Shown here piece by piece: positions 1-59,737 of a stretch of 59,737 bases of DNA. The translations under genes and the position numbers were made by a program. The notes beneath the pieces were generated by a model. That model had not been told where the DNA came from. It did not search any database and saw only the letters and a list, made by a program, of their open reading frames with translations. The stretch lies in IMG/VR virus record IMGVR_UViG_3300034980_000289, positions 1-59,737 of that record. One strand, 5' to 3'. Positions within the stretch are counted from its first letter, which is position 1. Each line of letters opens with the position of its first letter. Origin of the DNA: a virus (lineage: Duplodnaviria; Caudoviricetes).

Positions 1-145
1 ATATAATAGATATCCAAAAGCAACACAAATAAGAGACTTATTATTCCAAAGAGATAAAGAAACAAAAAAAACATTAAAGAAAGTTATTGGATTAATAAGG
101 GAAAATATCCCCTCAGAGGACACAGATGATAAAACCCACAAGTTC
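1..145. repeat. Terminal direct repeat, copy 1 (circular assembly overlap)
   Basis: 1..145 is identical to 59593..59737 except at position 19 (A vs G). Confidence 0.95.
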
Positions 146-367
146 TTATGGGGGATAAAAGATATCGAGAATAAAGTCATATTGTGGGGTGTAAAAGTGT
201 ATGTAAGCGGCAGTATGCATCTATCAGCAAAGGGATTCGCTTTCTTAAGAGCGATTATTCAAAATCATGCTAAAGATAGAAAAGCATTAGAACGAGCCGA
301 GTTAAAAAAATTAGGTAAAACACCTAAATTACTTAAAATAAAAAGGAAGGAATTAGGTTATGATTAA
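1..367 (+). CDS. 3' part of the junction-spanning hypothetical protein
   Basis: In frame with the 59564 ATG after circularisation; its stop overlaps the next gene. Confidence 0.75.
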   Translation, partial: YNRYPKATQIRDLLFQRDKETKKTLKKVIGLIRENIPSEDTDDKTHKFLWGIKDIENKVILWGVKVYVSGSMHLSAKGFAFLRAIIQNHAKDRKALERAELKKLGKTPKLLKIKRKELGYD

Positions 368-1136
368 TGAAGCAATGTTTCCAGTTAAAGAAGTACCAGC
401 TGTCGGACAGTTGTTTGGTGAAGGATTAAAAGAAAAAACTGGATATAAATTCATAGTAAGAGAAGATACTGGTGATGTTCTAAGTTGTATGACTGATGAA
501 TATAAACTAGTAACAAATGAGGAGCTACATTTAGCTGCCGATGAAACTTTAAGAAAGTGTGGAGCAATAGAGAGGGAAGTAAAAGTGTTAGGAGGTGGTA
601 AACGTACTATTATGAGGTATGTAATACCAAATGTTAAAGTAAAAATTTCAGGTAATGACATCGTCAATCCTGAGATTATGTTTAAGAATAGCTATGATGG
701 TTCATGGGAGATTGGTATCCAAGCAGGAGCATATCGTTTGGTATGTGCTAATGGCATGGTTATCGGAGTTGTTCTATCAAAAAAATCAAATAAACATTCA
801 GTATACAATCCTAGAATATCAGAGTTACCTGAATTAATTGCAGAGACTATTGAAACAACTGCAAACGTATTCAAAGATGATTTTGCATTAATGCTCGATA
901 CTAAGGTAGATAAAGACCATGTACAGAGCTTAATTGAGATGGTGCCGACTAATGTCATGGAACCGTTTGTTCAATACTTAATGGGTCATAAGCCTAGTAA
1001 TTATTGGGATTTAATAAACGCTGCTACATGGGTTAATACTCACCATATGAATAGAAATCATAATTCTACTCATACATTTGAATCTCGTATATTTCCAACC
1101 ATAAGTAAGTGGACTAATGAAAAAGCGAGAGCTTAA
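360..1136 (+). CDS. DUF932/DUF945-family phage protein
   Basis: NSYDGS...GAYRLVCANG motif typical of DUF932. Confidence 0.8.
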   Translation: MINEAMFPVKEVPAVGQLFGEGLKEKTGYKFIVREDTGDVLSCMTDEYKLVTNEELHLAADETLRKCGAIEREVKVLGGGKRTIMRYVIPNVKVKISGNDIVNPEIMFKNSYDGSWEIGIQAGAYRLVCANGMVIGVVLSKKSNKHSVYNPRISELPELIAETIETTANVFKDDFALMLDTKVDKDHVQSLIEMVPTNVMEPFVQYLMGHKPSNYWDLINAATWVNTHHMNRNHNSTHTFESRIFPTISKWTNEKARA

Positions 1137-1302
1137 ACCTAAAAAGAACCCTAGTTCTGTTTACGATTGGAAAAATAGAAAAACCAGTTGGCCGTTCAAA
1201 GGAGATGTTGATGACCCTGAATATTTAAAAGCAAGGTCTAAACTTTTTCAAGAGAGCGGCAATGGCTGGTGGTGGGGTCAAAAGAAACCAGAGGAGGAAT
1301 AA
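1117..1302 (+). CDS. Small hypothetical protein
   Basis: Tightly packed between neighbours; stop overlaps the next ATG (TAATG). Confidence 0.6.
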   Translation: MKKRELKPKKNPSSVYDWKNRKTSWPFKGDVDDPEYLKARSKLFQESGNGWWWGQKKPEEE

Positions 1303-2132
1303 TGAACATAGATTGCCCTGTCATAATACCTTATTATGGAGGTAAATACTATCTAAGTCAGAAGCTAGTTCCCATGATTCCAGCCCACGATAAATACATA
1401 GAAATGTTTGCTGGGGGTCTCTCAATGTTCTTTAGGAAAAAGAAAGTAGGGTGGAATGTAGTTAACGATTTAGATAAAAATGTAGTAAACTTATACACTG
1501 TTTTAGCTGAAAAATTTGATGAGTTTGTTCATCATATAGGCTGGTATGTTAAGAGCAGGAGTTTACATGAAATACTTAAAGAGTACATTAAAAGCACAAA
1601 AGTTGAAGTCATACCAGACGCTAAAAGAGCAGCTAGATATTACTATTTAATTCGTTGTTCATTTAATAATAATCCTCAAGGGACATTTAGTAAAAATTCA
1701 GCTGACTGGAATACCGATAACTTAATTGAAGATTTAAAGTATTCAAGAAAATATCTCAATGATGTTTTGATTGAAAATTTAGATTTTAGAGTCTTAGTGG
1801 ATAGGTATCCTCCTGGTGAAGGAGATTTTTGGTACTTAGACCCACCTTACATTGTGGCAGGAACTAGAAATGATTACTACATACACTCTCTTGTTGAACA
1901 AGACCATATTGACTTGCGTAACATTTGCAAAGTTATAGATGATAGTGGTGGTAATTTTATGGTAAGCTATGATGATAAACCTGAAGTCCATGAACTCTAT
2001 AAAGATTATGAAATAGAGGCTATCCCAGTAAAATACGCTGGTCAAACACAGAAAAGAGAATATAAAAACGAATTAGTAATAACTAATTATGAAAAAGTAG
2101 CTTATCAAGAAACCTTATTCAATGGAGGATAA
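1302..2132 (+). CDS. Dam/D12-class N6-adenine DNA methyltransferase (orphan)
   Basis: PYYGGK, EMFAGG, NDLD and catalytic DPPY motifs; GGAGG RBS before ATG 1302. Confidence 0.93.
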   Translation: MNIDCPVIIPYYGGKYYLSQKLVPMIPAHDKYIEMFAGGLSMFFRKKKVGWNVVNDLDKNVVNLYTVLAEKFDEFVHHIGWYVKSRSLHEILKEYIKSTKVEVIPDAKRAARYYYLIRCSFNNNPQGTFSKNSADWNTDNLIEDLKYSRKYLNDVLIENLDFRVLVDRYPPGEGDFWYLDPPYIVAGTRNDYYIHSLVEQDHIDLRNICKVIDDSGGNFMVSYDDKPEVHELYKDYEIEAIPVKYAGQTQKREYKNELVITNYEKVAYQETLFNGG

Positions 2133-2133
2133 T

Positions 2134-3450
2134 ATGAAAACAGATATCAAACTTCCCCCATGGGATGGTGAGGCAGAAGAATGTGTACTTGGTGCTATAC
2201 TATTAGGAGGATGGGATACATATGATACAGTTTCAGCAATCATACAAGATGATGAAGCTTTCTATGACCATTTGACTAAACATACTTGGAGAGCTATGGG
2301 AAGACTTAGAAGAGCTGAGCAAGTAATAGAACCTTTGTCACTGTTAAACGAAACCAAAAAGAAGAATAATGCTGTTACTGCATATTGGATGACTGGACTT
2401 CCCGATAAGGTTGTTGGAGCTTCAATGGCAAAACAGCATGCTAAGATGGTTTGGGAAAAATTCGTTCAACGACAAGTTGGGAAGACCGCTTACAAACTAT
2501 ATAACGCAAGTTTCTCTAGCATAGACACTACTCGTGCTATCTTAGAAGAACATGGCAGGTATGTAGATGACTTAAGGGCTCTCCTGCCTTCCAGGAATGG
2601 GGATATAGGTACGATAATTAAAGAGACAGTAGATAAGATTATTAAGGGTAACGCTATGATACCCTTTAATTTTAAACCATTAGATGAATTTTCAGGCGGA
2701 ATGACGCGAGGTGAAATAACCGTACTAGGCGGCAGACCAGGGCATGGCAAAACTACATTAGTAGTTAACCTTATTAGAAAATTAGTTGAAGATGGTAAGC
2801 GAGTGTTGCTATTCAATCGTGAAATGAGCAATACTGAAATGATGAGAAAAGTAATAGTAATGGAATCTAAAGACATAACATATAACGATGTAAGGCAAAA
2901 TGAGATTCCTAAAAAAGTAGAAGAAAAATTGTTAAACGGAGTTTCATCCACCGTGAGTGATAAATATGCCAATTTATTAATGTATGAAGATATACGTTCA
3001 TTGGAAGAATCCCTCGGTGAGATTACTAAGTTTAAACCAGATGTGATTATAGATGATTACATTCAGTTGATTTCAGTCGGGAGTGCTTCTTTAGAACGAA
3101 GATTCCAGTTGGAAAAGATTATGAATGATTATAAATGGATTTGTAAAAAGGAAAACTGTTCTGCTATCCTAGTAAGTCAGTTAAACAGAGAGATAGAAAG
3201 AAGGTTCGACCCAAAGCCTAAGCTTAGTGATTTTGCTGAAAGTGGAGTTATAGAACAGTGTGCTGAATCCGCGCTGTTCGTATACTATCCCTATCAGTAT
3301 GATGATGAAAAATTCAGTCCATATTCTATCAGCGTAATAGCTGCTAAATCTAGATATGGATTAACTGGAGAAAGCACTTTAGGTTTTAACGGGAATAAGT
3401 GTAGATTCTATAATACAGAATCGAAAGCTTTACTTGAATCTAAGAAGTGA
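2134..3450 (+). CDS. dnaB: DnaB-like replicative helicase
   Basis: N-terminal EAEECVLGAIL, Walker A GGRPGHGKT, DYIQL, SQLNR, SGVIEQ, KSRYG. Confidence 0.95.
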   Translation: MKTDIKLPPWDGEAEECVLGAILLGGWDTYDTVSAIIQDDEAFYDHLTKHTWRAMGRLRRAEQVIEPLSLLNETKKKNNAVTAYWMTGLPDKVVGASMAKQHAKMVWEKFVQRQVGKTAYKLYNASFSSIDTTRAILEEHGRYVDDLRALLPSRNGDIGTIIKETVDKIIKGNAMIPFNFKPLDEFSGGMTRGEITVLGGRPGHGKTTLVVNLIRKLVEDGKRVLLFNREMSNTEMMRKVIVMESKDITYNDVRQNEIPKKVEEKLLNGVSSTVSDKYANLLMYEDIRSLEESLGEITKFKPDVIIDDYIQLISVGSASLERRFQLEKIMNDYKWICKKENCSAILVSQLNREIERRFDPKPKLSDFAESGVIEQCAESALFVYYPYQYDDEKFSPYSISVIAAKSRYGLTGESTLGFNGNKCRFYNTESKALLESKK

Positions 3451-3647
3451 TAATAAGCAAACACATCAGTTGCCGAGGTTGTAATTATCAACAACACGGT
3501 GACTGTTTGTGGTTTGCAAGACCTAAAAGTATACCTCATGAAGTATTCTCGAAAGGATGTAAGCATAGAGTGTCTAAAGTTGAATCAATACCTCATCACC
3601 CAGCTGTAGAAAGGATTGTAGACCTATTCCACGGCGAACTGATATAG
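3447..3647 (+). CDS. Small Cys-rich hypothetical protein
   Basis: GTGA overlap with dnaB; CxxC...C...C. Confidence 0.6.
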   Translation: MIISKHISCRGCNYQQHGDCLWFARPKSIPHEVFSKGCKHRVSKVESIPHHPAVERIVDLFHGELI

Positions 3648-4120
3648 CATACATAGGAATAGACCCTGGTTATAACGGTGGTATATCAGTTGTGTGGCCA
3701 GATAGAACTATTGATGCTTATAGATTCCCAGCTAAACTATACAAACTTCCTAAAATATTACTGTCTATTAAAAGCCATTGTCATGTAGGGGGATTTAAAG
3801 AATGTTGGATGATAGAAGATGTTCATGCATTAAGGGGTTCATCAGCTAAGGGAACTTTTACTTTTGGTAGAAATTTAGGTGTTTGGGAAGGTATCATGTC
3901 AACACTAAATATAAAGTGGATAAAGATTAGTCCTAAAGAGTGGCAAAAAGAATATAAATTAACAGTTCAAGGTAAAGAAAGAAAAAATAAATTAAAAATA
4001 TTCGCTCAAAGATATGTTAATAATTCTAAGAGTACGTTCAACGTTACATTTGCAACTGCAGATGCTATTTTAATTGCTAAATATTACAAAAGAAAGGGCT
4101 TTAGCTATGAAAAACTTTAA
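3644..4120 (+). CDS. RuvC-like Holliday junction resolvase (probable ATA start)
   Basis: In-frame AYIGIDPGYNGG lies upstream of the listed GTG; also IEDV, FTFG, PKEWQK and ADAILIA. Confidence 0.85.
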   Translation: MAYIGIDPGYNGGISVVWPDRTIDAYRFPAKLYKLPKILLSIKSHCHVGGFKECWMIEDVHALRGSSAKGTFTFGRNLGVWEGIMSTLNIKWIKISPKEWQKEYKLTVQGKERKNKLKIFAQRYVNNSKSTFNVTFATADAILIAKYYKRKGFSYEKL

Positions 4121-4289
4121 ATTAGGAAATAAATACACAGGGATTCATCTTACAAACAATATATTTTCAATAGGATTTTTCCCATTTGTATTATCATTCG
4201 CAGCTACACCTAGGTCAATAAGGATAAGTATAACATTTTTTAGTATTTGTCTTGATGTAGGAGTGTCAAGAACATTTAAATTTGAATGA
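4107..4289 (+). CDS. Small hydrophobic hypothetical protein
   Basis: Last ORF of the + arm; start at 4074 or 4107. Confidence 0.5.
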   Translation: MKNFKLGNKYTGIHLTNNIFSIGFFPFVLSFAATPRSIRISITFFSICLDVGVSRTFKFE

Positions 4290-4308
4290 TTATCTCCATT
4301 CAACAACG

Positions 4309-4388
4309 AGGGCGATACTTTGGCTCGCTGCAATACAAGGTTCGAATCCTTAACCTTAACCGATGACGGTAAATCGGGGTATTGCCCT
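4309..4388 (+). ncRNA. Stem-closed RNA element with a tRNA-like T-arm, at the convergence of the two arms
   Basis: GGGCGATACTTTG pairs with CGGGGTATTGCCC (G-U pairs on +); internal AAGG-TTCGAAT-CCTT at 4337..4351. Confidence 0.55.
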
Positions 4389-7156
4389 TAATATTCTATT
4401 AAATTTTCATATTCAGTTCTAGATTTTTGTTTTTGTATAATATTAGATAGATTCTTCATTTTAGTCTTATTACCAGCTCTTGGGTCGTACATCTTATTCC
4501 CTTTAACTGGAGCACCAACCATTGACCTAAAGCCTTTATTAATCTTTTTAGTTGTTTCAGAAGGATATGCTTTAAATAAATGTCTTACCATATCATATCC
4601 TCTTCCCTCTACTATAGATGGTATTATCTTAGACTGTAATTGACCTGCCATTGTATTAATCTTATACCACCTAGATTCTGCCTCTTTATCTTTTGTCATT
4701 CTAGAATAATCAAGGTTGCCAAAGCTTATTTTATATAAGTCTGATTTTTCTCCATTTAATAACCCTGAAGCTTCAAAAGCATATCTAATGTCATCAGGCA
4801 ATGGCCCGAGGAACTCACCTACAATTCCTCTTGTTATTTTGTCAGCGTCATCTCTATCAACTATAGTTTCATGCAACCCTTTTATTTTTTCAATAGTATC
4901 ATTTTCATAAATATTATATGCATTAACATTAAATATTCCACTTAACAATCCAACCATAGCATATATAGCACCATATCTATAGTGATACATCATCTCAGGA
5001 GATGTCCAATCCCCGACCATAACAGATTCTTTCGCACCCCTTATCATTTTAGCTTGTGTAGATATTAATGAGTGAGGGTAGTGCATTAACATATTAAACC
5101 AAGAAGACACAGCTCCAGCTGCAACTTTTCCAGAATATATTGGATTACCAGCTGAATCTAATTCGCCAGGGACTCCTCTAATAAATTTTGATTTAGCATG
5201 TGGAGCATATTCATAAGCCCAACTATTAACTGCTTTAAGAGCAAAATTCTTAGCATCTTGCTCAACCATCTTAGGTGCTCTATTAGAACCAAATTGTCTT
5301 TCAAGACCCTTCATATAGTTACCATTATTAATCATAGTATCGTAATAGAGAGCCATAGACCTTCTGAACATATATCCTCTTTGCATATTTTCAGTAATTC
5401 TATGAAATACTAGAGACTTGTCAACAGTCCAATTCATTCCCTGCTTTAAAGCCTTGCCAACCCCAGACCCATCTTTATATTCAAAAGAGCCAGTGGCTTC
5501 ATTAAACTTAATATCTTGAACCTTTACTCCCTCAGATGGCAATAAACCTTGAGTGATTAATTCCCTAGCTCCCTCAGCCTCGTTAAAAGCGAAACCAGTT
5601 TCTTTTTCAGCCCTATCTACCATATCAGATAATTCTTTGCTTTGTAATGATTCCTTTGCACTTTTCATTGCCTTATGTCCAAAATAAGAATAATAGAACC
5701 CAGCGGATGCCAAGTTTCTAACAGAACCAGTAAACCCTAAACCCATAGTCCTAATAGCTGTTGTCGCCCCTATAGTATATGTTAAATCGTTTATCCATTT
5801 AGGTCTATCTGCATATCCTCTTGTAGACACAGTGTAAATATCTTCTAAATAATCAGACATGCTCTGAGTATAATCACCAGTTATTTTTTTATTTTTTGGA
5901 AGTTTTCTTAAAAATTTTGTATAACTTGATTTAAGTCTTTGTTGTTTATTAAATGTAATAACATCAAATCCATAAGTTCTCATCACTGCCAAAGGGTCTT
6001 GCTGATAATATAAATCTATATTTTCTAATCTTTTTTTAGAATGCTTATGTTGACCGAAGTCTTCAATTAAAGGCAATAAATCATTTATTTCCTTTTCACC
6101 AATTCTAGATTTCTTCGCATCATACTCAGTTATATTTCTTGCATATATAGAATCAACCTTTTTTCTTAGTGAGGCTAAATCTTCTATTATATATTGTGGA
6201 TAATATGCATCATTGTCTCGTATTGCCTTCTGAGCGTACTGTATTTTCTCAACCTGATTCTTCAGTCTATTATTAACCGTATAAGCTATATCCTTTCTAC
6301 TGGAAATTCCATTTGAGAGTAATATATTATCTATCAATGTATCTAAACTATTATCAAGAACCTGTCCCATCTCTTTAAAATATTCTTTAGAAACTTTAGC
6401 GGCTTTTACAACTCCATTATGATAATTAGCAGCTTTCTTTGTAAATGAACCATCAGAGTTAGAGGTTTGTATTAAATCTCTAAATTGACTAATAATAAGA
6501 CCGTCATCTGATTCCATCAATTGCTTAATCTTAGCCTCCAAAGAAGCTCTTTTGCCTTCTGTGGGAGCTGTAGACATATCTTGTTCTAACCTTGCTATGT
6601 CACTAGAAACCTTTATCATATTACTGCCAAATATACCAGCCTTAGCTATGTCTTTATAAGCACCCACCAAAGCAGAAGCGACAACCCTACCCCTATTTTT
6701 TACTTTTGCTATTTGATTTCTTTCATACGCAACTGCTCTATCTATATTTTCATAAAACTCAAGAGCTAGTGGGTCTCTTGAAACTATATCTTGAGGTACT
6801 CCAATAATATTTTCAAATGGATTAACAAATCCTTTCTTTCTTAACCTTACTTCATATTGGTCGATTTCCCTCGACAGTCTAGCAACTTCATGTTCTGATA
6901 ATATAAAATCTGGATGAAATCTCTTCATTGGATTAATTCTTGCTCTTAATATTTTATCTATCATCCTAAAAGAACCTCCAAAATCATGGCTATTTGAGGA
7001 TACCTCCATTGGCCCGTGAAACTCCTGTATAGCTTTACTACTATTCCACTTATTTTGAATTTTAGTTATATTGTCAAAATGCTTCTCATGATTTTTTTCC
7101 CCAAAGCTTTTCTCTCCAGGTGTCCCAATATGATTACATCCATTAATTAACGCCAT
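4388..7156 (-). CDS. Large internal virion/ejection protein
   Basis: 922 aa, appears helical, last gene of the structural operon after the giant protein. Confidence 0.6.
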   Translation of the reverse strand: MALINGCNHIGTPGEKSFGEKNHEKHFDNITKIQNKWNSSKAIQEFHGPMEVSSNSHDFGGSFRMIDKILRARINPMKRFHPDFILSEHEVARLSREIDQYEVRLRKKGFVNPFENIIGVPQDIVSRDPLALEFYENIDRAVAYERNQIAKVKNRGRVVASALVGAYKDIAKAGIFGSNMIKVSSDIARLEQDMSTAPTEGKRASLEAKIKQLMESDDGLIISQFRDLIQTSNSDGSFTKKAANYHNGVVKAAKVSKEYFKEMGQVLDNSLDTLIDNILLSNGISSRKDIAYTVNNRLKNQVEKIQYAQKAIRDNDAYYPQYIIEDLASLRKKVDSIYARNITEYDAKKSRIGEKEINDLLPLIEDFGQHKHSKKRLENIDLYYQQDPLAVMRTYGFDVITFNKQQRLKSSYTKFLRKLPKNKKITGDYTQSMSDYLEDIYTVSTRGYADRPKWINDLTYTIGATTAIRTMGLGFTGSVRNLASAGFYYSYFGHKAMKSAKESLQSKELSDMVDRAEKETGFAFNEAEGARELITQGLLPSEGVKVQDIKFNEATGSFEYKDGSGVGKALKQGMNWTVDKSLVFHRITENMQRGYMFRRSMALYYDTMINNGNYMKGLERQFGSNRAPKMVEQDAKNFALKAVNSWAYEYAPHAKSKFIRGVPGELDSAGNPIYSGKVAAGAVSSWFNMLMHYPHSLISTQAKMIRGAKESVMVGDWTSPEMMYHYRYGAIYAMVGLLSGIFNVNAYNIYENDTIEKIKGLHETIVDRDDADKITRGIVGEFLGPLPDDIRYAFEASGLLNGEKSDLYKISFGNLDYSRMTKDKEAESRWYKINTMAGQLQSKIIPSIVEGRGYDMVRHLFKAYPSETTKKINKGFRSMVGAPVKGNKMYDPRAGNKTKMKNLSNIIQKQKSRTEYENLIEY

Positions 7157-7165
7157 AATATTTCC

Positions 7166-10100
7166 TTATTTACACCACGGTTTCTCAATAGTCCCTCTTT
7201 TCAAAAATCTTATAAAACCCCTGGCTCCCTCTGCGTTTTGGTACTCCACCCTGCTGGTTGGTACTATCATCCCTTGATTGTCAAAGAATTTTCTAATCAT
7301 TGGGTCAGTATAACCAACTAATGTTCCAGCCATATTAGCATCTTCAGTACTTAAAGCATTATATTCTGTGGAAAATCCCTTGTTATATAACTTTCTATCC
7401 ATTTCAAACTCAGCGCCTTCGCCTCTACTGGAAGCATTCCACTCTTCAACTATTCTACCAGTTAATCCTTTATCTCCTTCACTAACATATCCCATCCCAT
7501 TGTTATCCATCCACTCAAATAGTTCTGTGAATAACCTTCTATTTATTTTAAAGGTAGGAAAATCAATTCGTTTGCCACCTTCTACATTCACAGTGGTAAA
7601 TCCCTCAACGCTTCTTGGTGTTATTAAATATTTTACAACTTGCTCTACCATATCCTGGTCAAAGTCCTTGCCGTCAAAAGCCCACTCTCTCATATGAGCA
7701 TCTATAAGTCTCTGAGATTTTGTTTTAGCTCTTGTATAAATTTCCTTTCTTCTAGCCCTATTCTGGTTTACCAACTGATTGGCTTGGAAACCTTCTGCGT
7801 TTAATCCACCTATCAACATTTCAGATTTATCTATAAAATCTATTTCTGAGAAAGACTGGTTCTTATTACCCCTTACAATATCTCTAGCAGTCACATGGGC
7901 AGTAATCGCCATAAGTCCAAAGCTATGTCTTAAATCAGAATGTGTCATATCAGTAGGCATCAAAGGATTTCTTAACTCTATATAAGAGTATCCGTCATCT
8001 TTTTGATAATAACTCCATTTTGGCTTTATATTCCCAACAAATTGAAGTTTTTGTGAATCCATATCAGCTAGTCTATCAGCTGTCCCTCTATACTTCCAAA
8101 CATAAAGATTATATTTATCATTATTTGTCCTTACAGCAGTGCCATTCCCACTCTTAATAGACTTTCTATGCTTGTATGCATTAGGGTCTGTAACTATACT
8201 ATCCCATGCCTTATCTTTAATGTAGTTTAAAGCCTTTTGTGTCGAGCCAATTCTTCTCTCTAAAGCAAGTAATTTTTCTGAGTTAGGAGCGTATCTTTCA
8301 CCTTGATACCATCTGTCAAGAGACTTTAAAGCTTGTAATTCAGAGTTTAGAGCAGCTGCAACAGCTCCTCTTTTCTGAGCCTTCGAAACAGATACATCAA
8401 TTCTACTATCTAAAACAGATTCAAATTCAAGCATCGTATCCAAGTCGCCATTAGTTATACGTTCAACAATAGATGTTGTTGATAGATGACCATTTATCAA
8501 GGCCAAAGTTTCTATACTAGAGACCATTCTATCTGCGAAATCACCAACCTGCCTTCTCCATTCTCTAGGAACATTCCCCCAAACCTCATCTCTTGGGTTT
8601 AAGAAGCTTTTATTATTTAGTCTTCTTAGAATATAACCAGCTTGACCTAAATCTATTCTATCCGCCTGTACAGTCGTAGAATTTTGTTTTGTATAATTAA
8701 AATTAATTATTGGGTCTACATTAAAATTCTTTGGAAGACCTTCTCTAAATAATTCTCCTAAATTTTGTAATATTTTCTGCTTGTCTTTGCCTGTTTTGTT
8801 TAATACCTCTTTCAATCCAGGTAGTTGACCTTTACCAAAAAAGAGATGAATTGTATCAAGAGCTAAATCTTTATTACCCTTACCGCCATTTGCTGCTAAT
8901 GCTTTTTTAAAAACCCTATCAAATAAAACTCTATTCATTTCCCTAGAGTCGCCAAACAAACTTTGCAAATCACCATAAGCTTTCCTCATCTCTTTGTCAG
9001 TTGGCTGTCTACTACCACCCTCATCATAAACATCATTAAATAACTTTGAACCTTCCCTAACCATCTTCAGAGCTTCCTTAATAACCTCTCTTGATGCTAA
9101 CCCCCAATGAGCAGCAGGAGTATCTCCACCTTTACTCCAAAACAAACTATTATCTTTACCAACCAAGTAATGACTTAACTCAACATCGGTAGGTCTATCA
9201 CCAAACAACATAGCATTTAAAAGAGCCTCTCTACCCTCTTTTGCTATAGCATTTGTACCTTTATTAACATCCACAGAGCTTTGATTAAATATAAATTGTC
9301 TCATTACTGCATTAAATTTTCGAGACGCAGGGGAGTTCCCCTCAGCGTATGGAGTGTTGGCTATATCTAACATATTAAATGTTGTATATTTGGAATTGCC
9401 ATGTCTGTCCTTACCAACATATAGCTTTATAGACATCTGAGCATTGCTTAAATGAGTTAAAGCAGATTTAATTCCAATAGCAGAACCAACATTCATCTTT
9501 TGTTGTTCATACTGCCCCATATAGTCTCCCATACCAAACTTTTGAGTTGCCCCAGCTACGAAATTTTCATCAAGACCAAATAGATTAATAACTGGTGATT
9601 CTTTAGGCATTTGTCTATAGTCAGTAACTTTAGCAAAGTTTTTCATATTATTTGCCATAATATCTATACCCCTATCGAAGTTTAGATAGAATCTATCACC
9701 ATCGTTATCTCTTTGGAAACCAACCCTTTGGTCATAAGAATTTATTCTAACTATCTTACCATCGGTATGGTCAGCAGTCTTTTCTCCCATTTTACTTACT
9801 CGTAAGGTAGCCAAATCATAACCAACTCTAGGTATAGGATAACCTTCTATTGTTAATCCAAAATCAGCTTTCTTAAAAAGGTTACTCGAAACCCCAGCTT
9901 TTTTAAAAAGCATATGCCCCACTTTCTTAATAAAGCCTGCATCAGTAGACCTTCCTGCTATAACCTCTACCCATTTTTGTAGTTCACCGTATGTCTTTGG
10001 CCCGTTCATTCGTTCTCTTTTCGGTAAAGGTTTTCCTTTTTTGTCTACGCCTTCCCAAAGCTCTCTTAATCTAGTGTAAACTTTTAGAGCATCTTGATTT

Positions 10101-13100
10101 CGTTTGACATTCTCCTTGACAGTATAAGGGTCATAATCATTTTCCATAACTCTGCCATTACTATCTTCTTTTCTCATAGCAAGGGTTTTACCAAAAGCTC
10201 TATTCTTTTCTATTTTTCCTTCTTTCCCTATTAAATTGTCTACTCCTCCATTATTAAATACAAATGTAATGTCATTAAAATTATTGATAAGTTTCCCCGC
10301 CATATCAAAAGGCAAATCAGTCTCACCTATATTTGTTTGAACTCTATCTACAATTTCTTTTCCTTCTATTACTTTAGCAAAGTTAGGAATCCTTAATTCG
10401 CCATTCATATCAGGAGCTATCATAGCATCTAGAGAGTTTTCGTTGTTCATTTTGCGAAGTAAATCAAGCAACGGGCCTTGCATAAAGCGTCTAAGAGTAT
10501 GTCTTATTATCGGATTATCGGATGTCATTCCAACCTCTATAAGTCTCTCAGATAAAGAAATTGCACCTTCTGTGTATCTCATTCCTTCTTGCTTTTTTGC
10601 ATTAAAGAAAATTTGAGCCAAAGCTGAGTTGCCATCATTTCTAGACTTATCAAAATAAGAGACTTTATCAATCATGTCCTCAAGTCCTTGCCATACTCTC
10701 AATTCCTCATGATATCCCCTGCTTTGATAATCACCAATAGAATGAGACCTTGAAGAAGCACTCTTTTCAACATTAACAACGCCTAGACCGATACTAGATA
10801 TATCAACTCCAATTTGATTCTTAACACCTAATTTATTTATTTGACCAATCCAATCATTAGTATTGCCGCCAATTTGGAGAGGCTCTACATTCCCCATTAG
10901 CTTAGCAGAAGACTCACCTAATAAAACATCTATCTTTGAATTATCCATTTTAGCTGCGACAGTAGGGTCATAAACATAATATCCCTTCGCCATCATAGTT
11001 CCATCAGATTCATTGTAAAATGTATAAGGCTTTATACCATTAAATTCATTCGGGTCTCTACCTTTAACAGCTGCTAGAACCTTCATAAATCTTGTTCCAA
11101 TATATTTAACACCATCAATAGAAGAAGCATCTAAGCTTGGATAAAATGTATCTTGTCCATTTTCACGCCTTTCTGCATCTCTCTGCAGTTCAAGCCTCAT
11201 ATTTTTAGCGAGAGCTTTTTGAGCCTTGCTAACATTAGGATTATTTTCCATGGCTTGTAAAGTTCTTTTAACAAGACTTCCAACATGGAATGGGCTTTGT
11301 CTATTCCAACTTCCATCTCCTAGCTTAGCCTCATCACGAAATACACCATAATTAACCTTGTTGTTCTTGTAGTGCATTAAATCTTTTTTGAGATTACCCC
11401 AAGTTTTAGTCCTCTTTATCATATAATTAAAAACTTTTTCATTCATAGCCTGACTTGTTCCACCATTCGCTAGGGCAGCTCTTTGGTGAATCTTAGATTC
11501 CCACAATTGTCTTTCACTAGTATTTTTAAATATGTCTGGGTTTAAATAATCTTTTATCCATCCTTGTTTCATATTGGAATCAATAAATAGTGCAGACATT
11601 TTCAATTCTGTTGTTCTGGGTGTATCTCCACCATTTAATACATCATCCCACATTTTCTTAAAAGATTCCTTTTGAGCCCCTTTTAGGCTCTTTGATGAGG
11701 TATCATACCAATCCCTAAACATAGAATTAAGAATAATATGATTTGGTTTGTTGTTCTCAAAAAGGAAATTTTCTGTACCAACTTTTATAAAGAATGGATT
11801 TTCGCCCTTGCTAGGCATCCCTAGAGTAGCTAATTTGGTGTCAGGCGCAAAAGCAGTACCGTCCTTTGGTAAAAGTTCCTCATATAATTTATGTTCTAAA
11901 TATGTATTTGATATCTTCGCTCCTTCGACGCTGCCCTCCATCAAATCCACAATATATTTATTTAAATCATTCTCCCTAGACCATATATTCACAGAGCTTC
12001 TTCTTGGTCTTCCATATAGCCCAGATTCTTTTCCTTTTTCAATAAGCCTTGGAAGTTGTCCGCTGTTATTTAAATACCAACCATCAAATTGTCGTAAAAA
12101 CTCAACAGTGGGACTTGTAAATCTTGAATCAGTTGGCTCAAAAATTAAATCACCATCAACAAAACGAGCACTTCTTATTTCTCTAGAGTTAATTGCATAA
12201 TGAAGAAGAGTAAGACCGTCTCTCTCTTGAAACTCTCTAACTTTATCATTTATGGCTTGTTGCTTTTTCCACGGAGAAAGATTATCAAACTCCTTACCCG
12301 ACCCCAATCTCTCACGAAGAATTGCATCCATTCTATCTCCAGGATTCGAGTGGTCAGCTATGTCCCGTATTAATTCAGCATCTAACTGATTCGGATTGTC
12401 TTTAGACATTAAATCATATTCTTGACCTATTTGTATAGCAGTTTTAATGTCATCTCTTCTCTGATGCTGGTCTAAAGTTGTTCTTAACCTGTTAACAGCT
12501 TCTTCAAATAATCCTTTATTGGATATATTCTTTTGTAGGTTTAACTGAGCCTCCATCTGAGTTCTAGCTTTTTCTAAATGTTGCCAGCTCACGCCTGGCT
12601 TATCAGCAAAAGCTTGTAGAACATCCGCTAGGGTGTGCTTACTCTCAGAGTCTTTCATACCAGCGAACTCCATTAGAGCCAATTTAGCTTCTCTTTTAGC
12701 TGAAATAATAGACTGAGCCCCAACAGCGCCGTCTTCAGAGTATCCCATTAAAATATTTAAAGCTTTTCTAAATTCGGCTTTTTGATGAATCTCACCCATA
12801 ACGCCCTGCAGTAAACGCTCTCTTACTGTAGTGACATATGTATTCAACTCATCAGATGTTTCCTCATATCCCTCAATATTCATCTCTCTAACTTTTTTGT
12901 TTAAATCTTTACGAAGAGACCTAAATTCTTTAATTAATAGCTTAGAAGCATCCGTTGGTTTGCCAGAAGTTTCTTCTGTATATGACTTTATTAAGTCATT
13001 AAGTCTGTCTCTAACTTGAACCAATGTTTCAAGTCTGTCTCCCAATGGAACATCAATATTAAAGTTTTGAGATAATACATCTGATATTCTAGCTATTTCT

Positions 13101-16100
13101 TTTTCAATCCCAACTGATACCCCAGTCCCTATTTTGTCAACAGCCGCTATAATTTCAGCATTTAAATTCTTTAAGTGTTTTGTATCTCTAGACTCATATA
13201 AAGTTCTTATTTCATTTAACGTAGGCATTCTTAATTCTTTGCCATCGGGAAGAACCTCAGTTGATTCAAGTAGATAACTTTCTTCTACTACATTATCAAC
13301 AGCTTTCATTTCCTTTCTTATTTCTTGAGATTCTTTTAATCTAGCATTCCATTCTGATGAGTTTGGTTCTATCCCCTGTTCTGTCATCATTTTTTCGATA
13401 ACACGGTCGCTCATTACAAAGAAAGTTCCATCACGATTAGGAACAACAAATCCTATTTTCATCCCATCTTTAAATAATTGAGCCGTTTCGACAGGTAGGT
13501 CAACATTGTCTAGATACCTTTTCATGAAATAATCTACACCAAGCGTACCAACTCCATTAATTGACATTTCACTTGGTTTATCACCAAATACTTCACCATA
13601 CGCATCATAGATTTTTTTCATATCCTCTTCAGTGACCTTTACAGTCTCATTATGTCTTTCAGGATTTCGAGTAGTTTGAGACCTCATTTCCCAGAGTTCT
13701 CTCATCGACTGTTTCATAACATTGAAATTTTCTTCTGCCTCTGAGGTAGGTGCTTCTTTTCCTTCTTCTTTTAATGCTTTCTTTTTATCAGCAGAGTCAA
13801 AGATGACCTGTTTGTCCCAATTAAGAGGAAACAAGCCGTTTCTATTAAATAGAGTTTCCCACCCAGCTGAAAATTCTGCAATTGCAGCAGCAGTTTCCTT
13901 AGAAGATGATTTTCCTACGATAAAGTCATATAATCTATTTGCCCTCTTCCATTGTTGAGAGCTTATCATAGCATCTAAGAAAACATTATTATTAATGGAT
14001 GGCTCTCCAGCGTAAGAAGTAAGCATTTGATTAGAGCCAGGATAAAACGACCTAACTAACATAGATTCATATTTCTTAATAACATCTTGAACCGCCTGAA
14101 GTCCTCCTTTTTCGCCCCACCCAACCTTGTCGTTACCTACTTTATCTAGATTTTTACCATCAAATGGTTTTCCTGAGGAGGAAGCAATTCCTTCTCTTTT
14201 CAGTAACTCTATGGTAGTGTGTAAAGAATTAATAGTCCCATTAACACTTGCTTCATCTCCAAATTTAATTACCCCTGCCTTAATAGTTTCTTTGCCATCT
14301 CTTCCTGTTACAAAATCAATTGGAATACCTAAATCCCTCAACTCTTTAAACATCCCAATATATACTTGCTTTACATGCTCTCCCATTAACTCGCTTAATT
14401 TAGCCTTAGCCCCCTGAAAACCTAAGTTTTTAATTGTTTCCCCATCTAATTCCACTGCTTCGAGCTTATCTTTAATTGTTGTCAGTTGCTCTTTACTTAG
14501 ACTTTTAACATCTATCACATCTTTTTCTCCCTTAATCCCACTAGCTTTCACATGAGAATTATAAAGAGTAGCCAGCTCAGCGACTATTTTATGAGTATGG
14601 CTATTGAAAGCATTAAGGTCAACTGCAACCCCCTCTCCACCAGTCCCTTCTAATAAATCAGTTTGTTCCCCCTTAACATTATCAAATATTTCAATAATCT
14701 TCTTAGCATCTGGGCCTGATATAACTTTAGAAACATCTTCCATTGCTTTATCAAATATGAACATTCCTTGTAAATGAGTAGGGTCTATATCAAGAGTTCT
14801 CAATACTTCATGATATCTACCCATATCCATTTGATATTGCATAGCTTCTTTCTTACCCCATTCGCCCTTAGATTTAGTCATCAAACCTGCCATAATCATA
14901 TGAGTATACAATTCTAACGGTTCCATGTGTTGAAATTCGCCATTTTGCCAAGAAGGAGCATTCATAGCCATAGCACCTACTATCATTCTTGGAGAAGAGC
15001 CTAAGAAATCACCTATATAATCCCATTTCCATTTCTTAGACGCATCGGATATAATATTCTTCCTCATTAATCCTAGGTAGTTAATAACATCATCTAAAGG
15101 CATATTATCAACTTCGTTTAGTAATTGCTCTCCAGTCTTTCCTTTAAACACCTGGTCTTTCAAGGCACTTCTATTAACAATATCTTTATGTGTACCATTT
15201 AACATCTGTTTCATTAGATGTCGCATACTACCTTCAGCATTTGCCCCTAAACCATCAGCCATCTTTTGATAGTTAGTGTTTTTAAATTTATTTAGTAATA
15301 ATCCCCATCCTTGCTTAATACTCATATTACCAGTTTTACCTCTAAACCCTGGCAAGCTTCTAATAGCTGGAAAAAGAGCTGACATATATACAGTATTCCA
15401 TGCAACGTGACCTGCATCCCACGGCATATCATGAGTAGATGCTTGTAACTTAGAAGAAACGGCTCCATGTACCCCAAGTAGTGCAATATCTTGAACCGCC
15501 ATACCTAAGTATTTAGCTATTGTATCATTAATTCTTCCTCCAAAAGCTCTTCCAAAGACTTCATGACCCCACTCAGCTATATTATTTACATTGTAACCAT
15601 TTTTCATTACTTTATCTGTAAATCTACCAGCTATGTCGTCAGCCAATCCCCTCATTCTGCTCGGGCCCATCTTAACCCCAGAGTCTTGAAGAGCCCTTAT
15701 AACAGCGTTTACAGAAGCTTGGTTGAAGTTTTTAGTTGCCTGTTCAGCTCCCTCAAGACCTGCCTTTACCCCAGCTAGGCTTGGTATTCTCTTTTTAGCC
15801 TCATTGACTAGCTCTCTTTGAACCGATTGACCTGAAGCCTGTAATTGCTTAGCTATTTGTGTATTTTTTCTAAGACTACCAGCCTTTGTTAAATTTTTAT
15901 GGTCTTTAGGGTAAAGTTTTCCTGCTCTATCTAGAATGCGTTGAGATGATAGAACCTCATCAGCCGCTTTATTTACGCCCTTTACAGCCCCTTTCTTAGC
16001 TATTCTAGAAGCACCAAATCCCAATAGTTTAGCTATTCCTCTAAAACCACCAGGCCCAGGTAAGAATAATGCACCACCCCCAGCTCCAACAGCAGCTGCT

Positions 16101-16474
16101 TTCTCACCACCAGATAAATCTTCCCATTGGAAAGGCTCATCAATCCCCATTTGTTTTGCGAGAAACCCAGGGGCTTCCCATAAATATGATTCTAGTCCGT
16201 ACCAAAGACCAACTCCTAAAGTCTTTAATAAGCTTGAATCTTGTTCAGGGGCTCCGTGAACAGCTTTCCCAAGAGGGGCTCTTTTTGTAGTATTTCCCGA
16301 TGGGGCAGATATTAACGGGGCACTAAAAGTCTTATTAGTCAGTCCCATATCTTGGGATTTCTGATTAGATATATATGTATTTAACTTTGTGAGCTGGTCA
16401 CCATCTAACTCAATCCCCCTTAAAGCTAGTTTATTTAAATACTGCTGTTTTACATTATCGAAATTTTGTGGCAT
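7166..16474 (-). CDS. Giant ejection protein, probable virion-packaged two-barrel RNA polymerase
   Basis: 3102 aa; ordered motifs SIDG..YI, GIKP, AKG, ESSAK, PIPR and DNDGD (9695..9709). Confidence 0.75.
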   Translation of the reverse strand: MPQNFDNVKQQYLNKLALRGIELDGDQLTKLNTYISNQKSQDMGLTNKTFSAPLISAPSGNTTKRAPLGKAVHGAPEQDSSLLKTLGVGLWYGLESYLWEAPGFLAKQMGIDEPFQWEDLSGGEKAAAVGAGGGALFLPGPGGFRGIAKLLGFGASRIAKKGAVKGVNKAADEVLSSQRILDRAGKLYPKDHKNLTKAGSLRKNTQIAKQLQASGQSVQRELVNEAKKRIPSLAGVKAGLEGAEQATKNFNQASVNAVIRALQDSGVKMGPSRMRGLADDIAGRFTDKVMKNGYNVNNIAEWGHEVFGRAFGGRINDTIAKYLGMAVQDIALLGVHGAVSSKLQASTHDMPWDAGHVAWNTVYMSALFPAIRSLPGFRGKTGNMSIKQGWGLLLNKFKNTNYQKMADGLGANAEGSMRHLMKQMLNGTHKDIVNRSALKDQVFKGKTGEQLLNEVDNMPLDDVINYLGLMRKNIISDASKKWKWDYIGDFLGSSPRMIVGAMAMNAPSWQNGEFQHMEPLELYTHMIMAGLMTKSKGEWGKKEAMQYQMDMGRYHEVLRTLDIDPTHLQGMFIFDKAMEDVSKVISGPDAKKIIEIFDNVKGEQTDLLEGTGGEGVAVDLNAFNSHTHKIVAELATLYNSHVKASGIKGEKDVIDVKSLSKEQLTTIKDKLEAVELDGETIKNLGFQGAKAKLSELMGEHVKQVYIGMFKELRDLGIPIDFVTGRDGKETIKAGVIKFGDEASVNGTINSLHTTIELLKREGIASSSGKPFDGKNLDKVGNDKVGWGEKGGLQAVQDVIKKYESMLVRSFYPGSNQMLTSYAGEPSINNNVFLDAMISSQQWKRANRLYDFIVGKSSSKETAAAIAEFSAGWETLFNRNGLFPLNWDKQVIFDSADKKKALKEEGKEAPTSEAEENFNVMKQSMRELWEMRSQTTRNPERHNETVKVTEEDMKKIYDAYGEVFGDKPSEMSINGVGTLGVDYFMKRYLDNVDLPVETAQLFKDGMKIGFVVPNRDGTFFVMSDRVIEKMMTEQGIEPNSSEWNARLKESQEIRKEMKAVDNVVEESYLLESTEVLPDGKELRMPTLNEIRTLYESRDTKHLKNLNAEIIAAVDKIGTGVSVGIEKEIARISDVLSQNFNIDVPLGDRLETLVQVRDRLNDLIKSYTEETSGKPTDASKLLIKEFRSLRKDLNKKVREMNIEGYEETSDELNTYVTTVRERLLQGVMGEIHQKAEFRKALNILMGYSEDGAVGAQSIISAKREAKLALMEFAGMKDSESKHTLADVLQAFADKPGVSWQHLEKARTQMEAQLNLQKNISNKGLFEEAVNRLRTTLDQHQRRDDIKTAIQIGQEYDLMSKDNPNQLDAELIRDIADHSNPGDRMDAILRERLGSGKEFDNLSPWKKQQAINDKVREFQERDGLTLLHYAINSREIRSARFVDGDLIFEPTDSRFTSPTVEFLRQFDGWYLNNSGQLPRLIEKGKESGLYGRPRRSSVNIWSRENDLNKYIVDLMEGSVEGAKISNTYLEHKLYEELLPKDGTAFAPDTKLATLGMPSKGENPFFIKVGTENFLFENNKPNHIILNSMFRDWYDTSSKSLKGAQKESFKKMWDDVLNGGDTPRTTELKMSALFIDSNMKQGWIKDYLNPDIFKNTSERQLWESKIHQRAALANGGTSQAMNEKVFNYMIKRTKTWGNLKKDLMHYKNNKVNYGVFRDEAKLGDGSWNRQSPFHVGSLVKRTLQAMENNPNVSKAQKALAKNMRLELQRDAERRENGQDTFYPSLDASSIDGVKYIGTRFMKVLAAVKGRDPNEFNGIKPYTFYNESDGTMMAKGYYVYDPTVAAKMDNSKIDVLLGESSAKLMGNVEPLQIGGNTNDWIGQINKLGVKNQIGVDISSIGLGVVNVEKSASSRSHSIGDYQSRGYHEELRVWQGLEDMIDKVSYFDKSRNDGNSALAQIFFNAKKQEGMRYTEGAISLSERLIEVGMTSDNPIIRHTLRRFMQGPLLDLLRKMNNENSLDAMIAPDMNGELRIPNFAKVIEGKEIVDRVQTNIGETDLPFDMAGKLINNFNDITFVFNNGGVDNLIGKEGKIEKNRAFGKTLAMRKEDSNGRVMENDYDPYTVKENVKRNQDALKVYTRLRELWEGVDKKGKPLPKRERMNGPKTYGELQKWVEVIAGRSTDAGFIKKVGHMLFKKAGVSSNLFKKADFGLTIEGYPIPRVGYDLATLRVSKMGEKTADHTDGKIVRINSYDQRVGFQRDNDGDRFYLNFDRGIDIMANNMKNFAKVTDYRQMPKESPVINLFGLDENFVAGATQKFGMGDYMGQYEQQKMNVGSAIGIKSALTHLSNAQMSIKLYVGKDRHGNSKYTTFNMLDIANTPYAEGNSPASRKFNAVMRQFIFNQSSVDVNKGTNAIAKEGREALLNAMLFGDRPTDVELSHYLVGKDNSLFWSKGGDTPAAHWGLASREVIKEALKMVREGSKLFNDVYDEGGSRQPTDKEMRKAYGDLQSLFGDSREMNRVLFDRVFKKALAANGGKGNKDLALDTIHLFFGKGQLPGLKEVLNKTGKDKQKILQNLGELFREGLPKNFNVDPIINFNYTKQNSTTVQADRIDLGQAGYILRRLNNKSFLNPRDEVWGNVPREWRRQVGDFADRMVSSIETLALINGHLSTTSIVERITNGDLDTMLEFESVLDSRIDVSVSKAQKRGAVAAALNSELQALKSLDRWYQGERYAPNSEKLLALERRIGSTQKALNYIKDKAWDSIVTDPNAYKHRKSIKSGNGTAVRTNNDKYNLYVWKYRGTADRLADMDSQKLQFVGNIKPKWSYYQKDDGYSYIELRNPLMPTDMTHSDLRHSFGLMAITAHVTARDIVRGNKNQSFSEIDFIDKSEMLIGGLNAEGFQANQLVNQNRARRKEIYTRAKTKSQRLIDAHMREWAFDGKDFDQDMVEQVVKYLITPRSVEGFTTVNVEGGKRIDFPTFKINRRLFTELFEWMDNNGMGYVSEGDKGLTGRIVEEWNASSRGEGAEFEMDRKLYNKGFSTEYNALSTEDANMAGTLVGYTDPMIRKFFDNQGMIVPTSRVEYQNAEGARGFIRFLKRGTIEKPWCK

Positions 16475-18468
16475 TATTTACTATTTACTATTATTTGACT
16501 TAATCTTTTTATCTCTTCTTCATAGAAAGAATCTTTATCTGTAAAATATTTACTATTTTTATTTACTACATTTTTCCTTAATCTTGCTCTTTTCTCTTTA
16601 AGATTAGTTACCTCAGATTGCATTTGCCTAAGAGAAGCTTGCGTCTCATAAATCGCAGTCAATTTATTTTTATAATCCTTATATTCTCCAATTTCTTCAT
16701 AATTGAGTTCATATTGCCCTGTCCACTCTGGATTAGATGTTACATCTCCAGACTCTTTATTCCTAAACATAAGAGGGGTACTATTAAATTCATTATTACC
16801 TATTATTGTAGGCTCCCTAAATCCTATAAACTCCCACTCATGTAGAAAAGAGGGCATTTCTACTCCTTGAAAACTTGGCATAACTCTATCTTCTTCAACA
16901 GGCTTAGGCTCATCAACAAAATTTCTGAGAAATTCCTGTGAGTTAAAAGATTCGGTAAAGGAATCTACTAAAGGAGGAGCTTCTATTGTAAAATTATTAT
17001 ATAGATTATCAATAGACTGCGTTATAACAGTCCCGACTACCTCTTCATCGGTTGATGTGGTATCGGTTGATGTGGTATTTTCGGAATTTATATCTTCACC
17101 TGTTACAAAACCAGGAAGATTTACCCCTGTCCTCCTATCCTTATACATCTGCCTAGTTGTTTCATTTAAAAGGTTTAACTCTCCCATTAAAAAAGTTATC
17201 GAGTCATTCATTTCGCCCATATTAATGAATTCATCTTCAGTCGTAAATGTAGATAAAATACCACTTGATTTCATCAGCTCAAAAACAGACATCGCAATCT
17301 CCCTATCCGCATCAGACGCTACATCTAATTTAGTAAATGCTTGGGACAAATAACCAGCTGCGGATTTGATAACCCTTACCTGTTCATCGGGGCTTGAAAC
17401 TTTAGAATTTGCTATCTCAGCAGCAGACTGCATTAACTCCACCCCAAAAGCTGTACTTATACCATGCTTTTTATGAATTCCATTTACACGTTTTAAAAGA
17501 TTATCCTGAAACGTTACCATAGACTCCAAAGCATCGTCAGCATCTGCATATTTCATGTGGGGTAATTGATAAGCAATAGATGTAGTCTTGTGAACTATTG
17601 ACGCAGCAGTTAATTCAGCTTCTTTCTCTATGTCACCCACTTGCCGATTAAAATCAGCATCTTGGTCTGCTTTTATACCTGCATATACTTGATTAACAGC
17701 TGCCATCTTAGCAACTTCACTATTTTGAACCAACTGAACCTGCTGAACAATCTTATTCCACATATGGTCATTATCTGATAAACCTTCAAATATAGTACCT
17801 GGCTTATCTAAGGATATTCTCAAGTTCTTATACTCTCCCTCGTCAACTGTAAGATTAGCTTTATATTGTAGAAAATCATCCAATTTAGGATTTAGATTTT
17901 TGTCTTTAGAATCATGATACCATTGAGGGGCTTTAGTGTCCACATACATATCAAGCTCCTGGGCAATCTGAATATTCTTTTGTTTTTGTTTAATTCTATC
18001 TTCTAAAATATCATTATATTTAGAAGTGGTACTCATAATATCAGCTATACTTAAATCTCCTTGATTAATGAGTCCAGAATTATTCTTTAATTCAGTTGCA
18101 AAGCTTTTAAGTAAATCACTTCCATCTTTAGTTTGCTCATAATAAGGTAATTTAGATAGAGTATCCTCCGAGTAATTAAGACCTTTTAATTGCTCTTCTA
18201 AAGTAGACTCTTTTTGTTTTAAATCGTTACTTAAGTTTCTTAAGCTGGTTAAATGCTGCATCCCCAATTCATGTTGTACTCTCTCGGATTGCATTTGTTC
18301 TTGTGAAGCAATTCGCTTGTCTTGAAGTAAGACGGATTGTCTAAAAGCATCGTCCATCCTTTTATCTTCTCTATACATCCTCTCCATAGAAGCTAATGAA
18401 CTAAGAAAATTTGCCCCACTTTGAGCATAAAATCTATCAGTAAACTGTTTCTGATTATTACCGTTCAT
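16474..18468 (-). CDS. Putative ejection protein (coiled-coil)
   Basis: 664 aa, Q/K/E-rich helical sequence, coupled to the giant gene. Confidence 0.55.
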   Translation of the reverse strand: MNGNNQKQFTDRFYAQSGANFLSSLASMERMYREDKRMDDAFRQSVLLQDKRIASQEQMQSERVQHELGMQHLTSLRNLSNDLKQKESTLEEQLKGLNYSEDTLSKLPYYEQTKDGSDLLKSFATELKNNSGLINQGDLSIADIMSTTSKYNDILEDRIKQKQKNIQIAQELDMYVDTKAPQWYHDSKDKNLNPKLDDFLQYKANLTVDEGEYKNLRISLDKPGTIFEGLSDNDHMWNKIVQQVQLVQNSEVAKMAAVNQVYAGIKADQDADFNRQVGDIEKEAELTAASIVHKTTSIAYQLPHMKYADADDALESMVTFQDNLLKRVNGIHKKHGISTAFGVELMQSAAEIANSKVSSPDEQVRVIKSAAGYLSQAFTKLDVASDADREIAMSVFELMKSSGILSTFTTEDEFINMGEMNDSITFLMGELNLLNETTRQMYKDRRTGVNLPGFVTGEDINSENTTSTDTTSTDEEVVGTVITQSIDNLYNNFTIEAPPLVDSFTESFNSQEFLRNFVDEPKPVEEDRVMPSFQGVEMPSFLHEWEFIGFREPTIIGNNEFNSTPLMFRNKESGDVTSNPEWTGQYELNYEEIGEYKDYKNKLTAIYETQASLRQMQSEVTNLKEKRARLRKNVVNKNSKYFTDKDSFYEEEIKRLSQIIVNSK

Positions 18469-18959
18469 TAATCGCCTCTCAAATTTTTAACTTTTGACAT
18501 AATTGAACCCGCTGTTCTTTCAGCTGTGCTAATCTTAGAAAATACATCCTGGAAAGCTTTTATTTTCATATCTTGACCAGTAAACTCTAAATCTTTCTTT
18601 CCCTGGTCATATAGTTTCTTCATAGAATCAACTGCATTATCTACACCAGCTACTCTTTTATAATTTCTTGCCATTTTAGCTGGAGCATCCATAGCAGTTT
18701 GATAAATATCTCCTAGCTTATCTCCAACGCTATGCATTAGTTTTTTACCACCGTGCTCTAATTTCTCAGACACTATATCCATACTACCATAAAAACTTTT
18801 GCCGACACTACCTATCGCCCCAACGGTCTTAACAGCTGCCTTCTCTAATACGTTAGCTTGTTCATCTGCTATTGCTTGCTGCTGGGCTCCTCCAATCATA
18901 TTGATTAAGAGCTTTCCTCCTTGATATACTGCGTATGCTGTTAAAGGGTCTACTGGCAT
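18468..18959 (-). CDS. Putative ejection/internal virion protein
   Basis: N-terminal MPVDPLT...GG...GGAQQQA, typical of small pilot proteins. Confidence 0.55.
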   Translation of the reverse strand: MPVDPLTAYAVYQGGKLLINMIGGAQQQAIADEQANVLEKAAVKTVGAIGSVGKSFYGSMDIVSEKLEHGGKKLMHSVGDKLGDIYQTAMDAPAKMARNYKRVAGVDNAVDSMKKLYDQGKKDLEFTGQDMKIKAFQDVFSKISTAERTAGSIMSKVKNLRGD

Positions 18960-19753
18960 TATTCAAATCCTTTCAATTTTCTTCTAGCGAATTGTCTACC
19001 GCCAACATATGAGTCGTACATAGTATCTCCAAACAAATCCCTTGCCGCATCTCTAGCTTCCTCAGATGTCATATCCTGACCTCCCGCCCTGCGAGCCTGT
19101 CTAGTTAAGCTATTAATATTCTGTTGATTAAATTTTTCTTGATACTGAAGAGAAGACTTATCTGTGCCACCCATAAATTCTTTATGAAATTTCCCCATTT
19201 CTATACCTCCCATACTACGTCTAGGATTTGAAACTTCAGGCATATCTTCATATGGAGATTGAGAGGCTTTCCAAGGCTTCTCCTCACTATATTGCCCAGG
19301 GGCAGTATACGACTTATTTACAGTCCCATATTCAGATACATCTCCCAAAGATTTAGTCCCCCCTGCTTTATATAAATCAGACATATTTTTTAAGTCAGTC
19401 CCACTTATTTGTTGAAATTGTTCCACTCCCTCTTTATCTTTAAAATATCTTGTATGCATTTGGTCTTTATCAACTCCTTGATATGTGTCCCAAAGAGACT
19501 CAGGTTGCTTATATTCAAAACCAGATTCTTTAGCTACATTTGCAGCGTCAGCATGTTCTTGAGCACCCTCTTGATATCCCTTAAATAGAGAAAACCCAGC
19601 GTCTAAAGTTTGATTCCATCGACCTTCTTTAGACTGCTGTTCTCTCATTTTACCAAAATAAGACCCAGTAGCTTCACTAACACTTCTTGATGCTTCTGAG
19701 AAATCCGAGTAAAACTCTTGTGTTCCTGTTACTATATCTCCATATCCAGCCAT
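18959..19753 (-). CDS. Putative internal virion protein
   Basis: AAGGAG RBS; G/S/Q-rich; first gene of the ejection cluster. Confidence 0.55.
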   Translation of the reverse strand: MAGYGDIVTGTQEFYSDFSEASRSVSEATGSYFGKMREQQSKEGRWNQTLDAGFSLFKGYQEGAQEHADAANVAKESGFEYKQPESLWDTYQGVDKDQMHTRYFKDKEGVEQFQQISGTDLKNMSDLYKAGGTKSLGDVSEYGTVNKSYTAPGQYSEEKPWKASQSPYEDMPEVSNPRRSMGGIEMGKFHKEFMGGTDKSSLQYQEKFNQQNINSLTRQARRAGGQDMTSEEARDAARDLFGDTMYDSYVGGRQFARRKLKGFE

Positions 19754-19815
19754 TGTTTCTCCTTCGCAGAATTTACATTCTTTTGAGAATTATTAATAAT
19801 CATAAATTTACCTTT

Positions 19816-20394
19816 TTATAAACCACCACCACCTCCAGAGGTATCATACACAGTTATATTTTCACTAAGTATAGTTTGAGACCCAGAATCATCACAAAAA
19901 AATCTTTCAAATGCAGTACTGGATGGGACTACCTGGCTTATAGTCCAAAAATCTGTCCCACCACCAGCGCCAAGAGTATGAAGCCATCGGAATGTAGTCG
20001 ATGTCCTTGTAAAGCTAGAAGTACTATCATTCCCACTAGTTCTATCATCTTGCCATTTACTTCCTAACCAACTAGTATTCGGAGTCATTACTCTGCTTTG
20101 ATAATAGGTACCAGGACTAGAATAAGCCATTGTAGCAGTTATATAGGTATTAGAAGACAATGTAAAAGCATTGCTTGTCGGAGTGGGGCTAAAGGTCATA
20201 TCTCTTGAATTAGGGGCAAATGAAGCCCACATCTTAACATTAGTAGCACTACCGCTATTTGCACAATCAGCTCTTAATGATGTTGCAGTTGTAGAACCAC
20301 CAGTTTGGTTACCGCTTCCAGCAGCAATCAAACCTAAATCAGATAATTTGCAATTTGATGCAGAGCTAAACGCCACAACTACACTTCCTTTCAC
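19816..20394 (-). CDS. Putative tail/receptor-binding accessory protein
   Basis: S/T/G-rich beta-type protein downstream of a tail fibre; true start probably near 20376. Confidence 0.5.
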   Translation of the reverse strand: MKGSVVVAFSSASNCKLSDLGLIAAGSGNQTGGSTTATSLRADCANSGSATNVKMWASFAPNSRDMTFSPTPTSNAFTLSSNTYITATMAYSSPGTYYQSRVMTPNTSWLGSKWQDDRTSGNDSTSSFTRTSTTFRWLHTLGAGGGTDFWTISQVVPSSTAFERFFCDDSGSQTILSENITVYDTSGGGGGL

Positions 20395-22480
20395 TTAACT
20401 CTTTTATAGCCTCTACCAACAATGGGACAAGTTTATCATATTGCACTGCATGATATTGAGGGTCTATAGGAGCAGATGTAACTGCTTCAGGAAGAATCTT
20501 TAAAACTTCTTGAGCTGAAACTCCTACCTTCTTCTCACTTGTATCATATCCAAGACTACCAGCAAGTTCATTTGGACTATAATGAAATCCATTGAGTGAA
20601 CAAACCTTTTCTAAAGCTTTTTCAATATTTCCATGTCTTGTCTTTAGTCTATCATCTGAATAATAAGCAGTTACTTCATTGGTAGCTCTTATTTCTCCAG
20701 TTGTGCCTGAAGCTGCCGTTCCTACTCCAAATGAATCAAATTGAATATCAGAATCTGTTTTTACATTTTGGTTCATCAAATAAACTTCAGTTGCACCTTG
20801 CCCCGTATTTAAAGTTGAGCAAGTTAACGCAGCAAATGTTACAGCATCATCAGTATCTATTCCCAATGAATCTCTTGTCGGAAGAGTTTGGTCACCAGTA
20901 TTAGTCCCAGATAGATTTCCTATATCTGTTAAGTCTTGTGCAGAGAGGTCTACATAAGCAGCAGTGCCAAGACTAAGAGTTGTTTTTATTTCAGCTACTG
21001 TAGTAACACCTGTTCCACCTCGTGCAACTGCTAATGTTCCACTTGTAATGTTCGCAGCTGAATGATTGTGAGAGACTAAAGCAAAATCTTCAGCATCTCT
21101 TGTGGCTATATCACCAAGTCCAAGAGAAGTTCTTCCATTGGAAGCATTAAGGTCAGTCGAACCTCCAGTCCATTTAGCATCAGTATTAGGAGCAGTATTG
21201 GTAATAGTTAATACATCATCAGCCGTAAAATTAACATCAATACCATTACCTTCTGCTATTTGCAATGTATCACCTGAAGTAATTGTGTATGTAGTAGTAT
21301 CACCGTCTTTTATAGTCCAAAATTGATAATTATCATAAGTAGTAGTAAAACTTGGCGTTACCGTAGTGACATTGCTTCCTTGAGCAGCTAAAGCCCAAAC
21401 AATACCACCACCGTCTATAAATCTTAAATTTCCAGTAGTTTGAGTAAAATATCCACCAAGAGGATTAACGTAAGAAGTGCTTATTGTAGCAGCAGATAAA
21501 TTAGCATTTATTTGTATATATCCAGTATCAGTATCTGTGTCTGTGGTAGTCATGGTAATATTAGTTCCAGCTACTAAATTACGTAGACAAGCAGCAGTTG
21601 TTGCAGAGCCTCCTCCAGTTAAAATTAATCCATGTTGTGAAGAGCCAGCACTTACTCCAGTGGCATCTGATAGAGTATAAGATGTAGTATTATTAGACGC
21701 TATAGTCATATTGTCACCACTAGGGGTTAAATATATATTAGGGCCAGCTACCAATTTTAAATCATCATTGCTACCTGAACTAGGAGCTAATCTTAAAATT
21801 ACATCATCTGAACTATCTACCCAAGAAGTAGCATAAGTAGTGTTTGTATCTGGGGGGAAATTAATTGTAGGTGTTAATATTGTATCATTCCCATCATCCG
21901 TTGCTGTAAAAAAGATGCCAGTACTTGCACCACTATCATAATCACTAGCAAATTTTAAATTAGTATTAGCTCCTATTGCTGTCGCATAACTACTGCTCAC
22001 TTCACTATAACTTTGAACTGATTCTATACCAGTGCCAGATATTGCATTAAAGTTTATATAAGAGCCATAATCAACACTATCAACAACAGTAATTGACAAA
22101 TTATTATTTTGGCTTCTTACTCCTCTAATATATGCATCACTAGAGGTATCAACAAACACTGCATCTTGAACAGTAGAATCAGCTCCTGTATATGAATTAT
22201 TAACATTTTTAACTGCTACTCCTCCTTCACTTGGTGTGGCAGTCCCTCCTCTAGAAATAACAGTACTTGGAGGTCTTCCTTTTGAAAAATCGCCTGTTGA
22301 AATTGACATTTCATTCCACCCAAGCTCCCCTTTTACTAAATGTACAAGACCCTTTCCAGGTACTTGAGTAAAAGATTGGTCTCCCATCTTACCTGAACGT
22401 GGATGAGGAGTACCTCTCTTAGTTCTAGGGGCATCTGCATGCTCATGTCTAGCTTGTCTTGTTTCTTTAGATGTGGGCAT
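20366..22480 (-). CDS. Tail fibre with C-terminal peptidase S74 intramolecular chaperone
   Basis: YYSDDRLK...GVSAQEV..ILPEAV...YDKLVPLLVEAIKEL. Confidence 0.85.
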   Translation of the reverse strand: MPTSKETRQARHEHADAPRTKRGTPHPRSGKMGDQSFTQVPGKGLVHLVKGELGWNEMSISTGDFSKGRPPSTVISRGGTATPSEGGVAVKNVNNSYTGADSTVQDAVFVDTSSDAYIRGVRSQNNNLSITVVDSVDYGSYINFNAISGTGIESVQSYSEVSSSYATAIGANTNLKFASDYDSGASTGIFFTATDDGNDTILTPTINFPPDTNTTYATSWVDSSDDVILRLAPSSGSNDDLKLVAGPNIYLTPSGDNMTIASNNTTSYTLSDATGVSAGSSQHGLILTGGGSATTAACLRNLVAGTNITMTTTDTDTDTGYIQINANLSAATISTSYVNPLGGYFTQTTGNLRFIDGGGIVWALAAQGSNVTTVTPSFTTTYDNYQFWTIKDGDTTTYTITSGDTLQIAEGNGIDVNFTADDVLTITNTAPNTDAKWTGGSTDLNASNGRTSLGLGDIATRDAEDFALVSHNHSAANITSGTLAVARGGTGVTTVAEIKTTLSLGTAAYVDLSAQDLTDIGNLSGTNTGDQTLPTRDSLGIDTDDAVTFAALTCSTLNTGQGATEVYLMNQNVKTDSDIQFDSFGVGTAASGTTGEIRATNEVTAYYSDDRLKTRHGNIEKALEKVCSLNGFHYSPNELAGSLGYDTSEKKVGVSAQEVLKILPEAVTSAPIDPQYHAVQYDKLVPLLVEAIKELSERKCSCGV

Positions 22481-25284
22481 TACCTAAGTGTTCTTTCTCT
22501 ATACACTATCGTCATATCATTTATTTGAAAATTCTTTGGGACTGTTCCATTGGCTGCAATCTTTAACTGAATCGACCTGATTGAATTTGCTTCAGAATTA
22601 ACATTTGGTTTTAATGTAGTAACATTCCAATCAGTCCCAGTAGGAGTCCCTAAATCAGCTGGGCTAGTATCTGATGCACCAAATTTAAACGCTTTAGTTT
22701 GAGATGCTTCTCCATCAACCCCATAAGTCATAGTTATATTAGAATCGGCAGCTGCACTTCCAGCATCGTTAGTAGATTTCCAAGTTAATATAACTTTATA
22801 AATTCTTTTTAAGGTTCCTGGGTTTCCAAAATCAATATCTTTTGTCTTTATTAATAAGTTAGCAGTAGATGACTCCGAATCATCCCACTGTAAAAGATTC
22901 CCTGATGAATCCAAAACCTTGACTACATTATTATCTAATATGAAGTTGCTATAAGTAGAAAAATTAAGTTTTTGTTGATGCCTAGTCCATCCTTGAGTTG
23001 TTAAGCAATACTCATATAAATCTCTATAACTATTTCCACTATCATTTACCCAGCTGCCTGTTACAAATAACTTTCTTTTATTTGGTAGATAAAATGTTTG
23101 ACTATTAGGCATAATGTGAGATGCCCATTCACTTGGTTTAATAGACCCTTCAGTTAGGTTCGTAACCTTTTGACCATCGTAAAGATAACAACCATTCTCA
23201 TTCGCCCACGAAACTCCAAAATCAGTTTTAGAAGCAGCCCCTGGATGAGTAACCCCCATACCAACAAAAGTATCCTCTAAAAATTCAGTAGATTTAGTCG
23301 CATTTATTAAATACATTGTATTTCTTTTAAATTGTAAAATTCTATCTGCATAGGTATCTAAGTGTATTATATCATCGCCATCATTTATAGCAACATCTAT
23401 TTCTCTCCCTGATGAGGGGAAGCAATCAAAAGAATTGGTAACAGACTTAATCATTCTGTCTCCATATGTCTTACCGTCTTGTTCAAGATTTCCTATATAG
23501 ACTTTTCTATTTAACACAACAGCCGTTTTATATTTAGCAGATATTGTATCGACAGTCGACTTAAACCCATTTAACGCATCAAACGATTCAAGAAGAGGTA
23601 ACCCAGTCGTTTCTATTAAATTTGATTTATTGCAAGTAGATGAAAATGTTTCAAAAGCATCAATCGTAGAACCAAATTTATCAGCAGGGAATTCAGGTTC
23701 CCATGCCCCCTTTAGTCCTTTAAGAAAATCTAACTCAGAAACTCTATAAGGGACATCCTCATCTATCATATACAGATTAGAGCCAGTTATCCTATTATTT
23801 GTAATAGATTTAATATATGCATTTATACCTATCTTATAACCCCAATCATTTGGATGTAAGGTTATAGAGGATGGGAATGAATACAATAAACTCTCAGCGT
23901 CTTGATTCTCATCGTAAATAAATGAATATGCAAAGTCCTTAATCCCTTTAGCTCCTGAACTACCAACCTTATCTGAATCTCCTACTCTTAAATCAGAAAC
24001 ATGAAGCACAGAATAAGAGTCGTCTGGCCCTCCTTCTGTGGACAGCCCCCCTGAGCCAGTAAATTGTAAACTCAAATCAGCACGAAAGGTAAAGCCAACG
24101 GGAACCATTGATGTTACTGCAGTATTACTCTTCCCTGTTATTTCATCATAGGGTAATTCAAGGACAACCCACTCACCATAATTAGCCTCAAGAATTGGCG
24201 TTATATCTACTTCCCAATAAAATGTTTGATTTGAACTATTTTTTATAGTTATTCTTGCGTTAGTAAATTTTATCTGACATACTACACTATCAGCAATTGC
24301 CAAAGTATGTGTCCCAAGCCACATATCTCTATTCCCCTTATCTTCAGTTCTTACTGCTATATAATATGACTTTCCAGAGACTAAATTATCACTAGGAGCA
24401 GTAAATGCTGGAGATGCCCATTCATGTCTTATATCAGCTTGGTCACTAGTCACAGGAGAACTATCACTGCCAAGTTGCCATCCAAACCTTCTATAATAAG
24501 TAGACCCATCAAATCCGCCTGCATATCTTTCGTCATGTTGCCGAACATTACCTGAGCTATCAGTCATAGTAAAAGCACTTGACGAGGAGAATAACTCGGA
24601 GCTTGTCCCAATTTCTTCAGTATCATCTCTTAAATTTCTAACATGCCACCAAATTCTATCATCAGAAAGAGCTGCGGCGTTTGTAGGAGCAACTAATTTC
24701 ATTTCGCCATTAGTAGGTGAAGACAAAGCCTGGTCTTCTTTATACCAACCCTTTTTGTCTACAGTAACCCCATCTGTAAAAAGAGTTCTATTTAGAGCCC
24801 CAATCCAAATAGGGTCATTACCAGCCGCAAAAGTTGCATCGCTAGCCCTTATAGCTCCATCAACACTATAAAAGAATAATTTAGGACTCTCATTACTCTG
24901 CAAATCCAAGAAATCAACAGATGTATTTAAATGCGTAGGTGTTTCCCAATTTCCGCCATCTGGACTCCAATAAAGCTTTTGGTCAGCCTCTCTATAAGCT
25001 AATATATAATCTGTCCTAGTCGGGGCAGGGTCACCATCCCAGTCTTTATGAAAATCAGATGAAAATCTAAAAAGACCATAACCTCTAATATTACTACTAA
25101 CTTCAGGCTTTGTAGAAGCTGAATTTGTTATAGTGGTTAAACTACCAGCGTTAGTTATTCTTCCAATATCATCAACTGATACATCTTTCGCTTCAGATAA
25201 TTGATTATCTAATATGTCCCTTGCATCAGATTTTGTATTTAAACCACCGTGGTAAGAGTCTACCTTGTGGAATTTACGAGGCAT
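22480..25284 (-). CDS. Tail nozzle / tail tubular protein B-like (beta-propeller) with a large insertion
   Basis: GGLN N-terminus, C-terminal KTKDIDFGNP..KRIYKV; podoviral position. Confidence 0.7.
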   Translation of the reverse strand: MPRKFHKVDSYHGGLNTKSDARDILDNQLSEAKDVSVDDIGRITNAGSLTTITNSASTKPEVSSNIRGYGLFRFSSDFHKDWDGDPAPTRTDYILAYREADQKLYWSPDGGNWETPTHLNTSVDFLDLQSNESPKLFFYSVDGAIRASDATFAAGNDPIWIGALNRTLFTDGVTVDKKGWYKEDQALSSPTNGEMKLVAPTNAAALSDDRIWWHVRNLRDDTEEIGTSSELFSSSSAFTMTDSSGNVRQHDERYAGGFDGSTYYRRFGWQLGSDSSPVTSDQADIRHEWASPAFTAPSDNLVSGKSYYIAVRTEDKGNRDMWLGTHTLAIADSVVCQIKFTNARITIKNSSNQTFYWEVDITPILEANYGEWVVLELPYDEITGKSNTAVTSMVPVGFTFRADLSLQFTGSGGLSTEGGPDDSYSVLHVSDLRVGDSDKVGSSGAKGIKDFAYSFIYDENQDAESLLYSFPSSITLHPNDWGYKIGINAYIKSITNNRITGSNLYMIDEDVPYRVSELDFLKGLKGAWEPEFPADKFGSTIDAFETFSSTCNKSNLIETTGLPLLESFDALNGFKSTVDTISAKYKTAVVLNRKVYIGNLEQDGKTYGDRMIKSVTNSFDCFPSSGREIDVAINDGDDIIHLDTYADRILQFKRNTMYLINATKSTEFLEDTFVGMGVTHPGAASKTDFGVSWANENGCYLYDGQKVTNLTEGSIKPSEWASHIMPNSQTFYLPNKRKLFVTGSWVNDSGNSYRDLYEYCLTTQGWTRHQQKLNFSTYSNFILDNNVVKVLDSSGNLLQWDDSESSTANLLIKTKDIDFGNPGTLKRIYKVILTWKSTNDAGSAAADSNITMTYGVDGEASQTKAFKFGASDTSPADLGTPTGTDWNVTTLKPNVNSEANSIRSIQLKIAANGTVPKNFQINDMTIVYRERTLR

Positions 25285-25512
25285 TTATTTCTTTATGACT
25301 TTTTTTACTGCTTTTGCTTTTTTCACTACTTTAGTTACTTCATCTTCTGCATTTTCTAAAGCTTTTCTTACTTTAGCAACGATTTCATCGTCTTTAGTGC
25401 TTGAAGTTAAGGAAGTAGCAAACTCCGCATATTCAATAACGGCTTCAATCATCCCCTTTTTGCTAACAAGATGTTTGATAAACTTGCTTAATAATCTAAA
25501 TGATTTTATCAT
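25285..25512 (-). CDS. Small protein, possible holin/spanin accessory
   Basis: T.STKDDEIV motif, basic tail, lysis-cluster context. Confidence 0.45.
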   Translation of the reverse strand: MIKSFRLLSKFIKHLVSKKGMIEAVIEYAEFATSLTSSTKDDEIVAKVRKALENAEDEVTKVVKKAKAVKKVIKK

Positions 25513-25673
25513 TACTTATCTTTCCCAGCCAATTTAAAGACTGCTTTTTTAACTGATGTCCATAACAAATCATCCCATTTACTTGGGCTCAACGCTACGG
25601 CTTTGTCGATTGCGAGAATGGCTATTATAACATATTGCCAATTCTGTACAACTATTTCTACAACTTCTTTCAT
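25512..25673 (-). CDS. Holin-like 53-aa peptide (not in ORF track)
   Basis: MKEVVEIVVQNWQYVIIAILAIDKAVALSPSKWDDLLW...; AGGAG RBS; TAATG coupling. Confidence 0.65.
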   Translation of the reverse strand: MKEVVEIVVQNWQYVIIAILAIDKAVALSPSKWDDLLWTSVKKAVFKLAGKDK

Positions 25674-25683
25674 AATATTCTCC

Positions 25684-25947
25684 TTAATGAATTATCATTG
25701 CTACTAGTATTTGAACAAAACTAAACACTATTACAAATCCCAAAGCAATACCTTTCCACCTATTAATAGTGGAATCATGCTCAGCAATACTACCATTCTG
25801 CTTCTGTAAATGAGACTCTATACGTTTAATATGATGATAAATATTCTCAATATGAGCATTGGTTTTAGCATTTTGGACTGCTATGTCCGTTACTTTGTCT
25901 TCCAGATTATGCCTAAAGTGCCAAACGCTTTGTTTTTCTTGAGCCAT
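25684..25947 (-). CDS. Coiled-coil protein with C-terminal TM helix (hemolysin XhlA/holin-like)
   Basis: HLQKQNGSI followed by a hydrophobic C-terminus. Confidence 0.55.
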   Translation of the reverse strand: MAQEKQSVWHFRHNLEDKVTDIAVQNAKTNAHIENIYHHIKRIESHLQKQNGSIAEHDSTINRWKGIALGFVIVFSFVQILVAMIIH

Positions 25948-26040
25948 TTATTATTTCATAATTAATTTTCAAACCATTAGAGTCAAATAAAACAACGGGC
26001 GTTGAATTAGTGGTATTAGGATTGTATTGAATTAGTTTCA

Positions 26041-26208
26041 TTATTTTTTATCTTCTTTTTCCTTCTTCTTAGATTCTTTTTCTTCTGATGCCTTATCGCT
26101 AATCATCTGTTGAACAAGAGCAATCGCTCCAGTAATTTGATGAAAATTAGCTTCCATCTGTTTTTGTTGATTTACAAGTTCTTCTAGTCTTTCATCTAAA
26201 GTAGCCAT
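26041..26208 (-). CDS. 55-aa coiled-coil peptide (not in ORF track)
   Basis: MATLDERLEELVNQQKQMEANFHQITGAI...; AAGGAG RBS. Confidence 0.65.
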   Translation of the reverse strand: MATLDERLEELVNQQKQMEANFHQITGAIALVQQMISDKASEEKESKKKEKEDKK

Positions 26209-26223
26209 ATTGCTATCTCCTTT

Positions 26224-26478
26224 TTATTGTTTACCATTTGTCCTCCCTTTGAGGAAATTTAAATCATCTGTTATATCGTTCATTTCTTGAAGCAATTGTT
26301 CGTGTCTTCTGTCTCTAACTTCGTCAGAACGATTCCATCTATCTATTAATTTAATACAAATTTGTTCTATTTCGCCAAGTTTACTTGTTAGGGTAGTTCT
26401 AAGGAAATGTATCATTCCTACGAATAAGAAAACTACAACTCCTACAATCCCCCACTCCTGTATCATAAACTTTTCCAT
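26224..26478 (-). CDS. Holin-like membrane protein (BhlA-like)
   Basis: N-terminal TM helix followed by coiled coil. Confidence 0.55.
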   Translation of the reverse strand: MEKFMIQEWGIVGVVVFLFVGMIHFLRTTLTSKLGEIEQICIKLIDRWNRSDEVRDRRHEQLLQEMNDITDDLNFLKGRTNGKQ

Positions 26479-26762
26479 TATCTTTTCTTCAATCCCATTT
26501 TTTGTAATAGACTTTTATTTTCTTCTACTAATTCTTCATTATGATGCTCAAGTTCTTCTAAATGCTGTTTTTCCATATCGTGCATTTTAGAAGTTAACAC
26601 CACCAATTCTTCGTGCATATCGCCAACTGTTCTATCCATACTTGCAAACTTCATTTGCACTTGGTAGTATGTAGCAATCAGCATTGAAATTCCAATCATA
26701 GCCTTTATTAAGAATGCTATTGATATGTGTACCTGACTATCTGCACTAATCCCTTTCGTCAT
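26478..26762 (-). CDS. Membrane-anchored coiled-coil protein
   Basis: TM segment followed by heptad repeats. Confidence 0.55.
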   Translation of the reverse strand: MTKGISADSQVHISIAFLIKAMIGISMLIATYYQVQMKFASMDRTVGDMHEELVVLTSKMHDMEKQHLEELEHHNEELVEENKSLLQKMGLKKR

Positions 26763-26885
26763 CCTGAACCTCTGGAACTGGTATCCCTAATTTCTTTTCC
26801 CATTTATTAATAGTTGGTTCAAGTGTTCCTCTTGCATCCGCAATTAGAATCACAACTGCCACTACACAATGTAGATAAAACCATG

Positions 26886-27278
26886 TCACTTCAGAACCAC
26901 TGAATGCCAGTCAATAGCTTTTCTAACATCGTCTGTACTTAATTCTAAGTTTCCGTCAAAATCAGCTTTCCAAACTTTTTTCTTTTTACCATCTTTAAAT
27001 AAAACTACACTTGGAAAATTTCTTAATCTTAGTTTTCTCGCAACTTCGGGAAGATTTTTCACTGGCAATATCATCATTTGTGTTCCCATATATGCAGAGT
27101 CGCCTTCCACAATGAATTTCCCTATATAGAAGTTTTGTTTAGAATCCGTTGACCATGAGCTGGTGAAACGAACTAACCACATCCCCTTGTAGATAGCCCC
27201 ATTAAAATTGTCATCGTTCACTACTTGTTGTACAGGTTGGGAAAATGCCAAAGACATTAATAGTATTAACCACTTCAT
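26886..27278 (-). CDS. Secreted thioredoxin-fold protein lacking CxxC
   Basis: Signal peptide; LVRFTSSWS in place of WCxxC; cis-Pro region RNFPSVVLFKDGK. Confidence 0.65.
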   Translation of the reverse strand: MKWLILLMSLAFSQPVQQVVNDDNFNGAIYKGMWLVRFTSSWSTDSKQNFYIGKFIVEGDSAYMGTQMMILPVKNLPEVARKLRLRNFPSVVLFKDGKKKKVWKADFDGNLELSTDDVRKAIDWHSVVLK

Positions 27279-27628
27279 TGGACTGCAATTCTCAAGTTTG
27301 TAATCTGTCTATTTAGTTCTTTAATTTCGTCTTGCATTCCTTCAATAGTCTCATAAAGGTCATCTTGATTTTCTTGAAGGTTGCCTACCTGCTGTTTATA
27401 TTGTTCGTATGACGGACTCCAGTTGAAATCACTAATACCCTTACTTGGATACTCTTGAGAAAATAATGATAGAGGTATGGGCAATTCTTTAGCTTCTTGT
27501 ATGTCGGCTTGGAGCATATACCACATTCCGATAAGGCTACTAAGTCCCATTCCTCCAGCAATAATCGTTTGGAGGCTAAGGGTGAACTTTGACCCTAATA
27601 TTTTTTCTTCGCTTAATTCTTGTGCCAT
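27275..27628 (-). CDS. Membrane-anchored coiled-coil protein
   Basis: TM helix and C-terminal coiled coil. Confidence 0.55.
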   Translation of the reverse strand: MAQELSEEKILGSKFTLSLQTIIAGGMGLSSLIGMWYMLQADIQEAKELPIPLSLFSQEYPSKGISDFNWSPSYEQYKQQVGNLQENQDDLYETIEGMQDEIKELNRQITNLRIAVQ

Positions 27629-27954
27629 TAGTTTTTAGTTCCCCATGATTCTGTTCTTTGTTGTGGAGTATGGTTAAAGGACTGAGTCCCTGTATTGTTA
27701 TTATTTCCTCCACCTCTATTCTCCCCATCATTGCCTGTATTTGCTCTTCTACCGCTATTATTACCTCTACTGTAAGGATTGTAATGATATACACCACTCC
27801 TGTAAAACAATGGTCTAAAGTGATAATCATATCCAATAGGATAGCCATTTACAGAGTGATTAATCTTGACTGGTGGTTTACCATTGGTAAGCTCAACTAC
27901 AGCAAGTGCTGAGACAAAGCCTAAAAAGAAATATGCTATTGCTTTACCTGGCAT
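27628..27954 (-). CDS. Signal/TM-anchored Y- and G/N-rich small protein
   Basis: Hydrophobic N-terminus, low-complexity tail; TAATG coupling on both sides. Confidence 0.55.
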   Translation of the reverse strand: MPGKAIAYFFLGFVSALAVVELTNGKPPVKINHSVNGYPIGYDYHFRPLFYRSGVYHYNPYSRGNNSGRRANTGNDGENRGGGNNNNTGTQSFNHTPQQRTESWGTKN

Positions 27955-29807
27955 TATGCGTTCTCCAATGCGGTTACTTTAGCTGAGAGTTCTTGAACTG
28001 CTTTTATTAGAACTGGAATTAATTGTGTATAATTAAGAAACTTTGTATCAGTCTTGTCATCACTACTCACTATTTCATCTATTATGCCTTCAACATCCTG
28101 AGCAATTAAGCCAAGATTTTCTGAATCATCTTGTTTTAATTTATATTTTTTAGGTTGTAATAGATTTATTGCATCAAGACCATAAGGAACTGGTTCAATA
28201 TCTTTCTTTAGTTTTATATCCGAACCAGTATTCCAAGCTGATGCCTTATGAGTTGCCCATGATGTACTTGAACCTGCATTCCAATACCAAAGCGATGGAG
28301 TATGGCTTGATGCACCATTATTACAAGTTCTATAGTTTATATAAAGTGCATTATTTTGAGCCCCAATCATAAATTCCGCACCATACCCCATTAATTCCAT
28401 TGTATCGTAAGCGTGGTTTCTTCCTATCCAAGAACCACCGCCAGAAAGCCCAGTGAGAACTCCGTCAAAATGTGCATACCCACCAAATGTGGCGGTGCTA
28501 CCTTCAAGTTTGAATACATTAGTATCACCAGTACCATCAACATAATTATCTATATAAAATCCAGAATCTTCAGTTCCATCAGTAACATCTAATGCGTGGG
28601 CTCGTAGAATAGTATAATATGTATCTTGGTTAGCAGAATTAATACCTGCAAAAGCTATTTGTCCTAAATAATCGTTGTCTGCCATAGAATTATCAGCAGG
28701 TCTTTTCCAAAACTGTAATTGTGCGGGGGTACTTGCATTATTTAAATTTGTTAATGTTAATACTGGATTCCACGATTCGCTATTGCTCAATGCAACACCC
28801 CCAGCAAATGTGGCGTTTTGAGAACCGTCAAGGGTTAAAGCAGTTGTTGCCCCACCAGTCTGAAAGAACATTGACCTTGTATAATTGCAATGTATATTAC
28901 CAAGAGCATATGCTGAAGTAGTATGTTCATCCTCAAAGTATATAATTCCATTGTTTTGACCTTGTCCTTTTAAATATAACTTAGCATCGCCACTTGTTTC
29001 GTTAACTATGAGGTCACCAGTAAATGTGGCGTTGCCACCATCTGCTATATTAAAAACATTTGTCGCACCAGCAGAACCATCATATACTGAAAAAATATTA
29101 GTTGTATTAGAGTTAATAGTCGCTGTTTGTGTTCCACCGTGAAATAATTGTAATTGAATACCACTCGCACTTCCTGAAACCATTTTCTGAAAAGTATCTC
29201 CTGTAGTATCCCCTATTGTTAACGCTGTATTTGAACCACCAGTAATTGCGACATCACCACCAAATATGGCGTTGCCATTCACATCAATTACCAAATCATC
29301 TGAATATCCACCGCCACCATAAGTAGTCCCTTGTAAAACAAAATTGTTAGTACTATCATCAAAGAATATTCTTCCCCTACCTACCCCACCTGAAGTAAAC
29401 TCTAATCCTATATCTGGAGAACCACTTACTTCTTTTATAATTAATTGTGGCATTGAATTGCCTGAAAATGATTTTAACCCTGTAAATGTCTGGGCAGTAG
29501 ATAAGTGAGCTGTATCTGCATCAAGATAAGCACTTGCTATCACAGATGCGTTCCATACACCAGTTCCTATTGTGCCTACTGAAGTAATCTGAGTTTGAGC
29601 AGCATCTACATTAAGAGTATTAGTAGAAAGGGTAAGTCCAGTACCACCAGCTAATAGTGTTTTACTAACTGCAATAGAACCAGCTAAGTGTGCGTTGTCT
29701 ATACTTCCATCAACGAAATCAGCACTGTCAATAGCATCATCTGCCATCTTCGCATTAGTAATTGCGTTGTCTGCTATTCCACTGGTTTTAATTTTTGTTA
29801 GAGCCAT
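27954..29807 (-). CDS. Tail fibre with S74 chaperone
   Basis: GSDIKLKK...GLIAQDV...YTQLIPVLIKAVQEL; NATFAG repeats. Confidence 0.85.
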   Translation of the reverse strand: MALTKIKTSGIADNAITNAKMADDAIDSADFVDGSIDNAHLAGSIAVSKTLLAGGTGLTLSTNTLNVDAAQTQITSVGTIGTGVWNASVIASAYLDADTAHLSTAQTFTGLKSFSGNSMPQLIIKEVSGSPDIGLEFTSGGVGRGRIFFDDSTNNFVLQGTTYGGGGYSDDLVIDVNGNAIFGGDVAITGGSNTALTIGDTTGDTFQKMVSGSASGIQLQLFHGGTQTATINSNTTNIFSVYDGSAGATNVFNIADGGNATFTGDLIVNETSGDAKLYLKGQGQNNGIIYFEDEHTTSAYALGNIHCNYTRSMFFQTGGATTALTLDGSQNATFAGGVALSNSESWNPVLTLTNLNNASTPAQLQFWKRPADNSMADNDYLGQIAFAGINSANQDTYYTILRAHALDVTDGTEDSGFYIDNYVDGTGDTNVFKLEGSTATFGGYAHFDGVLTGLSGGGSWIGRNHAYDTMELMGYGAEFMIGAQNNALYINYRTCNNGASSHTPSLWYWNAGSSTSWATHKASAWNTGSDIKLKKDIEPVPYGLDAINLLQPKKYKLKQDDSENLGLIAQDVEGIIDEIVSSDDKTDTKFLNYTQLIPVLIKAVQELSAKVTALENA

Positions 29808-32251
29808 TATGCGTTCTCCAATGCAGTTACTTTAGCTGATAATTCTTTTATTGCTTCAACTAATACTGCATTTATCTGATTAGCGTCTTGAACTGTTTTT
29901 ATACCTGTATCTTGATGAGTATTAATCACCTCTGGAACGATAGCCTCTAATTCTTGTGCAATAAAACCAAAATTTACCCTTTGATGATTTGCGTCCTCCT
30001 CGTCTGGGAATGGGTCATCTTCCTTCTTCCATTTGAACTGAACACCCCTCATTTGATTTACTTTATCAAGAGAACCAGAAAGTGTAGAAATATTTTTCTT
30101 AAGTCTTTCATCAGAGGCGGTATGATAAGAATTTCCGCTACCTGTAATATTCCCTGTTGAAGCAAGTCTCATAGCCTCTCGTGGGTCAGATGCACCACTC
30201 GGATTATGTTGAGTATAAAAAACTAAATCACCAATATTCCAGTTTGAATCTCCACCAGCACCAGTTCTTTGTGCACCTATCGCTGCAAAAATACTATTGT
30301 AATTTCCACTTGCACTTTTTCTTGACCAAGTGATAAAAGGAGCATACGTATGGTTTAATGCATTATTTTCTAAATTTAATCCAATTTGCCACGCTCTGTC
30401 GTTAGCAGCCTGGTCGCTTGTGGAGGTTTCGCCTTGGTCACAAGCAATATTCATCTTAATAACAGGACTATATCCAATATTGTCTGCTGTCCCAGCTGTA
30501 CCAGTGCTCCAATGTTCATTCCACAATATAGTTTTATTACAAGATTGTCCTAACTGAATAGCCCCCACCCCTCCATCGCTTGATTTTGAAAGACCTAAAG
30601 CATCCATATCTGCCTCAGTAGAAGACCCTCCAATTACTAATCTTTTATCAATTCCAGCAGTTATTACTGCACCACCACCACCTACTGCATTATAAAGTTG
30701 CCAATTACTACTTCCGTTTGCCATATAGCCAGTAATCCAAGTTGCATTATTATTCTTACCGACATAACCTAATTCCGCATCATTAAAAGCACCACACTCT
30801 GAACGAATGTAAGCATCACCACTTGCCGATAAAGCAGTAGCGTCTATTATTGGGGCAGTATAACCAGACAATCCTGTTTTCGTTATAGTGAGGCACGATG
30901 TACCAGCACTCATATCGAACTCTGCTATTTCAGCCGTAAAATCAGATGCACCTATTTTCAAATTGTTTAGACTTCCCCCTAATCCAAGCCAAGCAGATGC
31001 TCCTGATGACCTTGAGCCAATATTAAATGCAGTAGTCCCTGTAAATTTTATATCACCAGCAAATGAGGCGTTAGCTGAAGAATTTATTTGCAGAGCATTG
31101 ACATAAGAACCAGACGCTTTTGTTGCTATTGAAAGATTTCCACTTGTATCTGCAAACATTTTCCATTTATCTGGGTCGTTATCTGCTTGGTCAGCAAATA
31201 AATCAATCTCAGCGTTACCTCCCTCACCACCAAGAACTCTGAACAAAGTCTCACCAGAAGCACTTCCACCGACATCAACATTCCCAGCAAATACGGCATT
31301 TTGAGAAGTATCAATAGTCAATGCAGGTAAATCATCAGCCTCATCAAAGATTACAAGAGAATTGCTCCAAGCATAAATTTGCCAATCGCCAGTACCAGCA
31401 TCATCTTCTTGCAATCTAAGTGATGGAGCGTCTCCTTTTATATGAAGAACTGGGGTTACTCCTGCATTTTCCCCAGTATCGGGAGTTGTTGTTCCAATCC
31501 CTACCGCATTTGCAGAAGAATCAACAAACAAAGTCCCACTATCCCAGTTAAAGTCTCCTGTTCCACCAGTTAAAGATGTAAGAGTACCTACTGATTCTAA
31601 TGAACTTGCAGTTACTCCACTTGCAAGGGTTGAGCCTGATAAAGTATTTGCATCTGCTGTAACTGTTATTGCAGCTGAACCATCAAAGTTTACTCCATTA
31701 ATTGCCCTTGCAGTTGCTAAAGTAGTTGCAGTAGCGGCTAGTGTTACTGCTATATTTGCTGACCCATCAAAAGAAACTCCTCCAATAGTCCTCGCAGTTG
31801 CCAATGTAGCAGCTGTAGAAGCAGTAACTGTATTTTGGTTTATCCATGACATAGTACCATCGCCATCAGACTTTAATAATTGATTATTAGTACCATCCCC
31901 ACTTACTTGTAATTCATCAGCTCCTATTGAGCCTTCACCTACAGTTGAGGATTGACCCATAATAACTACATGAAAGTCTACTCCAGAAGCAGGTGCTCCT
32001 GTAAATGTTAATATTGAACCACTAATTGTATAAGCATCTGTTGGATGTTGAAGTACACCATCTATTGTAACTATTAGATTATCTACATTAGGAGTTATCG
32101 CTACGCCCGCTACCATTAATTTATAATTAACTATTGTACCATTAGCATTTTGGTCATAAGTAGATGAACTACCATCTTGACCTAATCCATTGAAATCATC
32201 AAGGATATAGAAATTCCCACTATTTGTTGGTGCGTGTCCTATATATGGCAT
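29807..32251 (-). CDS. Tail fibre with S74 chaperone
   Basis: ATARTIGGVSFDGSA repeats; ASDERLKK...GFIAQEL. Confidence 0.85.
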   Translation of the reverse strand: MPYIGHAPTNSGNFYILDDFNGLGQDGSSSTYDQNANGTIVNYKLMVAGVAITPNVDNLIVTIDGVLQHPTDAYTISGSILTFTGAPASGVDFHVVIMGQSSTVGEGSIGADELQVSGDGTNNQLLKSDGDGTMSWINQNTVTASTAATLATARTIGGVSFDGSANIAVTLAATATTLATARAINGVNFDGSAAITVTADANTLSGSTLASGVTASSLESVGTLTSLTGGTGDFNWDSGTLFVDSSANAVGIGTTTPDTGENAGVTPVLHIKGDAPSLRLQEDDAGTGDWQIYAWSNSLVIFDEADDLPALTIDTSQNAVFAGNVDVGGSASGETLFRVLGGEGGNAEIDLFADQADNDPDKWKMFADTSGNLSIATKASGSYVNALQINSSANASFAGDIKFTGTTAFNIGSRSSGASAWLGLGGSLNNLKIGASDFTAEIAEFDMSAGTSCLTITKTGLSGYTAPIIDATALSASGDAYIRSECGAFNDAELGYVGKNNNATWITGYMANGSSNWQLYNAVGGGGAVITAGIDKRLVIGGSSTEADMDALGLSKSSDGGVGAIQLGQSCNKTILWNEHWSTGTAGTADNIGYSPVIKMNIACDQGETSTSDQAANDRAWQIGLNLENNALNHTYAPFITWSRKSASGNYNSIFAAIGAQRTGAGGDSNWNIGDLVFYTQHNPSGASDPREAMRLASTGNITGSGNSYHTASDERLKKNISTLSGSLDKVNQMRGVQFKWKKEDDPFPDEEDANHQRVNFGFIAQELEAIVPEVINTHQDTGIKTVQDANQINAVLVEAIKELSAKVTALENA

Positions 32252-32264
32252 TATGCGTTCTCCA

Positions 32265-33812
32265 TTATCCTAACAAATGTCCTGAAAACCTTGTCCATTG
32301 TCCGTTACTATCACCATAAATTGAACCACCACCAAACGTAGTAAATGAACAAGAAATATCCTCACCAGCCTCTAATTTTACTATCTGAGATATTCCAAGA
32401 GCAATATATCCATCGCCCCAAGAAGTACCATCCTGATACTCTGTTCTGCCTGGATTCCCGAAATAATGACTATTAACATTACCTCTACTGGATTTGAGAA
32501 CACAATCATATTCATATCCTGCACCCGATGAATCCGCCAAAATAGTAGCAGTAAAAAGATATACTCCTGCAACTGGGGCACAAAATATTCCATTACTTGT
32601 ATTATAATTCCCACCTACATCATATTTTTCTGCATTAAAAACTAAATCAGTATTTACAGAATAAGACGTTGATGAACTTCTATAAGCCGAAAACGAAGGC
32701 TGAGTAGGTGTTGTTACATACCCAGTTGAACCAACCTCAAAAACCATTGCTGGAGTGCCATTATGACATTGAATGATTGGTCTTGTTGCCTCAACTTCGT
32801 GTTGTTTTAGGTACATTAATACTTCAGAATTTGAGCCCGAACCAGCCCCGTGAATCTCTATAACATTAGCATCTGACCAAGTTGGTACAACTGTACTTCT
32901 ATTTGCAATTCTTAACATACTTGAAACGGTATTATAACCATTAGCGAGTGTCATTTTTTTCCCATCGCCAGTCATACTTATATCCCCAGCAAATGTGGCG
33001 TTGCCAGTAAAGGAAGATAACCCATAATGATACAATCCACCATCACTTGCTATTTCAGTTCTTTTTACACCAGCAGTTGTAAATCCAATATGGTCTGCTT
33101 GAGTTCTATACATTCCTGTATTTTTATCTGAATCCCAAGAAAAACTTGGTGCTGTTACTGAACCATTTACTCCTAAAACTTTTCCTGCAAAGGTAGCATC
33201 TTGACCAGTGTCAAGAGTCAAGGCTGTGGTTGAACCATTAGTTTTAATATATATATTTGCTGAAGATTGTGCAATCAAGTCAGACCCAGTTCCATATATT
33301 ACTTCGGCTGAATCTCCAAATTGAACACCCTCATTAGATGGTAAAACTACTGCCCCAGCGAATGTGGCAGTTGTGCCACTATAGGTAGAATTTGTAGTTC
33401 CGTTACTAATTATATAAAGAGATGACCCAACTCCACCTATTCCTGTGGATGATTCATCGTTACGAGGGTTTAGTGTTGGGTTTGTTGCGGATGCAGTTTC
33501 ATTCAAAATCCGCCCTGCTCCAGTTGCACTTCCTTTGATTGACCCTGAAGAAGTAACTGCTCCTGCATTCCATACACCAGTTGTGATTGTACCAACCGAG
33601 GTTATTTGAGTTTGAGCAGCGTCTACGTTGACAGTATTTGTGGAAAGAGTTAAACCAGTCCCTGCTACGAACTGTGTCTTAGACATAGCTATAGCAGCAG
33701 AAGCGTTTAAATCAGCATTTACTATACTTCCATCAGTAATATCAGCGGAGACAATTGTATTATCCCCAATCTGTATCGCTTGTTCCGCAGGTTTATATCC
33801 ATAATAAGCCAC
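32265..33812 (-). CDS. Tail fibre with C-terminal C1q-like head domain
   Basis: PSFSAY...VFN...YN..NG.F.APVAGVYLF...FSGHLL. Confidence 0.8.
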   Translation of the reverse strand: MAYYGYKPAEQAIQIGDNTIVSADITDGSIVNADLNASAAIAMSKTQFVAGTGLTLSTNTVNVDAAQTQITSVGTITTGVWNAGAVTSSGSIKGSATGAGRILNETASATNPTLNPRNDESSTGIGGVGSSLYIISNGTTNSTYSGTTATFAGAVVLPSNEGVQFGDSAEVIYGTGSDLIAQSSANIYIKTNGSTTALTLDTGQDATFAGKVLGVNGSVTAPSFSWDSDKNTGMYRTQADHIGFTTAGVKRTEIASDGGLYHYGLSSFTGNATFAGDISMTGDGKKMTLANGYNTVSSMLRIANRSTVVPTWSDANVIEIHGAGSGSNSEVLMYLKQHEVEATRPIIQCHNGTPAMVFEVGSTGYVTTPTQPSFSAYRSSSTSYSVNTDLVFNAEKYDVGGNYNTSNGIFCAPVAGVYLFTATILADSSGAGYEYDCVLKSSRGNVNSHYFGNPGRTEYQDGTSWGDGYIALGISQIVKLEAGEDISCSFTTFGGGSIYGDSNGQWTRFSGHLLG

Positions 33813-34174
33813 TAGACATCCATCTCCATAAGTGAAATAATTAAATCTACTGCACTTCCTGTGCTAGCCATTGCTTTGATTTTATCGGTTGTTTGTAATA
33901 CCAATTTATTTCCTTGCATAATTTCTAATGTACTTCCTGCGGGAAGAGGAGCAGACTTTATAAGATATACGTCTGAATTAGCGCTTGCATTCGCAATATC
34001 TGAATGGTCTGAAGTATCTGATATAACTTGAACATCTGCCGTTACTGCACTCCCAGTTTTGTTAGACAATGATATACTAAGTATAATTGCAGTTTTACTA
34101 GATGGTACGTCATAATATTCTTCAAGACTTGTTCCGACACTAGCCTTTGTTTTTAATTTGAATGTATTAGCCAT
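33812..34174 (-). CDS. Virion structural protein (tail-fibre associated)
   Basis: MANTFK...KLVLQTTD.I beta-sandwich type common in marine phages. Confidence 0.6.
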   Translation of the reverse strand: MANTFKLKTKASVGTSLEEYYDVPSSKTAIILSISLSNKTGSAVTADVQVISDTSDHSDIANASANSDVYLIKSAPLPAGSTLEIMQGNKLVLQTTDKIKAMASTGSAVDLIISLMEMDV

Positions 34175-34177
34175 AAT

Positions 34178-34402
34178 CTATCCTAACGCAATCGCTAAAG
34201 CGGTCGCTTGGTCGTCTACACCTTGAGAGTCTACAATCTCACGAATAATGTTTCCAGAATCTTTAAAATAAATCTTCCTTACACTTGCGTGATAATTAAG
34301 AGCCACTTCACCATAATCTATGTCTGTAGACGCATTTGTATCATGAGTAGGTGCTGGGCTAGAAGTATTACTTCTATTTCTTAGTATTATTGTGTTCGCC
34401 AT
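34178..34402 (-). CDS. Small tail-fibre-associated protein
   Basis: GEVALN...IYFKD and C-terminal ALAIALG. Confidence 0.6.
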   Translation of the reverse strand: MANTIILRNRSNTSSPAPTHDTNASTDIDYGEVALNYHASVRKIYFKDSGNIIREIVDSQGVDDQATALAIALG

Positions 34403-34414
34403 TAATTCCTCCTA

Positions 34415-35365
34415 TTAGAATGTTCCACCATTAATTGTTGCAGCATCTATACTGTTAAATGTTCCTTTGTAAAATTTACAATCTCCAACAGTACCTGATG
34501 TGACTTCAGACGAAATTGATGCGTGAGGGATGTAAACAAAAGTTCCCATTCCGCCAGCGTCCAATAAACTATCATCCATTCCAAAGAATCCCTTACGAGT
34601 TGCTGCAGAAGTGCCTCCCCACCATTTGTATAGTATACCTCTATCCTTTCCATCGTCTGAGGTTGCGGCAGTATCTCCACCAAGAACCATTATTGGGTCA
34701 TCAATCGTTACTGTTGTTGAGTTGATAGTTGAAGTAGTACCATCTACTTGTAAATTTCCAGCGATTACTACATCGCCTGAAGCGTTAAGGACTAGGTTGC
34801 CACTTGAGGTTGTAATCGTTTGGTTATCTCCCAATCCTACTGTTACAGCTCCTGCGGTTAAGCCTGCGAATGTTGGGTTACTTGTTGTCTCAACAGCTTG
34901 CCCTATTGCAATTGTTGGGGTAGCTTCTTCTCCTGAGTTATTTGCAAGAGTTACTCCAGTCCCTGCTACAAGAGTTTCAACGTATGAACCTGTTGTTTCA
35001 TCCCCTAATATAACTCCATTGTCTTTAATGGTTACTACGCCACTAGAGACTAAAAAATTATCAGTACTAAAAGCTGCTATACCTTTTGCACTAGCTGTGG
35101 CAAAAATATTTGAATCAGTTAAAGTTAAAGAAAGAGTTCTTCCTCTAGCACTTTCACTAGAAGCTGCACTCATTGTTATCCCAGCTCCAGCAGTTATATC
35201 ATCTAAGGTTGGAAGGTGGGCTGTTACTACATTAGAATTATTATGTCTTCCAACGTATAATTTTCTACCAAACTGGTCTAACGCCATTTCGCCTGACGCT
35301 AGTCCACTAGGCACAGAACTGGCATCATTAGCTGCCGCTCTTTTTATTTGTATGACATTAGCCAT
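34415..35365 (-). CDS. Tail fibre/structural protein
   Basis: IQIKR...P..LASGEMA; GNLQVDGT..INSTTVTIDDP; ends GGTF. Confidence 0.7.
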   Translation of the reverse strand: MANVIQIKRAAANDASSVPSGLASGEMALDQFGRKLYVGRHNNSNVVTAHLPTLDDITAGAGITMSAASSESARGRTLSLTLTDSNIFATASAKGIAAFSTDNFLVSSGVVTIKDNGVILGDETTGSYVETLVAGTGVTLANNSGEEATPTIAIGQAVETTSNPTFAGLTAGAVTVGLGDNQTITTSSGNLVLNASGDVVIAGNLQVDGTTSTINSTTVTIDDPIMVLGGDTAATSDDGKDRGILYKWWGGTSAATRKGFFGMDDSLLDAGGMGTFVYIPHASISSEVTSGTVGDCKFYKGTFNSIDAATINGGTF

Positions 35366-35383
35366 TATGTTCTCCTGTTATTG

Positions 35384-35704
35384 TTAACTAAATGTTCCAC
35401 CATCTAAGGTAGAAGCTCCGTCTACATGGATTTCGTTCCATGAGTCTTCATCTCTGACGTACATTACGTCATCATCGGTATCATACCACATATTCCCCTC
35501 TATTGGGGAACTTGGGGCTGAATCTTGTTTTGCTTGTAGACTAGCTACTTCCTCTAACGCATCTTGTACGTTCTTTGCCACAATACTTGGTGAAGAAGTA
35601 GGAATCTTCGTAGCGTCTATTGAAAAACTTTCGCTAGTCTTTTGTACTTGTTTAGTTCCAATGGTCTTGCTAGCTACATTTGATGTTGTTTTAATTGTTG
35701 CCAT
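35384..35704 (-). CDS. Small structural protein
   Basis: NVQDALEE, APSSP.EG.MWYDTD, LDGGTF. Confidence 0.6.
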   Translation of the reverse strand: MATIKTTSNVASKTIGTKQVQKTSESFSIDATKIPTSSPSIVAKNVQDALEEVASLQAKQDSAPSSPIEGNMWYDTDDDVMYVRDEDSWNEIHVDGASTLDGGTFS

Positions 35705-36471
35705 TAGAATGTCGGGGTCGCAGTAGAATCAACTGAGACCTCTCCTTGTGCTTGTTTAACGTAAACTGAACTCTTTTTTTCAATCAAATCCCAATATCCT
35801 TCAAATTCATCAGAAAAACATTGTGTTTTGTTTCCTGCCATTTTTATGATTATCGTACCTCCATCTGTCCCTGATGCATCCACACTATCAAAATCAACTG
35901 AAGTAGCTGCTCCTCCAAGCCAATCACTTATGATGGCTGCCCCAGTAAAATTAGTCTTAGTCATACCAGCTGTGCTAGAATCAGTAAGAGTTACTGTTGT
36001 ATTACCGTCTGTTCCTACTGTTGCCTGAGTTACAGTAATAACTGCACCCGACACCGTCGCAGTGAATCTGGTACCAGATGGGCCTGACGAAGTGTTGATA
36101 ACATTCATTAGGTTGGTCGCAGTTGCATTATTCGATGTTGTAGATTCCCATGTACCATTGACCGAACTTTGGTCACCATTAGTAAAGTCATAGTTATTAC
36201 CGTCTGTAGAAACCAAATTCACTTTATCACCTGCATTAAGTTCGGTGAAATCTGTAATGGTTATTGTCGCAGTCGCAGCCGTGGATGAAACAGCTGTGTA
36301 GACTGGCCCAGTAAAAGAAGTATCACTAAAATCTTTAACAATCTTAGCTGCGTAGGTACATCCAGTAGATGTCCACGGGCTAGCCATAGTCAGGGTTAAC
36401 TCATAGTCCTCACCCTGTTTCATTTCAACATTAGCATAAGTCTTAGATTGACTTGGTTGTATCAAAGCCAT
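35704..36471 (-). CDS. Structural protein (BppU-like with T-rich insertion)
   Basis: QG.DY N-terminus, YWDL...QGEV C-terminus, T-rich central module. Confidence 0.5.
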   Translation of the reverse strand: MALIQPSQSKTYANVEMKQGEDYELTLTMASPWTSTGCTYAAKIVKDFSDTSFTGPVYTAVSSTAATATITITDFTELNAGDKVNLVSTDGNNYDFTNGDQSSVNGTWESTTSNNATATNLMNVINTSSGPSGTRFTATVSGAVITVTQATVGTDGNTTVTLTDSSTAGMTKTNFTGAAIISDWLGGAATSVDFDSVDASGTDGGTIIIKMAGNKTQCFSDEFEGYWDLIEKKSSVYVKQAQGEVSVDSTATPTF

Positions 36472-36472
36472 T

Positions 36473-36709
36473 TTAATACAATAATACTACGCTTGTTGAA
36501 CTAGATTTTGTTGCACAAATCGAATAAGTGTGTCCCTTTAGCAAATGAAATACGACATCAACATCATTAACCGTTAAGGTTACATCTGCTGCTGTTCCTT
36601 TCATATGAACCGCTCTACACGCATCTTGCGTATTAGTATCGGCTACCACTGCTTTTGTAAAGGGGGCTACACTCTCTTGTGATGTGTAATCTTGTATTCC
36701 TTTAGCCAT
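36473..36709 (-). CDS. Small structural protein
   Basis: GGAG RBS; structural operon. Confidence 0.55.
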   Translation of the reverse strand: MAKGIQDYTSQESVAPFTKAVVADTNTQDACRAVHMKGTAADVTLTVNDVDVVFHLLKGHTYSICATKSSSTSVVLLY

Positions 36710-36721
36710 TTTAACTCCTAT

Positions 36722-37219
36722 TTAGTAATGAACAACTTCAGCATATATATTACCTGATGATGAATCAAGAAATATCTCAGCCAAGTTGTTATTCTGTGTT
36801 GCTAATCCATGAAGTACGATTGATTCTCCTTCTTCCAAAGAAAAGCCTGAATATGTTTTAGCTGGGTCTGATGCTGTTATTGCAGTATCCATTTCTCCAC
36901 CCAAACCTATTTTAATAACTGCTCCTGTTGCACTCGCCGTATCCTTGTCAGAGGTGGTAAACCCAGTATGTTTAATATAAACAAACTTAGATATAGCCCC
37001 TGAACCAATAGCTGCTGCAGTTGTAGTTACTACTTTAGATGAACTAACGTAAACTACCCCAGCATCTGCCTCGATTTCAAAATCACTACTTCCACCAAGA
37101 CTCTGGACTGCGGAATCGCTAGTACCAACATCGTGGGTAGGCATGTCATCTTCAACAGCTACTCTATGAAATACTTGAGCATTACTGGTCAATCTTACTC
37201 TTGTTGACGTTGTTGCCAT
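36722..37219 (-). CDS. Structural protein
   Basis: GGAG RBS; beta-rich sequence. Confidence 0.55.
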   Translation of the reverse strand: MATTSTRVRLTSNAQVFHRVAVEDDMPTHDVGTSDSAVQSLGGSSDFEIEADAGVVYVSSSKVVTTTAAAIGSGAISKFVYIKHTGFTTSDKDTASATGAVIKIGLGGEMDTAITASDPAKTYSGFSLEEGESIVLHGLATQNNNLAEIFLDSSSGNIYAEVVHY

Positions 37220-37231
37220 TTTATTCTCCTG

Positions 37232-37717
37232 TTATCTAACACTACTCACAGGACTAGCAAAAGCAATTGTAATTTTTTTCTTATTGCTCTCGTTATCTGC
37301 AAGTTTCTTATAAAATTCTCTCATATAATACTCTTTTAATTGAATATTACCTTGCTTTGCTGCGTCTTGGGCTTGAACGAAACATACACAAGCCAAACTC
37401 AACATTCTATTTAAATTCACGTGACTTGTCTCCTCTGGAGATGTCACCTCAGCTAAAGTGGGATTCGTCCATGTTGTTTCATTGGTATCCGTAGCTAAAG
37501 TATTTGGGTCTACATCTACAAATGGTTTTACATATGAATTATACTCGACCCTAAGACCTACGTCAATTTGCTCATCAGGGTAAATAAGTTCAGTATCATC
37601 AGCTTCAATCCTACCATTCACATCAGGTGAAAGAAGGCTATTTTTCCTTAATTGGAGTAAATGAAGCTTCTGTCCATTAATTTTCCAAAAGTAACTTGAA
37701 CTAGTATCGTAACTCAT
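37232..37717 (-). CDS. Head-tail adaptor-like protein
   Basis: Position after the capsid; coupled to the upstream ORF. Confidence 0.5.
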   Translation of the reverse strand: MSYDTSSSYFWKINGQKLHLLQLRKNSLLSPDVNGRIEADDTELIYPDEQIDVGLRVEYNSYVKPFVDVDPNTLATDTNETTWTNPTLAEVTSPEETSHVNLNRMLSLACVCFVQAQDAAKQGNIQLKEYYMREFYKKLADNESNKKKITIAFASPVSSVR

Positions 37718-37995
37718 TATGGATTTGTATCCTCTGTTATTTCAATTGGGCCAGATAATCTTCTAATTTTTTTGTACTTATTGTCATCTTCTGTGTCTAA
37801 AACGCTAATGGAATTTATGGAAATTAAATCAGCTGGTAAATCATAATCTCGCTGTCCTTTAACAATATTTATCTTTTTTACCTTTAAATTCTCTTGCTGG
37901 GTAGATTCTACCAAATGTATAGCATCTTTAATCCACGCAATAGCTAAATTAGTATCTCGGAGACCAGCTCTTTCCATTACTTCTAGAACAGTCAT
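37717..37995 (-). CDS. Head-tail adaptor-like protein (N-terminal type)
   Basis: WIKDA...GQRDYDLPADLISI, as in podoviral adaptors. Confidence 0.55.
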   Translation of the reverse strand: MTVLEVMERAGLRDTNLAIAWIKDAIHLVESTQQENLKVKKINIVKGQRDYDLPADLISINSISVLDTEDDNKYKKIRRLSGPIEITEDTNP

Positions 37996-38102
37996 TATTT
38001 ACGCCTTCTTCTTCTTCTTAATAAATTTTTCATTTTAGATGATTTTGCTTTTCTAGTCTTTCTGGGTTTTGAAACTCTTCTACTTCGCCTTTTTCTTGCC
38101 AT
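37995..38102 (-). CDS. 35-aa protamine-like basic peptide (not in ORF track)
   Basis: MARKRRSRRVSKPRKTRKAKSSKMKNLLRRRRRRK; exact TAATG coupling at both ends. Confidence 0.8.
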   Translation of the reverse strand: MARKRRSRRVSKPRKTRKAKSSKMKNLLRRRRRRK

Positions 38103-40138
38103 TACGTAGAAGCCCCCTGCTCTTTTCTTTGCGATTGTTGTTGTTGCTCAGGAGCTGTTAATACACCAGTTATAGCTCTCAGTTCGTTTACTGCTCTTTG
38201 ATAATAATCTTGTGAGTCTTGTTGAGCCATTTGACATTCAGCATTCAATTCTCCCACTACTTGCATTAAAGCATTTGCTTCTCCAAAATAAGAACCAGAC
38301 TTTTGAAGTCCATTAGCAAACTTTTGAGACTCAGATTGACTTTGGACTGAATAGGATTGTATTTCTGCACTATAATTCTGTATAGCCTGAGTTGATTTTG
38401 ATGTGAACTCTTGTACTCTTCTCGCTTCTTCAGCGACTTGTCTCTGAACTTCAGCTGAAAACTTCTGTATAGATGTTTCTGATTTAGATGTGTATTTTTG
38501 TAATGCTTCTTGATATTGTGCTTGATAATTTTGTACCTCTACACCTGCCTGTTGTCCATATTCACTAATCAGCATTTCACAATCAGTCGAATACCTTGCT
38601 AAATCAGTTTTATATTGTTCCACCTGTTTCTGCATCTTCATTTGAGCATCTTGAACTTTTCCAGAGAACGCTTGTGTCTTTGAAGTACTCTCAGCGCTTA
38701 TTTTTTCTAATTCAGCTCTATATTTGCCTAATTCACTATTAAATTTTTGCGATTCAGCCTCAACGTCTTGTGAAAACTTTTCTAATTCTCTTTGTTGTTT
38801 TGATAATTCTACTTGAGACCTTGATAGCTCCTGAGCCGCTGTACTCAAGATTGCTGTGACCATTTCAGGGTCTTCCTCTTGCAACCACTCTTGGGCAGAT
38901 GTGAAATCAGCAGCTGTACCTGGTAAGTCACCCCCTACACTTGCACTGGTATCTATTAAGTTTTGAGCTTTAGTAAGAGCATCGTCTGTGTTAGTCCAAT
39001 TAAAGACAGATGTAGGTTTATTAAAAATAGGAAGACTACTTGATGGGCTAAAAGTATCATTAAAATTAGCAACTGGCCCATTATACTCAATGGTTTGAAT
39101 ACTTGGGACTGTGGGTAAACTTAATCCTGGGAGAACTGGTAAGGATTGATTAACATAATCAGGAATAGAATCCATAGTAACGCTAATACTAACACTATTT
39201 AATGATGGTAAACTTGGTTTAGTTGGGGCTGCAACATTAACTGCGACTGGTAAAGTCCCCTCAAAATTTGGCAAATAAGTTCCAGTTATAGTAGCCAAGT
39301 GAGTTGTAATTTTATCTCTATAGCTTTGACATACCCTTTTCATATCTAAAGAAGATGCGTAGTAGATAGCAACATTTTCGTACTCTGCTAAAATCCATTG
39401 CTCTGTATTTTCATCAATTGAAGGTGGGGCTGCGTATACTATAACTCCTTTATCTCCTCCACCTGCCGTTACATCATCAGCCGAGGATGCTCCAATTTTA
39501 GTATAAGATTGAGTATCAGAAGAATCATTGAAATCAGGAGAGGGTTTTATATAAATCTTGCCTGCTAATTTATAATATTTTGGGAACATTTTAGTAGGTC
39601 TTAATAAAGAGGACTCTTCATCAAATATATGAACTCCTCTATCTGAAACTTCTTCAGCTATTCTTTTTATCTTATTACCATTGCTATCATGACCATCTTC
39701 TCTATAAACTGATAAAATCTTATCGTAGGCTATCCCAGAACCTTCAAAGAGAGCATGTTTAAAAACTAATGAGACGCTCCCAGTAGCAGTAGCGTCAGCG
39801 GATAGACCAATATTTGAATCTTCAGCTATACTATCTACTTTTGTCCCAGTTGGGATACCAGCCCCTGTCACAAGCATTCCAATCTCTAAACCTGCAGTAG
39901 CAGAAATTGTGACCGAAGAACTTAAGTTCGTTGTTCCACATGAAGCCTTCGTAATAGATATAGCATTTCCACTAGACCATCCTACAATTTCAGTTGTAGA
40001 AGCTATACTCCACAGGAATTTCTCAGGAAGAGAAGCTACTAAAAACCTTGCCCCAGCCTCGAGAGATGGGAGCAATTTTCTACTTTTAGTAGGTTGTCCT
40101 GTTATGCTATTGACTTTTTCCCAAAGTTTAAGTGCCAT
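38102..40138 (-). CDS. Head-tail connector-like protein with a long Q-rich coiled coil
   Basis: PKYYKLAGKIYIKP adaptor-like motif; GM.VTG.GIP.GT.V insertion; Pro-rich linker; C-terminal coiled coil. Confidence 0.55.
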   Translation of the reverse strand: MALKLWEKVNSITGQPTKSRKLLPSLEAGARFLVASLPEKFLWSIASTTEIVGWSSGNAISITKASCGTTNLSSSVTISATAGLEIGMLVTGAGIPTGTKVDSIAEDSNIGLSADATATGSVSLVFKHALFEGSGIAYDKILSVYREDGHDSNGNKIKRIAEEVSDRGVHIFDEESSLLRPTKMFPKYYKLAGKIYIKPSPDFNDSSDTQSYTKIGASSADDVTAGGGDKGVIVYAAPPSIDENTEQWILAEYENVAIYYASSLDMKRVCQSYRDKITTHLATITGTYLPNFEGTLPVAVNVAAPTKPSLPSLNSVSISVTMDSIPDYVNQSLPVLPGLSLPTVPSIQTIEYNGPVANFNDTFSPSSSLPIFNKPTSVFNWTNTDDALTKAQNLIDTSASVGGDLPGTAADFTSAQEWLQEEDPEMVTAILSTAAQELSRSQVELSKQQRELEKFSQDVEAESQKFNSELGKYRAELEKISAESTSKTQAFSGKVQDAQMKMQKQVEQYKTDLARYSTDCEMLISEYGQQAGVEVQNYQAQYQEALQKYTSKSETSIQKFSAEVQRQVAEEARRVQEFTSKSTQAIQNYSAEIQSYSVQSQSESQKFANGLQKSGSYFGEANALMQVVGELNAECQMAQQDSQDYYQRAVNELRAITGVLTAPEQQQQSQRKEQGAST

Positions 40139-40151
40139 TATGTTCCTAAGT

Positions 40152-40223
40152 TAACTCACCAGGGTCGGGGCAAAAGGCAGAAAGGAGGTGAAAAACCTTA
40201 AGCCCCTCGCCTAGCAAGAGTTA
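40152..40223 (-). ncRNA. Hairpin with an anti-Shine-Dalgarno loop directly after the capsid gene
   Basis: Interrupted stem with G-U pairs on the - strand; loop UUUUUCACCUCCUUUCUG. Confidence 0.6.
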
Positions 40224-40229
40224 TGTTGC

Positions 40230-41756
40230 CTATTTCCAGACAGCGTGAGCTTCAGGCATTTGATATTCAAAGCCTGACTCTGTCAGAATCATATCTACAC
40301 GTTTATCAGTTCCAGTGTTTTCTAAAGATTGAACACCTACATAAACTGATGTATCACGGTTGATACCATTTCCAACTAACGGACGATACTTAACATGATT
40401 TAAGTTCACACCAAGTATCTTAACTGCGCTTCGGTCAAGTGCGATACAACGAGTTACATTCATATCTCCATAAGGAGTTGCGATTGTAGTCATATCAAGA
40501 CCCATGACTTTTTTGCGGCCAGTGATAGCTAAATCAGCACTAAACTGAGTATCAATACCCAAGTTTTGTGAGAAATAACCACCAAGCTTATGCAACCAGT
40601 TATAAACATCAGTGCTACAGAAATAAACTGTGGCTCTAGATTGATTATAACGTGGGTCAATGTATTTACTGATATCATCAAGGAAATCATCTACAGTTTT
40701 TGAGGTAGTCCAACCAAATTGGTTACCGTAACTCAAAACGTAGTCAACTGCTCCTTGTGTATGAGTAACACCTGCAGCGTCAGTAAACTGAGACGAGAAT
40801 AGTGCAGCTTGTTCGATATCCCATTTATGCTCAATGAGTTTATCGCGCCATACACGAGCCCATTCATTGGGTTCGTATTTGAGCACGGTAGCTCTAGCAG
40901 TATTGGTCATACCAAATTCGCTACGGAAGATTTGAGTCTGTCCGAAGCCTGTACTATAAGGATTGTCTTTCCACGTCTTTCCTACCAATGAAGAACCCTC
41001 TGCGTGAGAGTTTCCTACAACATAGCAACGCATTGGCTCAAGAGCCGAAGCGATGTCTTTATTGTAAGCTGCTGTTATTGGTGCGTTACTCGTAAAAGAA
41101 GTAACTTCACCAGAAGCTGCTCTAGTAACAGAACAAGTTACCAATTTAACCTGCATACTATTTTTGGTGACTTCGGCCCCGACTGCAGTGATACGTGCAA
41201 GCACGTAATCCGATACAGCGGTTCCTCCACCAGCAGTAGCTGATAGGTTAATTTGGATAATCTGATTCTCCATTAGGAATTCAGGGGTTGTCCCTGCTGC
41301 GCCTATTGCAATAGCTCCAGAAGATTGACCTGAAACATTTTGTATATTACCAGCTGACTTATAGTCAGTAGCCATATACAGTTTCAAGACATCAGCTGTT
41401 GCTATAGTAGCGTCACCACCGTGAGCGGTTAAGGTTGCATCGTTAAATACATCCGTTGTACCACTATTAATCATGCCAACTACATATGAATAGCGCTTCA
41501 TCCAAGATTGACGTTTCTCAGTAAACTTGAAAGATGGGTCATCCGTAGGTTTCTTCGCTACTTTAGCGACCATTCTGAAGAAAGGAGTTTGCTCAATTGC
41601 TAACTCAGTAAATCTCTCAGCGAAATTATACTTTCTCCGAAGGTCACCAGTTCCGAGCGACGAGCCCTGTGATGCTCCATAGCCTTCAGTTAATCCCGTA
41701 CTGTGTTTTTGAAATAATGGGGTTGCCACGGGGTACGTAGCGTCTGATTGTGCCAT
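40230..41756 (-). CDS. Major capsid protein (DUF5309/SU10-like, HK97 fold)
   Basis: TPF, QTQIFR..., EHKWDIE, TPYGDM, LTESG.E...PEAHA; follows the scaffold. Confidence 0.85.
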   Translation of the reverse strand: MAQSDATYPVATPLFQKHSTGLTEGYGASQGSSLGTGDLRRKYNFAERFTELAIEQTPFFRMVAKVAKKPTDDPSFKFTEKRQSWMKRYSYVVGMINSGTTDVFNDATLTAHGGDATIATADVLKLYMATDYKSAGNIQNVSGQSSGAIAIGAAGTTPEFLMENQIIQINLSATAGGGTAVSDYVLARITAVGAEVTKNSMQVKLVTCSVTRAASGEVTSFTSNAPITAAYNKDIASALEPMRCYVVGNSHAEGSSLVGKTWKDNPYSTGFGQTQIFRSEFGMTNTARATVLKYEPNEWARVWRDKLIEHKWDIEQAALFSSQFTDAAGVTHTQGAVDYVLSYGNQFGWTTSKTVDDFLDDISKYIDPRYNQSRATVYFCSTDVYNWLHKLGGYFSQNLGIDTQFSADLAITGRKKVMGLDMTTIATPYGDMNVTRCIALDRSAVKILGVNLNHVKYRPLVGNGINRDTSVYVGVQSLENTGTDKRVDMILTESGFEYQMPEAHAVWK

Positions 41757-41807
41757 TATAAAACTCCAGTCGTTTTATTTGCCTACTCTATAATGACTGT
41801 TCGACCT

Positions 41808-42701
41808 TTAGCCAAGTAGACGGTTTATTGTATCTTCACCACCTAAGAGTTGGTCAAAAACATTATCGTCTGGAGAGGCGTCTGGTTGAGGGGTACTTCC
41901 AGCGGATGACAAAGATTGGGGTCTATTCCCAACGCTTTGCATTTGCTTTGATACTTCGTCTTGAGCTGCACGTTGAATATTCCTGTCTCGTGCTTCTCTG
42001 TTTTTTAGATAATATATATCATCAAGGCTAAGTTTTTTATTCTTCGCAAAATTAACAAATTCTTTCCAATCATCTGGGTTCATATCATGAGTTTGCTTAA
42101 AATCTTCTTCAGAATTAAGTCTTTCATTTTCTGTACTTTGACGACGGCTAAAATCTGATAATCTGCGTTGAACTAAACCATCAACGGTTGCATTTAGCAC
42201 TTTTGCAGAGTCAGAGTCAGGATTATCAAATGCCTCATTCCCATCAAACATAAAATCTTCTCCAAGATTAAGTTGTTCTTTCATACTCGTAGGGGCATTA
42301 CCACCACCCTCAAAATAATTTCTCACATGAGTAATTAGTTTAGGGTCTTCTTTCATTGCATCCAATATCGGCATATATGGCTCAAGTTCGGAAAGCTTAG
42401 AGTTTAACCTCTTTGCTTCTCTACTCGATGCCGAATATCGGTCTTGTAAGTTGCCTGCATCTGTGTTATTAGATGTTTGACTTACGTTACCGTCTTCAGG
42501 GCTCTGAGACACGTTGTTATCAGTATCCATTTCTGAGGTTGACTGAGAAGGCTCGTCATCGTAAACAATTCCGTTTGCGGATTTATCCAGAGCATCGAAA
42601 AATGCTTGTGAATCATCCCCAGAATCGTTTGATTTCTCAATATTTAAGACATCTATATCAGGGGACTCAATTTGAGTGTTGCTCTGTTGTATGTCTGGCA
42701 T
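41808..42701 (-). CDS. Capsid scaffolding protein
   Basis: Acidic, between portal and capsid; RYSASSREA coiled coil. Confidence 0.75.
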   Translation of the reverse strand: MPDIQQSNTQIESPDIDVLNIEKSNDSGDDSQAFFDALDKSANGIVYDDEPSQSTSEMDTDNNVSQSPEDGNVSQTSNNTDAGNLQDRYSASSREAKRLNSKLSELEPYMPILDAMKEDPKLITHVRNYFEGGGNAPTSMKEQLNLGEDFMFDGNEAFDNPDSDSAKVLNATVDGLVQRRLSDFSRRQSTENERLNSEEDFKQTHDMNPDDWKEFVNFAKNKKLSLDDIYYLKNREARDRNIQRAAQDEVSKQMQSVGNRPQSLSSAGSTPQPDASPDDNVFDQLLGGEDTINRLLG

Positions 42702-42730
42702 GTTAAAAACTCCTTTTTATAAACAGAATT

Positions 42731-42760
42731 AATTTAACCATCTGTGGGTATTCAATCCAA
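42731..42760 (-). promoter_or_regulatory. Putative promoter TTGGAT-N18-TAAATT for scaffold/capsid
   Basis: Intergenic; same architecture as 49916..49945 and 55233..55262. Confidence 0.55.
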
Positions 42761-42762
42761 GA

Positions 42763-45015
42763 TTATTTTTCTGTTTGTTTAACGTCTTCAATGGCTCTTG
42801 CCATATCCTTTTTCATGTTCTGGAACTCCCCTTGCATTAGACCTCTTAAGGTCTTTTGCTGGGCTTCCGTATCCACAACATCTTTTCTTATTTCTCCTTC
42901 AGCTTGTTGTACTTTCATCTTTATACCTGACTGTACCAACTGACGCTCAAGGGTTTCAATAGTTCCCTCCTTATCTTTTAACGCTTCCTCCATTTGCTGA
43001 ACTTGTGAAGATAATTGTGAATACAATGACTTTCTTTGAGCCACTTGCTTCTTACCTCTGATGTCAGTTTCAGCTAACATCGCTATATCATCTATCAATC
43101 CAGCCTGGAACCATCTGAAATATTCTTCTAATAAAGCCCACCTGTTGACTGGTAATGTAGCCCCTGCTACCATTCTTACGTCAAAGCGAGCTGTTTCGTA
43201 ATCCATCCATCTACCTATGGCCTCTCCATAATCGTTGTAGATAGGAATATTAATTTCTACTTGTTTTTCTTCAACATTAGTATCTATCTGTCCAGCTTCA
43301 GGTTGAACAATTCTAAATACCTTATTTGTTGAATAAGTTTTTTGAGCTATTTCTTTAAAAGATTTACCAACATGCTCTAGGCAAGGCTCCACTATACTAT
43401 TCATCCATGCTCTAATTCTACGAGTTCCATACTCATCATTAGCTAAAAGACCCCTATATGTCTCAGGTTGAGCTTGTGTATTTCCCATCATTGATGAATA
43501 AATACCGCTAATGTATTCTACATCTTGTTTACCTTCTTGCGTAATGGTATAAAAAGCATTATTAATAGCTGCTGGTTGTACAGGTGTAGGAGGTTGAAAT
43601 CCTTGTCTGTATTTTAACAATGCGCCTGCAGACGAAGAATATTGTTCCCACTCTTCCTCAGGAATAGAACCTTCTTCGTATAGCCATCTTAAATTTGATG
43701 CCAAATTAGCATTATGAATCATAATTTGATGAGCTTTATTAATTTCTTGTTGTTTGCCAATTAAAGGAACAACTGCTGACATAGGGTATGGAGTACCTGT
43801 GTATGTATATGGAATAGGAATTATTGGATAGTGTTCAAAAGGGAGAACATATTCATATAAAAATGTATCTTCACCACAACTACAAGTTAATTGTATTTGA
43901 GTTTTATTGAATGGAGTTGCACTAACAATTCTTTCTTCAATGCTAGGGTTCTCAGACATTATATCATATTCTCGTTTTGATACTACCTTTCTTTCCACCC
44001 TCTCTAACTTTGATTGAACCTCAGACTGTACCCGCTGTCTTTGTTCATCAATAGCTTTCTGAGCCTCTTTTTGTGCTTTTTGGGATTCTAGAGCAGCTCT
44101 CTCTTCAATAATTTCACCATTAGCTAATGATTGTTGGATAGCGGTTAATTGTTCCTGAAGACTTACCTGAACCTCTTGTTCAAACTCCTTCATTTTAACA
44201 GTTAATAATTCACGGGCTTCTTCTTGTTCTTCTTGAGTTGGGACTGCTCTCACCATTAATGCTAGATAAGGGACTTTAATTTTCTTATAGCATTCAAAGA
44301 AAGAAATTAAATCCTCATCCTCTCCAGAAGTTTTAAAAGTTCCACCAATATCTTCAGATACAATACTATCTCTGTCTCTAAAATCCGTCTCAGAATAAGA
44401 AGAAACACTTACAGAGCCTGTAGCCCTTTCAATTTTTGAGGAATAATCAGGCAGTAATAACTTTAATTGAGCCTTAGATAAAACTTTTCTAACAGTAATA
44501 AAACCAGCATCTCTAAATAAAAAGTCTCTAGAAACAGGGTCTACAAATACATCAAATGGGTCTATTCTTTTAAACTCTACTTCTCCTCTACCATTATCAG
44601 CATCAGAATTAACATCTATATGAAAATATCCTATCCCTTTGGTAAGAGCGTCTAAAACTATTTGAGAATAAAGAGATTTCCCATTAGACAAATACCAACA
44701 GTAATCAGATATCTCAGAATGAACCTGGGCAACATCTGTGTCTGAGCCCTCAGAACCAACAGCCTTCCATCTAGGGTTATTAGAAGTTACAAAATACTTC
44801 ATAATTTCAACTATTGGAGTGATTCTATTGATAATAAAATCAGGCATTCCTGACTCTCTCAATCCATTTCTTTCCTCTGTCGTCAGTTGCTCATTTAAAT
44901 AAAAATCATAACCCCGCTGGGCTACAAATTGCCATTTACCTCTTTGAGCTGTATTGGCCTTATTCCAAAGTTGGTAGTTCTCTCCTGCTTTTACTTTATT
45001 ACTTTTTCTTGCCAT
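42763..45015 (-). CDS. Portal protein (P22-like)
   Basis: G.P...INRI.P, DP, PIIP, QQEINK, ISGI; long C-terminal barrel helix. Confidence 0.9.
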   Translation of the reverse strand: MARKSNKVKAGENYQLWNKANTAQRGKWQFVAQRGYDFYLNEQLTTEERNGLRESGMPDFIINRITPIVEIMKYFVTSNNPRWKAVGSEGSDTDVAQVHSEISDYCWYLSNGKSLYSQIVLDALTKGIGYFHIDVNSDADNGRGEVEFKRIDPFDVFVDPVSRDFLFRDAGFITVRKVLSKAQLKLLLPDYSSKIERATGSVSVSSYSETDFRDRDSIVSEDIGGTFKTSGEDEDLISFFECYKKIKVPYLALMVRAVPTQEEQEEARELLTVKMKEFEQEVQVSLQEQLTAIQQSLANGEIIEERAALESQKAQKEAQKAIDEQRQRVQSEVQSKLERVERKVVSKREYDIMSENPSIEERIVSATPFNKTQIQLTCSCGEDTFLYEYVLPFEHYPIIPIPYTYTGTPYPMSAVVPLIGKQQEINKAHQIMIHNANLASNLRWLYEEGSIPEEEWEQYSSSAGALLKYRQGFQPPTPVQPAAINNAFYTITQEGKQDVEYISGIYSSMMGNTQAQPETYRGLLANDEYGTRRIRAWMNSIVEPCLEHVGKSFKEIAQKTYSTNKVFRIVQPEAGQIDTNVEEKQVEINIPIYNDYGEAIGRWMDYETARFDVRMVAGATLPVNRWALLEEYFRWFQAGLIDDIAMLAETDIRGKKQVAQRKSLYSQLSSQVQQMEEALKDKEGTIETLERQLVQSGIKMKVQQAEGEIRKDVVDTEAQQKTLRGLMQGEFQNMKKDMARAIEDVKQTEK

Positions 45016-45503
45016 TATACTAAATACTTTCTACAGACATCTATAAAATGCTGAGGGTCGCCTTTTCCTTGCTCTGTATTGTAATATCTTTTCCAGTATT
45101 TTGCTTGTCCTTCTATAGTATTAGGCATCTTCTTAGGAACTCTCCAATACTTTAAACGACAATGAACAATACCAGCAGCTATATTTCTTTCCAATATTTC
45201 TCCCCATGTTGATTCCTCGAAGGTTTGCCAATGTTTAACATCTACATAACTAGCAGCTGCACATTGTTGCATTAAACCAGGTCGATGTTTTAAATAGTGC
45301 ATTAAATTATCTACACAGGTCGCGGGCTCTACTTGCCAGAAACCTCTAGCTGGGCCGTCACCCAACTGTCGAATATACTCATATCGACTTTCAACAATCC
45401 CAGTCGCTACAACAAGTTGAACTGCGTCTTCAGAAGCGAATCTAGTCCCCATCCTTAGACAAGTTTGCTTTACAAGAGATTGTATTTGAGGTATACTAAT
45501 CAA
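45015..45503 (-). CDS. Lysozyme-like muralytic enzyme (endolysin candidate)
   Basis: ESRY.YIRQ.G.GPARGFWQVEP.T and YWK.YYNT..GKG. Confidence 0.7.
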   Translation of the reverse strand: MISIPQIQSLVKQTCLRMGTRFASEDAVQLVVATGIVESRYEYIRQLGDGPARGFWQVEPATCVDNLMHYLKHRPGLMQQCAAASYVDVKHWQTFEESTWGEILERNIAAGIVHCRLKYWRVPKKMPNTIEGQAKYWKRYYNTEQGKGDPQHFIDVCRKYLV

Positions 45504-45508
45504 AATAT

Positions 45509-45976
45509 TTAATATCCTTTCTTCATTGAGTCAATAAGTTTATCTTCTCTCTTTTTAGGCTTTCCTATAGTATTATATTTCTTAGCTCTTTTTTTCATGT
45601 ACTCTCTAACTTCCGCATTGAAAGTATTAATTTTGAAAATTTCTTCATCAGTATGACCATAAGAAAAATCTTTTAAATAAGATTGATATGCATCTTCAGT
45701 TGCTTCCCCCCATTTTGAGTCAGCTCCAGTTGCTCCAATGTCATACCCTAGACTTTTTAAAGTTTTTTGTGAAGATAAAATATCTTTAGGGCTAATTCCA
45801 TATTTCATAGCCGTTTGACCATGAACTCCTTCATCTCCTAATATAACTGCTTCCCCTATCTTATCATACATTCTAGAGATTCCACCCATTTGAGATAAAG
45901 AATGTTCCGATGGAACACCCATTCTTTCAATCCAAGCCCTTCTTTCTTCTGTGGTTTGCGATTTGGTCTGAGTCAT
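45509..45976 (-). CDS. Peptidoglycan-binding-domain protein
   Basis: QK.LKSLGYDIG..GADSKWG.ATEDA (PG_binding_1-like). Confidence 0.65.
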   Translation of the reverse strand: MTQTKSQTTEERRAWIERMGVPSEHSLSQMGGISRMYDKIGEAVILGDEGVHGQTAMKYGISPKDILSSQKTLKSLGYDIGATGADSKWGEATEDAYQSYLKDFSYGHTDEEIFKINTFNAEVREYMKKRAKKYNTIGKPKKREDKLIDSMKKGY

Positions 45977-47535
45977 GCTACTATCCAGCTTTTTGCTTTC
46001 CTTACGGGTTTAAACCACTTTTTCTCTTTATTCTGAGAATAATTAGGTGGAAATGAGTGCAAATTTGCATAATAAAGTGTTTCAATGGTGTCATCGTGAG
46101 CCATTCTAGGGCCGAAAGTAAGTATTTCGTTGCTTAAATCAAACATATTCTCTCTTATATGTACTGTTCCCATACTGAATCTACCACTTAAACCACTATA
46201 AATTCTGTTTCTTTTGTTAGTACCTCCTGGTTTTTCAGGAATTACAGCAATATCAAAACGATTTATACGTCTTCTTTCATCATTTAATGCCTGGAAAATT
46301 GAACGGTTCATAGCCACATCTTCAACCGTAGCAGATGTACAATGATATTTGTTATAAAGTTCTATAATATAATCTACTACACCTTTCTTTTCTATAAGTT
46401 CCCCATCTTGTCCCTTTGCCCCTATGGTTGGAATAGAACGGTGTCTCTCATATTCTAGAGCATAAAGATTATTATTAACGTCCACAGCGATTACCATAAT
46501 AACGCTGAAATCAGAGTCTTTAGTATCAATATCGGTGGCAGGGTCACATCCGATAAACGTATTAACAGGAACTTTTTCCCCATCAATAATTATATAATTA
46601 ACTCCTTCTTCGTTTTCGTAGTACCCCTCCCAATATTTTATATGTTGTCTTCTCCATACAGAGTCCTCTTCTGATTGAACTTCCATCATATATTCTTGGA
46701 AGAACTTCGCAGGTTGTCCTGAATCTCTGTAAAACTTCTTCTTCTCTTCTAACTTGCTAGCTGGAAAGAACGAAGGCCAAAGCACACTCCCATTTGGGAG
46801 TATGGCTTTATAGGTGACTACCTTCCATGCGAACTCTTCTTTTTTCTTCTTATTTCGCTCAAAATTAATGATAAGATTATTAATAAAAGAATCATAATGT
46901 ACGGGAGTCCCATTAACACGAAGCCTACCAGTATGAGGCTCAAGCGCTGGGTATACAACAGCAGTAACAAGATTGGCATTTTTAGCTCTTGCGTCAACTG
47001 TGATTGTATTTTGTTCGTGCTCAAAGTCGTCAAGGCAGATAAGGTCATATCTTTTATGAAGTTTTGCACCTCCACGTATTCCCGCGACATTAGATTTTGA
47101 AATAAGTTTACAGCCATTTTCTAACTCTATATCTTCCTCTGTCCATTTCCTACCCTTTAAATTGCCAAAGAAATACTTTATTCTTTCATTGTATTCAAAG
47201 TGATATTTTATGTAATCCATATTGCCTACTGACAATTTCTGAGTAGCAGACACCCAAGCATAGAAATGCATATCATCTTTAGGACAAAATGCAAAATCTT
47301 TAATGATTGAACATTTGGTTAGGACAGTTTTACCATGTCCTCTAGGTAAAATGATAGCAAGTTGCTTTACTTCTTTATCATCAATACAGTCAGCCATTTC
47401 ATAATGAAACGCTGGGGTTTCAGAACGCATAAAGTCATCTGGTAAGAATAGTTTACCGAATGCTATTAAATCTTTACTCGCTAGGAGTAGTGCTTTTTCG
47501 GCTTCGCTTACGTTCTGGCTGTTTATATTTGACAT
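45973..47535 (-). CDS. terL: Terminase large subunit
   Basis: Walker A PRGHGKT, Walker B ICLDDFE, GTP, nuclease GCDPA, HDD. Confidence 0.95.
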   Translation of the reverse strand: MSNINSQNVSEAEKALLLASKDLIAFGKLFLPDDFMRSETPAFHYEMADCIDDKEVKQLAIILPRGHGKTVLTKCSIIKDFAFCPKDDMHFYAWVSATQKLSVGNMDYIKYHFEYNERIKYFFGNLKGRKWTEEDIELENGCKLISKSNVAGIRGGAKLHKRYDLICLDDFEHEQNTITVDARAKNANLVTAVVYPALEPHTGRLRVNGTPVHYDSFINNLIINFERNKKKKEEFAWKVVTYKAILPNGSVLWPSFFPASKLEEKKKFYRDSGQPAKFFQEYMMEVQSEEDSVWRRQHIKYWEGYYENEEGVNYIIIDGEKVPVNTFIGCDPATDIDTKDSDFSVIMVIAVDVNNNLYALEYERHRSIPTIGAKGQDGELIEKKGVVDYIIELYNKYHCTSATVEDVAMNRSIFQALNDERRRINRFDIAVIPEKPGGTNKRNRIYSGLSGRFSMGTVHIRENMFDLSNEILTFGPRMAHDDTIETLYYANLHSFPPNYSQNKEKKWFKPVRKAKSWIVA

Positions 47536-47707
47536 CTATAAATTTCCTAAAACCTGTCATATCTTTTTTATACTCAATATAATCCTCGAATACCCTCTCT
47601 AAATCATCTTGTCTTAAACTTGACATTTGAGACCAATTCACCAAACCCTTTATTGAACGCATAAGATGATGTTTTGTGAGAGGCTTTCTATTGGGATGTT
47701 TGCTCAT
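47474..47707 (-). CDS. Hypothetical protein
   Basis: ATGA coupling; operon position. Confidence 0.55.
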   Translation of the reverse strand: MSKHPNRKPLTKHHLMRSIKGLVNWSQMSSLRQDDLERVFEDYIEYKKDMTGFRKFIDVKYKQPERKRSRKSTTPSE

Positions 47708-47835
47708 CCTTGCCCTCTTTTCTTTTTACGATAATACTTCTTACTTCCTTTTATACCAAACTTTGAACCTCTTCCTTCGCCTTGCCTAGTCTTCTTCCCA
47801 TTTTTCTTAGGCTTGTACTCATCGTTAATATACAT
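47704..47835 (-). CDS. 43-aa basic peptide ending RGQG (not in ORF track)
   Basis: MYINDEYKPKKNGKKTRQGEGRGSKFGIKGSKKYYRKKKRGQG; fills the intergenic gap exactly. Confidence 0.75.
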   Translation of the reverse strand: MYINDEYKPKKNGKKTRQGEGRGSKFGIKGSKKYYRKKKRGQG

Positions 47836-48717
47836 TTAATTTTCCCAACACTTAATCCTTGTATCGGAAAACTCCATAGTAATCCAACCAGTCCTAACAA
47901 TTGGGTACATCGAATATCGAGCATACTCAGCGTATCGTAAGAAAGAACCTCCTCTTACATACCAACGACGCTTAAGAGCTTCTTCATTACCATCAACCCT
48001 AATCGAATCAACAGGCTTAGCGTAGAGCTGGTGATTATGACCAAGTACAAACACATCACCTTCGGAGTAAACAGCTGCCAATTTATCCAATTCGAGGTCG
48101 CCATTTTTTGCACCACTTTTACCGTGTCCACTAACAAGAAACCATTCCTTTTCCTTAACTTTAATTCTTGAATACCCTGGATATTGATAGTAAGGTACGT
48201 TCAATTCAGCCGCAAGAGTCTTACAAACATCAAAATCTAGTATGTTAAAACTACGGAGAAAATCATGATTACCTCCACGGATAAATAGGCACTTATCTTT
48301 AATTGGGGCTACCAATTGGAGGAAGGTAAGGTATTGCTCATCAGGTGGTATCATCTGACCTCTTTGAGAAATTTTATAGTGAGGAGGAATCAATTCTATC
48401 AAATCTCCATTGCCAAACCAAACTGCATTTGGGTCTTTAGCTATGGTTCTGACAGCTTCACTAAACTTTTTTAAATCAAACTCATGAGCCCCAACGTGGA
48501 TATCAGTGAGACAATGAACTCGAATAAGGTTCTTAGAACTGTAAGAGTAAATATCTCCAGGCTTAATGAGTAGATTGTATTCTTTTACTTCGGTGTCTAT
48601 GGGTACAGAAAAATATTTAAGACAAGAATTACATTTAAACTTCTGAGAAATCTTACCCTTCCTATTTGACTTACCATCCTTTTTGGTGTACATAGAAGTA
48701 CAATTTGGACAAACCAT
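47836..48717 (-). CDS. Calcineurin-like metallophosphoesterase with N-terminal Zn ribbon
   Basis: DIH, GD, GNHD, HG, GHNH; CPNC...CNSC. Confidence 0.88.
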   Translation of the reverse strand: MVCPNCTSMYTKKDGKSNRKGKISQKFKCNSCLKYFSVPIDTEVKEYNLLIKPGDIYSYSSKNLIRVHCLTDIHVGAHEFDLKKFSEAVRTIAKDPNAVWFGNGDLIELIPPHYKISQRGQMIPPDEQYLTFLQLVAPIKDKCLFIRGGNHDFLRSFNILDFDVCKTLAAELNVPYYQYPGYSRIKVKEKEWFLVSGHGKSGAKNGDLELDKLAAVYSEGDVFVLGHNHQLYAKPVDSIRVDGNEEALKRRWYVRGGSFLRYAEYARYSMYPIVRTGWITMEFSDTRIKCWEN

Positions 48718-49526
48718 TATACCTCCTTCCCTGAGCCTAGTATCTTTCTCTCGGCTTTCTCTATTTGCTCAGGAGAAAAACCACTAAACATTCCGACAAC
48801 TCCCTGTTCTATTTTCTTTACTCCAGTCCCTAGAGTCCCTATCGCCTTACCTAGTTCTTTTAAGGATTGAAGGGCAATATTTTCATCAGCTGATGTCTCA
48901 GCTAAGACTTTTAGATTGTTTAAGATGTACTCATGGTTTATCCCTAAAGATTTAGCAATATCCTGTACACCCTTCTCAACTTCTTTCATTACACGCTCCT
49001 GTTTTAAAAGGACGACTGCTTTTCTTTTTGCTTTATCTGGGGAATCCTCTTCATAGGCATCCATATAAGCTTTAACTGCACCCATCCCTACGGCTACATT
49101 TGTAGCAAATAACTTTTCTTTATTAGTAACGCTCTTTCTTTCTTTTACTCTTTTATTAGGATTAGTGATAGTTCTAGAAAAAGTATATCTATTTGGATGT
49201 CTTGTGAAATCAGAATCCATGAAATTCTTAGAATCTATAATAAAAGTACCCACGACAGTCCTAACGTACCCCTTTGCATATTTATAATTTTTTGAATCTT
49301 TTGGATGAGAGATGCTATTCACTTTGAGTAATTGAAGGATATTCCCATCGTCACTCCACACCCAATCTCCCTCTTTGCCATCTCTCCAGTCCTCTACTGG
49401 GGTGATATCAGGATGGTCTTTATAAAATTCAGAAATGTGTTCATAAACAAAATGTTCCTTTTTTTTAATGGTATTTGACTTCATCCTGCTTGTGGGAATG
49501 GGTCTGTATTTCCTAATTGAGCCCAA
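48717..49526 (-). CDS. Terminase small subunit-like protein
   Basis: KEKLFA......AVKAY..AY HTH pattern; upstream of terL; true start probably 49484. Confidence 0.6.
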   Translation of the reverse strand: MGSIRKYRPIPTSRMKSNTIKKKEHFVYEHISEFYKDHPDITPVEDWRDGKEGDWVWSDDGNILQLLKVNSISHPKDSKNYKYAKGYVRTVVGTFIIDSKNFMDSDFTRHPNRYTFSRTITNPNKRVKERKSVTNKEKLFATNVAVGMGAVKAYMDAYEEDSPDKAKRKAVVLLKQERVMKEVEKGVQDIAKSLGINHEYILNNLKVLAETSADENIALQSLKELGKAIGTLGTGVKKIEQGVVGMFSGFSPEQIEKAERKILGSGKEV

Positions 49527-49687
49527 AGAGAATCAATGAGACCTACGACCTCGATGGGGATATAAAACCTTTTACCATTAATCTCAATTGGGGATAGCTC
49601 TTCATCCGCAGACGCTAACCTAGAGAGAACTCGTTCTTGCTCTTCATAAGGCAATTGAGCTAACCACTCTATCGAAATTGAAGACAT
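49481..49687 (-). CDS. Hypothetical protein
   Basis: Operon position. Confidence 0.55.
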   Translation of the reverse strand: MSSISIEWLAQLPYEEQERVLSRLASADEELSPIEINGKRFYIPIEVVGLIDSLWAQLGNTDPFPQAG

Positions 49688-49702
49688 AGGGCATATAACT
49701 GT

Positions 49703-49909
49703 TTAACTGTTAGCAACTGTTTTCTTTTCTTTCTTTTCTTTCTTTATATTACTTTCTTTCTTTTCTTTCTTTTCTTTTAGTATTTCAGCAGCCATTTCTA
49801 GGATAGCTTCATCAAATTCACGGTCTTCTTGCTCAGCCTCACGAGCAGCTACTCCAGTTAAACCTTCTTTGCCAGATAATTGCTTTGATGTTATGTAACC
49901 TTCGCTCAT
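49703..49909 (-). CDS. Charged small protein, first gene of the late arm (possibly leaderless)
   Basis: ATG lies 6 nt after the TAAATT -10 box; no SD. Confidence 0.6.
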   Translation of the reverse strand: MSEGYITSKQLSGKEGLTGVAAREAEQEDREFDEAILEMAAEILKEKKEKKESNIKKEKKEKKTVANS

Positions 49910-49915
49910 GTATCT

Positions 49916-49945
49916 AATTTAAGGGTATCCCCAGGTTCTTTTCAA
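49916..49945 (-). promoter_or_regulatory. Putative late-arm promoter TTGAAA-N18-TAAATT
   Basis: Spacer contains AGAACCTGGG, shared with 50587. Confidence 0.6.
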
Positions 49946-50093
49946 GAAAAATTGTAGTATTTTGAAAGGCGCTCTTGTTTTGGGGGTACACCACTTAAAA
50001 GTGGTTTTTCGTAAATAGAATTTACGTTAAAACGTAGTTTATGTTTTTTAAAAGTATTTGTATAGATAATTATACAGAAATGGAGATGATTAA

Positions 50094-50468
50094 ATCGCAA
50101 TAGTCAAGTTTAAAGCATTCGACTACTCAGGTGGTCGTGCTCTTAAGCGGTGGCGTGCTCCCAGAATCATAAGCATGGAGTCCGTGAAGCAAGCGTTAGC
50201 CGTAGGCATACAAGCCCTAGCTGTACGTAAGCAAGACAGGTATGCGTGGGAAGAAGAGCAGATAGCTAAAGCTGTATTGCAATTCCTAGAGAACGTTATG
50301 ATTCAAGCTCATACTGAAATGCCCAGAGATGACGCATTAGCTCTTGAAGCATCTATATCTGATGACCTCAAGGACTTATACAATGACATGGAAGCAATTC
50401 AGAACGCACGTGAGTCTTACGGCATGAACCGCAAAATGTCCAAGAAAGCAAAGCTGTTGTCTGGTTAA
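50094..50468 (+). CDS. First early-arm protein (probable ATC start at 50094; ATG at 50175)
   Basis: GGAGA at 50082..50086, 7 nt before an in-frame ATC GCA; open to 50468. Confidence 0.6.
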   Translation: MAIVKFKAFDYSGGRALKRWRAPRIISMESVKQALAVGIQALAVRKQDRYAWEEEQIAKAVLQFLENVMIQAHTEMPRDDALALEASISDDLKDLYNDMEAIQNARESYGMNRKMSKKAKLLSG

Positions 50469-50580
50469 ACAGACAGCAGCAATGCTGCTATATATATATA
50501 TTCAGTGCATATTCATGTATAAGATGAGCATAAGATGAGTATTTCATAGACATACATTCATCTCTATTATATATATACCT

Positions 50581-50610
50581 TTTAATAGAACCTGGGCACT
50601 AACTTAAATA
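50581..50610 (+). promoter_or_regulatory. Putative promoter for the ncRNA cluster
   Basis: AGAACCTGGG-N7-TTAAAT, same layout as the divergent 49916..49939 element. Confidence 0.5.
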
Positions 50611-50628
50611 CCAGGAAAAGTTTAAAAT

Positions 50629-50816
50629 CTTAGTACTTTAGTGTGAAGTAAGCACGTAACTGTGCCGCTGTAGCCACACATTGAAGTGCTAAGTGATATT
50701 TAAAATCTTAGCTCTTAGAGTCAATGATAAAGAACGTATGATTCATCGGTGTAAGCAAGGCGACACTGCCGAGTGTTGGACTGAGTTTATTGAATTATGC
50801 TACTTTAAGAGCTGAG
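50629..50816 (+). ncRNA. Two tandem stem-closed RNA cassettes (50629..50693, 50707..50816)
   Basis: 17-bp and 15-bp closing stems with G-U pairs; both flanked by TTAAAATCTTAG and AGTGATATTT. Confidence 0.6.
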
Positions 50817-50832
50817 TGATATTTTCGCATCA

Positions 50833-51234
50833 TCTAGAATCCAGGGAAACCCTTCCATTAAGGAGCATCCTGTTGCATCAGTTGAAGCAATTTTGGGCAT
50901 TCTGTTTCTTCCGCAGTTTGCCCTAAAAAATTTAACATATCCCCGTTCACATGGGGGATTAATAAATGAATAGACGTGTGATTAGCAATGATGGTGTTGT
51001 GGTTATGCTCAACCAGCCATAGTTCATAATTGTTGTGAAAGCAAAGTTAATCGCGTTCGTATTTTCGGGTATTGCCCAATGGTGATATCTATTCATGAGG
51101 GGATATGAGCACAGCCAGATGGTAAATGGCTGGCGAAAGAGTATTCTAGAAGACTCAGAGCAAAATTTTAAATAACCATGTAAGACCGCTGATTAGGTCA
51201 TAGTTACCAGCATAAATCATGGGCATTGGTTATT
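50833..51234 (+). ncRNA. Multi-branched structured RNA region
   Basis: TCTAGAAT/ATTCTAGA, CATATCCCC/GGGGATATG, ATGAATAGA/TCTATTCAT and AATAACCA/TGGTTATT pairings. Confidence 0.5.
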
Positions 51235-51998
51235 ACATTTGTCTTCGGACATACGGCTGCATATAGTCGTTAGATAAACCTAGAAATAGGTATAAAGTGG
51301 AAGCATCTCAAAGAGGTGTTATAAGCGATACTATTTATAGTATTAAAGTATGCAAATGAGTTATGTACAAGTCTACGGTTAAGTCTCTCTGAGCGGCTAA
51401 GTCTTGTATTTGTGCTTGGGTAAAGTACGATGAGGTAGTGATACCAATAAGAGAACTCATAGTAAATGGCATAAGTGTGCGAGCAGTTGCTGTTTATAGT
51501 CGATATATGTTATCTTGTCGAAAGATTAAGATGATAGTTGTCAAGACCATATTTCATGTTTGTCGCAAAACATAAGTATAGGAGGTTGTCGTAGTATACT
51601 TGCTTGAAAGAGTGAGGTCTACAATCAACAGCACAACCTTCTCCATACCCTTCTTTACCAATTAAGATTGGCAGGCTATACCTGCTATTCATAATAATAA
51701 AGAAAATCAATAGCCTGTTGACGGTTGAGAGCATAGGACACTTTACCTCTGAAACAATGAGGTGCATTTGGGCTCGAAAGGCTCGGTGTTCATGGTGAAA
51801 GCTCAGGTTGGCTTTATAAGTCATTAGGCGGTCGGCAGACCTGCACTGCAGTTATTAACTGTGTATACAACTTAACCGTTACGAGTGATGAGCGTTACTC
51901 ATTGTGTCTGATAGGATACTAGTCGCAAGATTAGTGGACAAAAGAGGGAAACAATACTCCTCTCAAAGACTTATCGCATCAACCTGTAGTCTCAGGGT
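51235..51998 (+). ncRNA. Giant structured ncRNA, GOLLD-like
   Basis: About 760 nt with no + strand ORF; many GNRA/UUCG hairpins; 3' end ...GAGGGAAACAATACTCCCTC...CCTGTAGTCTCAGG resembles, from memory, GOLLD 3' domains; boundaries approximate. Confidence 0.6.
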
Positions 51999-52258
51999 GA
52001 TATTTAGAGCAATTAAGGATGATATGAGAAGTACAAGGGTGTAAGTGTGAGCAAACCGTCTTTACATACCCATAAGCAATCAGTTCTAACTCATAGAACT
52101 AATGAACGAAGTTAGACTACCTTTATTTAGCGTGAATAAAGTAAAAAGGTCACCTGCGTCTTGGAGACGACAAGCTATACGGTATAGCTCGGAGGCATGA
52201 GTATGTACAAAGCCAATGAACAAAGCACCATTTTTTAACTAATAAGAGGGTATTAACT

Positions 52259-52729
52259 ATGACTAAAAGAGTAAAAGTTAAATTAAATATAAAACCACAA
52301 GCAATTATATGTGATGTAGATGGTACAGTTGCTTTAATGCACGGTAACAGAACACCGTTTGAATGGGATAAAGTTTGGAGTGATAAGCCTAATGATTGGG
52401 TAATAGATTTAATAGAATCATATTGTTTGATACAAAAATCTTATAATAAAGATTCTAATCTAATATTTTTATCAGGAAGATGTGATGTATGTTTTGATGA
52501 TACTAAAGAGTGGCTTGAAAAGTATTTTCATATTCCATTTGAATTATATATGAGACCAAAGGCTCAAGAATTTGAGAAAGATGCTAAGATAAAGCATGAG
52601 ATATATATTAATGAAATTAAACCTAACTATGATGTACGGTTTGTAATTGATGATAGAAAACAAGTGGTAGATATGTGGAGAAACGTAGCAGGTTTACCAG
52701 TAGCTCAAGTAGCAGAAGGGAATTTCTAA
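52259..52729 (+). CDS. HAD-family polynucleotide 3'-phosphatase (T4 PNKP phosphatase-like)
   Basis: DVDGT, LSGR, LYMRP, K, IDDR..VVDMWR. Confidence 0.88.
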   Translation: MTKRVKVKLNIKPQAIICDVDGTVALMHGNRTPFEWDKVWSDKPNDWVIDLIESYCLIQKSYNKDSNLIFLSGRCDVCFDDTKEWLEKYFHIPFELYMRPKAQEFEKDAKIKHEIYINEIKPNYDVRFVIDDRKQVVDMWRNVAGLPVAQVAEGNF

Positions 52730-52866
52730 TGAGTAAAAAGAAAGAAATAATTATTAGTAGTGGTAAAAAGATGCAAATGGTAGTTATTCAAACACCTATT
52801 GCTGGGATAAAGAATAGAAAAGGTGAACAGGCAATAGATTCAATCACTAAACACAGAAAAAAATAA
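52729..52866 (+). CDS. Small basic hypothetical protein
   Basis: TAATG coupling to the phosphatase gene (MSKKKEII...). Confidence 0.55.
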   Translation: MSKKKEIIISSGKKMQMVVIQTPIAGIKNRKGEQAIDSITKHRKK

Positions 52867-52868
52867 TT

Positions 52869-53147
52869 ATGGATAAAAGTGATAGAACAACTATGATAGA
52901 TGCCCTTCATTCTGTTGGCATTTATAAACAATTGCTTGATAGTTTAAATGATGATAAAATACAATCATTGTTTAGTTTAATTGGATGGGCAGCTTCCTCC
53001 TCTTTTACTGATGATATCAAGGATGAAGAGTGTGAACACACTGGCAATAAGGAAGTTGCTGAAGAGTACTATGGAAGAGAAGAGAGCCAATTCACCACTT
53101 ATTATATCTGTGAAGATTGTGGAGAAGAAGTGGCTGGTGAAGAATGA
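52869..53147 (+). CDS. Hypothetical protein with a Zn-ribbon C-terminus
   Basis: CEH...CEDCG. Confidence 0.6.
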   Translation: MDKSDRTTMIDALHSVGIYKQLLDSLNDDKIQSLFSLIGWAASSSFTDDIKDEECEHTGNKEVAEEYYGREESQFTTYYICEDCGEEVAGEE

Positions 53148-53265
53148 CTGTTAAAAAATGTCGAAGTCAAAGACAGGTAAAAGCTGAAGTCATATTAAAT
53201 GCATGGAAGAACTATTGTAGAACTTCATGGATTTATAGATTTCTAGAAAGGCTAGGTTTAAGATA

Positions 53266-54042
53266 ATGAAAATTAAAAAGACCAAAGACTATGATAAATT
53301 TGTATTTATCAAAATTAATCGAGATATTATGACTACTCATGTTAACAATTTAAATAAATCATTTAATATTGTTGGTGAAAGGTTAGATATGTACCCGATT
53401 ATTGTGAAGCCACTTAAAAAGAAGTATGCGAGTGGAGCATATCCAAATGGAAAGCACGAAATATGGGACGGACAGCATAGATTTGTTACTGCTAGAAATA
53501 AGGATAGTTTTATATATTATATGATTGATGAAGAAGATGTATTGCAGCCCGAACATTTAGCATATCTTCAAACATCTAAATCATGGAACTTAGATAATTA
53601 TCTAAATAAATATTGTTCTTTAGCCAATACAATAGGCAAAGGAACTTATGATGATTATAAGATTTATGATGGGTTTAAAAGGAAGAGTGGATGGAGTCAC
53701 AACTGTGTTATTGCTTTATTAGTTAGTAACACTAAAGGCGCTGTGGCATCATTTAAAGAAGGTCATTTCAAAATTGAAAGAAGCATTTCCGATGCTAATA
53801 ACATTATTGAAATGATTAGTGACTTTGGAAGTCATTTTAAGTATTATAAGGCACGAAGCTTTGTGCTTGCTATGCTTAGAATCATCACTAGGGTAGAAAA
53901 TTATAACCATAAAAGAATGATGGCTAAGATGGAATACTTGAGTGAGAAATTAGTTAAATGCCCTGATGCAACAACGTATGTCTTGCTTTTAGAGAAATTG
54001 TATAACTTTAACTCTACTGGTGATTTCATACGTTTCATCTAG
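53266..54042 (+). CDS. ParB/Srx-like domain protein
   Basis: NR, PIIV, DGQHR. Confidence 0.75.
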   Translation: MKIKKTKDYDKFVFIKINRDIMTTHVNNLNKSFNIVGERLDMYPIIVKPLKKKYASGAYPNGKHEIWDGQHRFVTARNKDSFIYYMIDEEDVLQPEHLAYLQTSKSWNLDNYLNKYCSLANTIGKGTYDDYKIYDGFKRKSGWSHNCVIALLVSNTKGAVASFKEGHFKIERSISDANNIIEMISDFGSHFKYYKARSFVLAMLRIITRVENYNHKRMMAKMEYLSEKLVKCPDATTYVLLLEKLYNFNSTGDFIRFI

Positions 54043-54053
54043 GTGATGCGAAA

Positions 54054-54085
54054 GGACAGGGTTGCCGTCGGGGTGACCCTGTTCT
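54054..54085 (+). terminator. GC-rich hairpin, terminator or processing site
   Basis: GGACAGGGTTGCC/GGTGACCCTGTTC stem followed by a U-rich stretch. Confidence 0.5.
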
Positions 54086-54111
54086 AACTTTAATTAATAA
54101 GGAGGAATATT

Positions 54112-54327
54112 ATGGCAAAAGCCGTAAAAGTATCAAGAGATGATTTTGAATCTTATCTAGATGTTCAAAATTATGGAGCATGGAATATGTTGTCTAGTGA
54201 AGCACGAGCTGCCACTGGATTAGAAGAAGAGATATATTCAAAGATAATAAAAAATTATAGTGGATTATCTAAAAAATATAACGATGAAAAGGAGAAAGAC
54301 CAATGGGTTTTGACGTTTACGGATTAA
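54112..54327 (+). CDS. Hypothetical protein
   Basis: AAGGAGG RBS. Confidence 0.7.
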   Translation: MAKAVKVSRDDFESYLDVQNYGAWNMLSSEARAATGLEEEIYSKIIKNYSGLSKKYNDEKEKDQWVLTFTD

Positions 54328-54926
54328 ATCCGCAAGAACATAGTAGTTTGAGTGAAGATGCTATAAAGTTTCAAGATAAAGACGGTTGGGCAATGTTTGA
54401 TAAGATGGATGATAAAGACAAAGAAGCTTATTTCAATGCTCAAGATAAATACCGAGAAGAAAATCCTGGTTATTATTTTCGTAATAACGTATGGTGGTGG
54501 AGACCTCTATGGGAATTTGTATGTACTAGTTGTGATGATTTCTTAACACATAAAGATATGGATAAAGGTGGATATAACGATGGTAAGAAAATATCTAAGA
54601 CTAAATCACTTAAGATTTCTAAGAGATTATCTAAATTAATCGCAGATGGCACTGTTGATATGCTTGAAAGAAGAAGTACACTGGCAATTGAAAAAGCAAA
54701 AGCTCATAATAAAGAGGTTAGAAAAGAAATGGATAGAATAAGTGATGAATGTAAAGAAAAGCATGGAAAAGATTTAGTTCCTGCTAATTATCCTGAGCCT
54801 TATAAATCTCAGTGGGACGATGCATACTCAAAAGAAGATTGGACATCAAGTTATCCATTTTACGCAGATAATGTTAAATTATTTGCTACGTTCTGTCAAG
54901 AAAGTGGAGGTTTTGAAATATGTTAA
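54303..54926 (+). CDS. Conserved phage hypothetical protein
   Basis: MGFDVYG...YFRNNVWWWRPLW...SGGFEIC. Confidence 0.7.
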   Translation: MGFDVYGLNPQEHSSLSEDAIKFQDKDGWAMFDKMDDKDKEAYFNAQDKYREENPGYYFRNNVWWWRPLWEFVCTSCDDFLTHKDMDKGGYNDGKKISKTKSLKISKRLSKLIADGTVDMLERRSTLAIEKAKAHNKEVRKEMDRISDECKEKHGKDLVPANYPEPYKSQWDDAYSKEDWTSSYPFYADNVKLFATFCQESGGFEIC

Positions 54927-55159
54927 AGCTAAGAGAAATACATACTCAAAAAGATAACGTATTAAAGCATTTAAGGAGTGGAAGAGAAATTAACTCTTTA
55001 GATGCCTTAGAACAATATGGTTGCTTCAGATTAGCTGCTATCATATGGAATTTAAGGGATGAGGGTCATAAAATTGTTACTAAGCCAGTAATAAATAAAT
55101 ACGGCAAATCGTTTGCATCCTACAAATTAAATGACGATTTAGTACCGTCTCAAAAGTAG
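54920..55159 (+). CDS. Winged-helix DNA-binding protein
   Basis: VLKHL..G..I..LDA...YGCFRLAA.I..LR..G..I.T. Confidence 0.75.
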   Translation: MLKLREIHTQKDNVLKHLRSGREINSLDALEQYGCFRLAAIIWNLRDEGHKIVTKPVINKYGKSFASYKLNDDLVPSQK

Positions 55160-55232
55160 TGCTAGAGAAGTTGGGGTAGATAGATAAATATTGTTAAATT
55201 AATACAATAATATGTCATGCCAAATTCTACCC

Positions 55233-55262
55233 TTGACTTCTATCTTCGTATATTATTAAATT
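55233..55262 (+). promoter_or_regulatory. Putative promoter TTGACT-N18-TAAATT for the recombination/replication genes
   Basis: Intergenic; overlaps the 3' arm of hairpin 55166..55241. Confidence 0.6.
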
Positions 55263-55287
55263 TAGAAGGGTTAAATAAGGTAAGCAA

Positions 55288-56004
55288 ATGATAAATGTAG
55301 AACAAATATATCATGACTATTTACTGTCCGAATCTAAAAATCATATTAAAAAATATAAAGATTATAAGGGTTGGTACAGTGCTTCCTCAGCTGGTTCATG
55401 CTTCATAAAACAGCATTTAAAATCTAAAGGAACAGATGAAAAACCTATGGATGAGCGCACAATGAGGGTGCTTAGACTGGGAACAATTGTTCATTCAGAT
55501 ATTGAAAAAGCGTTAGCTGAGGGAAGTAAAAATATTGATAAAAGTCAAGTAAAGTTGTACTCAGAAAAGAGAATTACTTTACCTGATGTGAATGTAGTCG
55601 GTCATCTTGACATAGGTGTACATCTTTTAATAGAAGATAAACTTTTTGTGTATGATTTAAAGACTGCTCATTCATTTAAATGGAAAAAAGTGTTTGGAAG
55701 AAATATAGACCCAAAACCATCTGTTAATTATCAATTGCAGTTGGGTACTTATGGCATGGGCTTGGGAAGAGAGCTTGAATGTGAAGACGTAGAATTAGGT
55801 CTTCTTTGGTATAAAAAGGATGATTCTCGTATGAAATTACAAACCATAGATAGTATGTGGTTAGATAATGCCTATGAGTATTGGGTAGAATTAAATGAAA
55901 CATTATCAGATTCCGTTCCTAGTCCAGGAAGCACCAATGCTCCTGTATACAATTGGGAATGTAATTATTGTCCATATAAAGGGACAGCATGTGAGGGTGT
56001 ATGA
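55288..56004 (+). CDS. Cas4-like PD-(D/E)XK exonuclease
   Basis: SAS..G.C, GTIVH, GHLD, DLKT, QL..Y, C..CPY...C (Fe-S cluster). Confidence 0.85.
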   Translation: MINVEQIYHDYLLSESKNHIKKYKDYKGWYSASSAGSCFIKQHLKSKGTDEKPMDERTMRVLRLGTIVHSDIEKALAEGSKNIDKSQVKLYSEKRITLPDVNVVGHLDIGVHLLIEDKLFVYDLKTAHSFKWKKVFGRNIDPKPSVNYQLQLGTYGMGLGRELECEDVELGLLWYKKDDSRMKLQTIDSMWLDNAYEYWVELNETLSDSVPSPGSTNAPVYNWECNYCPYKGTACEGV

Positions 56005-56225
56005 CAGCGGCTGAATTAATGGGGTATCTTATGCATTTTGAACCAGATTCAATTGTTGATATATCCTCAGATGAAGAAGGTAATAGCTATGGAGATATTG
56101 CTCCTAGTTTTGCAGAAGGGCAGTTATTGGATGGAAGAAAGGTTTATACCCTATATCCACTTAACTGTCAAGAACCTTTAGAAAGATATTTAATAGATAA
56201 ACCAAAGGAGGAAAAGAGTGAGTAA
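56001..56225 (+). CDS. Hypothetical protein
   Basis: ATGA coupling; SSDEEGNSY. Confidence 0.6.
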   Translation: MTAAELMGYLMHFEPDSIVDISSDEEGNSYGDIAPSFAEGQLLDGRKVYTLYPLNCQEPLERYLIDKPKEEKSE

Positions 56226-56796
56226 TATAAAAGAGATTGATGTCATATTTAGTGAACTTAATTCTTTAAATGTAAATAATTTCACACAAAAGAAAGGTCA
56301 ATTTACTTATTTAAGTTGGGCCTGGGCAGTTAGGGAATTATTACAAGTAGACCCACAGGCAACTTGGGAAGTTCATGAATGGGGGATAGAAGGAAGTAAA
56401 CAACCATATATGCAGACAGAAGCAGGTTGCTTTGTACAGGTCACAGTATGGTCAGGTGGAATTGCTAGAACGCAGGTTCATCCTGTTCTTGATAATAGAA
56501 ATAAGACAATTGAAAAGCCAAATGCTTTTGAAATAAATACTTCTATTCAAAGATGTTTAGCAAAAGCAATAGCACTGCACGGATTGGGATTATATATTTA
56601 TGCAGGTGAAGACTTGCCGCATGAAGACCCAATTTCTAGAGCAGAAGAAGATGAATTAATTTCAGTAGCTGCTGCTATTTCTGAAGAAATGGAAGAACAG
56701 GTATCTACTTCTTTAACTGATGGTAGTGTAAATAGAGCTAACTACAAAGGTTCACTATCAAAGTTAAAAAGAATGTTGAAAGAAGGCAAGTCATGA
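56218..56796 (+). CDS. sak: Sak/Rad52-like single-strand annealing protein (DUF1071)
   Basis: YLSWAWA, PVLD..N, INTSIQRCLAKAIALHGLGLYIYAGEDLP. Confidence 0.9.
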   Translation: MSNIKEIDVIFSELNSLNVNNFTQKKGQFTYLSWAWAVRELLQVDPQATWEVHEWGIEGSKQPYMQTEAGCFVQVTVWSGGIARTQVHPVLDNRNKTIEKPNAFEINTSIQRCLAKAIALHGLGLYIYAGEDLPHEDPISRAEEDELISVAAAISEEMEEQVSTSLTDGSVNRANYKGSLSKLKRMLKEGKS

Positions 56797-57098
56797 AAAA
56801 TCTAAAGATAGATAGTGACGCTTGGGATGATGCTCTTTTTAAGAGGGGTGTTGTCTATACCGTGGGTACTAATGATGGTGCTCACTTTAAACAAGTAGAG
56901 TTCATTGGAACTAAGTTATATCATGGAAAATCTATGATGGTATTTAAGACTAATGATGAAAGACGATTAACTGTCAATCCCAGCTATCAATCATTTGTAA
57001 TAGAAGACCCATATAAATCTGATTTTATAACAGGGGATTTTGATACAGATGCTTTACTTGAAGTTGAGATTGCAAACCAAGAAGGAGTTAACCATTAA
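56793..57098 (+). CDS. Hypothetical protein
   Basis: Coupled on both sides. Confidence 0.65.
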   Translation: MKNLKIDSDAWDDALFKRGVVYTVGTNDGAHFKQVEFIGTKLYHGKSMMVFKTNDERRLTVNPSYQSFVIEDPYKSDFITGDFDTDALLEVEIANQEGVNH

Positions 57099-57376
57099 TG
57101 GGTAAACTAACTGTAAAAGAAGCCGAAGAGCTAAAAGAGAAAGGTATCTTATCTAAAAGAGCTGTTGCAGAAATGCAAAAGTCAGGATTAGTAGGTACTC
57201 GTAAAAGAGGTGTAAGAAAATATATGAAAACTGCTAATGGCAATTGGGTATGTCCCCAGTTATATTTTCAAGGATTGAATAATAGTGAATATAGTAAACG
57301 AATGGTTGAGTTTAGAGATGAGTTTAATACTTTGTTAAACAAGTATACGACTGAACGCTCAACAATTAAACAATAA
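57098..57376 (+). CDS. Hypothetical protein
   Basis: AAGGAG RBS. Confidence 0.65.
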   Translation: MGKLTVKEAEELKEKGILSKRAVAEMQKSGLVGTRKRGVRKYMKTANGNWVCPQLYFQGLNNSEYSKRMVEFRDEFNTLLNKYTTERSTIKQ

Positions 57377-57389
57377 ATAAGGAGAAAAA

Positions 57390-57962
57390 GTGAAAAGTCT
57401 AGAAAACACAACAGTCAGTAAATCTGATTCTGCTAGATTACCTATCGTTCCTGGAACATACCCTGCTCATGTGAGCGAGTTTGCTTCTATGGAATATAAT
57501 GATAGTATAGTTTTCAATTTAACCTACGTTATAGCAACTGAAGCCAGTACATTAGAAATAAATAAAATGTTTCTTGATGATGGTCAATTAGTTAAAACGA
57601 CAGATGCTGAAGGCGCAGATGTTATGATAAGTGCATCATATATGTCTGGAAAGCCTTTTAAGGGCGGTGGAGTTTGGTTAACACCAAGTCCTGGCCAAGG
57701 TGAAGGTTGGAAGAATAAAAAGTACCAACAACATTGTGAAAATATGGGAATTGTATTTGATACAAACGATGACGGTGAAACCATTCTTGGAGAAATAGAA
57801 GAGAATGATGTAGTTGGAAAACCTGTTCTTATTAAATTAGGACAAGAGGAGTATACCAAAGATGGGCAAACAAAGACTGCATGGAAAGTCTTTACTGTCT
57901 ATCCGTGGAAAGAAGGAAGTATTATGTCAGCTGAAGAAATGAAATCTGACGTACCTTTCTAA
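57390..57962 (+). CDS. Single-stranded DNA-binding protein (DUF669-like)
   Basis: P.GTY.A.V N-terminus; acidic C-terminal DVPF tail; next to sak. Confidence 0.65.
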   Translation: MKSLENTTVSKSDSARLPIVPGTYPAHVSEFASMEYNDSIVFNLTYVIATEASTLEINKMFLDDGQLVKTTDAEGADVMISASYMSGKPFKGGGVWLTPSPGQGEGWKNKKYQQHCENMGIVFDTNDDGETILGEIEENDVVGKPVLIKLGQEEYTKDGQTKTAWKVFTVYPWKEGSIMSAEEMKSDVPF

Positions 57963-57965
57963 ATT

Positions 57966-58233
57966 AGAGTAAGGGTAGGTATTGCCAGTATATCCCATCA
58001 AGGTATACCAAAACAATAACTCAATTAGATGGCGATATATGCTATGGCTCTACCCTTATTTTGCTTAAATTAAGTCGAGCGGTTTGCTTAAATCACACCT
58101 CGGATTAGCTTACCCCTTCCACATACCCTCCTCAAAAGTGAGCCGCTCAAATTTTAACTTAGGGGATTATTGAGTGTACCGAGTGTTCTTCAGGCTGATA
58201 AACTTGGTTGGCAAAGACTTAATAATCCCTTAA
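57966..58233 (+). ncRNA. Three tandem stem-closed RNA cassettes (57966..58062, 58077..58148, 58159..58233)
   Basis: 13-17 bp closing stems with G-U pairs on +, separated by short AU-rich linkers. Confidence 0.6.
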
Positions 58234-58254
58234 ATTCTGTCTAAAGGAGATTAT

Positions 58255-58578
58255 ATGCAGAATGAAGAAACAATTGATAGATTAAATAACCCACCATTTA
58301 TTAAAAATAATAAACCTATAGACTTAAGCGATATGCCTGAGGATATGGATTTAGAGTTAGTAAAAGTCGCAATATTCGGTATAGTAGAATCTGTGTTAAT
58401 ATCTTATCAAGATAAAGACATACATAAAAATACTGTACGCCATAATATTGCTAATGAGATTTGGAAACTGATAGTTAATGAAGGTTTTTCTAAAGATATA
58501 TTAAAAAGTGAACCAACAACTGCTGATGAACATAATGAAAAGTGGTTAAAAGAAGAAAAGGAGAAAGAAATTGGATGA
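58255..58578 (+). CDS. Hypothetical protein
   Basis: AAGGAG RBS. Confidence 0.65.
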   Translation: MQNEETIDRLNNPPFIKNNKPIDLSDMPEDMDLELVKVAIFGIVESVLISYQDKDIHKNTVRHNIANEIWKLIVNEGFSKDILKSEPTTADEHNEKWLKEEKEKEIG

Positions 58579-58822
58579 AGTAGTGATAACAATAAAGACG
58601 AGTGAGTCTGAACTTGAATGTTTAATATGGGCTCTTAGCGCTATAAAAACAATAAGATTACCAATTGAACCTACTTGGAAGAAACCGTATAAATCTCTAT
58701 TAAAAGATTTAGAAAATATAAAAAGCGGGGTAATTGAAGCTAAAAGGGACAAAATTAATGACCAAAAAGAAGAAAAACAAAGAGGTGTCATCTGTAAGTC
58801 GCCAACAAACGAATGCGATTAA
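58571..58822 (+). CDS. Hypothetical protein
   Basis: GGAG RBS with TTG start. Confidence 0.55.
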   Translation: MDEVVITIKTSESELECLIWALSAIKTIRLPIEPTWKKPYKSLLKDLENIKSGVIEAKRDKINDQKEEKQRGVICKSPTNECD

Positions 58823-59063
58823 TAGATTAGTTAAAAAAGCTTTAAAGAATGGCTTTAAGGCTATCCCAGTTCATAATCATATGTATTTAAAAGATGTAAA
58901 GGAAGGTGAATACTTTGATACAGGAAGATTGAAAGGTATAAAAATTGAAAGTGGAAACATGGGAACAAAGGTTATTGTTCTTGATGTTAAGGTAGAGGAA
59001 GAAGATGTTAATTATTATTTAGGCAAGCAACTGCTGGCAAATAAAACGGAGGTGTTAAAATGA
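58758..59063 (+). CDS. Hypothetical protein
   Basis: Operon position; start uncertain (58734 or 58758). Confidence 0.55.
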   Translation: MTKKKKNKEVSSVSRQQTNAINRLVKKALKNGFKAIPVHNHMYLKDVKEGEYFDTGRLKGIKIESGNMGTKVIVLDVKVEEEDVNYYLGKQLLANKTEVLK

Positions 59064-59154
59064 ATATACTTTTAGATATAGCACAAGTATGGTTTCTTGT
59101 TCTTATATGGAAAAAATTAGAAGAACTTTTAAAGGAAGCAAGAGAGGAATATTA

Positions 59155-59388
59155 ATGAGTATGAATATAGAATTTGATTTAACTGAATGTAATCTTAAAT
59201 ATCACGGAGAAGTTATAATCGATAATAAAGAATATTCTTTTGAGGCATCATGGAATGATGTTAATGAAGAAGTTATTGCTATTTACTGGCCTTGGGCTAA
59301 GCCTAAGCGATTAATGAAAGCAGAAAAAAGAATCGTACAATTAATTTCTAAAGTTATAAAGGAAGATGCAAAGTTTATAATTGTTTAA
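59155..59388 (+). CDS. Hypothetical protein
   Basis: GAGG RBS before ATG 59155, within listed ORF 59089..59388. Confidence 0.55.
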   Translation: MSMNIEFDLTECNLKYHGEVIIDNKEYSFEASWNDVNEEVIAIYWPWAKPKRLMKAEKRIVQLISKVIKEDAKFIIV

Positions 59389-59400
59389 AGGAGAAATATT

Positions 59401-59571
59401 ATGGGACAGATGTCTTGGTTAGCGCATTTAGTAGATACGCAAGATGAGAAGGGCTTAATAGAGTTTTTAGCAGGAAAAGGATTTAAGAAACCTAAGTATG
59501 CTGCTAAAGAATTTTTAAAGGCTGCTGATGAAATTAAGGAAGATGAAAAGAAAAAAGAAAAAAATGGATAA
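59401..59571 (+). CDS. 56-aa hypothetical protein (not in ORF track)
   Basis: AAGGAG RBS; MGQMSWLAHL...KKEKNG. Confidence 0.65.
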   Translation: MGQMSWLAHLVDTQDEKGLIEFLAGKGFKKPKYAAKEFLKAADEIKEDEKKKEKNG

Positions 59572-59737
59572 ATGTCCAGCGTGTGGTTTTAAATATAATA
59601 GATATCCAAAGGCAACACAAATAAGAGACTTATTATTCCAAAGAGATAAAGAAACAAAAAAAACATTAAAGAAAGTTATTGGATTAATAAGGGAAAATAT
59701 CCCCTCAGAGGACACAGATGATAAAACCCACAAGTTC
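59564..59737 (+). CDS. 5' part of a junction-spanning 131-aa hypothetical protein (MDKCPACGFKY...), continuing to 367
   Basis: ATG at 59564; the frame stays open through the repeat into ORF 182..367; N-terminal CxxC. Confidence 0.8.
   Translation, partial: MDKCPACGFKYNRYPKATQIRDLLFQRDKETKKTLKKVIGLIRENIPSEDTDDKTHKF
59593..59737. repeat. Terminal direct repeat, copy 2
   Basis: Matches 1..145; an ORF reads through the junction. Confidence 0.95.

Follow-up and report, generated by a model that had tools for sequence, protein, structure and literature searches.

The tRNA operon of phage T4 is an example of an operon in which tRNAs and stable RNAs are co-transcribed, and in the early region of phage T7 long intercistronic RNase III hairpins of related sequences lie within the early polycistronic transcript. 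GOLLD is a giant RNA of phages and prophages that assembles as a 14-mer nanocage (10.1101/2024.12.08.627333; PMC5737381; PMC7567579). These sources describe a conserved 3′ region, a less conserved 5′ region and tRNAs that are often nearby, and give the function as unknown (10.1101/2024.12.08.627333; PMC5737381); they also set out the domain layout, with a total length of about 750-830 nt (10.1101/2024.12.08.627333), and propose co-transcription of GOLLD or ROOL with the neighbouring tRNAs (PMC5737381).

We analysed a complete marine phage genome of 59.7 kb (59,737 bp, completeness estimate 100% in its IMG/VR record), referred to here as the window, in which this known giant RNA is found in a setting that is new, being mosaic and free of tRNAs. 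The cage structure of GOLLD is solved, and the one recurring clue to the RNA is the tRNAs beside it; the present lineage has small folded RNAs instead, and no tRNAs. The new element is the company of GOLLD, a mosaic island of small + strand RNA modules of which one, U2, is firmly supported. Our preferred reading, to which we assign a probability of roughly 0.6, is that of a non-coding RNA island with GOLLD as its core, exchangeable small modules on the + strand, a conserved leader, and an unrelated phosphatase gene alongside.

Genomic context of the island

The structural genes of the phage occupy the - strand from 4388 to 49526 and include a P22-like portal, the small terminase and a 3102-aa ORF without a Pfam match. 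The + strand, from 50175 onward plus 1 to 4120, encodes a ParB-like protein, a PD-(D/E)XK nuclease, a Sak annealing protein, a Dam methylase and a DnaB helicase. The island (50469-52258) lies just inside this + strand arm, at the head of the rightward replication and recombination genes, and is preceded by a 97-aa ORF (50175-50468, +); the next credible ORF begins at 52259. It adjoins the small terminase gene and a divergent-promoter region. There is no ORF of more than 46 aa on the + strand of 50469-52258, and the 104-aa ORF on the - strand within GOLLD (51510-51824) is broken into 67- and 54-aa ORFs in the relative L028. GC content is 36-45% in the island versus about 30% in the genes downstream, and blastn of 50480-52260 against GenBank phages returned no match. 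The features distinguished were as follows.

50469..50621 (+): leader after the 97-aa ORF, AT-rich, candidate promoter region, kept in the relatives reaching it (A1, A2)
about 50519-50540: 11-nt tandem repeat (x 1.9) in the leader, the sole tandem repeat found
50624..50701 (+): U1, 65-nt hairpin (50629-50693) with AAAAU as 5′ flank and GTGATATTT as 3′ flank; apparent short paralogue of U2 (fold z, flanks, relatives)
50702..50824 (+): U2, 110-nt bulged hairpin motif (50707-50816), flanks as in U1 (fold z, covariation)
50822..50933 (+): C, 112-nt module, in all close relatives reaching the position (the window's lineage and L180)
50934..51165 (+): V, 230-nt variable module, present, replaced, deleted or relocated in relatives
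51171..51234 (+): U4, 64-nt hairpin with a strongly conserved interior, separable from GOLLD (relatives)
51238..51998 (+): full-length GOLLD RNA, comprising a small UUCG hairpin, 5′ domain, linker and conserved 3′ domain (Rfam, nhmmer)
51999..52258 (+): tail, conserved untranslated leader from GOLLD to the next ORF (alignment of relatives)
52259..52729 (+): stand-alone PNKP-type 3′-phosphatase gene (HAD_PNKP), 156 aa (PF25109, PHROG, motif)

An array of folded + strand RNA modules around a giant RNA had been proposed in a sequence-only reading of this DNA. The array itself stands, with two amendments: the proposed unit 50833-51150 splits in two and 52000-52230 lacks excess folding, both of which are treated below.

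A full-length GOLLD RNA

The giant RNA noted earlier is real and belongs to the already known family GOLLD (RF02032). The Rfam model matches 51581-51998 (+) over all of its positions (1-416 of 416) with 177.5 bits against a gathering score of 150; the model spans one hairpin, a variable linker and the conserved 3′ domain. To place the remainder we used a comparison set of 75 other GOLLD loci, accepted by eye after a pattern scan and not by covariance model, from which the pattern matches L055, L057, L069 and L096 had been dropped because the GOLLD terminal hairpin was absent on inspection. In 17 of the 75, nhmmer detects homology to positions 51249-51466 in sequence lying upstream of the 3′ anchor by about 750 nt (best E 8e-8). 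This 5′-domain homology together with the RF02032 match indicates that the RNA is a complete GOLLD, roughly 750 nt long, whose start lies near 51240-51250, and the small UUCG hairpin at 51241-51250 shows covariation in L028.

None of the other parts of the island could be assigned to a family. In a search of 50400-52300 with Rfam 15 (4227 models) GOLLD alone fell below E = 4, leaving U1, U2, C, V, U4 and the tail without a family, and the islands of the relatives gave no module matches to Rfam at E up to 0.1 or 1. An nhmmer search of the 75 other GOLLD loci found no counterpart to any of the small modules (U1, U2, C, V, U4), to the leader or to the tail. The absence of the modules from these loci, and of the U2 core from species genomes (see below), marks them as specific to this phage group. 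Calculated RNA-RNA duplex energies between the modules and GOLLD gave z from -2.0 to +2.0, no better than shuffles, although as whole-length duplexes these values are not meaningful.

U1, U2 and the repeated linker sequences

Units had been proposed at 50629-50693 and 50707-50816, and + strand hairpins were recovered at exactly these positions. Relative to shuffled sequences U1 folds with z -3.5 on the + strand and -2.6 on the - strand, and U2 with z -5.1 and -1.4 respectively; the stems of both are long and near-perfect (15-17 bp). The two units have 18 nt of 5′ flank (D3) and 21 nt of 3′ flank (D1) in common and align with a score of 70.5, versus 32.3 +/- 5.4 for shuffled U1, and they look like paralogues. 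The stem of U1 is kept with a replaced apex in L025, L026 and L028, while the whole unit is missing from L031, L032, L174 and L180. The predicted recurrence of GTGATATTT at the ends of three units is exact (50693, 50816 and 51997, +). There are five exact copies of GTGATATTT in the whole window on both strands, where 0.54 are expected per strand, and the chance expectation for clusters of three within about 1.3-1.4 kb is about 8.6e-5. Some of the AU-rich single-stranded linkers repeat GTGATATTT and AAAATCTTAG.

U2 provides the strongest evidence for structured RNA. From four copies RNAalifold predicted 31 pairs, with compensatory changes at 11, and a model built from these four copies recovered two further ones, in L182 and L174. 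In the six-copy alignment 96.7% of cells are paired and 13 of the 31 pairs are changed on both sides with pairing kept; this alignment was fitted to a model trained on four of its six rows. None of 500 shuffles reached the values of the alignment, and slid controls gave 1-5 such pairs. The unpaired loop nucleotides between the covarying stems are invariant. On this comparative evidence U2 is a real structured RNA, and it also occurs in the distant phages L153 and L182. Two other candidate carriers, L154 and L155, were set aside, having been found by a relaxed U2 pattern only and not matching the U2 model, which likewise had no match in the 75 other GOLLD loci. Used as an exact pattern, the U2 core had 0 matches in 185,579 species genomes and thus gives no clue to the host. 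U2 had no match in Rfam at E up to 10, and proposals that U1 or U2 might be a self-cleaving ribozyme, riboswitch or tRNA-like RNA are without Rfam support.

Hairpins of this type could instead be features of the DNA, with RNA-like folds arising as by-products. They might be mobile elements of the miniature inverted-repeat kind, hot spots of recombination, sites bound by proteins, or signals for the origin or for packaging that lie between the divergent operons. The precise presence/absence polymorphism with repeated junction sequences would agree with such an origin, as would the long terminal inverted arms and swappable interior of U1 and the location of the island by the small terminase gene and divergent-promoter region. 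The internal helices of U2 are however maintained by compensatory and G-U substitutions that speak for the + strand alone, several positions being G-U in most rows and such pairs being possible on that strand alone, in keeping with the strand difference in folding (z -5.1 vs -1.4). In addition, all six U2 copies are oriented as the downstream genes, and the U2 model had no other match in the rest of the window or across the 892 kb that were searched. We consider a DNA-level explanation very improbable.

C, V, U4 and the tail

The region 50833-51150 had been described as a single unit and is better described as two modules, C (50822-50933) and V (50934-51165), which are found apart in relatives and whose separation is further indicated by arrangement breakpoints in AU-rich linkers. 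A long-range stem closing 50833-51150 was considered and rejected: an 11-nt inverted repeat (I8) exists, but the separate occurrence of C and V excludes a conserved helix. C folds with z -1.9 (50817-50945), and the two halves of 50940-51165 also lie within -1.9 to -2.3. RNAalifold of five sequences gave 29 pairs in C, two of which have compensatory changes, and the copy in L180 is 84% identical, compared with 70-80% for the structural genes. V is found in the window, L024 and L180; other sequence takes its place in L025, L028, L026 and L031, and L032 and L174 lack it. Its consensus fold from three sequences has 64 pairs, 13 with one-sided pairing-preserving changes, two broken and none compensatory, and the sole small ORF within it is frameshifted in L024.

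U4, also proposed previously (51171-51234), is a hairpin with a weak z of -1.2 whose outer stem is kept in six relatives. In the six sequences this stem has undergone G-U-compatible changes and a few double ones, and the interior that it encloses hardly varies. It precedes V in L180, and U2 in L182, where the island has no GOLLD match. C, U4 and V are plausibly structured RNAs on the folds and alignments available, the little or no compensatory covariation within them being attributable to the closeness of the relatives.

The proposal of a further folded unit at 52000-52230 was not borne out, as 51998-52240 folds no better than shuffles (z +1.1 and +0.5). The tail is nonetheless conserved: over 51985-52275, an interval that extends from the 3′ end of GOLLD into the first codons of the following ORF, four aligned sequences have a mean column identity of 91%. 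A 32-nt deletion in the tail of L032 rules out that it is coding.

Mosaic arrangements among relatives

We identified relatives via the 97-aa protein and DNA patterns (L024-L027, L028-L032, L153, L168/L180, L174 and L182). A 16-mer from C gave 26 loci, of which 24 were new and compared; three aligned to the window, comprising two new relatives and one that was the contig of L026. Ten related contigs carry the modules in differing combinations and orders, listed here from the upstream end.

Window: U1, U2, C, V, U4, GOLLD, tail
L024: U1, U2, C, V, then unrelated sequence up to the contig end
L025/L028: U1 with another apex, no U2, C, another V, U4 plus an extra inserted hairpin, GOLLD, tail
L026/L029: like L025/L028, except that an ORF-like insert replaces V
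L030: U1, no U2, C
L031: no U1, no U2, C, another V, U4
L032/L174: no U1, a U2 variant, C, no V, U4, GOLLD
L180 (structural genes 70-80% identical): C, a 340-nt insert, U4, V, about 500 nt of other sequence
L182 (66-74% identical over structural-gene matches): the 340-nt insert as in L180, U4, U2, about 300 nt of other hairpins, genes
L153 (66-83% identical over structural-gene matches, whole contig L181): U2, ending about 30 nt before the first gene

The whole contigs of L153, L180, L174 and L024 had no GOLLD match, which is to be read against the fact that these fragments are 19-34% complete and that the search control was also silent; cmscan of L153 and L024 likewise found no GOLLD. A copy of U2 is thus present in a contig fragment without a GOLLD match. 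The breakpoints between arrangements are located in the AU-rich linkers. On the arrangements compared here the small modules are independent cassettes, apparently exchanged among related marine phages at these linkers, and the mosaic pattern fits an origin by tandem duplication and recombination at the linkers. The near-identical phages also amount to natural knock-in and knock-out variants for asking whether the neighbours of GOLLD matter.

Transcription and possible processing

A promoter had been placed near 50587. We found 13 sigma-70-like sites where 12.2 are expected, and the nearest (50543-50570) matches at 9 of 12 positions, no better than shuffles, so that this assignment is not upheld. 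No terminator-like site was found on the + strand of 50469-52900. Parts of the island are present in six RNA libraries of 24 runs. Metatranscriptome contigs from four runs in four studies fall on the GOLLD part, and are read as presence only, since strand, level and true ends are not given and DNA is possible. Coverage extends over 51254-52064 in three runs, while in run X20 it comprises 51185-52228 together with 132 nt of V and the 97-aa ORF. A contig from X20 joins an L026-type upstream insert to U4 and GOLLD, and another of 749 nt (51482-52228) runs from the 3′ half of GOLLD into the tail. In these four runs no contig fell on U1, U2, C or the phosphatase gene, which counts neither for nor against their transcription. 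Adapter-bearing contigs end at about 51254 (X20, X22), by the start of the 5′-domain homology at 51249, and at 51162, in the V-U4 linker. These ends are weak hints of real RNA ends, and hence of processing into discrete RNAs.

In the model we favour, the island would be transcribed as one RNA running on into the downstream genes, host endonucleases would cut this precursor in the AU-rich linkers, and GOLLD would accumulate as a stable RNA. Five modules (U1, U2, C, V, U4) lie upstream of GOLLD and an untranslated leader downstream of it, the island standing where same-strand tRNAs stand elsewhere.

The modules may alternatively be cis-acting parts of a long mRNA leader, acting as RNase III or RNase E hairpins, 5′ stabilisers or attenuators that tune the early genes, with GOLLD embedded among them. 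The lack of a terminator from the island to the downstream genes is what such a leader would predict; conservation of the tail and ribosome-binding region persists where the first gene has been swapped, the stems of U1 and U2 are long and near-perfect, and U2 in L153 ends close to the first ORF. What follows U2 varies however: C in the window, L024, L032 and L174, about 300 nt of different modules in L182, and an ORF in L153. With conserved unpaired loops set between stems that covary, U2 also has more than a nuclease site needs, and modules are gained and lost among near-identical phages with the downstream genes unchanged. We regard the leader explanation as unlikely, though it deserves serious consideration, and retain the model of a non-coding island with a GOLLD core.

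The downstream phosphatase gene

The first protein gene downstream had been called a stand-alone PNKP-type phosphatase, and this identification is confirmed by a match to PF25109 with 139.1 bits against a cut-off of 27.6. The ORF also matches positions 158-295 of PHROG 505 and aligns to residues 158-301 of T4 PNK and 177-312 of Pnkp1 with E about 1e-20 (PDB 1LTQ, 4XRP). The DxDxT motif is intact (DVDGT, residues 19-23).

It had further been suggested that the RNAs and the phosphatase form one system, a decoy, cargo or cage in which the enzyme heals the ends of the processed RNAs. The gene is indeed adjacent, on the same strand and with its DxDxT motif intact, and the same arrangement is found in L032, which keeps a phosphatase 100% identical over the 92 aa available. 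Some phosphatase homologues lie near tRNAs or a tmRNA: among 22 phosphatase loci, at most 45% identical, ARAGORN found tRNAs only in L005 and L006, and L007 has a tmRNA. The coupling is not sustained by the close relatives. L028 is 95% identical to the window over 51185-52261 and keeps the tail and ribosome-binding region, but behind this same leader it has an unrelated 92-aa ORF without a PHROG match in the phosphatase slot, followed by the next genes as in the window (88% and 99% identity). The phosphatase is thereby present in two of the three clade members with sequence reaching that far. Synteny between the two elements is similarly lacking in the wider sets, with a phosphatase homologue near only one of the 75 other GOLLD loci (L048, E 2.4e-6; tblastn with 19 phosphatase sequences as queries against flanks of varying length) and GOLLD near none of 18 phosphatase loci (Rfam scan; 18 of the 22 loci). 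Nor were the kinase and ligase of the phage RNA repair pathway found with it: profile searches of the complete phage found no PF09414 (Rnl2-type) RNA ligase and no AAA_33 kinase, and the 156-aa ORF consists of the phosphatase domain alone. An end-healing system is accordingly the explanation in which we place least belief, and the phosphatase is judged from these comparisons to be an exchangeable accessory gene without a specific tie to the island RNAs. A tempting link between a GOLLD island and RNA end-healing is in this way removed as unsupported.

Comparison with known systems

The island had been said to occupy the slot in which other phages place tRNA arrays. As regards position the analogy is apt, since 31 of the 75 GOLLD loci have a tRNA or tmRNA no more than 3 kb from the anchor (14 upstream, 21 downstream), nearly always on the same strand as GOLLD, and in nine of the 75 a tRNA-Met lies roughly 90 nt past the GOLLD end. 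It does not extend to content, the modules themselves not being tRNAs: ARAGORN found none in the whole window, and the Rfam tRNA model had no match at E up to 10 in 50400-52300. The island thus resembles the tRNA islands beside GOLLD and ROOL in its back-to-back small structured RNAs on the same strand and in a content that is mosaic among relatives, and differs from them in that its modules are not tRNAs and belong to no Rfam family, so that the logic of RNase P and RNase Z processing need not apply.

A more far-reaching possibility is that U2, U4, C and V, with U1 as a paralogue of U2, are undescribed structured-RNA classes carried as cassettes with or in place of GOLLD in marine podophages, where they would fill the role of the tRNAs. 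They might serve the GOLLD cage as its clients or cargo, or act as decoys for host defences that target RNA, and would be freed from a single precursor at the shared linker signals. We think this improbable as a whole. The locus provides a small set of new RNA motifs for modelling and surveys.

Resemblance to a ToxI-like type III toxin-antitoxin system is lacking, as the only tandem repeat is the 11-nt one (x 1.9), the units differ in length and sequence, and the next gene is a phosphatase. The RNase III hairpins of T7 offer a parallel, being long hairpins of related sequence in what would here be a candidate early polycistronic transcript. U2 differs from them in its conserved internal loops and varied contexts, the modules of the window lie between non-coding units and not between cistrons, and cleavage here is hypothetical. 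The downstream ORF is like T4 Pnkp and bacterial Pnkp1 in that the whole phosphatase domain is aligned and DxDxT is present; unlike them it is without a kinase domain, no Rnl2-type ligase was detected in the phage, and the gene is exchangeable in a close relative.

The likeness to the GOLLD family itself consists in the whole RF02032 model matched above the gathering score, a homologous 5′ domain, a length of about 750 nt and a phage context. The RNA of the window is found without a nearby tRNA. At most of the 75 other GOLLD loci the last hairpin is followed by a U-run or a terminator hairpin; in the clade of the window, by contrast, the last GOLLD hairpin is followed by GTGATATTT or a near copy and then by the conserved leader.

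Gene exchange and open reading frames around the RNA island

The first gene 3′ of the gene-free island is swapped exactly at its start codon between the window and the related phage contig L028 (window 52238-52261 vs L028 4870-4895). In the window and its relative L032 this slot is filled by the stand-alone PNKP-type 3′-phosphatase plus a 45-aa ORF, whereas L028 carries a 92-aa ORF unrelated to the phosphatase. The swap between the window and L028 leaves the untranslated leader and the ribosome-binding region in place, and so has the appearance of a clean exchange of gene cassettes. The strand opposite the giant GOLLD RNA holds a 104-aa ORF (window 51510-51824, - strand); its L028 counterpart is broken into 67- and 54-aa ORFs and it is therefore probably spurious.

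ORF-like inserts with strong Shine-Dalgarno-like sequences lie among the RNA modules of three related phages:

L180, about 801-1145, reverse strand
L182, 6886-7230
L026, about 5660-6130

One 340-nt insert is common to L180 and L182, despite an identity of just 66-80% in the rest of these phages. Distant relatives also share more non-coding sequence 5′ of their modules (L153 12440-12760, L182 6690-6880), which may host additional undescribed RNA elements. The conserved AT-rich leader 5′ of U1, the first module of the window's island, contains a perfect 11-nt tandem repeat of 1.9 copies (window 50519-50540) that could be a regulator binding site.

Within the structural arm, a 3102-aa ORF (window 7166-16474, - strand) had no Pfam match with an E-value of 0.001 or below and may encode a giant virion or internal protein.

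tRNA and tmRNA neighbours

A tRNA-Met on the GOLLD strand starts about 146-154 nt past the GOLLD 3′ anchor, ~90 nt beyond the GOLLD end, in 9/75 loci (L041, L042, L047, L058, L059, L070, L073, L099 and L110), a spacing that is a recurrent fixed arrangement.

Among phosphatase homologues, one (L007 4977-5384) precedes a phage-borne tmRNA by ~500 nt, and two others (L005, L006) are enclosed by tRNA clusters of 125-130-kb phages.

Follow-up and report, generated by a model that had tools for sequence, protein, structure and literature searches.

Positions 51254-51996 (+) of the window (the whole 59,737-nucleotide stretch of DNA analysed here), possibly together with a leader from about 51238, very probably constitute the gene for a GOLLD RNA, a large, non-coding and highly structured phage RNA. 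The element is a new, compact and tRNA-free member of the known GOLLD family and a genuine copy of it, not a new class. GOLLD RNAs are among the very few natural RNAs known to build a closed cage without protein. The features of the element and its surroundings, the five hairpins downstream of 51254 being read directly in the sequence, are the following:

51240-51251 (+): hairpin TGTC-TTCG-GACA in the variable leader, immediately 5' of the conserved core
51254-51580 (+): GOLLD 5' domain, with the motif CGGNNGNATATNNTCGTTANATAAAC-hairpin(GAAA)-ATAAAG at its start, homologous to other viral loci
51278-51291 (+): hairpin ACCTA-GAAA-TAGGT
51510-51824 (-): chance ORF of 104 aa, not a gene, with its frame broken in a relative and no codon-position bias
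51511-51533 (+): GAAA hairpin
51581-51998 (+): GOLLD 3' region as modelled by RF02032, comprising the first hairpin, the linker and then the conserved 3' domain with the end CCUGUAGUCUCAGG
51672-51717 (+): helix CAGGCUAU/AUAGCCUG, which closes off a linker of about 30 nt (51680-51709) with no tRNA inside
51830-51841 (+): hairpin GGTC-GGCA-GACC
51918-51935 (+): hairpin ACTAGTC-GCAA-GATTAGT
51983-51996 (+): 3' hairpin CCTGTAGTCTCAGG
52259-52729 (+): phosphatase (HAD) domain of a polynucleotide kinase-phosphatase (PNKP), the first downstream gene (Pfam HAD_PNKP, 1.4e-40; phrog_505, 1.5e-45)

The family assignment came from the Infernal cmscan search against Rfam that the preliminary description had suggested. 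Among all 4,227 families, the sole match in the window was GOLLD (RF02032) at 51581-51998 (+), with 177.5 bits and an E-value of 3.1e-48, the gathering score for this family being 150 bits. The match ran untruncated over model positions 1-416 of 416 with a mean posterior of 0.94, and repeat searches returned it again. A permissive scan of 49900-52300 (E <= 1) returned nothing besides GOLLD; ROOL, OLE, group I/II introns and RNase P had no match there at this threshold and none at gathering score window-wide. Initially, the element had been read either as a variant of GOLLD or as a new class. The first of these readings was confirmed, as the Rfam model was matched end to end above the gathering score and the remainder of the element aligned with the 5' domain of many GOLLD loci; the second found no support, given the full coverage of the GOLLD model above its cut-off and the lack of matches to the other families just named. 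The four closest full copies that we scanned scored 166-205 bits against the same model. When eight loci of the window's subgroup were scanned against Rfam, GOLLD was reported in six; L111 and L113 gave no GOLLD match at E <= 1e-5, despite their sequences aligning with other subgroup loci. Additionally, a blastn search of the GenBank phage collection with 50900-52260 gave no match.

RF02032 models only the conserved 3' part of GOLLD and leaves the 5' half, which varies in the family according to the available text of PMC12286853, outside the model. To place the 5' half we used homologues. Relatives fetched through the terminase-like protein numbered 269, of which 80 loci were kept, and 47 of their records were searched with the GOLLD model. 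Full-length matches, all short of the gathering score, were found in six of these 47 records (L082-L087), at 116-141 bits (E 1e-33 to 2e-41); among the five relative records that were at least 90% complete, GOLLD was found in three and absent from two. Alignment of the relatives' GOLLDs with the window revealed a strongly conserved stretch right at the start of the reported region. As a degenerate pattern with 27 specified bases, this 5' motif had exact matches in 103 viral-contig stretches and none when 185,579 bacterial and archaeal species were searched with one genome per species, so that it gave no prophage or host lead. The GOLLD 3'-end motif followed the 5' motif after 734-825 nt in 64 of the 103 stretches and in the window, from which it follows that 51254-51580 is the 5' domain of GOLLD and that the element as a whole is one RNA, with a total length of 743-761 nt. 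The window copy was the shortest of the 65 full-length copies (734 nt from motif to motif), followed by its near-twin L096 (737 nt), and its 5' domain was about 70-90 nt shorter than in the main, tRNA-linked group of GOLLDs. The minimum free energy of 51238-51580 corresponded to a z-score of -3.29. The preliminary description had set the RNA at 51235-51998, which stood as a location and not as a pair of boundaries: the conserved core extends from 51254 (51238 in one relative) to 51996. A further locus, L195:7345-8159 (-), contained a GOLLD 3' region of the window type (165.7 bits) and a 5' region that could not be aligned with the shared 5' motif, which makes it an apparent example of 5'-domain replacement.

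The folding of the region was strongly asymmetric between strands. The + strand of 51235-51998 had a minimum free energy of -223.5 kcal/mol against -194.8 +/- 6.2 for dinucleotide shuffles (z -4.62; 0 of 20 shuffles as good), and the opposite strand had a z-score of -0.64, with 5 of 20 shuffles as good. Both the folding beyond dinucleotide-shuffled controls and the restriction of the signal to the + strand, which had been deduced from G-U pairs and tetraloops, were thereby upheld. The claim that the region is hairpin-dense on the + strand and without a credible CDS was likewise borne out: every hairpin reported before was located in the sequence, and the element sits in a 1.8-kb gap, between 50469 and 52258, with no + strand ORF exceeding 45 aa. 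The long-range pair GACGGTTGAG/CTTAACCGTT was present and corresponds to the Rfam bracket helix, and the pair CAGGCTA/TAGCCTG, at 51672-51679 and 51710-51717, matches the covarying linker-closing helix of other GOLLDs. Two details had to be corrected: Rfam and covariation favour GAUGAG/CUCAUU over the register GAGTGAT/GTTACTC, and the 3' hairpin, previously given as GGGAAACAATACTCCC, actually reads GAGGGAAACAATACTCCTC. In the alignments, most homologues have a hairpin at the leader position, often with a UUCG-type loop and variable in sequence; the one at 51240-51251 may mark the 5' end of the primary transcript. A hairpin at about 51802-51816 has the palindromic loop UUAUAA, which was considered as a stand-in for a published symmetric kissing loop, an assignment that is not claimed here. 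With respect to coding potential, the possibility of a conserved coding signal in the minus-strand ORF had been raised and none was found. The frame was interrupted in L096, which is 96.5% identical over the span (longest open runs of 54 and 83 aa), and substitutions in four relatives were evenly distributed over the three codon positions (2/4/5, 9/5/7, 21/23/27 and 27/27/29).

Covariation among homologues, named earlier as a test of the RNA, was analyzed in a MAFFT alignment of 30 sequences, namely the window and L096 plus 28 sequences representing the other 95%-identity clusters. RNAalifold returned a consensus structure of 120 pairs in 26 helices, and for 101 of the 120 pairs at least one sequence had both sides changed with the pair kept. 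Paired cells amounted to 92.1%, compared with 70.6% in 500 shuffles and 35-43% when partners were slid by 1-3 columns. The covariation score was 0.627, a value that none of the 500 shuffles reached (0.238 +/- 0.007) and that exceeded those of the slid versions (0.089-0.146), over which a structure derived from the same alignment is favoured. MAFFT is not structure-guided, and around the start of the Rfam region it misplaced the window's subgroup by about 25 columns. Fifteen helices (helices 2-16) located upstream of the linker, outside the Rfam-modelled part, carried compensatory changes. Furthermore, a separate alignment of 13 subgroup members gave compensatory helices at 51279-51290, 51327-51344, 51434-51445, 51462-51497, 51499-51547 and 51511-51533. 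Both halves of the element have covariation-supported helices.

The record carries a 145-nt direct terminal repeat (1-145 and 59593-59737, 99% identical), and it therefore represents a complete or near-complete genome of about 59.6 kb. The phage location of this GOLLD is given by the IMG/VR virus record itself, with its portal, head, terminase-like and tail-fibre genes and its terminal repeat. Leftward genes occupy 4388-49909 and encode the portal, the major head protein, the terminase-like protein and three tail-fibre proteins with an endosialidase-chaperone domain, and the rightward genes, starting at 50175, encode a Sak-type annealing protein, a PD-(D/E)XK nuclease, a DnaB-like helicase and a DNA methyltransferase. 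The rightward arm runs on from the window's end into its start. The terminase-like protein is about 23% identical to those of cultured phages, several of them N4-like, a level at which no host or family can be assigned. In the structural arm, an ORF of 3102 aa at 7166-16474 (-) had no match in PHROGs, Pfam or PDB sequences, nor did its middle 1401 aa in the GenBank phage collection; a virion RNA polymerase label was considered for it and withheld, as no database match supports it despite the N4-like terminase matches. All three tail-fibre-like proteins (27954-32251 and 20366-22480, -) terminate in a Peptidase_S74 intramolecular chaperone domain, repeated N-terminal DNA (repeats D2 and D3) is common to two of them, and a 515-aa neighbour has a C1q domain. 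Upstream of the element, 50469-51234 folded more stably than shuffled sequence on both strands (z -4.30 on + and -2.86 on -) and had no Rfam match. Within it, two tandem long-hairpin modules at 50621-50824 are flanked identically, 5' by TTTAAAATCTTAG... and 3' by ...AGTGATATTT; a single module was found in L096 and L002, which are without 50702-50807, and in L005, which is without approximately 50643-50702.

Comparison with related phages by blastn showed homology over 51254-51996 with L196 (92% identity) and L194 (83%), and over 51238-51996 with L193 (79%). The flanking genes were 66-74% identical to those of the same three loci at the DNA level or did not align, and protein identities near the RNA were 37-41% for the downstream phosphatase and 60% for another early protein; the terminase fragment of L194 was 54% identical. 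Conversely, a GOLLD of another subclade, which blastn aligned only over 108 nt at 74%, was carried by phages with a terminase 79-81% identical to that of the window. Judged from these comparisons, GOLLD is the best conserved piece of the rightward (replication/recombination) arm, and the genome is a mosaic. The high conservation of the RNA could reflect either cassette exchange or strong selection. Across window positions 45973-56000, the structural arm was closest to the L040/L154 group (terminase 79-81% identical in amino acids) and the early arm, with GOLLD, the PNKP-type phosphatase and a 207-aa protein, to the L194/L196 group (terminase 54% identical). In relatives without GOLLD there was nothing obvious in its place: seven such loci (135 kb) contained no Rfam family at all, and in the complete relative L020 the corresponding position is an ORF-poor gap of 873 nt, which was unstructured (z -0.57).

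The absence of a nearby tRNA, already remarked in the preliminary description, extended to the whole window, where ARAGORN detected 0 tRNA and 0 tmRNA genes. All 11 loci of the window's subgroup were tRNA-free and 20 of 24 main-group representatives had at least one tRNA in the fetched locus, these loci being 1.4-14 kb long, so that absence from the short ones says little. Neighbouring tRNA genes are frequent in the family without being obligatory, and main-group loci typically have a tRNA-Met adjoining GOLLD or arrays of 17-24 tRNAs. In four of them (L098, L126, L132 and L183), tRNA-Met and large tRNA arrays are accompanied by a phage tmRNA gene. The helix that closes the linker of the window has its equivalent in the main group, where a covarying-stack scan placed a covarying stack of five pairs around the linker (main-group alignment columns 606-610 and 709-713). 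A complete tRNA-free phage genome of 59.6 kb argues that tRNA linkage is unnecessary for whatever GOLLD does. With no tRNA encoded by the phage and a linker of only about 30 nt, any cargo or partner would be host-derived or a phage protein and not a linked tRNA. Among the papers listed by a literature search on GOLLD RNA and phage, none had a title or abstract on tRNA-free marine phages or on a PNKP link; the sub-lineage may already be included in the GOLLD alignment of Kretsch et al.

The GOLLD sequence occurs in marine RNA libraries. The stretch was present (at least half of its sampled words) in 20 runs from 17 studies, all marine, seawater or vent metagenomes and one possibly the source sample, and six of these runs, from five studies, were RNA libraries. 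Contigs on the element were obtained in all four RNA runs examined (four studies, region 48500-54500), together spanning 51253-52228, in runs that had been chosen because the stretch occurs in them. This evidence consists of assembled contigs, which carry neither strand, ends, level nor timing, and such libraries can hold DNA. Contigs from these runs were near zero on 48500-51250 and 52230-54500, a pattern that carries no evidential weight, in runs selected for the element. Two contigs started at 51253 (X14) and 51254 (X8, with sequencing adapter directly before it), a weak hint at the 5' end, and the X9 contig was unlike the window in the 17 letters ahead of 51259. At the 3' side the RNA-library contigs ended at different positions (51878, 51909, 52064 and 52228). 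A promoter and terminator scan of 49800-52400 gave 10 and 1 hits, respectively, against 8.3 and 1.3 in shuffles, and did not place the transcript ends.

Several other explanations of the element were weighed against a GOLLD gene. That it belongs to a new class of large ornate RNA that merely resembles GOLLD would agree with a 5' domain shorter than that of most GOLLDs, with a genome without tRNA and with the sub-threshold scores of 116-141 bits in the related phages L082-L087, but the window copy itself covers the full model and lies above the cut-off, it shares the 5' start motif and several 5' helices with the tRNA-linked main group, and a variable 5' region is already part of the family descriptions in the available text of PMC12286853, so we consider this reading extremely improbable. 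Just as improbable is the proposal that the hairpins act as DNA, in an origin, a packaging site or a promoter array, or that the region encodes the 104-aa minus-strand ORF. The region does lie near the switch between leftward and rightward genes, and the 766 nt upstream of it also fold better than shuffles on both strands; inside the element, however, the folding signal is one-stranded and covarying pairs pass through G-U intermediates that are valid solely in + strand RNA, and the ORF part is already refuted by the broken frame in a 96.5%-identical relative and the lack of a third-position bias.

The downstream gene raises another alternative, namely that the structure is not a free-standing RNA but a cis-acting leader or regulatory structure of the PNKP-type phosphatase mRNA. 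The phosphatase gene lies 260 nt downstream on the same strand, its linkage to GOLLD recurs in L196, L191, L194 and L193, and the RNA-library contigs of two runs extend beyond 51998, to 52064 and 52228. However, tblastn found the phosphatase homologue (37-41% amino acid identity) downstream of GOLLD in those four loci and in no other locus examined, GOLLD elsewhere adjoins tRNAs and not a phosphatase gene, homology with diverged relatives ends abruptly at 51996, and the spacer 51999-52258 is unstructured (z +1.46). We therefore regard a leader function as very unlikely and retain the reading as a GOLLD gene. A PNKP linkage as a general feature of GOLLD was also considered and rejected, being confined to four loci that all belong to the window's own clade.

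What such an RNA would form is best judged from env-38, a marine GOLLD of 833 nt that was resolved by cryo-EM as a D7 14-mer cage 380 A across (Kretsch et al., Nature 2025, PMC12286853; preprint 10.1101/2024.12.08.627333), in which, according to the available text, the 5' domains form the caps and the 3' domains the rings, and a disordered 42-nt linker lies inside. By analogy with this structure, the window RNA would fold into two domains, a 5' cap and a 3' ring, with a short linker between them, and its copies would associate by kissing loops and A-minor contacts to form a hollow homo-oligomeric cage with the linker pointing inward, so that the window copy may assemble into a cage like that of env-38. 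As the 5' domain that forms the cap in env-38 is shorter here by some 70-90 nt, the stoichiometry or even the closure of the cage could differ. GOLLD has no known function in the available text of the same paper, where encapsulation of tRNAs, ribosomes or other molecules is suggested. In addition, the GOLLD of a Lactobacillus prophage reportedly accumulates in lytic growth yet is dispensable for phage production (PMC7567579, available text), and the RNA thus need not do anything essential. A role as an accessory factor of lytic growth that would sequester or scaffold a host component of RNA handling, such as ribosomes, tRNA or a defence nuclease, is speculation that we consider doubtful at best. 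Also unlikely is the joint reading that a compact, tRNA-independent GOLLD sub-lineage would be the most conserved, possibly exchangeable, early-arm cassette of uncultured marine phages, with a trimmed cap that could close the cage with another number of subunits and a phosphatase pairing that could tie GOLLD to RNA repair or tRNA-directed defence. The window provides a compact natural variant with sharp conservation edges (51254 and 51996) and with close and distant homologues for comparison, and this copy could be used as a small construct in tests of how cage geometry depends on the 5' cap; the established picture of the family is unchanged by it.

Lastly, the element can be set beside the known systems that it most resembles. 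With env-38 GOLLD it has in common the full-length conserved 3' region, the two domains with a linker, the 5' start motif, the GAAA hairpins, a phage genome, a marine origin and a size class of about 750-830 nt, whereas its linker measures about 30 nt compared with the 42 disordered nt of env-38, and, unlike in the family and env-38, it has no adjoining tRNA-Met or tRNA array and is followed by a PNKP-type phosphatase gene. ROOL is also a large structured RNA of phages, frequently encoded close to tRNAs, and builds a cage from RNA alone, in this case an 8-mer (PMC12286853, available text), but its sequence and fold are unrelated to the window element, in agreement with the lack of a ROOL match in 49900-52300 at E <= 1. 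The abundant transcript of about 800 nt from Vibrio phage ICP1 (Barth et al. 2020, PMC7567579) is alike in being a large non-coding RNA from an ORF-free gap of a lytic, tRNA-free phage; in the available text of that report the authors compared solely its length with GOLLD and ROOL, and it is likened here to the window element by description.
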